A stretch of 34,839 nt of DNA from a bacterium (GTDB lineage Bacteria; Patescibacteriota; Minisyncoccia; Phycocordibacterales; Phycocordibacteraceae), in NCBI GenBank assembly GCA_021813965.1, contig JAKAJB010000001.1, forward strand, positions 1 through 34,839, in the 5' to 3' direction. Every line of letters starts with the position of its first letter. Position 1 is the stretch's first letter. The position numbers and the translations under genes are program-made. This document shows positions 1 through 34,839 of this stretch, one piece after another. The notes below the pieces were generated by a model. That model was not told where the DNA came from and did not search any database. It worked only from the letters and a program-made list of their open reading frames with translations.

Positions 1-10
1 ATTGTTCGTG

Positions 11-39
11 TCACGGCGATCCCGTGATTTTTTGTTTTT
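11..39 (+). terminator. Rho-independent terminator of an upstream, off-window gene
   Basis: Stem TCACGG (11-16) / CCGTGA (22-27) with a 5-nt loop, followed by TTTTTTGTTTTT (28-39). Confidence 0.6.
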
Positions 40-49
40 GGAGGTACTG

Positions 50-214
50 ATGAAGAACCCCCGCACAGAGCATTACGGGGAACACCAAGATCTTTCCGGC
101 GGGGAGGCCGTCGAATCGGGCGAGCCCTCTCAGGAGGACGCCGAACCGAAGAAGCGTCGGATAATCGTCATCGACGATCGGTGCCCGCGGTCCGAGCACT
201 GTCCGGCGTATTGA
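50..214 (+). CDS. Hypothetical small acidic protein (54 aa)
   Basis: Internal ATG of track ORF 2..214. GGAGG at 40-44 lies 5 nt upstream. The ORF part upstream of 50 overlaps the terminator at 11-39. Third-position GC is high. No recognisable domain. Confidence 0.3.
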   Translation: MKNPRTEHYGEHQDLSGGEAVESGEPSQEDAEPKKRRIIVIDDRCPRSEHCPAY

Positions 215-263
215 TCGGTCCGGTCCCTCATGCGCGCACGAAGCAGTGCGCGCATTTTCATAG

Positions 264-294
264 CAAAAGCGCCCGCCGTCAGGCGGGCGCTTTC
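264..294 (-). terminator. Intrinsic terminator downstream of the SWIB gene (may act in both directions)
   Basis: Perfect 10-bp stem AGCGCCCGCC (268-277) / GGCGGGCGCT (282-291) with loop GTCA. On the - strand it is followed by TTTTG. Confidence 0.65.
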
Positions 295-312
295 CGGAAC
301 CATGCGATTCCT

Positions 313-561
313 TTATTTGACGTGCGGGGAGATGAGCTTGGCCATCTCGAACATCGTCACTTCGCCCTTGCCGAAGATCGCCTTGAGCTTGTCATCCGCG
401 AGGATGTTGCGCTTGTTGGAGGGGTTCTGGAGGTTGTGCTCCTTGATGTAGACCCAGAGCTGCTTCACCACTTCGGTGCGGGGCATCGGGCCCGCGCCCA
501 CGACCGCCTGGAGTTCAGGGGAGAGGGTGAGGGGCTTCGAGAGTGCTGCGTTTATTGCCAT
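313..561 (-). CDS. SWIB/MDM2 domain-containing protein (82 aa)
   Basis: The whole protein is one SWIB-like module: LSPELQAVVG..PMPRTEVVKQLWVYIKEHNLQNPSNKRNILADDKLKAIFG. This is the typical 'R.ev.k.lW.YIK...LQdp.nkr.I..D..L..lf' pattern. Confidence 0.8.
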   Translation of the reverse strand: MAINAALSKPLTLSPELQAVVGAGPMPRTEVVKQLWVYIKEHNLQNPSNKRNILADDKLKAIFGKGEVTMFEMAKLISPHVK

Positions 562-625
562 AATGGATATGATTGTATTACTGCTAGTAGACTGACCTAG
601 TATATAGCATGAAATGCCTCATTTC

Positions 626-634
626 TGCTAGAAT
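626..634 (+). promoter_or_regulatory. Extended -10 box (TGcTAGAAT) for the atp operon, 9 nt upstream of the atpB ATG
   Basis: TGCTAGAAT at 626-634 and ATG at 644. No convincing SD at functional spacing. Confidence 0.45.
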
Positions 635-643
635 GAGGATAGC

Positions 644-1393
644 ATGCATGCGGGCATCAACGTCGTCCTCAAAGCGGAGCAACTTGGCTCCGTTTTCGGT
701 TTTCCCATCACGAACTCGCTCATCATGGCGTGGGCGGTGATGGCGCTGCTCATCGGCTTCGCATATTTCTTCGGGCGCTCGCTCTCTATGGTGCCGGGTA
801 AGCTTCAAGCCGGCATCGAGTGGGCATTCGAGGGTGCCATCGCCTACATGGCCGACGTGCTCGGGAGCGAAGCCCTCGCGAAGCGTTTCTTCCCGCTCGT
901 CGCGTCCATCTTCATATTCGTAGCTCTTATCAATGAGCTTGAGTTCTTCCCGGGGGTGGGTTCGCTCGGCCTCGTGCACGCCTCGGATTTCTTGCCGGTC
1001 CTCCGCGCGCCGACCACTGACCTCAACTTCACGCTCGCGCTCGCGATGATCTCGTTCTTCGCCATCGAGATCACCGGCATCGCCTCGCTCGGTTTTTTCA
1101 AGTATGCGGGGAAATATGTTAACCTGAAATCACCGATCGGATTCGCTGTCGGGCTCATCGAGCTCATGAGCAATCTTGGCCGGCTTATCTCGTTCTCATT
1201 CCGTCTCTTCGGAAATATCTTCGCAGGAGAAGTGATGGTGCTCGTCGCCGGCTACTTCCTCCCGTATGTCCTCCCGGCGCCTCTCATGGGCTTCGAGATG
1301 TTCATCGGACTCATCCAGGCGCTCGTGTTCGCGATGCTGACATTGTTCTTCATTAAGCTGGCGATCATGGATCCGCACGGAGAGCACGCCTAG
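644..1393 (+). CDS. atpB: F0F1 ATP synthase subunit a
   Basis: Polytopic membrane protein carrying the subunit-a signature LISFSFRLFGNIFAGE (essential Arg). First gene of the atp cluster. Confidence 0.95.
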   Translation: MHAGINVVLKAEQLGSVFGFPITNSLIMAWAVMALLIGFAYFFGRSLSMVPGKLQAGIEWAFEGAIAYMADVLGSEALAKRFFPLVASIFIFVALINELEFFPGVGSLGLVHASDFLPVLRAPTTDLNFTLALAMISFFAIEITGIASLGFFKYAGKYVNLKSPIGFAVGLIELMSNLGRLISFSFRLFGNIFAGEVMVLVAGYFLPYVLPAPLMGFEMFIGLIQALVFAMLTLFFIKLAIMDPHGEHA

Positions 1394-1494
1394 AAGCCTC
1401 ATATGCTTTGTTGCGGGACCCGTCGATTTCTTCCGCCGTACCACACAGTACGTCTCCAGAAATCGACCTCCCGCGCCTCGCGTCTGAAGCTTCT
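1392..1494 (+). repeat. Structured intergenic element, copy 1 (after atpB)
   Basis: Nested helices: AGAAGC/GCTTCT (1392-1397/1489-1494), GCGGGA/TCCCGC (1413-1418/1469-1474), GTCGATTTCT/AGAAATCGAC (1422-1431/1458-1467), CGTAC/GTACG (1437-1441/1448-1452). Shares the blocks TGCTTtGTT, GCCGTA and ACGTCTCC with copies 2 and 3. Confidence 0.75.
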
Positions 1495-1571
1495 GGTCGC
1501 GCTCTCGGAGAGCTCTCCGTGCGGCTCCGGGATAGGGGCTTTTATTAAAAGACATACTCATACACATATAT

Positions 1572-1799
1572 ATGGACGTAGATTCAGCACGTTTGCTCGG
1601 GATGGCGCTCGCCGCCAGTCTCGGCGTTATCGGCCCGGGCATCGGCATCGGCCTCATCGGCAGCGGTGCCATGCAGGCTATCGGCCGCAACCCGGAAGCG
1701 TCCGGCAAGATCGTCTCGAACATGATCCTCGCGATCGTGTTCACGGAAGCCCTCGGCATCCTCGCGATTGTCGTCGCCTTCATCATCAAGTTCGTCTAA
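1572..1799 (+). CDS. atpE: F0F1 ATP synthase subunit c
   Basis: 75-aa two-helix hairpin with a Gly-rich helix 1 (GPGIGIGLIGSG), the polar loop GRNPEA and the carboxylate in helix 2 (VFTEALG). Confidence 0.95.
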   Translation: MDVDSARLLGMALAASLGVIGPGIGIGLIGSGAMQAIGRNPEASGKIVSNMILAIVFTEALGILAIVVAFIIKFV

Positions 1800-1808
1800 A
1801 ACATGTCT

Positions 1809-1912
1809 GAAAGCCTCGTCTGCTTCGTTATGGGTCCCAGCGATTTCCCTTGCCGTACCTCAGGGTACGTCTCCGAAAATCGCTCTCCCATGCCTTGCAT
1901 CCGATAGCTTTC
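1809..1912 (+). repeat. Structured intergenic element, copy 2 (after atpE)
   Basis: Helices: GAAAGC/GCTTTC (1809-1814/1907-1912), ATGGG/CCCAT (1830-1834/1887-1891), AGCGATTT/AAATCGCT (1839-1846/1877-1884), CGTACC/GGTACG (1854-1859/1864-1869). Confidence 0.75.
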
Positions 1913-1937
1913 CGGCACGTTTTAAATCTCTCTACGT

Positions 1938-2384
1938 ATGAACCAACTCTTCGCAGCTTTCGGCGTCAACTGGAGCCTCATCATCGCTCAAGCGGTGAAC
2001 TTCGGCATTGTCCTCATCGCGCTCCGGTACTTCCTCTACAAGCCGATGATGACCATGCTCAATAAGCGACAGGAGCTCGTCGCGAAGAGCGTGAGTGATG
2101 CGGCAAAGGCCGAGGAACTGTTCGCCGGTGCGGATGCCGAGGCGGCCAGCCGCGTGCACGCGGCTGACACCGAGGCGGAGAAGATCGTCGCGGTGGCGCG
2201 CGAGTCGGCGAATGCGGAGAAAGCGCGCCTCCTGAAAGAAGCCGAGGAACGTGCTGTGCTCGTCGCGAAAGACGCCGAGGCGCGCGCCGCCGAGGCCCTC
2301 GAGCGGGCGCGGCGCGAGAGCGAGCGAGACATCGCGCGGCTCGCTGTCCTTGCGGCCGAGAGAGTATTGCACGATCAATCATGA
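1938..2384 (+). CDS. atpF: F0F1 ATP synthase subunit b
   Basis: N-terminal TM helix (WSLIIAQAVNFGIVLIAL) followed by a long Ala/Glu/Arg-rich helix. Position is between atpE and atpH. Confidence 0.9.
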   Translation: MNQLFAAFGVNWSLIIAQAVNFGIVLIALRYFLYKPMMTMLNKRQELVAKSVSDAAKAEELFAGADAEAASRVHAADTEAEKIVAVARESANAEKARLLKEAEERAVLVAKDAEARAAEALERARRESERDIARLAVLAAERVLHDQS

Positions 2385-2752
2385 TTGATACATACACACG
2401 TCTCCTCGAAGCGGTCGCCGAGACCGAAGACAAGGCGGCGGCAGACGCCGCGGTGACGAAGCTCATCGTGCACCTGAAAAGTGCAGGACGCATGAACATG
2501 CTCCCGAAGATTGTTCGTGAGCTGCGTAGGGTCGCATCCCGGCGACACGCACTCCGGCCGCGAGTCGAAGTCGCTTCAGAGAAGGAGTCGTCAGCCGCAC
2601 TCGCCGCTGCTTCGGCGCTCGGCATCACCGCCCGGCACGCGACCGTAAATCACTCGCTCATCCGCGGTTGGCGCGCACAAAGCGCCGGCAAACTCATCGA
2701 TCGCTCGGCGAAGCACGCGCTCACGCAGATTTATCAGAAAGTAACCGTCTAA
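2381..2752 (+). CDS. atpH: F0F1 ATP synthase subunit delta (OSCP), unusually short at 123 aa
   Basis: ATGA overlap with atpF, immediately upstream of atpA. SAGRMNMLPKIVRELRRV and the C-terminal LIRGWRAQSAGKLIDRSAKHALTQI resemble the delta/OSCP C-terminal half. Confidence 0.75.
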   Translation: MIDTYTRLLEAVAETEDKAAADAAVTKLIVHLKSAGRMNMLPKIVRELRRVASRRHALRPRVEVASEKESSAALAAASALGITARHATVNHSLIRGWRAQSAGKLIDRSAKHALTQIYQKVTV

Positions 2753-2764
2753 TTGTAACCGGGT

Positions 2765-4321
2765 ATGCAAAGCATCATTGAAAGGATAGAGAAAGAGATC
2801 GCCGCGTGGGCGCCTGACGTCGGTTCCGAAGAGACGGGCGTCGTGCGTGCGACCGGTGACGGCATCGCGGAAATCGACGGCTTGTCGAATGTCGCGATGA
2901 GCGAGATGGTGCTTTTCGACCCCACATTCGACCGCACGCTTGCTGATGCGCTCAAGGATCCCGCTCCGATCTACGGCCTGGTGCTCAACCTCGAGGAAGA
3001 CGGCGTGCGCACGGTGATCCTCGGTGAACCCTCGAAAATCTATGAGGGCATGCTGGTGCGCCGGCTCGGGCGACTCCTCTCGATTTCGGTCGGCGGCTCC
3101 CTCGTCGGTCGCGTGGTGAACCCGCTCGGGGAGCCGGTCGACGGCAAGGGCGCGACCGGCGCGAAAGAAGTGCGCCCGATCGAGCGGGAAGCGTACGGCA
3201 TCATCGATCGCGCGCCGGTGAACGTGCCGCTGCATACCGGTATCAAGGCGGTTGACGCGATGATTCCGATCGGCCGCGGACAGCGCGAGCTCATCATCGG
3301 CGACCGCGGTACCGGCAAGACCAGCATCGCTATCGATACTATCCTGAATCAGAAGAGCGAACCGGCTGCGACACGTCCCATTTGCATCTACGTCGCCATC
3401 GGCCAGAAGGAATCGAAGACGGCGAAGATCGTCGCCGAGCTTGAGAGCCGCGGCGCAATGGCGTACACCGTCGTCGTGACGGCGCCGGCGTCCGCGCCGG
3501 CGGCGCTCCAGTTCCTCGCGCCGTTCGCCGGCGCGACCATCGGCGAGTATTTCATGGAACAAGGGAGGGATGCTCTCGTCATCTACGATGATCTCTCCAA
3601 GCAGGCGGTCGCGTATCGCCAGATGTCGCTTCTCCTGCGCCGCCCGCCGGGCCGCGAAGCATACCCGGGCGACATCTTCTATCTGCACTCGCGCCTCCTC
3701 GAGCGCGCAGCGAAGCTGTCGAAGGAACGGGGCGGCGGCTCATTGACCGCGCTCCCGATCATCGAGACGCAGGAAGGCGACGTGTCGGCCTACATCCCGA
3801 CGAACGTGATCTCGATCACCGACGGACAGATCTACCTCGAAGCGGACCTCTTCAACAAGGGTCAGCGCCCGGCTATCAACGTCGGCATCTCGGTGTCGCG
3901 CGTGGGAAGCGCCGCGCAGACCAAGGCAATGAAGAAAGTGTCGGGCAAGATCAAGCTCGAACTCGCGCAGTTCCGCGAACTCGAAGCCTTCATGCAGTTC
4001 TCGAGCGACCTCGACGCTGACACGAAGCGGCAGATCGACTCGGGCCGCCGCATGACTGAGATCCTGAACCAGGGCCGCGGCGTGCCGCTCCCGTTCGAGA
4101 TGGAATCCGCGATCATCTTCGCGGCGACGAACGGTTACCTCGACGGCGTCCCGGCGGAAGAGGTCAGTGCCGTCGAAGCGAAGCTGCAGGAGTACCTCTC
4201 GCGCGAAGCGGGCGGCGTCCTCATGGCGATCAAGGAGTCGAAAGAGATCCGTGAGGAATCGGAGAAGACGCTCCGCGAGAAACTTCAGGCATTTCTCGAG
4301 CGCACGGTATCCGCCGCATAA
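2765..4321 (+). CDS. atpA: F0F1 ATP synthase subunit alpha
   Basis: Walker [16 protein letters not shown], plus the conserved stretches [42 protein letters not shown] and [24 protein letters not shown]. Confidence 0.97.
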
Positions 4322-4323
4322 TC

Positions 4324-5232
4324 ATGGCACTGAAGGATATCAAGACGAAGATCGCTGCGACACATCGCACGCACAAGGTGACGCGCGCGATGGAAGCTGT
4401 CTCGGCGGTGAAGATGCGCAAGACGCAGGCTGCGGCGCTATCCGGCCGTTCGTATGCGCGCGCCGCGCTCGGGATATTGGCTCGGCTCTCCGGCAGCGCC
4501 GATCTCGCCCGGCATCCGCTCGCGCAGGCCAGGAAGGCGGAGAAAATCGCTCTCGTCATCCTCACGAGCGACAAGGGTCTCGCCGGCGCGCTCAACAGCG
4601 GCGTCATCAAGGCCGCCGCCGAGGCCATCGCGCCGTATGAAAGCGCGGCGGTGACGGTGTATGCCTACGGCAAGAAGGGCGAGGAATATTTCGCACGGCG
4701 CGGCTACCGCATCGCGCGCGCGTTCGAGAACAAGGCGGACACTATCGAATTGTCGGTCATGGAGGAACTCGTCGCGGAGCTCTCTCGGGGATTCGCTGCG
4801 GGGCAGTATGACGAGGTGCTCGTCGCGTACAGCAATTTCAAATCGACGTTCGAACAGGTCCCGTCGGTGCGCCGCCTGCTCCCGCTTGCGCTCGCTGACG
4901 TGACCCGGCTCGTCGCGGACATCATCCCGGAGAAAGGGAAGTGGAGCGAGACGCGCGCGATCGAATCGCCGGCGGCCTATGCCATGGAGCCGGACGATTC
5001 AAATGTCATCGACATCCTCGTGCCGCGCCTCGTCGCCGTCTCGCTCTACCACTTGCTGCTCGAGTCGAAGGCGTCGGAGCACTCGGCGCGCATGGTGGCG
5101 ATGAAGAGCGCGAGCGACAAGTCGAAGGAAGTCGCGCACGACCTCACGCGGCTCTTCAACAAGATCCGTCAGGCGGCCATCACGCGCGAAGTGTCGGAGA
5201 TTATCAGCGGGCGCGAGGCATTAGCCGCGTGA
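4324..5232 (+). CDS. atpG: F0F1 ATP synthase subunit gamma
   Basis: N-terminus LKDIKTKIAATHRTHKVTRAMEAVSAVKMRK and C-terminus NKIRQAAITREVSEIISG are the gamma coiled-coil signatures. Confidence 0.95.
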   Translation: MALKDIKTKIAATHRTHKVTRAMEAVSAVKMRKTQAAALSGRSYARAALGILARLSGSADLARHPLAQARKAEKIALVILTSDKGLAGALNSGVIKAAAEAIAPYESAAVTVYAYGKKGEEYFARRGYRIARAFENKADTIELSVMEELVAELSRGFAAGQYDEVLVAYSNFKSTFEQVPSVRRLLPLALADVTRLVADIIPEKGKWSETRAIESPAAYAMEPDDSNVIDILVPRLVAVSLYHLLLESKASEHSARMVAMKSASDKSKEVAHDLTRLFNKIRQAAITREVSEIISGREALAA

Positions 5233-5262
5233 GATAAGACGTTTTTGCAGAAGTTAAATTAA

Positions 5263-6681
<1,419 letters not shown>

Positions 6682-6684
<3 letters not shown>

Positions 6685-6780
6685 CGTCATCTGCTTCGTT
6701 GCGGGTCCCGTCGCGTTTCGTCGCCGTAGCGCGACCTACGTCTCCGAAACGCGCCTGCCCGCGTCTTGTATCTGACGTCA
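6682..6780 (+). repeat. Structured intergenic element, copy 3 (after atpD)
   Basis: Helices: TGACGTCA/TGACGTCA (6682-6689/6773-6780), GCGGG/CCCGC (6701-6705/6758-6762), CGCGTTTCG/CGAAACGCG (6712-6720/6745-6753), CGTAG/CTACG (6725-6729/6736-6740). The atpD stop codon TGA forms the first 3 nt. Confidence 0.75.
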
Positions 6781-6809
6781 TTTTCCGCGCTCTCGCCATA
6801 TAAGCAAGC

Positions 6810-7055
6810 ATGAAGACCTTCCACCTCACTATCGCCCGCGTCGGAGAAAACCTCTTCGACGGCGATGTCATCTCGGTCGCCATCCCCGGAGTTGACGGGA
6901 TGTTCGAAGTGCTCGCCGGACACGAAGCGTTCGTATCCGAACTCGCGAAGGGGACGGTGCGAGCCGTCTCCGCCGAGGGCGAGCGATTCCATTTCGAGAT
7001 AGCCGGACGCGGCGTCGCCGAAGTATCACAGAATCAGGCGACTATCCTCCTCTAG
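6810..7055 (+). CDS. atpC: F0F1 ATP synthase subunit epsilon, beta-sandwich domain only (81 aa)
   Basis: Last gene of the atp cluster. FDGDVISVAIPGVDGMFEVLAGHEAFVSEL matches the epsilon N-terminal domain pattern. There is no C-terminal helical hairpin. Confidence 0.85.
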   Translation: MKTFHLTIARVGENLFDGDVISVAIPGVDGMFEVLAGHEAFVSELAKGTVRAVSAEGERFHFEIAGRGVAEVSQNQATILL

Positions 7056-7091
7056 GAGTTGCGCCCGCCGTGCAGGGCGTATACTAGGAGC

Positions 7092-7511
7092 ATGACTTTC
7101 GAAGGAGACGGCGGGGAGAGCGTTCCGCGGCACCGGAAAGTGCTGCATTACCACGGCGACGAAGTGCGCATGCTCTTCTTCATAAGCGCGATTGTCCTCG
7201 TCGTGGCGCAATCGACCGGAGCTGAACTCCCGCTCTCGACGAGCGGCGCTGTCATCGCGGCGGTCCTGCTCGTGATCGCCGCCGGCGTCACCAGTCCGGG
7301 GCAGTCCTCGATCCACTGGTTCAACGGCCTTCTCGCCATAATCGGCACGGCCCTCTTCGGGACGACGGCGGTCGAGCATTACCGTGCGGGCATGAGCGTC
7401 TTCGATGCTTCGTTCGCCTACACGGAAGCGCTCGCTATCCTATCGCTCATCGCACTCTACTTCACGACGCGCACCATCCGCGGCATCACGCAGCGGGCGA
7501 AGCTCTCTTAA
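7092..7511 (+). CDS. Hypothetical membrane protein (about 4 TM helices)
   Basis: Internal ATG of track ORF 7059..7511. TATACT at 7080-7085 lies 6 nt upstream of this ATG. Several hydrophobic helices. Confidence 0.6.
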   Translation: MTFEGDGGESVPRHRKVLHYHGDEVRMLFFISAIVLVVAQSTGAELPLSTSGAVIAAVLLVIAAGVTSPGQSSIHWFNGLLAIIGTALFGTTAVEHYRAGMSVFDASFAYTEALAILSLIALYFTTRTIRGITQRAKLS

Positions 7512-7531
7512 TCACCTCATCTTCACGAATC

Positions 7532-7762
7532 ATGTCTGTACAAAGTTTCCTCCTCAACCAATACGCAAAATGGAAGTTGAAAGATATGCCGGAAGCGCAG
7601 CGCGAGCAGATGACCGCGCTTGTCTCGAAAAATCCGGAACTCTTCAAGAAGATCGGCGAAGAGATCGAGCGCCGCAAGAAGGGCGGCGAAGGCGAGATGA
7701 AAGCGTCGATGGACGTGATGAAGAAATACCGCGCTGAACTCGCCGCGCTCATGCAGAAATAG
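7532..7762 (+). CDS. Hypothetical small Lys/Glu-rich helical protein (76 aa)
   Basis: Same-strand ORF that fills the gap between neighbours. No recognisable domain. Confidence 0.5.
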   Translation: MSVQSFLLNQYAKWKLKDMPEAQREQMTALVSKNPELFKKIGEEIERRKKGGEGEMKASMDVMKKYRAELAALMQK

Positions 7763-7766
7763 CCGT

Positions 7767-8270
7767 ATGACCGCACTCGTCTCATTCGTCGTCTTCTGCC
7801 AAGCGCTCGGCGCGCTCATCGGCGCATTCACAGTCGTCTGGGGCGAGCTCGCGTATCTCCGCGCCATACGCGACAGGAAGATAGACCATGCCGAACGCGC
7901 GCACTTGCGCACCATCGCGCACGGGCTCCGTTTCGGCATGACGCTCCTGCTTCTCGCTTCTCTCGCGCTTGTCGTCATCGAATATCTCGCGCATGCCGCT
8001 ACGCAGCCGGCCATGACGCCGAGCTACTGGGCGCTCGTCATTTTCGCGCTTGTGGTCGTCTATGTCTCATGGGCGCTCTCGCGCAAACGCATCTCTTTCG
8101 CGCTCGGCTCGGCTATCGCTTTCACCGGCTGGTGGTTCCTGGCTTATCTTGCGCTCGGCTGGCTGCCGCCCTTGACCTTCGGCGCTCTGGTCGCGTTTTT
8201 CGTCATCGCCACGGGTATTTTCTATGCCATCCTCCAGTACGCGCGCATGCTCGCCGGTTCCCGTTCGTAG
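7767..8270 (+). CDS. Hypothetical membrane protein (about 5 TM helices)
   Basis: Consecutive hydrophobic helices. Starts 4 nt after the previous stop. Confidence 0.65.
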   Translation: MTALVSFVVFCQALGALIGAFTVVWGELAYLRAIRDRKIDHAERAHLRTIAHGLRFGMTLLLLASLALVVIEYLAHAATQPAMTPSYWALVIFALVVVYVSWALSRKRISFALGSAIAFTGWWFLAYLALGWLPPLTFGALVAFFVIATGIFYAILQYARMLAGSRS

Positions 8271-8311
8271 CCGAGCCTCTTTCTTTTTCGCTCGCGGCGG
8301 GGTAATTTGGA

Positions 8312-9412
8312 ATGATGTTGAAGATAGGCATCGTCGGCTTGCCGAACGTCGGGAAATCGACGCTTTTTAATGCGCTCACGAAGGCTTCCGTGCCGGCGGA
8401 GAATTATCCGTTCTGCACCATCGACCCTTCGGTCGGCGTCGTCGGCGTGCCTGACGAGCGTCTCGGTGCGCTCGAACGCTTCTCGAAGAGCGAAAAGACC
8501 GTTCCGGCCGCGATTGAGTTCGTGGACATCGCCGGTCTCGTGAAGGGCGCGGCCCTTGGCGAAGGGCTCGGGAACCAGTTCCTCGCGAATATCCGCGAGA
8601 CCGACGCGATCCTCCAGGTCGTGCGTTTCTTCGATGATGCCGACGTGCATCATGTCGAAGGCGACATCGAGCCGTACAAGGATATCGAGATCATCAACCT
8701 CGAGCTCGCGCTCGCCGATGCCGAACAGGTGCGGAAGCGCCGCGATAAGCTCACTGGGGACGTGAAGCGCGGCGCGAAAGAAGCGATCGCAGAAGATGCT
8801 GTGCTCGCGAAGCTCGCGCAGGGCTTCGCGGCCGGGAAGCTTGCGCTCCATGCCGGCCTCACCGATGAGGAGAAGAAACTCGTCCAGAATCTGAACCTGC
8901 TCACGATGAAGCCGATCCTCTACGCGCTCAACCGAAAGAGCGGCGGGCACAACCTCGACGAGCTCGCTGACGGGCGCGCTTCGCGCGCCTATGAGCTCAT
9001 CGAAGCGCTCGGCGGACGTTACGTCTTCGTCGACGCTGCGACCGAACGCGAATTGAACGACGTCGCTGACGATGACCGCGAGACGTTCCGCCAAGAACTC
9101 GGCGTGACGGAGAACGGCCTCGCCGACCTCATCCGCGGCGCCTACGGTACGCTCGGCCTCATCTCATTCTTCACGACCGGCGCCGATGAGACGCGCGCAT
9201 GGACTATCACGAGGGGCAGCACGGCGCCGGTCGCCGGCGCCGCCATCCATAACGATTTCCTTACCAAGTTCATCCGCGCCGAAGTCATCGAGTGGGACAA
9301 GCTCCTCGAGCTCGGCTCCTATGCCGCCGCCCGCGAGAAGGGTCAAGTCCGCGTCGAAGGGAAGGAGTACGTCGTTGCCGACGGCGACGTCATGGTGTTT
9401 TTGCACGGATAG
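8312..9412 (+). CDS. ychF: Ribosome-binding ATPase YchF
   Basis: G1 motif GIVGLPNVGKSTLFNALT, FCTIDP, DIAGLVKGA, and the C-terminal TGS-like region (AWTI.RGSTAP.AAG.IH.DF...FIRAEV). Confidence 0.95.
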   Translation: MMLKIGIVGLPNVGKSTLFNALTKASVPAENYPFCTIDPSVGVVGVPDERLGALERFSKSEKTVPAAIEFVDIAGLVKGAALGEGLGNQFLANIRETDAILQVVRFFDDADVHHVEGDIEPYKDIEIINLELALADAEQVRKRRDKLTGDVKRGAKEAIAEDAVLAKLAQGFAAGKLALHAGLTDEEKKLVQNLNLLTMKPILYALNRKSGGHNLDELADGRASRAYELIEALGGRYVFVDAATERELNDVADDDRETFRQELGVTENGLADLIRGAYGTLGLISFFTTGADETRAWTITRGSTAPVAGAAIHNDFLTKFIRAEVIEWDKLLELGSYAAAREKGQVRVEGKEYVVADGDVMVFLHG

Positions 9413-9464
9413 GGAAACGCTCGTTTTTCATTATGGCAGCGCTGTGTAGGGCTTTCCTTTTGCG

Positions 9465-9473
9465 TGGTATAAT
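9465..9473 (+). promoter_or_regulatory. Extended -10 box TGgTATAAT, 8 nt upstream of the ATG at 9482
   Basis: TGGTATAAT at 9465-9473. No SD between the box and the ATG. Confidence 0.5.
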
Positions 9474-9481
9474 GCGCGCCT

Positions 9482-10024
9482 ATGGAAACAATCACCTCGA
9501 AGCCGCCGAAATTCGTCCGCTGGGCGCTTTTGATAGGCATCGTCGTCATCCTCAACGTCTTTTTCTCGGTCGTGCTCGCCGTCGCGTATCCGGCCCCGGT
9601 CTATAACGATTTCTGTCCGACGCAATCCATGGTCTCGCCGACCAATGCCGCGACCTGTGACGCTCAAGGCGGCATCTGGACGGAGTATCCAGCGGCGGTC
9701 GCACCAGACGTGTCGGCACCGAAAGCGACCGGGTACTGCGACATGTACGCGAAATGCCAGCAGCCATTCCAGGCTGCAAGCGACCGCTATGCGCTATACG
9801 CGTTCGTTCTCATGACCGTACTCGGCATCATTTCGCTCATCGTCGGCTTCATGCCGATCGGCTCCTCGATCGTCTCATCCGGCCTCTCCTATGGCGGCGT
9901 CGTCGCTATCATCGTCGGATCGGTAGAGTACTGGGGCACGGCGGGGAACTGGCTCCGTCTCGCTATCGCGACAGCAGGCCTCATCGCGCTGCTCTACATC
10001 GGCACGAAGCGTTTCCGCGATTAG
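9482..10024 (+). CDS. Hypothetical membrane protein with a Cys-containing extracytoplasmic loop
   Basis: One N-terminal TM helix, an extracytoplasmic loop of about 70 aa with 4 Cys, then 3 more TM helices. The stop lies 4 nt before leuS. Confidence 0.7.
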   Translation: METITSKPPKFVRWALLIGIVVILNVFFSVVLAVAYPAPVYNDFCPTQSMVSPTNAATCDAQGGIWTEYPAAVAPDVSAPKATGYCDMYAKCQQPFQAASDRYALYAFVLMTVLGIISLIVGFMPIGSSIVSSGLSYGGVVAIIVGSVEYWGTAGNWLRLAIATAGLIALLYIGTKRFRD

Positions 10025-10028
10025 TCCT

Positions 10029-12866
10029 ATGGCGCGAGAGAAATTCGATCATGCGGGCGTAGAGAAGAAGTGGCAAGCAATATGGAAAGAGAAGGGGCTC
10101 TACCGCTCGACCGAAGATAAAGACAAGAAGAAAGCCTATGTGCTCGACATGTTCCCGTACCCTTCGGGCGAAGGACTTCATGTCGGCCACCCGAAAGGAT
10201 ACATCGCGACAGACATCTACTCCCGCCACAAGCGCATGAGCGGCTATTCCGTGCTGCACCCGATGGGGTGGGACGCTTTCGGCCTGCCGGCCGAGAACTA
10301 CGCGCTCAAGAACAAGGTGCATCCGCGCGCGGCGGTGGAGAAGAACATAGAGAATTTCAAGAAGCAGCTCGCGCATATCGGCTTCGATTACGACTGGTCT
10401 CGCGAGATAAATACGACCGACCCTTCTTACTACCACTGGACGCAGTGGATCTTCCTCAAGATGCTCGAACAAGGCCTCGCCTTCCAATCGAACGAGCCCA
10501 TCAACTGGTGCCCCTCCTGCATGACCGGCCTCGCGAATGAGGATCTCGATGGCGCCGTCTGCGAGCGGTGCGGCACGCCGGTCGTGAAGAAGAATCTGCC
10601 GCAATGGGTTCTGAAGATCACTGATTACGCGGACCGTATGCTCGCCGACCTCGATACGCTCAACTGGCCGGAACATATCAAAGAAGCGCAGCGCAACTGG
10701 ATCGGCCGCTCCGAGGGCGCGGAGATAGATTTCCCGATCACCGGCGGCGGAACATCCGTCAGAGTGTTCACGACTCGCGCCGACACCATCTACGGCGCGA
10801 CGTATCTCGTGCTCGCGCCGGAGCATGCGCTCGTCGAAGAGCTGATCGCCTCCGGCGTAGTGAAGAACGCCGATGCGGTGCGCGCGTATGCCGAGGCCGC
10901 GGCGGTCAAATCCGAAATCGACCGCAGCGCAGAAGGGAAGGAGAAGACCGGCGTACCGCTCGAAGGCGTCTCGGCGATCAACCCGGCGACCAAAGAAGCG
11001 ATACCGGTCTATGTCGCCGACTACGTCCTCGGCGGGTACGGGACCGGCGCCATCATGGCCGTCCCCGCGCACGACGAGCGCGATCTCGCATTCGCGCAGA
11101 AGATGCATTTGCCGGTCCGCGCCGTCATCGAGCCTATCCTTACGCAAACCGAAGGATCTGCGACCTTCCGCGCCGATGAACCGGTGACGGATTCATTCGG
11201 CGTCATCGCTCTCATACGACATTGGGAAAACGATTCCTATATCGGTCTGTATTGGCCGGGCGCGAAATGGGGAACGCTCCTCACTGGCACTATCGATGAC
11301 GGATTTTCGCCGGAAGAGACCGTCCTGAAGGAGATCCGCGAAGAGACCGGCTATATACACGCGCGCATCGTGCGGCCGCTCGGGAAGATACACAGCCGGT
11401 ACTATCACGAGCCGAAGCGGCAGAACCGCTTCGGACACGCCCCGGCATTCTACGTCGAGCTCGCCGACGGCGCGCGCGAGGATGTCTCTGCGGAAGAAGT
11501 TGCGAAACACGAGGTGCGCTGGCTCTCGCTTCCCGAGCTCCGCTCGTTCCTGACCGCCAATTCGCACCAGGTCGCTCTCGACCTCTTCGAGCGCGGCGTG
11601 TATACCGGTCCGGGCATCCTCGCGAACTCCGGCGAATTCGACGGACGTGACAGCAGCGAGGCGAAAGACGAAATCGTCGCAAGCGTCGGCGGCAAGACCG
11701 TCGTGCGGTACAAGCTGCGCGATTGGGTATTCAGCCGACAGCGCTATTGGGGCGAGCCGATTCCGGTCATCCACTGTCCCAAGGACGGCGTCGTCCCCGT
11801 TCCATATGAAGACCTCCCGGTGAAGCTTCCGGAAGTAGAGTCCTACGAACCGACCGGCACCGGCGAGTCGCCGCTCGCGGCCATCGACGAGTGGGTCAAC
11901 ACTACATGCCCGAAATGCAAGGGACCGGCGAAGCGCGAGACTAACACGATGCCGCAATGGGCCGGCTCATCGTGGTATTACCTGCGCTTCATGGACCCGC
12001 ATGACGATACGCAGCTCGTCTCCACGAAAAACGAGAAGTACTGGGCGCCGGTCGATGTGTACGTGGGCGGCGATCATGCGGTCCGGCACCTCATCTACGC
12101 GCGTTTCTGGCACAAGTTCCTCTATGACATCGGCGTCGTGAGTACGAGGGAGCCGTTCGCCCGGCTCGAATTCCTCGGCTTCATCCTGGACGAACACGGA
12201 CAGAAGATGAGCAAATCGAAGGGGAACGTCATCAACCCCGACGCGGTCATCGAAGAATACGGGGCCGATGCGTTCCGCATCTACGAGATGTTCATGGGGC
12301 CGTTCGAGAACACGACGGCCTGGAGCACGGCGTCCATCGCCGGCACCGCGCGATTCATCGAACGCCTGTGGCGCCTCCAGGATTCGGTCGCCGAGGCTCC
12401 GGTCCCGGCGCTGGATGCGCTCTTGCACGAGACGGTCCGCAAGGTAGGCGATGATATCGAGTCGTTCAAATTCAATACCGCTGTGAGCCAGATGATGATC
12501 TTCCTGAACGCCGTCGAGAAAGAAGGTTCGATCGGGAAAGAGCAGTGGCGCATGTACCTGCGCGTGCTCGCGCCGTTCGCACCGCACATCACTGAAGAGC
12601 TTTGGCAACGGCTCGGGGAGGAGGACTCCATACATCACGCATCGTGGCCCGCGTATGACGAGTCGCTGCTCATCGCGGAGGAAGTCGAAGTCACCGTGCA
12701 GGTGAACGGCAAGCGTCGCGGTTCAGTGCGGCTCGCGGCGAACGGCACGGAAGAGGACGCGGTCGCGGCGGCGCGCGCGCTCCCTGCGGTGACCGCTGCG
12801 CTCGGCAATACCGCGCCGGAGCGCGTCATTTACAAGCCGGGTAGAATCTTAAACCTCGTGGTATAA
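10029..12866 (+). CDS. leuS: Leucine--tRNA ligase with an embedded Nudix-like domain (945 aa)
   Basis: Class-I signatures PYPSGEGLHVGHPKGY (HIGH) and KMSKSKGN (KMSKS). Also the ZN1 CxxC...CxxC pair, the CP1 editing motifs TTRADTIYGATY and GTGAIMAVPAHDERD, and the C-terminal tail KPGRILNLVV. Confidence 0.97.
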   Translation: MAREKFDHAGVEKKWQAIWKEKGLYRSTEDKDKKKAYVLDMFPYPSGEGLHVGHPKGYIATDIYSRHKRMSGYSVLHPMGWDAFGLPAENYALKNKVHPRAAVEKNIENFKKQLAHIGFDYDWSREINTTDPSYYHWTQWIFLKMLEQGLAFQSNEPINWCPSCMTGLANEDLDGAVCERCGTPVVKKNLPQWVLKITDYADRMLADLDTLNWPEHIKEAQRNWIGRSEGAEIDFPITGGGTSVRVFTTRADTIYGATYLVLAPEHALVEELIASGVVKNADAVRAYAEAAAVKSEIDRSAEGKEKTGVPLEGVSAINPATKEAIPVYVADYVLGGYGTGAIMAVPAHDERDLAFAQKMHLPVRAVIEPILTQTEGSATFRADEPVTDSFGVIALIRHWENDSYIGLYWPGAKWGTLLTGTIDDGFSPEETVLKEIREETGYIHARIVRPLGKIHSRYYHEPKRQNRFGHAPAFYVELADGAREDVSAEEVAKHEVRWLSLPELRSFLTANSHQVALDLFERGVYTGPGILANSGEFDGRDSSEAKDEIVASVGGKTVVRYKLRDWVFSRQRYWGEPIPVIHCPKDGVVPVPYEDLPVKLPEVESYEPTGTGESPLAAIDEWVNTTCPKCKGPAKRETNTMPQWAGSSWYYLRFMDPHDDTQLVSTKNEKYWAPVDVYVGGDHAVRHLIYARFWHKFLYDIGVVSTREPFARLEFLGFILDEHGQKMSKSKGNVINPDAVIEEYGADAFRIYEMFMGPFENTTAWSTASIAGTARFIERLWRLQDSVAEAPVPALDALLHETVRKVGDDIESFKFNTAVSQMMIFLNAVEKEGSIGKEQWRMYLRVLAPFAPHITEELWQRLGEEDSIHHASWPAYDESLLIAEEVEVTVQVNGKRRGSVRLAANGTEEDAVAAARALPAVTAALGNTAPERVIYKPGRILNLVV
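11166..11612 (+). other. Nudix-hydrolase-like domain inserted in-frame in LeuRS (about residues 380-528)
   Basis: The 23-residue Nudix box aligns without gaps: GTIDDGFSPEETVLKEIREETGY (11286-11354) against G-x5-E-x7-R-E-U-x-E-E-x-G-U. Position 7 is F instead of E and position 15 is K instead of R. The domain is flanked by the LeuRS segments VRAVIEP and GILANSGEFDG. Confidence 0.75.
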
Positions 12867-12875
12867 TCCGTTCTG

Positions 12876-12904
12876 TTGACTTATCAGGGTGCTCTTGTTA
12901 TAAA
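12876..12904 (+). promoter_or_regulatory. Sigma70-type promoter: TTGACT, 17-nt spacer, TGtTATAAA
   Basis: -35 TTGACT at 12876-12881, 17-nt spacer, -10 TATAAA at 12899-12904 preceded by TGt. The ATG at 12914 lies 9 nt downstream. Confidence 0.6.
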
Positions 12905-12913
12905 TTAGACCAC

Positions 12914-14002
12914 ATGACCAAGGGTACCAAGGCGAAGACGGCAAAAAAAGGCTCCGCGGCGAAAAAGCCTGTGTCTGTCTCGTTTTCTTTTGATAGCTCC
13001 GCACTGGTGAAGAAACTCCTTGCGGCCGCTCCTGAGCGCGCGCGGGAAGTGCTCATCCGCCGTTTCGGCCTCGGTACCGACGCCGCTCGCGAAACGCTCG
13101 AAGCCATCGGCGATCGCTCGAGCATCACGCGCGAGCGCGTCCGCCAGATTGAAGCCGCCGGCCTCGACGCCGTCCGCGCAAGCAAAGCGTTCAAGGAAGC
13201 GAAAGCTGCGTTCGTCGAACTCTCTGAATACATCCACTCGCTCGGCGTCATCGTCCCCGAAGAAGAACTCCTCCTCGCGCTCGGGAAAGATGAGAAGACC
13301 CGCAACCGTTTCCGTTTCCTCCTCGTGCTCGATTCCTCTTTTTTCCGCGAACGCGAGACGAACGACTTCCTCTCCCGCTGGCACATCGACGCGGCGACGG
13401 CGAAGAGCATCCACGAGGCGCTCTCGCGCCTCTACGCCTCGCTTCCGGACGACGAGGTCATCTCCGAAGGCGACCTGCTCGACCGTTTCCTCGATGAGCT
13501 CAAGGGCGTGAACGATGCGTACAAGAATGAAGAGGTGATGAAGCGCTGGCTCTCGCTCTCTAAGCGCATCGGCAGCAATCCGCTCGGCGAATGGGGTCGC
13601 ACGACCGCACCGGCCATCCGCATCAAAGGCATCCGCGATTATGCGTACCTCGCTATCAAACGCCATGGCGAACCGATGCACTTCTCGGAAGTCGCGAAAA
13701 CCATCGGCACGCTTTTCTCCAAGAAGGCGCATGTCGCGACGACCCATAACGAGCTCATCAAGGATCCTCGTTTCGTGCTCGTCGGCCGGGGACTCTACGC
13801 GCTCACCGAGTGGGGCTATAAGCCGGGCGTCGTCCGCGACGTCATCCGCGAGACGCTCGAGAAGACAGGCCCCATGAAGAAGGACGAGATCATCAAGCAG
13901 GTGAAGGAGGCTCGGTTCGTGAAGGACAACACCATCCTCGTGAACCTCAACGATTCTCGCTATTTCAAGCGGATGAAAGACGGTCGCTATACGGCGGTCT
14001 AA
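12914..14002 (+). CDS. Sigma-70 region-4-like HTH plus HARE-HTH (RNAP delta-like) domain protein
   Basis: Lys-rich N-terminal tail. RAREVLIRRFGLG....TLEAIGDRSSITRERVRQIEAAGL matches sigma region 4.2. The C-terminal part (AYLAIKRHGEPMHFSEVAKTI.....HNELIKDPRFVLVGRGLYALTEWGY) matches the HARE-HTH pattern of RpoE(delta). Confidence 0.8.
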   Translation: MTKGTKAKTAKKGSAAKKPVSVSFSFDSSALVKKLLAAAPERAREVLIRRFGLGTDAARETLEAIGDRSSITRERVRQIEAAGLDAVRASKAFKEAKAAFVELSEYIHSLGVIVPEEELLLALGKDEKTRNRFRFLLVLDSSFFRERETNDFLSRWHIDAATAKSIHEALSRLYASLPDDEVISEGDLLDRFLDELKGVNDAYKNEEVMKRWLSLSKRIGSNPLGEWGRTTAPAIRIKGIRDYAYLAIKRHGEPMHFSEVAKTIGTLFSKKAHVATTHNELIKDPRFVLVGRGLYALTEWGYKPGVVRDVIRETLEKTGPMKKDEIIKQVKEARFVKDNTILVNLNDSRYFKRMKDGRYTAV

Positions 14003-14015
14003 GCTTTTTATAAAC

Positions 14016-14051
14016 ACGACGCGACCGCTTAGAAGCGGCCGCGTCGTTTTT
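14016..14051 (+). terminator. Rho-independent terminator
   Basis: 13-bp stem ACGACGCGACCGC (14016-14028) / GCGGCCGCGTCGT (14035-14047) with one mismatch, a 6-nt loop and a T-run. Confidence 0.75.
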
Positions 14052-14073
14052 ATTGCTATACTTGTCGCATACT

Positions 14074-15423
14074 ATGCTCCCATTCCTGGATCTCATCGAG
14101 AGCCGCACGAAAAAGCTGAAAAGCGAACTCGGCGTCCGCTCTTCGCCGCGGCCAATCTTCATCCTCGGCCTCGTACTTCTCGCGCTCTCATTCATCGTCA
14201 TGTCGAGCGCCGTCTCCACGGCACTGTCCCTCGCTCTCTTCCTCGCGCCGCTGTGGATACCATTCATGCTCGTCGCGGGCGCCTGGATACTTTGGATCAT
14301 CTTGAAGCGCTCGGAATACATCGCTTTTCAGAAGACGATCTTGCTTGAAATCAAGCCGCCGCGCAACTTGGCGAAGACGCCGCTTGCGATGGAGGCGATG
14401 CTCTCGGGCATCCACGCCGGCCCCTATGAAGGCACGTGGTACAAGAAATACATCAAAGGCGCCGTGCGGCCGTGGTGGTCGCTCGAGATCGTGTCGCTTG
14501 AGGGACAAGTGCATTTCTTCATCTGGACGCGAACCGGGTTCCGCCGACTCATCGAGGCGCAGATGTATGCGCAGTACCCGGGCGTGCAGATAACTGAGGC
14601 GCCCGATTACACGCGGCTCATGACCGCCTCTCCCGAAGAGTGGGAGATATGGGGATGCGATTTCGTCCATACCGATAAAGATCCGCTTCCCATCAAGACG
14701 TACGTCGAATATGGCCTCGACAAGGTGCAGAAAGAACCGGAGCAGGTCGACCCGCTCGCAAACCTCATCGAATTCATGGGCTCGATGGGGAAGGGCGAAT
14801 ACCTCTGGCTCCAACTCGTCATCCGCATGCATAAGGGCGAGAAATACGGGAAGCTCAATGAGAAAGGGAAGCCGTATACCTGGAAAGACGAGGCGGCGGA
14901 ACTCATAAAAGAGCTCCGCGAAAAGACGCGCGACACCTATACCGACCCCGCGACCGGCGAAGAGCGCCCGGGCTTCCCGAGCCCGACCAAGGGCCAGATG
15001 GAAAAGATCGCCGCTATCGAACGCAATATCTCCAAGTTGGCTTTCGATGTGGGCGCACGGGGCATCTACCTCGCGAGCCCGGAGAAGTTCGACCCGATCG
15101 TCATCTCGGGCCTCACGGGCATCTTCAAACAGTTCTCTTCGGAAGGGTGGAACGGTCTGCGCCCGAGCGGGTGGATGACGGCATTCGACGACTATCCGTG
15201 GGAGATCGGCGTCGCAAAACTGAAAGACAAGTACCGCGCCTGGATGGTCGAAGCGTATCGCCGCCGTCAGTTCTTCCATGACCCCTACAAGCTCGACACG
15301 ATGGTGATGAGCACCGAAGAGATTGCGACGATCTACCACATACCTTCCTCCTCCGTCGAGACGCCGAGCCTCGGGCGCATCCAGTCGGCGACGGCGGAAG
15401 CTCCGTCTAATCTTCCTACGTAG
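14074..15423 (+). CDS. Hypothetical membrane protein (N-terminal TM pair plus a soluble domain of about 360 aa)
   Basis: The track ORF starts at TTG 14053, but TGCTATACT (14054-14062) looks like a -10 box, so the ATG at 14074 is preferred. Two or three N-terminal TM helices. No nucleotide-binding or catalytic motif recognised. Confidence 0.7.
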   Translation: MLPFLDLIESRTKKLKSELGVRSSPRPIFILGLVLLALSFIVMSSAVSTALSLALFLAPLWIPFMLVAGAWILWIILKRSEYIAFQKTILLEIKPPRNLAKTPLAMEAMLSGIHAGPYEGTWYKKYIKGAVRPWWSLEIVSLEGQVHFFIWTRTGFRRLIEAQMYAQYPGVQITEAPDYTRLMTASPEEWEIWGCDFVHTDKDPLPIKTYVEYGLDKVQKEPEQVDPLANLIEFMGSMGKGEYLWLQLVIRMHKGEKYGKLNEKGKPYTWKDEAAELIKELREKTRDTYTDPATGEERPGFPSPTKGQMEKIAAIERNISKLAFDVGARGIYLASPEKFDPIVISGLTGIFKQFSSEGWNGLRPSGWMTAFDDYPWEIGVAKLKDKYRAWMVEAYRRRQFFHDPYKLDTMVMSTEEIATIYHIPSSSVETPSLGRIQSATAEAPSNLPT

Positions 15424-15428
15424 CCCGC

Positions 15429-16433
15429 ATGCCGCCCTTCACTCGGATCATTTCGACGATCACGTCGGCCTGCGCGCCGTATCTTTCCCGCATCCCGCGC
15501 AAGCGCGTCGGGATAGTCGTCGGCATCCTCCTCCTTGTCGGCGGTTACTACATCGCGTTTGCGCCGCCCGCCGATTTTTCCCCGGGAAGCATCGTCCGCA
15601 TCTCGCGCGGAACCTCGGCACCGGAAATAGCGACCGAACTCGCCGATGCGCACATCATCTCGCACCCGTCGGTCTTGCGCGCTCTCCTGCGGCTCTCGGG
15701 CGAAAGCGGCAATGTGCAGACCGGCGTGTATCAGTTCGTCGCGCCGCAAAACGCGTTCGTCGTCGCATACCGTCTCGTCACCGGCGCGTACGGACTGCCG
15801 CCGGTGCGCCTCACCTTCGTCGAAGGGACGACCGTACACGAGGCGGCGGTGCGCGTCGCGAGCGCCTTGCCGGGCATCTCCGCGGACGAATTCCTCGCCG
15901 CGGCTGCCGGGAAGGAGGGCTACTTGTTCCCGGATACGTATTTCTTCCAGCCGTCGGCCGATGCCGAGTCCATCGTCGCGGCCATGCGCGCGAATTTCGA
16001 TACGAAGATAGCGCCGCTCATCCCGGCGATAGGCGCGTCGGGTCATTCGCTTGCGGACATCGTGACCATGGCGTCCATCGTCGAGAAGGAAGCGCGCACG
16101 AGCGCCGACCGGCGCATGGTCGCCGGCATCCTCTGGAACCGCGTACGGCTCGGCATGCCACTCCAAGTCGACGCCGTCTTCGGGTACATCTTCGACCGGC
16201 CCACGTATTCGCCGTCGCCTTCCGACCTCGCGGTGAAGTCGCCGTACAATACGTACCTCCATGCCGGGCTCCCGCCGGGGCCGATCGACAATCCGGGACT
16301 CGATTCGCTCGAGGCGGCCGCGCAGCCGACCAAGACGAGCTATCTCTATTACCTCACCGGCCATGATGGCCTCATGCACTACGCGACGACCTACGCCGGC
16401 CACCAGGCCAATCTCCGAAAATATTTGAATTGA
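15429..16433 (+). CDS. mltG: Endolytic murein transglycosylase MltG (YceG-like)
   Basis: N-terminal TM anchor, then GYLFPDTYFF, ASIVEKEA, GILWNRVRLGMPLQVDA and SPYNTYLHAGLPPGPIDNPG. Confidence 0.9.
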   Translation: MPPFTRIISTITSACAPYLSRIPRKRVGIVVGILLLVGGYYIAFAPPADFSPGSIVRISRGTSAPEIATELADAHIISHPSVLRALLRLSGESGNVQTGVYQFVAPQNAFVVAYRLVTGAYGLPPVRLTFVEGTTVHEAAVRVASALPGISADEFLAAAAGKEGYLFPDTYFFQPSADAESIVAAMRANFDTKIAPLIPAIGASGHSLADIVTMASIVEKEARTSADRRMVAGILWNRVRLGMPLQVDAVFGYIFDRPTYSPSPSDLAVKSPYNTYLHAGLPPGPIDNPGLDSLEAAAQPTKTSYLYYLTGHDGLMHYATTYAGHQANLRKYLN

Positions 16434-16460
16434 AAAACCCGCAATAGCTGCGGGTTTTTT
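16434..16460 (+). terminator. Rho-independent terminator after mltG
   Basis: AAAAACCCGCA-atagc-TGCGGGTTTTTT. The flanking A-run and T-run make it potentially bidirectional. Confidence 0.85.
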
Positions 16461-16604
16461 GCTGCACGGCCGAGACATCTTTCAAAGCAAGCCTTGAGTG
16501 TCCTTAACCTCAATACGACAGCTCCCGAACCAGGGAGCCGCGAGCAGCCCGGAGTTCTTTTACCACTGTAGTCACCGATTGCCAAGCATGATTAGATACT
16601 CAAT

Positions 16605-17606
16605 ATGAATGTACGAGGTAAGAAGATCTTCGTCGGCCTCTCGGGAGGTGTGGATTCCGCCGTGTCGGCGGCATTGCTCAAGCGGGCGGGGGCCGAAGTG
16701 ACGGGCGTGTTCATCAAGGGCTGGTACCCGCCGGGGATGCCGTGCACCTGGGCGGCCGACCGCCGCGACGCGATGCGGGTGGCGGCCCGGCTCCATATCC
16801 CGTTCCGCACGCTCGACGCGAGCGCAGAGTACAAGAAGAGCGTCATCGACTACCTGCTCGCCGAGTATCGCGCAGGGCGCACGCCGAATCCGGACGTGAT
16901 GTGCAACCGCGAGGTGAAGTTCGGCGCCTTCTACCGTTACGCGAGAGAGCAGGGGGCGGATGCCATCGCGACCGGCCACTACACGAGCGGCGAGAAAGAC
17001 CAGTGCTACTTCCTGTGGGCCGTCCCGAAGGAGGTGCTCGAGGCGACGATATTCCCGGTCGGGGAGATGGATAAGAAAGATGTGCGTGCGCTCGCGAAGC
17101 GCCTCGGTCTGCCGGTAGCGGAGAAGCGAGACAGTCAGGGCGTCTGCTTCCTCGGCAGCATTTCGGTGGAAGAATTCCTCAGAAGCGAGTTCGGAGAGGA
17201 GCCTGGCCGCGCAGTCGATGAGGCAGGGAATGCCGTCGGCGAGCACGACGGCGTGCTCCTCCACACGCTCGGAGAACGCGTCTCGCTGCAAGACGCGAGC
17301 GAACCCGGACCATGGTTCGTTCTCGCGAAAGACGTCGGACGGAATGAATTGACGGTAGGGAAGACGCGAACCCCATTTTCCGAAAGCGCCGAAAGGGTTA
17401 TCCGATTCGCCCAGGAGAATTGGTTTGACGAGCCGTCACTCGTAACAGCGGCGCAGTATCGGTACCGCGGCCCGCACATCCCGGGACACCTCGAACACGA
17501 CCGGTTCGTGAGCTCCGTGCCGTTCCCTGAAATCCCGACGCCAGGACAATCGGTCGTTTTTTACGATGATGACGAACTTGTCGGCGGTGGTATCATTACT
17601 GCATGA
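16605..17606 (+). CDS. mnmA: tRNA 2-thiouridine(34) synthase MnmA
   Basis: PP-loop VGLSGGVDSAVSAALL, plus the TPNPDVMCNREVKF and ATGHY motifs. Confidence 0.93.
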   Translation: MNVRGKKIFVGLSGGVDSAVSAALLKRAGAEVTGVFIKGWYPPGMPCTWAADRRDAMRVAARLHIPFRTLDASAEYKKSVIDYLLAEYRAGRTPNPDVMCNREVKFGAFYRYAREQGADAIATGHYTSGEKDQCYFLWAVPKEVLEATIFPVGEMDKKDVRALAKRLGLPVAEKRDSQGVCFLGSISVEEFLRSEFGEEPGRAVDEAGNAVGEHDGVLLHTLGERVSLQDASEPGPWFVLAKDVGRNELTVGKTRTPFSESAERVIRFAQENWFDEPSLVTAAQYRYRGPHIPGHLEHDRFVSSVPFPEIPTPGQSVVFYDDDELVGGGIITA

Positions 17607-18016
17607 ATCACACACGTCTCCGGGTCGTCGCGACCATCATCGGCGGCTTCATCCTCATCAGCTTCATACTCTCAGTACCGCATGCTCGCGAGATTTCCCC
17701 TGTCGCTGTCCCGGAAAGCATCGCGACCTCGACGCCGGCCGTAGCGCTTCGCGATGCTTTCCGCAGAGGCGTCCACTCGATTACCGGCTCTGTCGAGGCA
17801 CCGGATCCCTGCACAGTTGTCTCCGCACAAGCCGTCCCCGTCGGTGACGCCTCAAGCACGACAGGCATCCTCATCGAAGTCACGCTGCCGGAGGATTCCG
17901 GCGTCTGTCTCCAAGTACCGTCTCCATTAAGTTTCTCCGCAACCATCACCGCGCCTGAAGGGCTTCCTATGAGCGCAACCGTGAACGGCGTCGCCGCGTC
18001 GACGACAGTACTATGA
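17603..18016 (+). CDS. Hypothetical membrane-anchored or secreted protein
   Basis: N-terminal TM or signal helix (VVATIIGGFILISFIL). 4-nt overlaps with both neighbours. Confidence 0.6.
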   Translation: MNHTRLRVVATIIGGFILISFILSVPHAREISPVAVPESIATSTPAVALRDAFRRGVHSITGSVEAPDPCTVVSAQAVPVGDASSTTGILIEVTLPEDSGVCLQVPSPLSFSATITAPEGLPMSATVNGVAASTTVL

Positions 18017-18882
18017 CGATGTACCCGGTCATCGTCAAAGCTGACGGTTCTCGCGAACCGTTTGATCCGGTGCGGCTTGCCACATCTCTTCGGAGAGCGG
18101 GGGCCGGCGATTATACCGCCGAACGAATCGCCAAAGAAATCACTGCGACGGTAGTCCCCGGCATGTCCTCGAAAGAAGTCCACATGCGCGCCTTCGCGCT
18201 CTTGCGGAGAGAATCGCGGCCCATGGCGGCGCGCTATGCGCTCCGTCGCGCACTCCTCGAGCTCGGGCCCACCGGCCATCCTTTCGAGGATTTCATCTCG
18301 CATCTTTACACCGTACTCGGATGGCAGGTGGAAACGCGCAAGATCATCAAAGGCACGTGTGTCTCGCATGAGGTCGATTTCTACGCCTCACATCCGAAAC
18401 AAAACACGTATATCGCCGCGGAGCTGAAATACCACAACGACCCGAATTATAAGACCGACCTGAAGGTCGCGCTCTACGTGAAGAGCCGCTTCGACGATAT
18501 CTTCTCCTGCGATCCGAAAATCCGCGCGTGCCCCATCGACCGCGGTCTTTTGGTCACCAATACGAAATTCACTTCGGAAGCCATCGCCTATGCCGAGTGC
18601 GCCGGCGTCGAACTCCTCGGGTGGGGGTACCCGGCTAATGACTCCTTGTTCCTGCTCATGAGCCGCACGAAAGTGTATCCGATCACCGCCCTCACACGGC
18701 TCTCACGCACCGAAAAGCGCCTGCTTATCGATAACGGCACCTCGACGGTCGATCAGATCATGACCGAACGCCGCCGTCTCGACGTGCTCCGGCTTCCGGC
18801 AGATCGGATTGGCGATCTCATCGCCGAAGCGGAAGGGCTCTTATCGCTTCCAGACGTGGCGCATGATACAGTTTCCCTATGA
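18013..18882 (+). CDS. ATP-cone domain fused to an Mrr-like PD-(D/E)XK restriction-endonuclease domain
   Basis: The N-terminus VIVKADGSREPFDPVRLATSLRRAG...IAKEI......EVHMRAFALL fits the ATP-cone pattern. The middle part HEVDFYA....YIAAELKY...LLVTNTKFTSEAIAYAE..GVELLG fits the D...ExK core and the Mrr-type C-terminal helix. Confidence 0.8.
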   Translation: MTMYPVIVKADGSREPFDPVRLATSLRRAGAGDYTAERIAKEITATVVPGMSSKEVHMRAFALLRRESRPMAARYALRRALLELGPTGHPFEDFISHLYTVLGWQVETRKIIKGTCVSHEVDFYASHPKQNTYIAAELKYHNDPNYKTDLKVALYVKSRFDDIFSCDPKIRACPIDRGLLVTNTKFTSEAIAYAECAGVELLGWGYPANDSLFLLMSRTKVYPITALTRLSRTEKRLLIDNGTSTVDQIMTERRRLDVLRLPADRIGDLIAEAEGLLSLPDVAHDTVSL

Positions 18883-19370
18883 CGAAAACCTTTTCCATGG
18901 GCTCATTCGTCGGCGGCTTCATGCTCGGGGCTGTCTTGATCGCGGCGTGGCTCCTCGGGGGAGATCTTACCGCTATCACGCCATCGACGTACGCACCAGC
19001 AGCTCCGGACTCCGTCTCCGGCACGACCAGGCCGACAGCCGCCGAAAGCGGAGCCGTATCGATCGCCGATCAGCCAGCGGGCTCGAGCGTAACCGTCGAA
19101 TCGGTCACCGTACCGCCGCCGGGCGTCTGGGTCGCGGTTCGCGAGATGAATGGCAGCGACCTCGGGAATGTCCTCGGAGCCGTCCGAGTGACGGGCCCGC
19201 GGAGCAATGTCACTGTCCCGCTCCTGCGCGCGACTGAAGCCGGTTCCACCTATGCGGTCGAGCTCTACCGCGACGACGGCAACGACGAATTCAACCTCTC
19301 CACCGACAGCGTCTACGTCGACTTCGCCACCGGCGAACCGGTCATCGCCTACTTCACGACCGCCTCCTGA
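18879..19370 (+). CDS. Hypothetical membrane-anchored extracytoplasmic protein
   Basis: N-terminal TM helix, a Pro/Ser/Thr linker, then a beta-rich domain of about 90 aa. 4-nt overlap with the upstream gene. Confidence 0.6.
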   Translation: MTKTFSMGSFVGGFMLGAVLIAAWLLGGDLTAITPSTYAPAAPDSVSGTTRPTAAESGAVSIADQPAGSSVTVESVTVPPPGVWVAVREMNGSDLGNVLGAVRVTGPRSNVTVPLLRATEAGSTYAVELYRDDGNDEFNLSTDSVYVDFATGEPVIAYFTTAS

Positions 19371-19371
19371 C

Positions 19372-20163
19372 ATGGCCGAATTCAAGAAGAGCTACAATCC
19401 GGACCGTAGCAGCGACTGGAATTACGGCGGAAAGAAGTGGCGACTCTCGCGCTCCAAGATCGACCTGTTCATGGAGTGCCCGCGCTGTTTCTATCTCGAC
19501 AACAAGCTCGGCACCGCGCGGCCGCGCGGCCCGGCGTTCACGCTCAACATTGCGGTAGACACACTGCTCAAAAAAGAATTCGACGTGCACCGCGCGGCCG
19601 GTTCTAAGCACCCGCTTCTCGAACACTACGGCGTCGACGCGATTCCGTACCGACACGAAGACCTCGATACCTGGCGCGAGAACTTCGAGGGCATCGAGTA
19701 CAAGCACGCACCGACCGGACTCACCATCTCGGGCGCGGTCGATGACATCTGGGTCGACCCTTCCGGCGCGCTCATCGTCGTCGACTATAAGGCGACCTCG
19801 AAGGAGGGGACTATCGAGTCGCTCGCCGACTCCTCGTGGGAAGAACAGTACCGCCGGCAGATAGGCGTCTACCAGTGGCTCTTACGCCAGAACGGCTTCA
19901 CCGTCTCGGATACGGGTTATTTCGTCTACGCGAATGCGCGCGCGGACAAGGCGGCCTTCGACGGCCAGCTCGAGTTCGAGGTGACACTCGTGCCCTGTAC
20001 GGGTTCCGTCGAGTGGATCGAGGATGTCCTCCCGCGCATCAAGGCGTGCCTCGAGAGCGACGAGATACCCGCATCGAGCGCGACGTGCGAATACTGCCCG
20101 TACCGTACTGCCGCCGGAAAAAAGCTCTTGGCAATCCATCATGCCAATGCCAAAAAGAAATAG
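19372..20163 (+). CDS. PD-(D/E)XK nuclease, Cas4/RecB-like with a Cys cluster
   Basis: Internal ATG (MAEFKK) of track ORF 19207..20163, one nt after the upstream stop. Motifs: N-terminal CPRCFY, core DDIWVDPSGALIVVDYKATS (D..D-Y-K), and C-terminal C-x13-C-x2-C (CLES...CEYCPY). Confidence 0.8.
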   Translation: MAEFKKSYNPDRSSDWNYGGKKWRLSRSKIDLFMECPRCFYLDNKLGTARPRGPAFTLNIAVDTLLKKEFDVHRAAGSKHPLLEHYGVDAIPYRHEDLDTWRENFEGIEYKHAPTGLTISGAVDDIWVDPSGALIVVDYKATSKEGTIESLADSSWEEQYRRQIGVYQWLLRQNGFTVSDTGYFVYANARADKAAFDGQLEFEVTLVPCTGSVEWIEDVLPRIKACLESDEIPASSATCEYCPYRTAAGKKLLAIHHANAKKK

Positions 20164-20416
20164 CAGTGCATTCGCCAACCGCGTCCGTGCTGTGGTTCGC
20201 GGAATCCCAAAAGGGGAGACACTACCATATATGGTAGTAGCCGAGCGTGCGGGATATCCAGGGGCTGCTCGCGCGGTCGGCACAGTGATGAAGCGTAACT
20301 ACGACCCTTCCGTGCCGTGCCACCGCGTGGTGCGAAGCGACGGACGCATCGGCGCCTACAACCGCGGCGGTGAAGAAGCGAAGCGCGAGCTGCTCCGCGC
20401 CGAAGGCGCATTTTGA
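20141..20416 (+). CDS. MGMT-family DNA-binding domain protein (91 aa, PCHR motif retained)
   Basis: Internal ATG of track ORF 20024..20416. IPKGETLPYMVVAERAGYPGAARAVGTVM.......VPCHRVVRSDGRIGAY is the MGMT C-terminal HTH plus PCHR active-site pattern. There is no N-terminal MGMT domain. Confidence 0.8.
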   Translation: MPMPKRNSSAFANRVRAVVRGIPKGETLPYMVVAERAGYPGAARAVGTVMKRNYDPSVPCHRVVRSDGRIGAYNRGGEEAKRELLRAEGAF

Positions 20417-21087
20417 ATATGGACGTGAAGATAGAACCATCGTGGGCGGCACGTCTCTCCGGCGAGTTTGAGAAGAGCTATTTTGCGGACCTCACCGATT
20501 TCGTGAAGAAAGAGTATCAAGCGGGCGCCGTGTATCCGGCGCCGAAGAACATTTTCCGCGCCTTCGACCTCTGTCCGTTCGACAAGGTGAAGGTCGTCAT
20601 CCTCGGCCAGGACCCGTACCACGGCACCGGGCAAGCGAACGGCCTCGCGTTCGCGGTGAACGACGGGCAGGCGTTGCCGCCGTCGCTCCAGAACATCTTC
20701 AAAGAGACAGAGAGCGACTTAGGGAAGCCGCTCATGCACAGAAGCGGCGACCTCTCGCGCTGGGCGGAGCAGGGCGTCCTCCTCCTGAATGCCACCCTCA
20801 CCGTCCGAGCACATAGCGCCGGCTCGCATCAGGAGAAAGGGTGGGAGTCCTTCACTGACGCCGTCATCAAAGCCCTTTCCGAGGAGCGGGAGCATCTCGT
20901 CTTCATGCTCTGGGGCAATTACGCGAAGGCGAAGGGTGCGCACATCGACCGCACCAAACACCTCGTGCTCGAGTCGCCGCACCCGTCGCCGTTCTCCGCC
21001 ACCTCCGGTTTCTTCGGCTCCCGGCCTTTCAGTAAGGCGAACGAGTACCTCGTCAGTCACAGCGAAACGCCGATAGACTGGCTATAG
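20413..21087 (+). CDS. ung: Uracil-DNA glycosylase, family 1
   Basis: VVILGQDPYHGTGQANGLAFAV (water-activating loop) and the HPSPFSA (Leu-intercalation region) motif. Confidence 0.95.
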   Translation: MNMDVKIEPSWAARLSGEFEKSYFADLTDFVKKEYQAGAVYPAPKNIFRAFDLCPFDKVKVVILGQDPYHGTGQANGLAFAVNDGQALPPSLQNIFKETESDLGKPLMHRSGDLSRWAEQGVLLLNATLTVRAHSAGSHQEKGWESFTDAVIKALSEEREHLVFMLWGNYAKAKGAHIDRTKHLVLESPHPSPFSATSGFFGSRPFSKANEYLVSHSETPIDWL

Positions 21088-21157
21088 GGAACATGTTATA
21101 ACGCTGTCCAGGATGATGGATTCGTTCCTACGCCACCCGACTCGGAGGAGGAAGATC

Positions 21158-21496
21158 ATGGATCTCTATGTACGAAGCGGCGCATTCGACCCGATACCCG
21201 TGTCGAGGCCAGGAATCACGATTACCTGGGATCAGATGCTCGTGACCGTGAGCCGGTATCTCGCAGTAGTCTCCGTGACCATGCAAGTCCTGGACGCGGA
21301 CCAGGTGGCGACCGGCATATGCGAAGGCGAATTGATGAGGATGATCCGCAAAGGCCACTGGCTCTATTTTGACTCGCCTGGCTTCAATCTCGAACCGGTC
21401 GAGATGCTGGATGAATCGTCGCCGAACCTGTTTACCGACAACGGCTGCGTCTTCTTCCGATATGGGGGCCATCAGTATGCGATATATCCGTCATGA
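21158..21496 (+). CDS. Hypothetical protein (112 aa)
   Basis: Internal ATG preceded by GGAGGAGGAAG (21145-21155), one of the few strong SD-like sites in the window. No recognisable domain. Confidence 0.45.
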   Translation: MDLYVRSGAFDPIPVSRPGITITWDQMLVTVSRYLAVVSVTMQVLDADQVATGICEGELMRMIRKGHWLYFDSPGFNLEPVEMLDESSPNLFTDNGCVFFRYGGHQYAIYPS

Positions 21497-21570
21497 CGGC
21501 ATGACTCAGCGCCGCAAGAACTGCGGCGTTCGTTTTTATGCCACCCCGAGGCGTGCGCTATACTGATTCC

Positions 21571-22134
21571 ATGAACCACACGCCGCAGATAAAGAAAGCG
21601 ATACAATTCGCCGCCAGAAAGCACCACGGGCAGATGCGCCTGGAAACAGAACCCTTGCCCTACATCACCCACCTTTTCTCGGTCGCGCTCTTGGTCGCCG
21701 AGGATGGTGCGAGCGACGATGTCGTCACGGCGGCACTCCTGCACGACACGCTCGAAGACACTCCCACGACGCGCGAAGAGATCGTCGCAGCATTCAACGA
21801 GCATGTCGCGGAGCTCGTCGAAGCGGTGAGCGAGAAAAAAAATCTTCCTTGGAAAGAGCGGAAGGAGGACTACCTTGCGAATCTCAAGACCGCTCCTGCC
21901 GACGCGGTGCTCATCGCTACCGCCGACAAGATCGATAATATCGAGAGTAAGATAGAGGCCTACCGGAAAGAAGGCGCGACGCTCTTGAATCGCTGGAAAC
22001 AGCCCTCAAGCGAATACCTCTGGTACCACGGCGAAGCGCTCCGCATCGCGCAGGCGCGTCTGCCGGAGCATCCGCTCACCAAGCGTCTCGCCGAAGCGCA
22101 CGCCGAAGAGATGGACGTCTTCTCAGAAAAGTGA
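21571..22134 (+). CDS. HD-domain hydrolase, SpoT/Mesh1-like small (p)ppGpp hydrolase family
   Basis: A.KHHGQMR......PYITHLFSVALLV.....SDDVVTAALLHDTLEDT is the HD_4 pattern (H...HD...D). TATACT at 21559-21564 lies 6 nt upstream of this ATG. Confidence 0.85.
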   Translation: MNHTPQIKKAIQFAARKHHGQMRLETEPLPYITHLFSVALLVAEDGASDDVVTAALLHDTLEDTPTTREEIVAAFNEHVAELVEAVSEKKNLPWKERKEDYLANLKTAPADAVLIATADKIDNIESKIEAYRKEGATLLNRWKQPSSEYLWYHGEALRIAQARLPEHPLTKRLAEAHAEEMDVFSEK

Positions 22135-22150
22135 TCACTACCAAGCGAAG

Positions 22151-22185
22151 CGCATCATACATGCATGTTCGCATGTATGTATGCG
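22151..22185. terminator. Hairpin between the convergent HD-hydrolase and M13-peptidase genes
   Basis: CGCATCATACATGC (22151-22164) pairs with GCATGTATGTATGCG (22171-22185): 14 bp with one bulge and a 6-nt loop. No U-tract. Confidence 0.45.
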
Positions 22186-22219
22186 AGCGAGCGCAGGGAG
22201 GAAGCTCGGCTTTGCGAGC

Positions 22220-24181
22220 TTACCAGATTTTCGCGCGATTCCTCGGCTCGCGATACAGTGCGTCACCCTTCTTCACGCCGAACGCCTCATAGAACTCGGG
22301 AATATTCGAGAGCGGACCATTCACGCGGAAGCGCGAAGGGGAGTGCGGGTCGGTCAGCACCTGTGTCTTGCGGAACTCCGGGCGTTCTTGCTCGCGCTCA
22401 GTCGTCGCGTAGCCCAGGAAGAAGCGCTGCTCAGGAGTGAAGCCGTCGATATCTTTACGGCCCGTCTCTTTCAAGCGGAGCTGATAGGCGTCATATGCGA
22501 TCGAGATGCCGCCAAGGTCGGCGATATTCTCGCCGAGCGTGAGCTGGCCGTTCACGTTCATGCCGGGAGCGACGGCATATCCGTTAAATTCTTTCACGAG
22601 CGTCTTCGCCTTCAGCGCAAAACGCTTCGCGTCCGTCGGCGTCCACCAGGTCTTCCTGTTCCCCTTGCCGTCAAACTTACAGCCCTGATCATCAAACCCG
22701 TGCGTTATCTCATGCCCGATGACTGAGCCTATCGCGCCGTAGTTGAACGCATCATCGGCCGTGACCTCGAAGAACGGGTGCTGCAGAATAGCCGCAGGAA
22801 AGACGACGTCGTTCAGACCGAAACTGCAATACGCATTCACCGTCTGGGGACTCATGAACCACTCCTTGTGGTCGACCGGCTTGGCTAGGCGACGAATCGC
22901 GCGCCGGTGCTCATACGTAGAAACACGCAAGACGTTACCGGCATACTCGTCGGCATCGATGACGAGACCCTTGTAACTCTTCCATTTGTCCGGGTAGCCG
23001 AGTTTGCGATTCATCTGATGCAATTTCTTAATAGCTTTTTTCTTCGTCTCCGGGCTCATCCAATCGAGATTCTTGATACGAGCCTCATACGCGCGGAAGA
23101 GATCGGCGACGATGAGCGCGACCTTATGTTTCGCCTCGGCAGGAAAGTACTCCTCCACATAGAGCTCGCCGAAGACTTCGGAGAGCCCGCCGTTCACGAC
23201 GCGGAGTATGCGGCGCCACAACGGCTTCATATGTTTCGTGCCCATGAGCGCCGTAGCGTAGAAAGCGAAGTTCTCTTTCTCGAGCTCGGGAGTGAGGAAC
23301 GAGGAAAAGTCGCTGATGAGGTGCGTGCGGAGGTAGATCTGCCAGGCCTCGATCGGATACGCGGTGAGCATCTTGTCTGCCGCCATGAAGAAATCCGGCT
23401 GCATCACGACGACCTCTCGCGGTTCGGCACCGAGGATCTTGAAATAATCCTGCCAATCGATGCGTGGCGTCAGTTTTTTCAGCTGAGAAAGCGATTTCTT
23501 GTGGTACGTCTTATCGACGTCGCGCAGATCCTCTTTCTTCATCGAGGCTTTCGCGATAGCGGTCTCTATGTTGAGTACGAGAGTCATCTCTTCTTTCGCC
23601 GTGGTCTTCCGACCGGCAAGTTCCAGGAGTCGCACGAGATACGCTTGGTACGCCGTGCGCACCCGTACGGACTCTTCATCATTCTTCAGATAGTAGTCGC
23701 GGTCCGGCATGCCGAGGCCGCCCTGTCCGAGATAGAGGATGTACTTCTCGCTGTCTTTCATATCCTGGTCGATACCGGCACCCCATACGCCGCCCGAGCC
23801 GACGCTCTCAAGGAGCGCGACCGTTGCCACGACGTCTTGCGGCGTCTCGATGCTCTCGATGCGCTTCAGAAGCGGCGCGAGCGGAGTGAGGCCGAGCTCC
23901 TTGCGGCGCTTCAAGTCCATGCCGGAAGAGTAGAGATCGCGGATCATCTGCTCCGGGCTCCCTTTTTCTGCTCGCTTCCTCTCAACGACCTTCTTCAAAA
24001 GAGCATTGAGCTGCTTGTCGGTCGTATGACGGAGCTCGGTAAAAGAACCCCACCGCGACTCAGTTTTCGGTATCGGATTCTTCCGCATCCAGTTCCCGCT
24101 CGCATAGTGAAAGAAGTCGTCCTGCGGACGCACCGTCGTATCGATATCTCGCACATCAAATCCCCATCCTTTTTTTATCAT
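22220..24181 (-). CDS. pepO: M13-family zinc metallopeptidase (PepO/neprilysin-like)
   Basis: HEITHGFDDQG (HExxH), ENIADLGG, NAYC and the C-terminal W. No obvious signal peptide. Confidence 0.93.
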   Translation of the reverse strand: MIKKGWGFDVRDIDTTVRPQDDFFHYASGNWMRKNPIPKTESRWGSFTELRHTTDKQLNALLKKVVERKRAEKGSPEQMIRDLYSSGMDLKRRKELGLTPLAPLLKRIESIETPQDVVATVALLESVGSGGVWGAGIDQDMKDSEKYILYLGQGGLGMPDRDYYLKNDEESVRVRTAYQAYLVRLLELAGRKTTAKEEMTLVLNIETAIAKASMKKEDLRDVDKTYHKKSLSQLKKLTPRIDWQDYFKILGAEPREVVVMQPDFFMAADKMLTAYPIEAWQIYLRTHLISDFSSFLTPELEKENFAFYATALMGTKHMKPLWRRILRVVNGGLSEVFGELYVEEYFPAEAKHKVALIVADLFRAYEARIKNLDWMSPETKKKAIKKLHQMNRKLGYPDKWKSYKGLVIDADEYAGNVLRVSTYEHRRAIRRLAKPVDHKEWFMSPQTVNAYCSFGLNDVVFPAAILQHPFFEVTADDAFNYGAIGSVIGHEITHGFDDQGCKFDGKGNRKTWWTPTDAKRFALKAKTLVKEFNGYAVAPGMNVNGQLTLGENIADLGGISIAYDAYQLRLKETGRKDIDGFTPEQRFFLGYATTEREQERPEFRKTQVLTDPHSPSRFRVNGPLSNIPEFYEAFGVKKGDALYREPRNRAKIW

Positions 24182-24228
24182 GCGTCCATAGTATATGAAT
24201 CTTTTATCTCATGCTATCTTTCTCCCAT

Positions 24229-26199
24229 ATGACTGTCGCAGATGTACGCACGCGATACCTCGATTTCTTCGCCAAGCGCGGGCATGCCGTCATCCCTTCG
24301 GCGCCGATCGTGCCGGAGAACGACCCGACCACGCTTTTCACCAGCAGCGGTATGCAGCCATTGGTGCCATACCTCTTGGGCCAGCCGCACCCAGAGGGGG
24401 CGCGGCTCGTCGACTCGCAGATGTCATTCCGCGCGGAAGATATCGAAGAAGTCGGCGACAATCGCCACACGACGTTCTTCGAGATGCTCGGCAATTGGAG
24501 CCTCGGCGATTATTTCAAGCAAGAGCAGCTGCCGTGGTTCTTCGAATTCCTGACGAGCGGGGAAGAAGGCCTCGGGCTCGACCCGGCGAAGCTCTACGTC
24601 ACGGTCTTCGGCGGCGACGAGGAGTCCGGTATGGCTGCTGACTCCGAGTCGGTCGAGATATGGAAGAAGCTTTTCGGTGAGAAGGGGATTAACGCGGCTT
24701 TCGTCGAGCTCGGCACCGAAGAGCACGGGAACGAAGTCGGCATGCAGGGCGGCCGCATCTTCTCGTACGGCGCGCGGAAGAACTGGTGGAGCCGCGCCGG
24801 CGTCCCCGCCAAGATGCCCGCGGGAGAGATCGGCGGCCCGGACTCCGAGATGTTCTATGATTTCGGCCTCCCGCACGATCCGGCCTTCGGCCCCGAGTGC
24901 CACCCCAACTGCGACTGCGGGCGTTTCGTCGAGATCGGCAATTCCGTCTTCATGCAGTTCATCAAGCAGGACGACGGCACGTTCAAGGAATTACCGAAGA
25001 AGAACGTCGACTTCGGCGGCGGCCTCGAGCGCCTCACGGCCGCGACGCGCGATGATGCTGACATCTTCCTCACCGACGTATTCGATGCTGCTCGTACCGT
25101 CCTCGAGACCCGCTCCGGCAAAGCTTATACAAGGTTGAACCTTGTAGAAAAAGATGGCGCAGATACGAGGTCGTTCAGGATCATCCTCGACCACATGCGT
25201 GCCGCCTCGTTCATGCTCGCAAGCGGCATCCGTCCGGCAAACTCCGAGCAGGGGTACGTGCTCCGCCGCCTCATCCGCCGCTCCATCCGCGAAGCCGACA
25301 AGCTCGGCATCAAAGACGCGGTGCTCGCCGAAGTCGCCGAGGGATGCGGCGCAGCTTATGCCGAGGCGTATCCCTTCGTGCAGGCCGCCGCACGGGCTAT
25401 CCGCGAAGAACTCGAGAAAGAGGAGGCGCAATTCAGGAAGACGCTCGCGAACGGCATGCGTCAGTTTGAAAAAATACAGTGGATGGGAGTTCCTGATGAA
25501 GCACTGCCGTCAAATAATCAAACGGCAGCCATAGCGGGACACGTAGAAAAGGTTCTGCCGAGTAATATTGTTTTTGAACTTTACACAACATATGGATTCC
25601 CAGTTGAGATGACTGAGGAAATTGCGAAGGAACGCGGAGCAATCATTAATAAAGAGGAAGTTGCTGAAAAAATGAAAGAGCACCAGGTGCTCTCGCGTGC
25701 CGGTGCAGCACAGAAGTTCGCGGGCGGACTCGCCGACCAGGCCGAACAGACGGTCCGCTACCACACCGCGCATCATCTTCTCCTCAAGGCGCTCCAGATA
25801 GTGCTCGGAAGCGACGTGCATCAGCGCGGCAGCAACATCACGAGCGAACGCCTGCGTATCGACTTCTCGTACGGAGCAAAAATGACGGACGAGCAGAAAA
25901 CGACTGTGGAGAAGATCGTGAACGAGAAGATCGCCGCAGCGCTCCCGGTCATCCGCACGGACATGAAGAAGGAAGAGGCGGAGAAACTCGGTGCCGAGCA
26001 CGAGTTCGGCGCTTCGTATCCCGATATCGTCTCGGTGTATTCGGTCGGCCCGCTCGATAACGCTTTTTCCATAGAGTTCTGCGGCGGCCCGCACGTGAGC
26101 AACACGAGCGAGCTCGGCGCGGACGGCAGGCATTTCAAGATACTGAAGGAAGAAGCTTCATCCGCCGGCGTCCGCCGCATCAAAGCGGTTTTGCAATAA
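24229..26199 (+). CDS. alaS: Alanine--tRNA ligase lacking the C-Ala domain (656 aa from this start)
   Basis: VRTRYLDFFAKRGHAVIPSAPIVPENDPTTLFTSSGMQP, FFEMLGNWSLGDYFK, the editing-domain motifs HTAHHLL and CGGPHV, and the end GVRRIKAV. The track start 24211 lies inside a -10-like box (TGCTATCTT, 24212-24220), so 24229 is preferred. Confidence 0.93.
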   Translation: MTVADVRTRYLDFFAKRGHAVIPSAPIVPENDPTTLFTSSGMQPLVPYLLGQPHPEGARLVDSQMSFRAEDIEEVGDNRHTTFFEMLGNWSLGDYFKQEQLPWFFEFLTSGEEGLGLDPAKLYVTVFGGDEESGMAADSESVEIWKKLFGEKGINAAFVELGTEEHGNEVGMQGGRIFSYGARKNWWSRAGVPAKMPAGEIGGPDSEMFYDFGLPHDPAFGPECHPNCDCGRFVEIGNSVFMQFIKQDDGTFKELPKKNVDFGGGLERLTAATRDDADIFLTDVFDAARTVLETRSGKAYTRLNLVEKDGADTRSFRIILDHMRAASFMLASGIRPANSEQGYVLRRLIRRSIREADKLGIKDAVLAEVAEGCGAAYAEAYPFVQAAARAIREELEKEEAQFRKTLANGMRQFEKIQWMGVPDEALPSNNQTAAIAGHVEKVLPSNIVFELYTTYGFPVEMTEEIAKERGAIINKEEVAEKMKEHQVLSRAGAAQKFAGGLADQAEQTVRYHTAHHLLLKALQIVLGSDVHQRGSNITSERLRIDFSYGAKMTDEQKTTVEKIVNEKIAAALPVIRTDMKKEEAEKLGAEHEFGASYPDIVSVYSVGPLDNAFSIEFCGGPHVSNTSELGADGRHFKILKEEASSAGVRRIKAVLQ

Positions 26200-26210
26200 T
26201 CGCGGCATCC

Positions 26211-26248
26211 ATTGCGCCGCATGCGAAACCCGTCGCATGCGGCGCAAT
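26211..26248 (+). terminator. Perfect 16-bp inverted repeat after alaS (terminator or operator)
   Basis: ATTGCGCCGCATGCGA (26211-26226) / TCGCATGCGGCGCAAT (26233-26248) with loop AACCCG. No U-tract. It abuts the next promoter. Confidence 0.5.
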
Positions 26249-26256
26249 GCTAAAAT
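26248..26256 (+). promoter_or_regulatory. Extended -10 box TGcTAAAAT, 7 nt upstream of the ATG at 26264
   Basis: TGCTAAAAT at 26248-26256. The track start at 26237 lies inside the hairpin. Confidence 0.5.
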
Positions 26257-26263
26257 AAACCGG

Positions 26264-27319
26264 ATGAATTTTCTTGAGAACCTCTTTTCGAAAAAGAAGT
26301 ACGCGGAATCAATCGTCCTGATCGATATCGGTGCCGATACCGTCGCCGGCGCGTATGTGCACTATTCGGACGGGGAACAGCCGACAATCCTCTACGTACG
26401 CCGCCTGCCCATCGAGATACGCCCGGATGAAGCGCACGATCGTGCCATGGTGCGCGCGCTCGAATTGCTCGCCGCCGACCTTATCCGCGAAGGCGCCCCC
26501 GTCCTCGCGCGAGCGACCGGCAGCGGAAGCATCGGGTCTATCCTCGTCTCGGTCGACGCGCCCTGGCAGGAAACGCGCGTACACACGGAGTATTTCGAAC
26601 AAGACGAATCTTTCATCTTCACCAAGGAATTGGTCGAGGCGAAACTGAAGAGCAGCGCTGCGGTATCTTCGGAAGAATTGCTCGCAGACACAAGCATCAT
26701 CGGCACCATCCTGAACGGCTATGAGACGAATAATCCATACGGCAGACGGGTCCATCGCGCGTCGATTATCGCGCTCACGTCGATTATCCAGCGAAGCGTC
26801 GCGGACGACATCTTGAGAGTGCTCAGCCGCAGTTATCACACCAAGAAGGTGTTCCCGATTGCCGGCAGCTCCCTTCGCTATCAGGCGATGCGGATACTGT
26901 TCCCGCACGAGCGGGACGCGCTCATCATCGACGCAACCGGTCGCGCCCTGACTTCCATTTCTCTTGTACGGAAAGGGATGTTCGTCACGATGGTCCATGT
27001 GGAGACCCGCTCCGATGACACCGAATGGGTGCCTGCCGTCACCAAGGAACTCGCGGAGCTAGCGAAGCATTACCCGTTGCCGCGCACCATCTTCCTGCTC
27101 GCACGCGAACAAGAGGTCGCGAGCCTGCGAGAGAAGCTCGATACGGCGAATTTCGCTCCGCTCTGGTTCGGCGATGCGCCGCCGAAAATCGTCGCCGTCC
27201 AAAAAAGCTTCGTCGGGGCTTCCGTACGGCAGATGACCACCAACACGCCCGGCCTCGTCGTCCTCCTCATGACGTTGTACTTCCGCGATCGGCACGCCGG
27301 ATCGGGCGAGATCCGGTAA
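26264..27319 (+). CDS. Hypothetical protein, possible actin-like (ASKHA; PilM/FtsA-like) fold
   Basis: The N-terminal IVLIDIGADTVAGAYV and the later ALIIDATGRALTSISLV resemble ASKHA phosphate-1 and phosphate-2 motifs. The coding call is firmer than the fold call. Confidence 0.6.
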   Translation: MNFLENLFSKKKYAESIVLIDIGADTVAGAYVHYSDGEQPTILYVRRLPIEIRPDEAHDRAMVRALELLAADLIREGAPVLARATGSGSIGSILVSVDAPWQETRVHTEYFEQDESFIFTKELVEAKLKSSAAVSSEELLADTSIIGTILNGYETNNPYGRRVHRASIIALTSIIQRSVADDILRVLSRSYHTKKVFPIAGSSLRYQAMRILFPHERDALIIDATGRALTSISLVRKGMFVTMVHVETRSDDTEWVPAVTKELAELAKHYPLPRTIFLLAREQEVASLREKLDTANFAPLWFGDAPPKIVAVQKSFVGASVRQMTTNTPGLVVLLMTLYFRDRHAGSGEIR

Positions 27320-27354
27320 TGCACAAGGCCTTCTCATAGGCTCGAACGACGGGG

Positions 27355-27363
27355 TGCTATACT
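27355..27363 (+). promoter_or_regulatory. Extended -10 box TGcTATACT, 6 nt upstream of the ATG at 27370
   Basis: TGCTATACT at 27355-27363. Confidence 0.5.
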
Positions 27364-27369
27364 CTCTCC

Positions 27370-28584
27370 ATGCATAAAATCGATGACATAATCCCGCCGT
27401 CCAAACGCCGCGAAAGCGAAAACCTTACCAACGAATCCGTCCCCCGCCGACCGCTCCATCTCTCGCAACACACGCCGGGTTTCCCGGTGAAGACTCTCGC
27501 TGCGGTCCTCATCGTGATTGTCGCGTCTTTCTGCGCACTGTATTACTTCTCTAGCGCGAAGGTCGAGATAACGCCGAGCACCGTCTCGGCGGCCGTCCAA
27601 AACTCTTTCACGGCGACAGAGAGCTCCGGCGATTTGCCCTACGAGATAATCACCTCGCAGAAAATAGCCTCGCAGAGCGTTAAGAGCAGCGGGACGAAAG
27701 AGGTCAATTCGTCCGCGTCCGGCACCATCACGATCTACAACACCCAATCGAAAGCGCAGCGGCTCATCACGAACACCCGCTTCGCGACGACCGCCGGCCT
27801 TATTTTCCGCATTCACACCGGCGTGACGATTCCTGCGGGCAGCGCGGCGAAGCCGGGCTCCCTGACGGCGAAAGTCTATGCTGACAAGACAGGCGATGCC
27901 TATAACGTCGGCCCGACGTCGTTCACCATCCCCGGATTCGCCGGCACGCCGCAAGAAAGCGAAGTGTACGCCCGATCGAGCGATGCCATGACCGGCGGCG
28001 CATCCGGTATGGTGCCACTCATCGATACCGCGCTCGAGACGCAGACCACGAACGCGCTTACTGCGGCACTCGCTCCCGAACTGGCAGCAAGCATTCAGGC
28101 TCTTGTCCCGACTGGCTACGTGCTTCTGCCCGGCGCTTCGACAACAACGCTCCAGGAACTCGCACCGGCGACTTCGTCGACGACCGGTATGGTCGAAGTG
28201 CGAGAGCAAGGCACCATCACCGCCGTCGTGTTCCCGAATGCCGCTCTCGCAAAGGCGGTGGCCACGTCCATCGCCGGTCTCGGCTATCAGGGCGAGCCGC
28301 TTACGCTCGCTCCGGCAAGCGACCTGACCCTCTCAGCAATCAGCCTCCCGGATGCGAATTCCTCCTCGTTCACCTTCACGCTGGCCGGCACGGCATCGCT
28401 TATCTACACCATAGATCCTACGCGCATTGCTGCCGCCGTCGCCGGAAAGACCCGCTCGGCCGCCGAAGTTGCGCTGACGAACTACCCCGAAGTCAAGCGC
28501 GCCGTCATCGTTCTTCGGCCGTTCTGGCGCCAATCGTTCCCCCAAGACCCTGCTTCCATATCGGTAACGACCGTTACCCCCTAG
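27370..28584 (+). CDS. Bitopic membrane protein: short cytoplasmic N-peptide, one TM helix, extracytoplasmic Ser/Thr/Ala-rich domain of about 330 aa
   Basis: MHKIDDIIPPSKRR..., then TM helix LAAVLIVIVASFCALYYF, then a beta-rich domain (GTITIYN...RLITNTRFAT..GLIFRI, YNVGPTSFTIPGF). Confidence 0.75.
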   Translation: MHKIDDIIPPSKRRESENLTNESVPRRPLHLSQHTPGFPVKTLAAVLIVIVASFCALYYFSSAKVEITPSTVSAAVQNSFTATESSGDLPYEIITSQKIASQSVKSSGTKEVNSSASGTITIYNTQSKAQRLITNTRFATTAGLIFRIHTGVTIPAGSAAKPGSLTAKVYADKTGDAYNVGPTSFTIPGFAGTPQESEVYARSSDAMTGGASGMVPLIDTALETQTTNALTAALAPELAASIQALVPTGYVLLPGASTTTLQELAPATSSTTGMVEVREQGTITAVVFPNAALAKAVATSIAGLGYQGEPLTLAPASDLTLSAISLPDANSSSFTFTLAGTASLIYTIDPTRIAAAVAGKTRSAAEVALTNYPEVKRAVIVLRPFWRQSFPQDPASISVTTVTP

Positions 28585-28590
28585 CAAGAT

Positions 28591-28619
28591 TTGACGATTC
28601 TTGGCACACCTGCTAGATT
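28591..28619 (+). promoter_or_regulatory. Sigma70-type promoter of the infA-ribosomal protein cluster: TTGACG, 17-nt spacer, TGcTAGATT
   Basis: -35 at 28591-28596 and -10 at 28614-28619 with TGc upstream. A 13-nt perfect palindrome CTAGATtATCTAG (28613-28625) overlaps the -10. Confidence 0.6.
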
Positions 28620-28653
28620 ATCTAGGTACCTTATGGGAGGCGATGCAAGCTAA

Positions 28654-28893
28654 ATGAGCGAAGAAGACGATACAAAAACGACGACGGCTGGGACCGTCGA
28701 GGAAGTATTGCCGAATTCGCTTTTCCGTGTCCGTCTCCCTGCCAAAGAGGAGGGAGGGGAAGGGGAACTAGTGCTCGCATACCTCGCAGGCAAGATGCGC
28801 CTACACCGTATCCGCGTCTTGATGGGAGATCAGGTAGACATGGTGCTGGACCCGTATGGCGGCCGTGCGAGGATCGTGCGTCGATTAACGTAA
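28654..28893 (+). CDS. infA: Translation initiation factor IF-1
   Basis: [16 protein letters not shown]...[34 protein letters not shown] is the S1-like IF-1 pattern. It carries an acidic N-terminal extension and a Gly/Glu-rich loop insertion ([10 protein letters not shown]). Confidence 0.9.
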
Positions 28894-28915
28894 CAACAAA
28901 TCAAACTTATTTACG

Positions 28916-29032
28916 ATGAAAGTTCGTGCATCAATCAAAGTCCAGCAACCGGGAGACCAGCTCGTCAGACGTGGCGGGCGCCTGTACCGTATTAACAAGA
29001 AGAACCCGCGCCGTAAGGCGCGCCAAGGCTAA
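28916..29032 (+). CDS. rpmJ: 50S ribosomal protein L36, Cys-less (zinc-independent) type, 38 aa
   Basis: Not in the ORF track because it is under 60 aa. My translation is [38 protein letters not shown]. It has the MKVRAS start and the RQG end, and sits in the canonical slot between infA and rpsM. Confidence 0.85.
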
Positions 29033-29041
29033 TTTTTTCGT

Positions 29042-29422
29042 ATGCGTATCGCCGGCGTTACTATTCCCGATAACAAGCAACTTGCGTATTCCTTGCCGAT
29101 CATCTTCGGTATCGGTCCCACGCGCGCCAAGGACATCCTGAAGGCCGCGAATATCCCCCTGACCAAGAAGGGCAGCGAGCTCTCTGCCGAGGAAGAGCAG
29201 AAGATCCGCTCACTCGCCGAAGCCTATCTCATCGAAGGCGAGCTCCGCCGCGAGATCGGCCAGAACATCAAGCGTCTCAAGGACATCCGCTCCATCCGCG
29301 GCGACCGCCACTCGAAAGGCCTCCCGGTACGCGGCCAGCGCACCAAGACGAACTCACGCACCCGTCGTGGTAACGTCCGCAAAACGATGACCTCGGGTCG
29401 CCGTACGCTCGAAAAGACGTAA
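29042..29422 (+). CDS. rpsM: 30S ribosomal protein S13
   Basis: MRIAGVTIPDNKQL.YSL..IFGIGPTRAKDIL and the basic C-terminal tail. Confidence 0.97.
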   Translation: MRIAGVTIPDNKQLAYSLPIIFGIGPTRAKDILKAANIPLTKKGSELSAEEEQKIRSLAEAYLIEGELRREIGQNIKRLKDIRSIRGDRHSKGLPVRGQRTKTNSRTRRGNVRKTMTSGRRTLEKT

Positions 29423-29450
29423 TCACTGATACTTTTACAATCACTTCATT

Positions 29451-29885
29451 ATGGGAAAGAAACGAATCATCAAGAAGAGCGGAAAAGGCATGGATCAGGG
29501 CCGGAAGGAGCGCGCCCTCGGGAAAGCGACCAAGCGCCACCTCGAGAAGGGCATCCTGCACATCGAAGCCACCTTCAACAATACGAAGGCGATCATCACC
29601 GACGAGAAAGGCAATGCGGTCGTGTCCTCTTCAGCAGGCGCCCTCGGCTTCTCGGGTGCCCGCAAGTCCACGCCGTATGCAGCGGCGAAGGTCGGCGAAT
29701 TCCTCGGCGAGAAAGGAACGATGATCGGCCTCAAAGAGGCGTCAGTCATCATCCGCGGCGTCGGCGCCGGCCGCGAGTCCGTGCTCCGCGCCTTCTCAGG
29801 CAAGGGCATCCAGATCCGCGCCATCAAGGATGCGACTCCGGTCCCGCACAACGGCCCGCGCCCGCCGAAACCTCGACGCATCTAA
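29451..29885 (+). CDS. rpsK: 30S ribosomal protein S11
   Basis: GILHIEATFNNTKAIITDEKGN...SSAG..GF.GARKSTPYAA and DATPVPHNGPRPPK.RR. Confidence 0.97.
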   Translation: MGKKRIIKKSGKGMDQGRKERALGKATKRHLEKGILHIEATFNNTKAIITDEKGNAVVSSSAGALGFSGARKSTPYAAAKVGEFLGEKGTMIGLKEASVIIRGVGAGRESVLRAFSGKGIQIRAIKDATPVPHNGPRPPKPRRI

Positions 29886-29897
29886 TATTTTTACTAC

Positions 29898-30509
29898 ATG
29901 AAAACTCCCCCGCGATACAAAACAGCGAAGCGCCTCGGCGCGACCGTCTTCGAGAAAGCTCAGACGCAGAAGTTCGCTATGTCTGCTGAGCGCTCCGAGA
30001 AGAACAAGCGCCGCGGACGCGGTCGCCAGAGCGAGTACGGCAAGCAGATGCTCGAGAAGCAGAAGGTCCGCATGACCTACGGCCTCACGGAACGCCAGTT
30101 CCGCAACTACGTGCGCAAATCCCTCGCTGCGCACAGCGCTAAGCCGTCCGACCTCCTCCACGAGCTCCTCGAGCTCCGCCTCGACAATGTCATCTGGCGC
30201 CTCGGCTTGGTGCCGACCCGCCGCGCCGCCCGCCAGATGGTGTCGCACGGCCACGTGATGGTCGACGGCAAGAAGAGCCGGGTGCCGTCGCAGGCGCTTT
30301 CCGTCGGCGACCGCGTGAGCGTGCGCGAGGGCTCGAAAGAGCACGGTTCGTTCGTCGGATTCACCGAGCGCTTCATGGAGCGGAAGCTCCCGTCGTGGCT
30401 CTCGTGGAATCCGAAGTCGATGGAGGGCAGCGTCGTCGAGAAGCCGACCTCCGCTTCAGCGGATGTCGCCGGCGACCTCGTCATGGTGCTCTCGTTCTAC
30501 ACGAGATAA
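29898..30509 (+). CDS. rpsD: 30S ribosomal protein S4
   Basis: YG.QMLEKQKVRMTYGLTERQFRNY and the S4 domain RLDNVIWRLGLVPTRRAARQMVSHGHVMVDGKK. Confidence 0.97.
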   Translation: MKTPPRYKTAKRLGATVFEKAQTQKFAMSAERSEKNKRRGRGRQSEYGKQMLEKQKVRMTYGLTERQFRNYVRKSLAAHSAKPSDLLHELLELRLDNVIWRLGLVPTRRAARQMVSHGHVMVDGKKSRVPSQALSVGDRVSVREGSKEHGSFVGFTERFMERKLPSWLSWNPKSMEGSVVEKPTSASADVAGDLVMVLSFYTR

Positions 30510-30545
30510 TTTGAGTATTAATTAATTGGTAATTACGATTGCGTT

Positions 30546-31493
30546 ATGGAATACCACATCACACTTCCGAGTAAGCCCCGTATCGTGTCCGAAGAGGGCG
30601 TGCAGGGCGTTTACGAGATAGACTCGCTCTATCCGGGCTACGGTCACACCCTCGGCAACTCGCTCCGCCGCATCATCCTCTCGTCTTTGCCGGGCGCCGC
30701 TATCACGCAGGTCAAGATCGACGGCGTGCCGCACGAGTTCGCGACGATCGACGGCGCACGCGAGACGGTCATGGAGATCCTTCTCAACCTCAAGCGCGTC
30801 CACTTCGTACTTCACGGCGATGAGCCGCAGACCATTTCGCTTTCCGCGAAGGGCACCGGCGAAGTCACCGCAAAGAACTTCAATCTTCCGAGCCAGGTCG
30901 AGATCATGAACCCGGAGCAGCACATCGCTGACCTCTCCGGCAAGGCATCGTTCGAGCTCGAAGCTACCATCGAACGCGGCCTCGGCTACGTGCCGCGCGA
31001 AGTCCTCACCAAGGACAAAGTCGACATCGGCACCATCGCGCTCGATGCGACCTTCACCCCGATCCGCCGCGTGAACTACGAAGTAGAGAACATGCGCGTC
31101 GGCGACCGCACGGATTTCAACCGCGTGCGCATCCTCATCGAGACCAACGGTACCATCTCGCCGCGCCAGGCGCTCGAGCAGTCCATCGAGACGATGATCC
31201 ACCAGCTGAAAGCCATCATCGGCTTCCAGGAAACCGCACCGGCTGCAGAAGAATCGTCGTTCTCCGGAGCGAAGGAGGAGAGTAGCATCGATGCTGCGAA
31301 AGTGAAGATCGCCGATCTCGAGCTCTCCGCACGCATCACCTCGGCGATCGAGGAGGCGGGCATCAAGAGCGCAGCCGGCTTGGCACGCAAGACCGCGTCG
31401 GCGCTCCTCGAGCTCGATGGCGTCGGCGAGAAGGCGGTCGAAGAGATTTCCACTGCGCTCGCGCGCTTCGGTCTCACGCTCAAGGGCGAATAA
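30546..31493 (+). CDS. rpoA: DNA-directed RNA polymerase subunit alpha
   Basis: GYGHTLGNSLRRIILSSLPGAAIT.VKIDGV.HEF and the C-terminal alpha-CTD HhH region (LELSARITSAIEEAGIKS...L). Confidence 0.97.
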   Translation: MEYHITLPSKPRIVSEEGVQGVYEIDSLYPGYGHTLGNSLRRIILSSLPGAAITQVKIDGVPHEFATIDGARETVMEILLNLKRVHFVLHGDEPQTISLSAKGTGEVTAKNFNLPSQVEIMNPEQHIADLSGKASFELEATIERGLGYVPREVLTKDKVDIGTIALDATFTPIRRVNYEVENMRVGDRTDFNRVRILIETNGTISPRQALEQSIETMIHQLKAIIGFQETAPAAEESSFSGAKEESSIDAAKVKIADLELSARITSAIEEAGIKSAAGLARKTASALLELDGVGEKAVEEISTALARFGLTLKGE

Positions 31494-31511
31494 TAAGCAT
31501 CAGATTCTGGT

Positions 31512-31865
31512 ATGGCCTACACTAAAAAAGCACAAACATTCGCCCGCAAAGCCGGTCCGCGCGCTGCGCTCATGAAGTCGCTCGCGCGCTCGCTCGTCCT
31601 CGAAGAGCGCATCTCGACCACCGAGGCCAAGGCCAAGGCGCTCCGCCCGCTCATCGAGCGCCTCGTGACCTACGCGAAGACGAATACGCTTGCTAGCCGC
31701 CGGCTGACCAAGAGCCGCCTCGGCGACGACGAAGCGGTTAAGAAGCTCTTCGAGTCCATCGGTCCGCGCTATGCGGAGCGTGCCGGAGGTTACACTCGCA
31801 TCGTGAAGCGCACCCTGCGCGGCAGCAATGATGCCCGCAAGCTTGCGTATATCGCTTTTGTCTAG
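31512..31865 (+). CDS. rplQ: 50S ribosomal protein L17
   Basis: GPRAALMKSLARSLVLEERISTTEAKAKALRPLIERLVTYAK and GGYTRIVK. Confidence 0.95.
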   Translation: MAYTKKAQTFARKAGPRAALMKSLARSLVLEERISTTEAKAKALRPLIERLVTYAKTNTLASRRLTKSRLGDDEAVKKLFESIGPRYAERAGGYTRIVKRTLRGSNDARKLAYIAFV

Positions 31866-31881
31866 TATTCATATAGTATCC

Positions 31882-32256
31882 ATGACCACCCGCATTACCA
31901 AACCGGAAGCCACTACCTACACGATCGATGCCACCGATCGCACGCTCGGCCGCGTCGCGAGCGAGGCGGCGCACGCCCTCCTCGGGAAGCGCTCGGTGCA
32001 CTTCACCAAGAACATAGCGCTCCCGATGACCGTCATCGTCGAGAACGCAGCGAAGCTGCATCTCCCGACCACGCGCACCAAGAGCAAGATCTACACCCGC
32101 TACACGGGCTTCCCGGGCGGTCTCCGCGAGATGAGCATGGAGGAGATGATCACGAAGAAGGGCATCGAGGAGGTCGTCAAGAAGACGGTGGACGGCATGA
32201 TTCCGCGCAACCGCCTGCGCGCCCCCCGCATGAAGAATCTCGTCGTTAAAGCATAA
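31882..32256 (+). CDS. rplM: 50S ribosomal protein L13
   Basis: Internal ATG (MTTRITKPE...) of track ORF 31828..32256, which would otherwise overlap rplQ. IDATDRTLGRVASEAAHALLGK, YTRYTGFPGG and MIPRNRL. Confidence 0.93.
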   Translation: MTTRITKPEATTYTIDATDRTLGRVASEAAHALLGKRSVHFTKNIALPMTVIVENAAKLHLPTTRTKSKIYTRYTGFPGGLREMSMEEMITKKGIEEVVKKTVDGMIPRNRLRAPRMKNLVVKA

Positions 32257-32262
32257 ACCAGT

Positions 32263-32661
32263 ATGGCAACCACTAATTTCATCAACGCTGTCGGACGCCG
32301 CAAGACCGCTATCGCGACGGTCCGCATGACGGCCGCGCCGAAGTCGAGCATCATCGTCAACGGCAAGACCGTCAAAGAATATTTCAAGACTGATCTGCGC
32401 GCGAAAGTCGCCGAAGAGGCGCTCGACATCGCGGACAGCGCAGAGAACTATGCGATCACCGCGCACGTCGTTGGCGGCGGCGTCGCGGCTCAGGCGGACG
32501 CGCTCCGCCATGCGATCTCCCGCGCGCTCACCGAGGCAGAACCGAAGACCCGCACGGTCCTCAAGGCCGCCGGCCTCATGCGCCGCGACCCGCGCGCCAA
32601 GGAGCGCAAGAAGCCGGGTCTCGTTAAGGCTCGCAAGGCCAAGCAGTGGTCCAAGCGCTAG
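32263..32661 (+). CDS. rpsI: 30S ribosomal protein S9
   Basis: AVGRRKTAIATVRM, GGGVAAQADALRHAISRAL, RRDPR.KERKK.G..KARKA.QWSKR. Confidence 0.97.
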   Translation: MATTNFINAVGRRKTAIATVRMTAAPKSSIIVNGKTVKEYFKTDLRAKVAEEALDIADSAENYAITAHVVGGGVAAQADALRHAISRALTEAEPKTRTVLKAAGLMRRDPRAKERKKPGLVKARKAKQWSKR

Positions 32662-32681
32662 TCTCTCCTCCATTTCTCCCC

Positions 32682-32713
32682 GCAGAAACCGCCACAAGGC
32701 GGTTTCTGCTTTT
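32682..32713 (+). terminator. Rho-independent terminator after rpsI
   Basis: 12-bp perfect stem GCAGAAACCGCC (32682-32693) / GGCGGTTTCTGC (32698-32709), loop ACAA, then TTTT. Confidence 0.9.
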
Positions 32714-32784
32714 CAAGCGTTGTGCTATACATCTATCCGGAGCCTGGCAATCTCGCTCAGGCAGACTCGTCGGGAGAGGTGCAT

Positions 32785-33336
32785 ATGTTACTACCAGAAA
32801 GTAATCCGTATGTCTCAGGCGAAATCTCGATCCTTGAGACGCTCGTGCGAACAGGCGAGGAGCGAGCCTCGGTCACGCTCCCGCTCCAGCTCCACATGTT
32901 CCTGGTCGGTTGTCTCGCAGAGCATCTGCACGATCCGGATATCGCCCATCACGTCCTCGCCTTGGGGCTTCTGCGCTCCGCGACGATAAGCGGCGAATCG
33001 GGGAACGTGCTCTTGAAGCGGACCGAAGACGCGGCGTTGCTGCTAGCAGGATTCTTTCCGGAGAGAGCCTCGCGTCTGCATGTCGGCCCTCGCTACTTCC
33101 GTGATATGGGTCAAGCCGCATACGCGAGCCTCGCCGTGAAGCTCCAAGCGGTAGGGAAGGCAGACCGCGGGAAGTTCTACGACGAGGTGGTCGAGCGGTT
33201 CCAACTTCTCGAAAACGTCCTGGACGCCGCGCGGGTACGACCCGGAGGAGACGAGGAGTCCTTCCGCTGGTGGTTGATAAAAGTAGTCATACGGGGCATA
33301 TTTAGGAGATGGATGAACACGAAGACGACGTCATAA
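32785..33336 (+). CDS. Hypothetical protein (183 aa) immediately upstream of grpE-dnaK
   Basis: This ATG is preceded by GGGAGAGG (32772-32779). The track start GTG 32722 lies in a TGcTATACA box (32722-32730). The gene overlaps grpE by 28 nt. No recognisable domain. Confidence 0.55.
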   Translation: MLLPESNPYVSGEISILETLVRTGEERASVTLPLQLHMFLVGCLAEHLHDPDIAHHVLALGLLRSATISGESGNVLLKRTEDAALLLAGFFPERASRLHVGPRYFRDMGQAAYASLAVKLQAVGKADRGKFYDEVVERFQLLENVLDAARVRPGGDEESFRWWLIKVVIRGIFRRWMNTKTTS

Positions 33337-33869
33337 TCGAGCCGGAATTGGGAAAGTCAGACTTTCCCAATGACGGGGTCGAACCGGAGATGATGGAGGA
33401 CCAGCCGGAGGCTAAGATCGCGAAGATGCGCGAGGAGCTCGGCGCGTGCCGCAAAGACAAGCAGGAATACATGGACGGCTGGCAGCGCGCCAAGGCCGAC
33501 TATGTGAATCTGCTCAAGCGATTTGAAACCGAGACGAAATCGGCGAAAACCACGGGCGTGGTGAAGGCAGTCGAGACGCTGCTTCCGGCCTTTGACGCGC
33601 TCGAGCGCTCCAAGGAGCACGGCGAGCTGCCGGAGGGCTTCACGGCAATCGCCCGGCAGCTCGAGAGCGCCTTCGCCGCCCTCGGGCTCGAGTCGATGGG
33701 TGAGGTGGGTGAGCATTTCGACCCCTCGCACCACGAGGCGCTCGGTCAGGACCCGACCGATTCAGCGGAGAAAGATGATACGATTACCGGTGTATTGGAG
33801 AAGGGGTGGCGAGTGGGCGATACAGTCATCCGCCCGGCGAAAGTGCGCGTCGCGCATTTCGGGAACTAG
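33309..33869 (+). CDS. grpE: Nucleotide exchange factor GrpE
   Basis: Acidic N-terminus, a long helix (RAKADYVNLLKRFE.E), then FDP..HEALGQ.........I..VLEKGW..GD.VIRPAKVRV. Confidence 0.9.
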   Translation: MDEHEDDVIIEPELGKSDFPNDGVEPEMMEDQPEAKIAKMREELGACRKDKQEYMDGWQRAKADYVNLLKRFETETKSAKTTGVVKAVETLLPAFDALERSKEHGELPEGFTAIARQLESAFAALGLESMGEVGEHFDPSHHEALGQDPTDSAEKDDTITGVLEKGWRVGDTVIRPAKVRVAHFGN

Positions 33870-33963
33870 CGAGGGCGGTGGGTCGAAAGAAGGGAGTAAA
33901 GACTTGGCCGAAGTAGCCTGGAACGCGCCCTTCTTTCGGCTCAGCGCCGAAGCGGACGCCCAG

Positions 33964-33993
33964 TTGCATTCGTAGTGGGTTTTTCTGTAGAAT
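33964..33993 (+). promoter_or_regulatory. Candidate promoter for dnaK: TTGCAT, 18-nt spacer, TAGAAT
   Basis: TTGCAT at 33964-33969 and TAGAAT at 33988-33993. The ATG at 34021 lies 27 nt downstream. Confidence 0.45.
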
Positions 33994-34020
33994 ACTTGTT
34001 GGCTTAATTTATATAAACGT

Positions 34021-34839
34021 ATGGCAAAAATACTAGGTATCGATTTGGGAACCACGAATTCGGCGATGGCTATCGTCGAGGGCGGTGAGCCGCGCGTCCT
34101 CGAGAACGCGGAGGGTGCCCGCACGACCCCGTCCATCGTCGCGATAGGGAAGACCGGCGAGCGCATCGTCGGCACGCTGGCCAAGCGCCAGTCGGTGACC
34201 AACCCGCTCAACACGATCTTCCAGATCAAGCGCTTCATCGGCCACAGCTTCGACGAACCGGAAGTGCAGAAGGACAAGGCTGTCGTGCCTTTCGAGATGC
34301 GCAAGGGCGAGACCGGCGGCATCGAGGTGAAGATGAACGACAAGTGGTATCGCCCGGAGGAGATCTCGGCGATGATCCTCGGCAAGCTCAAGGCCGACGC
34401 TGAGGCGAAGCTCGGCGAGAAGATCACGCAGGCGGTCATCACCGTCCCGGCCTACTTCAACGACGACCAGCGCTCTGCGACCAAGGCCGCCGGCCAGATC
34501 GCCGGCCTCGAGGTGCTCCGCATCATCAACGAGCCGACGGCCGCGGCACTCGCCTACGGATTCAATAAGAAGAAGGATGAGAAGATCGCCGTCTTCGACT
34601 TCGGCGGCGGCACGTTCGACATCTCGATACTCGAAGTGGGCGGCGACGTCATCGAGGTGAAGAGCACCGACGGCGACGCACACCTCGGCGGCAAGGACCT
34701 CGACCAGAAGATCATCAACTGGCTCGCGGACGAGTTCAAGAAGGAGAGCGGCATCGACGTGCGCGGCGACGCGCTCGCGCGCCAGCGCCTCGACGAAGCG
34801 GCGGAGAAGGCAAAGATCGAGCTCTCAAGCGCGATGGAA
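34021..34839 (+). CDS. dnaK: Molecular chaperone DnaK (Hsp70), 5' partial; runs off the window
   Basis: My translation is [41 protein letters not shown]..., with later motifs [10 protein letters not shown]-like [15 protein letters not shown]. It is missing from the ORF track because no stop falls in the window. Confidence 0.97.

Follow-up and report, generated by a model that had tools for sequence, protein, structure and literature searches.

Three spacers of the atp operon, downstream of atpB, atpE and atpD, were each found to carry a copy of one structured module (Table 1) in the stretch of DNA analysed here (34,839 nt, hereafter the window). A first-pass annotation had placed these copies at 1392-1494, 1809-1912 and 6682-6780 and described four nested helices, P1-P4, together with an unpaired TCTCC strand; all three were recovered, every helix arm that it quoted is present in the sequence, as is the TCTCC strand, and copy 3 was re-delimited to 6680-6782. 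Covariance-model scores were 116.5 bits for copy 1 with a model built from the three copies (108.7 bits with a second one, derived from 99 family members), 106.2 bits for copy 2 and 110.7 bits for copy 3. Searched across the whole window with filters off, the three-copy model retrieved these copies alone at 106-116 bits, the runner-up scoring 16 bits, and the second model gave the same outcome. Copies 1, 2 and 3 each fold into one long hairpin, with energies of -45.2, -37.9 and -45.3 kcal/mol and z-scores of -7.65, -5.46 and -4.95 relative to dinucleotide shuffles, respectively (equal folding in 0 of 200 shuffles). The RNAalifold consensus of the three comprises 35 pairs, 15 of which show changes on both sides.

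Table 1. Features of the module and its surroundings in the window.
Feature	Position	Strand	Remarks
Module copy 1 (P1-P4)	1392-1494	+	Overlaps atpB stop TAG (1391-1393); covariance model and fold
Module copy 2	1809-1912	+	Starts 9 nt past atpE stop; covariance model and fold
Module copy 3	6680-6782	+	Overlaps atpD stop TGA (6682-6684); atpC start at 6810, ~27 nt beyond
Conserved 5' block, example UAUGCUUUGUUGCGGGA	1402-1418	+	In copy 1; near-invariant columns in 32 family copies
Central block GCCGTAC-loop-GTACGTCTCC	1434-1457	+	P4 and pyrimidine-rich unpaired strands
Composite atpB gene-end hairpin, copy 1 at tip	1364-1533	+	Inverted repeat and fold
Small hairpin and T-run upstream of atpE	1523-1548	+	Native spacer, outside module; terminator-like in scan
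Copy 2 extended hairpin	1797-1924	+	TAAAACATGTCT (1797-1808, from atpE stop TAA) pairs with CGGCACGTTTTA (1913-1924); read from sequence

Each copy is the tip of a longer hairpin, of which the outer ~12 bp are copy-specific and the 5' arm either includes the stop codon of the preceding gene or starts at it. Complementarity exceeds the length originally noted by ~12 nt past P1 in copies 1 (1379-1391/1495-1506) and 2 (1797-1808/1913-1924), while P1 of copy 3 is also longer and reaches AAAATGACGTCA/TGACGTCATTTT, such that four U follow its stem. Copy 3 is enclosed by an inverted repeat (6675-6689/6773-6787) that is 93% complementary, and copy 1 by one of 31 nt (1364-1394/1503-1533) that is 81% complementary; a 190-nt fold of the copy 1 surroundings reached -92.8 kcal/mol (z -6.0). 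The 5' arm of this composite hairpin consists of the final ~30 nt of atpB coding sequence and its stop codon, and the 3' arm of spacer. For copy 2, the extended hairpin ends 13 nt short of the atpF start (1938). The stop codons of atpB, atpE (1797-1799) and atpD all lie within extended stems. Family-wide, the flanks of a copy are complementary to each other at 9.0 of 12 positions, compared with 5.3 of 12 when paired with the flanks of other copies, and this outer-stem pairing persists to 23 nt from the core before falling to background level. In both atpD and the L31 gene, synonymous substitutions go along with changes in the outer stem, and the C-terminus of AtpD, SIDDVK, is identical in relatives lacking the module. 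Module-free atpB ends in two relatives (L001 and L005) were found still to form the outer hairpin; the stop codon lies at the apex, which in the window is occupied by copy 1. A similar stop-anchored hairpin was identified at a module-free S18 gene end. These observations suggest that the module most likely entered the loops of gene-end hairpins which already existed.

The three atp elements belong to an old, dispersed and previously undescribed family of imperfect palindromes of ~100 nt. A search pattern based on the centre of the element identified 31 genome loci, every one of them from Patescibacteria, against our estimate of about 1-2 by chance, and a pattern based on the outer blocks identified at least 120 metagenome loci; together the family set holds at least 162 matches and at least 149 distinct sequences. 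Among the matches listed, hosts are mainly Patescibacteria of the Paceibacteria/Kaiserbacteria type, with a few Variovorax-like and Bacteroidales contigs, and the family is present in three phyla, with Patescibacteria, Comamonadaceae and Bacteroidales among its carriers. Copies occur at a density of about one per 50-100 kb, and many of them stem from samples of the Hainich aquifer. A looser, centre-only pattern gave seven matches in viral contigs, which is the chance level, and none fitted the covariance model; a viral origin was rejected on these grounds, and blastn searches of phage and plasmid collections returned no counterpart. The element had initially been thought to resemble no known RNA family, and this was borne out: Rfam 15 gave no match anywhere in the window at gathering score and nothing overlapping the element at E up to 10 between 1300 and 2000, and among 20 further loci it identified one tmRNA and one tRNA, neither overlapping the element. 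Within the library searched, literature on Patescibacteria repeats, MITEs, RNA motifs, terminators and the sequence blocks yielded nothing relevant.

Throughout the family, P1-P4 are separated by internal loops that are fixed, asymmetric and pyrimidine-rich on the gene strand. Across 97 distinct copies, 28 of the 35 pairs change on both sides, extending to the family the earlier claim that the helices are kept by compensatory changes, and 88.7% of cells are paired, a share that drops to 70.7 +/- 0.4% on shuffling and to no more than 49% if partners are slid. P4, for example, appears as CGTAC, CGTAT, CGTAG, CAATAG, CGACC and GCATC. Since both collection scans used patterns derived from the element, the apparent conservation of the blocks that those patterns required is inflated; the 5' block, with a family consensus of TCTGC-NNN-GTT-RCGGG, has invariant or nearly invariant columns in 32 copies found with a pattern that left it out, and the central architecture CTC..P4..CTCC likewise recurs in copies found by a pattern without it. 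The 5' block contains the U of a U.G pair on the gene strand that is invariant in 95 of the 97 copies. Also conserved are an A-run and a T-run flanking P1, the latter of ~4 nt and paired with the former. Conserved loop sequences are needless for an mRNA stabiliser, yet the loops are kept across phyla.

Among the matches listed, 108 of 140 copies adjoin the end of an ORF of 60 or more codons in the same orientation, and the gap from ORF end to model start has two peaks, 7-13 nt and -5 to +1 nt; when ORFs of at least 100 codons are considered, 62 copies are flanked by co-oriented genes only, as against 6 by convergent genes only. Upstream genes encode L31 (10 loci), S18, S10, S15, S21, SecY, RpoB/C, GyrA, AhpC, Ndk and AtpB/E/D. 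The first-pass annotation had regarded the element as a feature of atp spacers that could set differential expression within the operon, and an RNA regulator of ATP-synthase subunit expression would fit the window, where copies follow atpB, atpE and atpD, the points at which stoichiometry changes; other genomes also have copies after one or other of these genes. That proposal did not survive the wider survey. Only 4 of the 31 genome loci are in atp operons, the module also turns up after dozens of unrelated genes, the atp copies form no distinct subfamily (copy 3 has its nearest relatives behind other genes), and relatives with atpB 89-90% identical to that of the window have no copy, their spacers measuring 60, 16 and 1 nt. 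Because the family is so widely scattered after well-expressed genes, a regulator specific to ATP synthase is extremely unlikely.

Of 142 copies, 124 precede an ORF of 80 or more codons in the same orientation, at a median distance of 37 nt, and a separate canonical terminator lies downstream within 90 nt for 16 of 142 (both among the matches listed). The module resembles an intrinsic terminator in being a hairpin just past a gene, with an A-run and a T-run flanking P1 as in bidirectional terminators, and differs in that its T-run is short and paired and that most copies closely precede a co-oriented gene. Taking an intrinsic terminator to be a G+C-rich hairpin directly followed by at least five T in eight, a scan detected no full-element terminator at copies 1-3; the sole sites flagged were a fragment inside copy 3 and the native hairpin at 1523-1540. 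A classical terminator was therefore rejected, as the first-pass annotation had concluded; its further statement that a U-tract is lacking does not extend to copy 3, with four U past its stem. An antisense small RNA with its own promoter was also rejected: the minus strand near the window copies has no promoter-like site, and the next gene starts lie ~13 and ~27 nt away for copies 2 and 3, respectively.

A polar insulator is a decidedly improbable reading. The hairpin, weak and masked by the ribosome when read in sense, would be strong when read in antisense, where it ends in GGCUUUU, and would block antisense transcription into highly expressed genes. The stronger antisense hairpin described below, the conserved runs around P1, the location of copies at the 3' ends of genes for ribosomal proteins, ATP synthase and RNA polymerase, and sense transcription that evidently runs on into downstream genes would all accord with such a role; the lack of promoter-like sites on the minus strand around the copies in the window, a T-run of only 4 nt paired with the A-run, and the bidirectional-looking terminator that several copies already precede argue against it. 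In a variant of this idea, the element would be a supercoiling site downstream of such genes, leaning on the link between REP/BIME elements and gyrase, but a double-stranded DNA site needs no covariation.

Comparison of orthologous copies indicates that the elements are old. Between the window and one relative (L043), copies 1 and 2 are 94.2% and 90% identical, respectively, against 83% for the surrounding coding sequence, 73% for the remaining spacer and 61-64% at third codon positions; copy 2 is also 90% identical to the copy following atpE in a second relative (L034). The element is thus conserved beyond synonymous sites. Identity between copies of the same genome is lower, at 62-68% (65-72% within the window trio, and 47-75% along one 566-kb contig), and 31 of 44 copies have their nearest relative behind the same gene of a different genome. 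Recent duplication was consequently rejected, in agreement with the initial interpretation, given 65-72% identity among the window copies compared with 90-94% between orthologues. The complement of copies also differs among relatives: the three atp copies are all missing from L001-L005, a single one is present in L006, L033 and L034 carry a copy after atpE, and Variovorax gossypii has none after its thiolase gene. Taken together, these patterns suggest that the family has most likely been inherited vertically with occasional clean loss, L005 bearing a possible scar, CTCCTGCTTCGTA. Since the closest relatives do without the element, any benefit it confers is dispensable. It is from presence/absence differences and host range alone that we infer mobility, because neither a transposase, nor conserved termini, nor recent copies were found.

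Conservation of this kind might reflect a cis-acting RNA with a dedicated partner, whose loops would bind an RNase or RNA-binding protein, or which would cleave itself, and so process polycistronic transcripts. In keeping with such an RNA, loop sequences are conserved whatever the search pattern, 95 of 97 copies keep the U.G pair unchanged, conservation exceeds that of synonymous sites, orientation relative to the gene is fixed, and a centre flipped between the P3 arms is hardly ever tolerated (one copy in 138). We nevertheless regard it as improbable: it has no likeness to any Rfam ribozyme or protein-binding family, the loops are pyrimidine-rich on the transcribed strand and the stems contain A:C rather than G:U, and the partner would be required in Patescibacteria, Comamonadaceae and Bacteroidales alike.

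Pairing statistics revealed a marked asymmetry between the two strands. Among the matches listed, the strand opposite to the mRNA gives the more stable hairpin in 143 of 145 copies, with an advantage of about 12 kcal/mol. With the invariant U.G pair set aside, A:C/C:A cells outnumber G:U cells by 175 to 61 on the mRNA strand, such that G:T-type wobbles are tolerated on the antisense strand and A:C on the other. The same bias is seen in the copy-specific outer stems (118 to 50) and is lost just outside the stem (82 to 74), and in six copies with reversed context it tracks the orientation of the element (8 to 1). Composition of the sense strand predicts a ratio of only ~1.1-1.35 to 1, compared with 2.4-7 to 1 observed, and was rejected, though not fully, as the cause. 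These statistics (175 vs 61; 118 vs 50; 143 of 145) are unlike those of selection on the mRNA strand, and in that respect run against a punctuation or stabiliser role. Of the earlier suggestion that selection acts on RNA or ssDNA structure, the structural part stands, as the helices covary; the mRNA strand fits poorly as the selected form, with A:C exceeding G:U and the opposite strand folding better. As read from the sequence, the conserved loops in antisense are purine-rich and contain tandem G.A, which are stable in DNA hairpins; a kink-turn in the antisense central loop was dropped by inspection, its strand registers conflicting with P4.

Such asymmetry argues for a strand-specific DNA element, in which an ssDNA hairpin opposite the gene would be the target of a hairpin-specific recombinase or transposase, and any consequences for RNA would be side effects. 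The presence/absence variation among close relatives, the occurrence in three phyla, and the single copy with a flipped centre point in the same direction. Possible parallels would be the bottom strands of integron attC sites, REP/RAYT systems and the ends of IS200/IS605 elements. However, the copies are old and vertical, at 62-68% identity within a genome and with no recent bursts; immobile selfish copies should decay, yet these are conserved beyond synonymous sites; their termini are not conserved; no split halves around an ORF were found in 1.2 Mb of loci; the attC signature is absent and the upstream genes are core genes rather than cassettes; and the invariant U.G pair lies on the gene strand. 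We therefore hold a DNA element to be possible, though not probable. Slightly more doubtful is a previously unrecognised class that would be common to Patescibacteria, Comamonadaceae and Bacteroidales, and in which the opposite strand, as ssDNA or antisense RNA, would be functional specifically at the apex of stop-codon-anchored gene-end hairpins, either as the substrate of a recombination system that targets hairpin loops or as a polar insulator for highly expressed genes.

Integron attC sites share several features with the module. They are imperfect palindromes of 57-141 bp that sit just past the 3' end of an ORF in the same orientation (62 to 6 in the module), their structure is conserved over their sequence, and the strand opposite the ORF folds best, as in 143 of 145 module copies. 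In contrast to attC sites, the module lacks R''/R' boxes, has a conserved centre instead of conserved ends, and follows core genes. Closer reading of the sequence found that GTT in the 5' half of the module faces CCTY, with no AAC partner, and an attC site was rejected because the module has no R boxes (RYYYAAC ... GTTRRRY). The loci, which span ~8-20 kb each, showed no cassette arrays, and a cassette reading is disfavoured because the upstream genes are core housekeeping genes.

In kind, the family is closest to intergenic palindromes of the REP/ERIC type. ERIC/IRU elements are ~127 bp imperfect palindromes, comparable to the ~127-130 nt of the module with its outer stem; they too are transcribed intergenic sequences, within operons or 3' UTRs, that form long RNA hairpins, with highly conserved sequence and locations that vary between relatives. 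ERIC elements often have TA at both ends and exert orientation-dependent effects on upstream mRNA. Unlike these, the module has copy-specific ends, a conserved centre and a stop codon in its stem, is co-oriented with the upstream gene at ~10 to 1, resides in Patescibacteria and a few other phyla, and shows no sequence similarity to ERIC/IRU: a blastn search with 11-base words and a hand-assembled consensus gave no match in E. coli (20,395 records, 5,426 genomes). REP/BIME/REPIN sequences, which RAYT transposases mobilise, are likewise transcribed extragenic palindromes at 3' gene ends and between operon genes; REPs stabilise upstream mRNA and act as strand-specific single-stranded DNA substrates, and their hairpin loops are insertion targets, for example of IS1397. 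REP units are 20-40 nt, carry GTAG and number hundreds per genome, whereas the module spans ~100 nt and four helices, occurs about once per 50-100 kb, and has GTAC/GTAG confined to the covarying P4 helix.

The first-pass annotation had listed a REP/MITE-like repeat among its options, and this came closest, with the exception that the termini and near-identical copies of MITEs were not found. Correia elements of Neisseria and other bacterial MITEs resemble the module as hairpins of 100-150 bp that are co-transcribed with their neighbours and differ in presence or absence, which the module also does at orthologous sites. They differ in possessing conserved terminal inverted repeats and many near-identical copies, and a classical MITE with a parent IS was rejected in view of the variable termini of the module and the lack of split halves in 1.2 Mb of loci. 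At the outer ends of the module, TA...TA or CTAG...CTAR is common and many copies have neither; as TA and CTAG are self-complementary, a direct repeat there is indistinguishable from an inverted one. The MIRUs of mycobacteria are intercistronic operon repeats with a single orientation relative to transcription, as is the module, but comprise tandem 46-101-bp units with small coupling ORFs, where the module is a single hairpin with no conserved ORF.

On balance we lean, tentatively and at slightly under an even chance, toward operon punctuation by an old REP/ERIC-like module that is nested within hairpins at gene ends and has been retained in this role. Co-transcribed with the upstream gene, the module would form an intercistronic or 3'-UTR hairpin that could protect the upstream cistron against 3'-to-5' decay or provide a processing site. 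Operon transcription would continue because the terminating ribosome would cover the base of the stem; a passage in PMC4824070 reports masking by the ribosome of a hairpin a few bases past a stop codon. In the window, the atpB, atpE and atpF-atpD segments might in this way be favoured over whatever follows each.

A structure of ~130 nt is unlikely to be idle, because genomes of Patescibacteria are tiny with very little non-coding DNA and the element is retained behind genes for ribosomal proteins, ATP synthase, SecY and RNA polymerase and conserved beyond synonymous sites. Operon punctuation by this module could provide a system for studying the process where the usual RNA-decay and regulatory machinery is largely missing. 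Its spread over three phyla and its better structure on the non-mRNA strand are unexpected for ordinary REP-like repeats. For annotation of genomes of uncultured Patescibacteria, the family offers a well-defined and strongly covarying motif, represented by at least 149 distinct copies, and would account for spurious ORF calls in spacers, such as the over-long atpE call in L006. The native hairpin and T-run upstream of atpE (1523-1548) are kept in relatives both with and without the module.

All three copies of the element proposed by the first-pass annotation in the atp spacers were recovered, with every quoted helix arm found in the sequence, and each folds into a single long hairpin (z -5 to -7.7 against shuffles). 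RNAalifold gave 35 base pairs across the three, with both sides changed in 15. An unfiltered search of the window with a covariance model built from these copies (R1) returned only the same three, at 106-116 bits, with the next match at 16 bits; a later model, R2, trained on 99 members of the family, gave the same outcome. The first-pass annotation did not recognise the element as a known RNA family, and an Rfam search likewise returned no match. ORF callers run through the element: a spurious 135-aa ORF (1403-1810, +) starts within copy 1, and atpE of a related locus, L006 (10781-11167), is called as 128 aa, not ~75 aa.

Genes of the atp operon and element copies in the window
Feature	Positions	Strand	Context
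atpB	644-1393	+	atp operon
atpE	1572-1799	+	atp operon
atpF	1938-2384	+	atp operon
atpH	2381-2752	+	atp operon
atpA	2765-4321	+	atp operon
atpG	4324-5232	+	atp operon
atpD	5266-6684	+	atp operon
atpC	6810-7055	+	atp operon
Element copy 1	1392-1494	+	
Element copy 2	1809-1912	+	
Element copy 3	6680-6782	+	

Homologues of atpB place the organism among Paceibacteria/Kaiserbacteria-type Patescibacteria. Five related loci (L001-L005; atpB 89-90% identical) carry no element copy and have spacers of 60, 16 and 1 nt, and L006/L007 carry a single copy, after atpB. Scanning one genome per species with a pattern from the element centre identified 31 loci, without exception in Patescibacteria, with full-length model matches at 30 and additional divergent copies; with a looser pattern restricted to the centre, viral contigs gave no more than chance-level matches. 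Since atp operons account for only 4 of the 31 loci and L001-L005 lack copies, the element is not atp-specific as first supposed, and an atp-specific regulator, suggested by the three copies in the window, ranks last as a highly improbable reading. A metagenome scan using the outer blocks only added at least 120 loci, nearly all model-confirmed, bringing the family to at least 162 matches (at least 149 distinct sequences). Copies that did not trigger retrieval indicate a density of about one per 50-100 kb, and a 566-kb contig held at least eight within 31 kb sampled. Two loci matching the outer-block pattern and not the model (L124 3194-3276; L135 8731-8813) have a rearranged 3' half (GGCCGGGCGCGGACGCAAGCCTTGCATCTGC) and retain complementary outer flanks (TTTTGAGCG/CGCTCAAAA). 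A different, unrelated palindromic insert occupies the atpE-atpF spacer of L005 (11070-11135; ACCCTGTTAAAT...ATTTAACAGGGT) and L006 (11210-11355), so these operon positions draw hairpin elements of different kinds. L006 also has a 119-aa ORF between atpG and atpD (14608-14967; no Pfam hit on record) that is not in the window.

Conservation of the helices by compensatory change, as claimed from the three copies, was corroborated in a model-based alignment of 97 distinct copies: standard pairs filled 88.7% of cells, against 70.7 +/- 0.4% when shuffled and no more than 49% when partners were slid, both sides changed in 28 of 35 pairs, and double-change cells numbered 634 versus 180 +/- 13 in shuffles. 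This alignment was fitted to the structure and is biased toward pairing; the margin is nonetheless large. P3 and P4 vary freely in copies retrieved with a pattern that ignored them. Orthologous copies in the window and L043 are 94% and 90% identical, compared with 83% for atpB and atpE, 61-64% for third codon positions and 73% for the remaining spacer. Of 44 copies, 31 have their closest relative after the same gene in a different genome, and copies within a genome are only 62-68% identical, which agrees with the earlier argument against recent duplication. Together, these comparisons point to an old, vertically inherited family that is under constraint and has been gained or lost sporadically.

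Among the matches listed, 108 of 140 evaluable copies adjoin the end of a co-oriented open frame (60 codons or more), and 124 of 142 are followed by a co-oriented ORF (median distance 37 nt). Distances from stop codon (TAG 57, TAA 40, TGA 11) to model start fall into two sharp peaks, 7-13 nt (71 copies) and -5 to +1 nt (26 copies). With the minimum frame raised to 100 codons, 62 copies had only co-oriented neighbours, 6 only convergent ones, and 17 lay between convergent genes. A separate canonical terminator follows 16 of 142 copies. From these figures, the element is probably transcribed, as a rule, with its upstream gene, usually within an operon. Neighbouring gene calls are approximate, following a simple longest-ORF rule, and recurring upstream families include L31 (10 loci), S18, S10, S15, S21, SecY, atpB/E/D and AhpC, with RpoB, RpoC, GyrA, LeuRS, RNase J and Ndk among those met once. 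One member (L164 1658-1758, -) lies 18 nt from a tmRNA gene (1776-2122, +).

The element proved larger than first reported, with complementarity extending ~12 nt beyond P1 on both sides. In copy 2 this outer stem, TAAAACATGTCT paired with CGGCACGTTTTA, opens with the atpE stop codon, whereas P1 itself contains the stop codon in copies 1 and 3. In copy 1, a 31-nt inverted repeat (1364-1394/1503-1533) connects the spacer with the final 30 nt of atpB, and the 190-nt fold reaches -92.8 kcal/mol. The 12-nt flanks of P1 are complementary at 9.0/12 positions within a copy versus 5.3/12 between copies, and outer pairing remains at 85-93% up to 23 nt from the core, falling to background beyond. The 5' arm consists of the gene's own coding sequence: the C-terminus of atpD is identical with or without the element, and the 3' arm tracks synonymous changes in it (ATT/ATA in L067 vs L085; GCGATAA/GCAGTAA/GCAATAA after the L31 gene). 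At their module-free atpB ends, L001 and L005 retain a hairpin that carries the stop codon at its apex, an S18 gene end without the module carries TAAGAATTTTTTCGAAAATTCTTTA, and the module in the window is placed exactly at the apex of the atpB gene-end hairpin. Each copy has an outer stem of its own, apparently older in part than the module, and these observations suggest that the ~100-nt module (P1 and core) sits in the loop of a gene-end hairpin. Empty atpD sites have almost no spacer, so the 3' arm there arose with or after the module, or was lost together with it. The 13-nt atpD-atpC spacer of L005 (15852-15864; CTCCTGCTTCGTA) shares nine bases with the 5' block CTGCTTCGT and may be its remnant, a deletion scar. 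Near-perfect hairpins with 15-21-bp arms occur at other gene boundaries in the window (14010-14053, 17712-17763, 26210-26249), suggesting that hairpins at gene ends are usual in this genome.

The two strands of the element differ. On the gene strand (mRNA sense), A:C/C:A cells number 175 against 61 G:U cells, excluding one invariant U.G pair; the corresponding counts are 118 and 50 within the copy-specific outer stems and 82 and 74 just outside, and composition skew accounts for no more than about 1.1-1.35 to 1. Of 145 copies, 143 are more stable on the opposite strand (-62.8 vs -51.1 kcal/mol), random 130-mers from the same loci showing no such bias. Where the gene strand has the conserved UC/UC loop, the opposite strand has a tandem G.A, and its counterparts of the CUC/CUCC loops are purine-rich. 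In six reversed copies, a small number, the bias follows the element's own orientation. Structure may be selected on the non-mRNA strand, G:T mismatches may be repaired in extruded hairpins, or selection may act against an over-stable mRNA hairpin. In 1 of 138 copies (L006/L007, = L041; 10760-10861) the central segment enclosed by the P3 arms runs in the opposite orientation to the outer part (GGAGACGTATGAAGCATACGGCAAA), suggestive of a hairpin 'flip'.

Verified hosts beyond Patescibacteria were only two among the matches listed, Variovorax-like and Bacteroidales-type, and host contigs span 39 to 72% G+C. In five to six GC-rich copies the preceding gene, in a fatty-acid oxidation operon, is a thiolase 97-99% identical to Variovorax proteins; Variovorax gossypii, when examined, was without the element. 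There (L166 9588-10004) a DUF559 endonuclease-like ORF lies between the fadB-like and thiolase genes, overlapping the thiolase start. The Bacteroidales-type copy, after nqrF, has the layout found elsewhere: stop codon, 13-bp outer stem, P1 and core, then a canonical terminator.

The element lacks features that define a classical MITE, a REP, an attC site or a terminator, and neither the plasmid, phage and E. coli collections nor the literature searched held a counterpart or matching paper. On balance it is best regarded as an undescribed family, most like REP/ERIC-type intergenic palindromes in its working. Our first-ranked reading, held tentatively, is an old module nested in gene-end hairpins that now acts as a punctuation hairpin between cistrons or in 3' UTRs. 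A strand-specific role at the DNA level, though unlikely, comes second; an RNA that binds a partner or cleaves itself, rather less probable, third; and a polar insulator, also improbable, fourth. Immediately before the atp operon, a small ORF (313-561, -), with homologues in L001-L007 bearing a SWIB domain (PF02201), is followed by a canonical A-stem-T terminator-like hairpin at ~262-295.

Follow-up and report, generated by a model that had tools for sequence, protein, structure and literature searches.

Does the leucyl-tRNA synthetase (LeuRS) of a patescibacterial contig carry a second enzyme inside its proofreading domain and, if so, on what would that enzyme act? The question is raised by one open reading frame in the window, the whole 34,839-nt stretch of DNA analyzed here. 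A preliminary description had read this frame as a 945-aa LeuRS with its motifs intact and with a Nudix-hydrolase domain nested in it. The gene and the core features of its product are:

10029–12866, forward strand: LeuRS ORF, 945 aa, stop codon included (ORF list, TIGR00396, alignment to Thermus thermophilus LeuRS 1H3N)
10179–10190, forward strand: HIGH signature HVGH, residues 51–54 (translation; invariant in the homologue alignment)
10692–11138, forward strand: CP1 editing domain, first part, residues 222–370 (PF13603 match to residues 222–374, profile positions 1–147 of 185)
10770–10787, forward strand: T-rich motif TTRADT, residues 248–253, within the first part of CP1
11067–11084, forward strand: editing Asp motif AHDERD, residues 347–352, within the first part of CP1
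11601–11723, forward strand: CP1 editing domain, second part, YTGPGILANSGEF...KLRD, residues 525–565 (second PF13603 stretch; aligns to T. thermophilus residue 375 onward)
12204–12218, forward strand: KMSKS loop, residues 726–730 (translation)

The 945-aa product matches the bacterial LeuRS model TIGR00396 (leuS_bact) in three stretches with 976.6 bits (cut-off 548.4), and with its HIGH and KMSKS signatures it belongs to the bacterial leucine--tRNA ligases; 1H3N aligns to it at E 1e-229. The CP1 editing site contains the T-rich motif TTRADT, the GTG motif and AHDERD, and D349 and D352 are invariant in 120 of 120 homologues. The synthetic and editing motifs are all intact, as had been described. 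The leucine-specific domain, which precedes KMSKS in the T. thermophilus and Escherichia coli enzymes and is not universal among LeuRSs, is absent: residues 720 to 727 correspond to T. thermophilus 578 to 638 in the 1H3N alignment, ∼60 residues fewer. The LeuRS core measures only ∼790 aa because this domain is missing. Close relatives of ∼791 aa that have no insert also lack it, so its absence is a lineage trait and no argument against LeuRS identity.

The additional segment lies between the two parts of CP1:

11139–11600, forward strand: nested Nudix module, residues 371–524 (missing from 30 close ∼791-aa relatives; PF00293, AF2 model, Foldseek, dN/dS)

Its boundaries, set against the insert-less relatives and T. 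thermophilus LeuRS, delimit ∼154 residues (∼369/371–524, nt ∼11139–11600) in place of a 9–12-residue loop (T. thermophilus 364–374). The insertion point is a hairpin loop inside CP1, ∼20 residues past the editing Asp, and the PF13603 match is split there at profile position 147 of 185. The coordinates given earlier, 11166–11612, lie within ∼30 nt of these, but the insert had been placed after the end of CP1, and the split of the PF13603 match puts it inside that domain.

The preliminary description had proposed profile searching, structure modelling and an orthologue survey as checks, and all three agreed with a nested Nudix domain. The PF00293 (NUDIX) profile matched the whole protein with 43.8 bits (E 3e-11) and the insert alone with 47.7 bits (E 2e-12), against a cut-off of 21.1; at the sequence level this score is far above chance. 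PF00293 is also pre-annotated on 90 of 90 insert-bearing homologues.

The AF2 model of the insert alone reached pLDDT 96 and pTM 0.89, and the module is predicted to have an N-terminal extension strand ahead of its Nudix alpha/beta/alpha core and a C-terminal helix behind it. When the full-length protein was modelled, the insert blocks scored 86–94 and the junction blocks 84–89, hence no floppy linker is predicted. A Foldseek search against the PDB returned 493 matches at E ≤ 1e-3, and the best 50 of the 493 were all Nudix proteins; the TM score normalized by target length was 0.73–0.80 for compact single-domain Nudix matches. Among the leading matches were 2AZW, the Aquifex Ap4A hydrolase 3I7U, the T. 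thermophilus Ap6A hydrolase Ndx1 and Msm MutT1, and also the ApnA-ase Rv2985, CT771, NudI and RppH. The modelled insert thus adopts the Nudix alpha/beta/alpha sandwich, and its nearest solved neighbours are small Ap4A/Ap6A/NTP pyrophosphohydrolases, although these are also the smallest Nudix proteins, so that the enrichment in ApnA hydrolases may reflect size. The best PDB profile match was lupin Ap4A hydrolase. An assignment to a characterized Nudix family by sequence was discarded, since the PDB and NCBIfam matches are driven by the Nudix box alone.

Three short segments carry the signature of the domain:

11286–11354, forward strand: Nudix box GTIDDGFSPEETVLKEIREETGY, residues 420–442 (translation; conservation among 90 orthologues)
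11400–11429, forward strand: X-loop aromatic pair Y458-Y459 and subfamily motif K463-x2-N466-R467 (orthologue conservation)
11496–11522, forward strand: subfamily motif E490-x3-H494-x3-W498 (E490 in 86 of 90 and W498 in 90 of 90 orthologues)

Translation agrees with the box as first read, with F at position 7 and K at position 15. Compared with the consensus G-x5-E-x7-R-E-U-x-E-E-x-G-U, residues G1, E16, I17, E19, E20 and G22 agree, positions 7 and 15 depart from E and R, and position 23 is Y where the consensus has a bulky aliphatic residue. With positions 16, 19 and 20 matching and 7 and 15 not, the metal-binding core is present and the structural pair is not. G420, E435, E439, K463 and W498 are invariant in the 90 orthologues, whose inserts have a mean identity of only 38%, and E438 is kept in 88. 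The Glu triad (box positions 16, 19 and 20) is intact in 83/86 copies at insertion site A, 17/17 at site B and 3/3 at site C. Positions 7 and 15 covary (E-R 39, M-K 15, Q-A 13, F-K 8), as a salt-bridge pair would. Y or F occupies both X-loop positions, +16 and +17 after the box, in nearly all family members. Further residues that set the subfamily apart are invariant or nearly so (W409, K463, N466, R467, E490, H494 and W498, with N466 in 77/90 and R467 in 75/90 orthologues), and E490-x3-H494-x3-W498 recurs in the copies at sites B and C and in the free-standing ones.

The same residues bear on whether the domain is an enzyme at all. A non-catalytic Nudix fold could serve as a nucleotide sensor or allosteric LeuRS regulator, comparable to NrtR-type proteins and the MutY C-terminal domain, or as an extra tRNA/protein contact surface. 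Non-enzymatic Nudix domains are a recognized class (PMC5389931), the canonical E7/R15 pair is lost here and in about half of the orthologues, and junctions modelled as rigid might let the domain pass conformational signals to CP1. Box Glu 16, 19 and 20, however, are (nearly) invariant across copies otherwise 25–40% identical, which is an active-site pattern, and positions 7 and 15 covary as a pair instead of decaying. We consider a non-catalytic role improbable.

An assembly chimera or a frameshift fusing a Nudix gene with LeuRS came into consideration only as the window is probably a metagenome-derived contig, and nothing was found in its support. The identical 945-aa protein is encoded on a separate 7.7-kb ENA contig (P0001), and a Logan assembly (L002) contains an 87%-identical orthologue with the same neighbour genes. 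The domain lies inside the LeuRS ORF in 79 species-representative genomes, and GC content is even across both insert junctions. Independent assemblies and conserved synteny exclude such a fusion, and an artefact is hardly credible.

The dN/dS value of the insert (0.095) lies beside those of the LeuRS core (0.071) and CP1 (0.108), and supports a selectively maintained insert under purifying selection. The HMM score, the predicted fold, the metal-binding glutamates kept across the 90 orthologues and purifying selection together support a Nudix-hydrolase domain nested in an otherwise intact LeuRS, and on this point the preliminary description was borne out.

The arrangement is common in Patescibacteria (CPR, Candidate Phyla Radiation). 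The insert is carried by 90 of the best 120 homologues, the other 30 being without it. The subfamily was located in LeuRS of Patescibacteria at 79 of 80 genome loci, a figure from a search with eight close sequences that is biased towards LeuRS-embedded type-1 inserts and is to be read beside the unbiased exhaustive search. Copies occupy as many as four insertion points, distributed around CP1 and the catalytic core, with no more than three per protein. Free-standing relatives of ∼160 aa also exist, and the subfamily is almost restricted to patescibacterial LeuRS plus these small proteins. Fusions to proteins other than LeuRS were discounted, most apparent cases being LeuRS fragments. Neighbouring insertion points are occupied by other hydrolase domains (alpha/beta-hydrolase, Ham1/ITPase).

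The free-standing genes lie in varied contexts, with LeuRS nearby in only two of six examined: 2.4 kb downstream of the Nudix gene in L003 and 62 nt downstream in L043. A conserved neighbourhood with leuS was therefore not retained as a general feature. In L003, the Nudix gene immediately upstream of leuS is from another subfamily.

The insert has a history of its own. On an NJ tree of the LeuRS core, its presence and absence need at least 21 changes, and the insert type conflicts with the core phylogeny, the conflict being confined to the insert; the insert has therefore undergone repeated loss, regain or exchange. The orthologue P0008, which shares the synteny, has no insert, which means that the insert is dispensable for LeuRS function. 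DNA identity between the window and the insert-less L001 ranges from 61% to 100% along the locus, and a search for a recombination tract found no clean breakpoint at the leuS borders. The sequences at the junctions vary with insert type. As for direct repeats in the flanks, only one imperfect 11-mer was found (11112–11122 and 11605–11615), likely a chance match and rejected as an insertion scar.

This turnover, the discordance limited to the insert and the syntenic orthologue without it would also be expected of a neutral or selfish, intein-like cassette that spreads among LeuRS genes via conserved flanks and has no selected host function. Against such a passenger stand the dN/dS of the insert and its invariant catalytic residues. 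A homing endonuclease is absent, and so are the intein junction residues (Cys/Ser/Thr at the N-terminus and at the +1 extein position, C-terminal His-Asn): the insert reads (P)ILTQ ... FERGV before YTG, starting with I-L-T and ending with G-V before Y. We judge this explanation highly improbable.

We favour, at a probability of roughly 55%, a real Nudix pyrophosphohydrolase module, maintained by selection and probably active as an enzyme, at the tip of the two-stranded CP1 hairpin of an otherwise complete bacterial-type LeuRS. The domain would bind a divalent metal and cleave a pyrophosphate bond in a free nucleotide-type substrate; the favoured candidates are Ap4A and other dinucleoside polyphosphates, or else NTP-like 'house-cleaning' substrates. 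The mobile CP1 domain would thereby equip LeuRS with a nucleotide-cleaning activity of its own, whether the hydrolase is coupled by mechanism to the chemistry of LeuRS or is only anchored on an essential scaffold that is expressed constitutively. Ap4A is made by synthetases when ATP attacks the aminoacyl-adenylate, but LeuRS is a weak Ap4A producer in the older E. coli literature. Ap4A clearance, adenylate hydrolysis and action on RNA ends had been put forward in the preliminary description as inferences, which they still are.

A Tyr in the X-loop ∼16–18 residues after the box correlates with ApnA hydrolases (Dunn et al. 1999, summarized in PMC5389931). Y458 and Y459 fall at +16 and +17, although the rule itself is correlative. 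The structural neighbours and the X-loop aromatic give a weak preference for ApnA/NTP-type substrates. All NCBIfam Nudix models stay below their cut-offs for the window protein (best TIGR00052, 15.6 bits against 79.55), and the insert is therefore not filed in the ApnA subgroup, the resemblance being structural only. F and K at box positions 7 and 15, where the consensus has E and R, speak against the favoured reading. One homologue (P0093) has a Ham1/ITPase domain, a nucleotide house-cleaning enzyme, co-inserted in LeuRS, a hint at a nucleotide-type substrate.

The near-exclusive association with LeuRS at several sites could instead mean that the domain is directed at tRNA or at LeuRS and not at free nucleotides. 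One such role, possible though unlikely, is RppH-like action on RNA or tRNA ends by a domain riding on CP1, which binds the tRNALeu acceptor end. The proposed targets are a 5′-triphosphate or Np4A-type cap, and a 3′-pyrophosphate or ADP-ribose-type adduct of tRNALeu before charging. The weak NCBIfam matches of family members are most often to RppH and YtkD ('RNA deprotection pyrophosphohydrolase') (39/45 members for RppH, with NF001936 and NF001938 and a best E of 3.9e-9; 23/45 for YtkD), and RppH structures are among the Foldseek matches. Restriction to LeuRS, at up to four points near CP1 and the catalytic core, is easier explained if proximity to tRNA is needed, and K463 and R467, both basic, could contact a phosphate backbone. 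Yet every RppH or YtkD match is far below its curated cut-off (11–13 bits for the window protein against 116–118 for RppH). Furthermore, the free-standing members without LeuRS nearby (four of six) must work without a tRNA-binding scaffold, and in bacteria RNase P normally leaves a monophosphate at the tRNA 5′ end.

A wider proposal, in which the tethered domain is a built-in tRNA/RNA end-processing station, a new form of synthetase proofreading or a hydrolase of non-cognate adenylate-derived products, is in our view unlikely; if true, its repeated independent acquisition at the same loop would reflect strong selection for the coupled activity in CPR bacteria.

Few enzymes are as conserved as the aminoacyl-tRNA synthetases, and new biology, including editing, signalling and alarmone synthesis, has come to light more than once through their accessory domains. 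Across a large part of Patescibacteria, the LeuRS proofreading domain houses a second catalytic domain, apparently an active one. Coupled to the synthetase, the Nudix activity would be a new link from tRNA charging to nucleotide or RNA-end quality control in minimal-genome organisms. Uncoupled, the family is still a striking natural example of one domain nested within another, with cassettes that turn over rapidly in an essential gene, and is of use both to protein engineering and to the question of how functions are packed into CPR genomes.

No paper describing a Nudix domain within LeuRS, or within any other synthetase, came up in full-text literature searches, in agreement with the initial remark that the fusion is uncharacterized, and the words 'tRNA' and 'synthetase' are both absent from a comprehensive 2017 review of the Nudix clan (PMC5389931). 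The Nudix-LeuRS form has no curated model; its members are mis- or under-named by pipelines, at NCBI often only as 'class I tRNA ligase family protein' and elsewhere, for example, as 'alpha/beta fold hydrolase'.

With the small Nudix hydrolases (Aquifex 3I7U, T. thermophilus Ndx1 1VC8, Enterococcus faecalis 2AZW, Chlamydia CT771 and NudI), the insert shares the predicted alpha/beta/alpha fold, the loop-helix-loop box with its three Glu (16, 19 and 20) and the presence of an X-loop aromatic, at an identity of only 12–24%. Unlike them, it is nested in another enzyme, has F/K at box positions 7 and 15, and possesses an N-terminal extension strand as well as a distinct signature (W409, K-x2-N-R, E-x3-H-x3-W). 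Like inteins, it lies in frame within an essential, conserved gene, occurs in some close relatives but not in others and has a phylogeny decoupled from that of its host gene; unlike them, it shows neither splicing junction residues nor a Hint or endonuclease domain, and its conserved enzyme fold is evidently kept in the mature protein. The HIGH, ZN1, T-rich, GTG, editing Asp and KMSKS elements align with those of the T. thermophilus (1H3N, 2BYT) and E. coli (4AQ7, 4ARC) LeuRSs, as do the anticodon-binding and C-terminal domains, but the window protein differs from T. thermophilus LeuRS in having the Nudix module for loop 364–374 and in lacking the leucine-specific domain (T. thermophilus ∼578–637). 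NF040702 ('isoleucine--tRNA ligase, N-acetyltransferase domain-containing') likewise joins a class I synthetase to an unrelated small-molecule enzyme domain; in the window LeuRS the partner is Nudix, not GNAT, and it is nested in CP1.

The ORF at 10029–12866 scored 976.6 bits against TIGR00396 (cut-off 548.4), which makes it a bacterial-type leucyl-tRNA synthetase (LeuRS), and it aligned to T. thermophilus LeuRS (PDB 1H3N) in three blocks (E 1e-229). As the preliminary description had read it, this is a single 945-aa ORF, and the HIGH (HVGH), editing and KMSKS motifs were all located. The host protein is an intact, bona fide bacterial LeuRS that carries a Nudix domain within the CP1 editing domain. 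The features are:

10029–12866, + strand: LeuRS ORF, 945 aa (ORF list; TIGR00396)
LeuRS residues 51–54: HVGH, the expected motif
LeuRS residues 248–253: TTRADT, T-rich editing motif
LeuRS residues 338–352: GTG and AHDERD
~11139–11600, + strand (residues ~369/371 to 524): Nudix insert, from alignment with insert-less relatives and T. thermophilus LeuRS
11286–11354, + strand (residues 420–442): Nudix box 23-mer, GTIDDGFSPEETVLKEIREETGY
LeuRS residues 726–730: KMSKS

In contrast to the T. thermophilus enzyme, whose residues 578–638 align to query residues 720–727, the window LeuRS has no leucine-specific domain. At 12186–12218 (residues ~720–730) it and its close relatives lack the ~60 residues that precede KMSKS in T. 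thermophilus and E. coli LeuRS. Insert-less LeuRS is only ~790 aa long because the core enzyme is without this domain.

The Pfam NUDIX profile (PF00293, cut-off 21.1) matched the whole protein with 43.8 bits and the excised segment with 47.7 bits (E 2e-12), in agreement with the earlier claim of a Nudix domain inside LeuRS, and the 23-mer then quoted was found at residues 420–442. Boundaries were set by alignment with 30 insert-less close relatives (~791 aa) and T. thermophilus LeuRS. The insert replaces a loop of 9–12 residues (T. thermophilus residues 364–374), which reads VIESTNLPHVEKGVL in the insert-less relative P0008. The editing-domain profile PF13603 is broken at position 147 of 185, ~20 residues past the conserved editing Asp. 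The coordinates first proposed (11166–11612) were within ~30 nt of the refined ends, but the placement after CP1 has to be corrected, since the split of PF13603 puts the site (site A) inside CP1.

An assembly artefact, in which the insert would not belong to the gene, is excluded. The identical 945-aa protein is encoded on a separate 7.7-kb ENA contig (P0001), and an 87%-identical orthologue in a Logan assembly (L002) has the same neighbours: ATP synthase operon, YchF, small membrane protein, LeuRS and sigma70_r4-like protein. GC content is even across both junctions. Among the 120 best-matching LeuRS homologues, the orthologue survey proposed earlier recovered the segment in 90 (60–87% identity, 932–965 aa). 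The Nudix-LeuRS is real, far beyond chance. Between the window and L002, dN/dS was 0.095 for the insert, 0.108 for CP1 and 0.071 for the rest of the gene, showing that the insert is under purifying selection. These values disfavour a neutral or selfish passenger, which we regard as highly improbable.

AlphaFold2, run with a 45-sequence insert alignment, returned a mixed sheet flanked by helices (pLDDT 96, pTM 0.89), and Foldseek of this model against the PDB gave 493 matches at E ≤ 1e-3, so that the insert folds as a Nudix domain in the structural check that had been suggested. At the top (TM 0.76–0.80 normalised by target length for the single-domain proteins) were E. faecalis MutT/Nudix 2AZW, Aquifex Ap4A hydrolase 3I7U, T. 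thermophilus Ap6A hydrolase Ndx1, M. smegmatis MutT1, M. tuberculosis diadenosine polyphosphatase Rv2985, Chlamydia CT771, NudI and RppH. Searching PDB sequences with a profile yielded 129 distinct chain sequences, and among the matches listed all were Nudix, with lupin Ap4A hydrolase first. HMM score and fold both place the module in the Nudix superfamily. In the full-length model (pLDDT 84, pTM 0.72) insert blocks reached 86–94 and junction blocks 84–89, and strands 367–372 and 529–531 formed a short stalk; on these grounds the module is modelled as rigidly mounted on the CP1 hairpin rather than as a floppy appendage.

Mean identity among the 90 insert-bearing orthologues was 38% for the insert vs. 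69% for the core. Five residues (G420, E435, E439, K463 and W498) were invariant in 90/90, E438 was kept in 88/90, and W409, G425, G441, N466, R467, L478 and E490 were each kept in at least 75/90. The window box differs from the Nudix consensus at positions 7 and 15 (F426 and K434). These positions covary among orthologues (E-R 39, M-K 15, Q-A 13, F-K 8), the behaviour expected of a structural salt-bridge pair, and the metal-binding glutamates (positions 16, 19 and 20) are untouched by this variation. A non-catalytic sensor role is unlikely in view of the invariant glutamates, and the insert is predicted to be an active pyrophosphohydrolase.

Past the box, Y458-Y459 (+16/+17) lie in the X-loop, where the family pattern is Y/F-Y/F; a tyrosine in this loop is a correlate of ApnA hydrolases (Dunn et al. 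1999, summarised in PMC5389931). None of the curated Nudix family models reached its cut-off; the commonest sub-cut-off matches were RppH models (39/45 members), NudB, NudE, YtkD and MutT. The module cannot be assigned to a characterised Nudix family.

Searched exhaustively with phmmer against 1.84 billion representative proteins, the insert alone gave only 286 matches at E ≤ 1e-3. Every long protein among the best 150 of the 286 was a LeuRS or LeuRS fragment, and ~30 of these 150 were free-standing proteins of 150–190 aa with the full signature, N-terminal extension included; each of the five looked up proved to be a real gene, the contigs measuring up to 299 kb. The association of the subfamily with LeuRS is shown to be near-exclusive. 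A scan of species-representative genomes provided 80 loci, labelled Paceibacterota, Parcubacteria, Sungiibacteriota, Nomura-, Taylor-, Zambryski-, Kaiser-, Berkelbacteria and 'Saccharibacteria', and the Nudix domain lay inside the LeuRS ORF in 79 of them; its patterns came from LeuRS-embedded sequences, which biases the scan, and the phmmer search is the unbiased measure. The exception, L043, has a separate 163-aa ORF of the subfamily 62 nt upstream of leuS. The leuS of L043 (4512 onward) carries its own site-A Nudix, with the free-standing gene at 4034–4450. At L003, leuS (8476–11389) has no insert, and a free-standing member (6001–6549) is found 2.4 kb upstream of it; the cluster is co-directional and also includes MetRS, TatD, an HD-domain protein and a second Nudix that is unrelated. 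The same bacterial-type Nudix-LeuRS was seen at L060, L062 (label Gammaproteobacteria) and L067 (label Woesearchaeota archaeon), probably from mislabelled or contaminated bins. In P0204 (251 aa) a weak HGTP_anticodon match (18.9 bits, below cut-off) is N-terminal to a subfamily member, which could be a class II synthetase fragment fused to the same Nudix.

Further insertion points were found in LeuRS at the start of CP1 (site B, ~209–212 and 235–247 in window numbering) and in the catalytic core (site C, ~628–636), with up to three Nudix copies per protein (P0121, P0122, P0083, L048, L073, L078). The Glu triad was intact in 83/86 site-A, 17/17 site-B, 3/3 site-C and 24/29 free-standing copies. 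Giant ORFs occur at L078 (1735 aa, Taylorbacteria), L073 (1559) and L048 (1539), with three Nudix copies detected in each, and at L044 (1390) with two; all four also have further inserts of about 130–200 residues with no domain assigned. At the second insertion point, near the start of CP1, P0009, P0030 and P0089 carry an alpha/beta serine hydrolase (residues ~240–400) and P0093 a Ham1/ITPase domain (residues 246–389). P0109 has a possible ASCH domain C-terminal of its Nudix (residues 604–693; weak, below the Pfam cut-off). Most LeuRS with other inserted domains also bear the site-A Nudix; P0089 does not.

Synthetases produce ApnA from the aminoacyl-adenylate, and LeuRS is a weak ApnA producer. 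Exclusivity to LeuRS and the placing of copies around CP1 would suit an RppH-like activity on RNA or tRNA ends, the main rival, which we hold to be possible but doubtful. A free nucleotide-type substrate is favoured (probability roughly 0.55), either dinucleoside polyphosphates such as Ap4A or NTPs in a house-cleaning role, because (i) ApnA and NTP hydrolases are the structural neighbours; (ii) the X-loop bears an aromatic pair; (iii) the invariant basic residues suit a polyphosphate chain; (iv) free-standing homologues must act without a tRNA-binding scaffold; and (v) some relatives also carry Ham1, another fold for nucleotide house-cleaning, as a co-insert.

On a neighbour-joining tree of the LeuRS core, which is rough, presence and absence of the insert required at least 21 changes. 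The clearest case is that of the window protein, P0002 and P0008 (core identity 87–89%). P0008 has no insert, yet it has the same neighbours (upstream membrane protein 74% identical, downstream sigma-like protein 99%), a state most simply explained by clean in-frame loss. The insert is thus shown to be dispensable, since LeuRS can work without it in the same synteny. The next-closest cores (81–82% identity) have no insert or one merely 25–31% identical to that of the window, whereas LeuRS with the same insert type (62–76% identical) have lower core identity (72–78%). In binned identity this discordance was limited to the insert, and the CP1 flanks did not track it; the site-A loop has therefore been emptied, refilled or swapped over and over, with different members of one Nudix subfamily. 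The window junctions show no intein junction residues, and no flanking repeats beyond an imperfect 11-mer.

Between the window (12914–14002) and the insert-less relative L001 (2900–3466), protein identity is 99% for the downstream sigma70_r4/HARE-HTH-like protein, 89% for LeuRS and 74% for the upstream membrane protein. DNA identity climbs to 100% at the L001 end, a pattern that reflects either divergence at uneven rates or a tract of recombination.

In one subclade of Nudix-bearing LeuRS (P0040, P0054, P0066, P0079, P0092, P0094, P0099, P0113, P0119, P0120) the threonine-rich editing motif FTTRPDT is replaced by a conserved FSAHFEAF.ADTF (columns of window residues 247–259); the GTG region is also altered and the editing Asp retained. 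Judged from these motifs, a remodelled or inactive editing site is possible in this subclade.

Elsewhere in the window, a 198-aa ORF (21538–22131) matches HD_4 with 66 bits; this domain is the hydrolase fold of RelA/SpoT type that small alarmone hydrolases have. The alanyl-tRNA synthetase (24211–26196) is merely 662 aa long and stops directly after the second additional domain, without C-Ala. ORFs of 441, 360 and 404 aa (22907–24229, 26237–27316 and 27370–28581) had no Pfam match at E ≤ 1e-3.

The architecture is already visible in automated Pfam annotation of public proteins. Many insert-bearing LeuRS are named only 'class I tRNA ligase family protein' by NCBI, and one 'alpha/beta fold hydrolase' (such names are borne by P0017, P0020, P0026, P0030, P0043, P0054, P0066, P0070 and P0092). 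'Leucine--tRNA ligase' is used for 7/7 named relatives without an insert and for a few proteins with one (P0046, P0087, P0109). Rule-based naming appears to fail because of the inserts.

The fusion had been put forward as uncharacterised, and literature searches on the architecture agreed, with no description found of a Nudix domain in LeuRS or any other synthetase; a search on the X-loop tyrosine rule likewise found no report of one. The words 'tRNA' and 'synthetase' are absent from a comprehensive Nudix-clan review (PMC5389931). A nested Nudix would surprise synthetase specialists, and its role is directly testable. Compared with known systems, the two components are familiar, their nested arrangement is undescribed, and its multiplicity and turnover are unusual.
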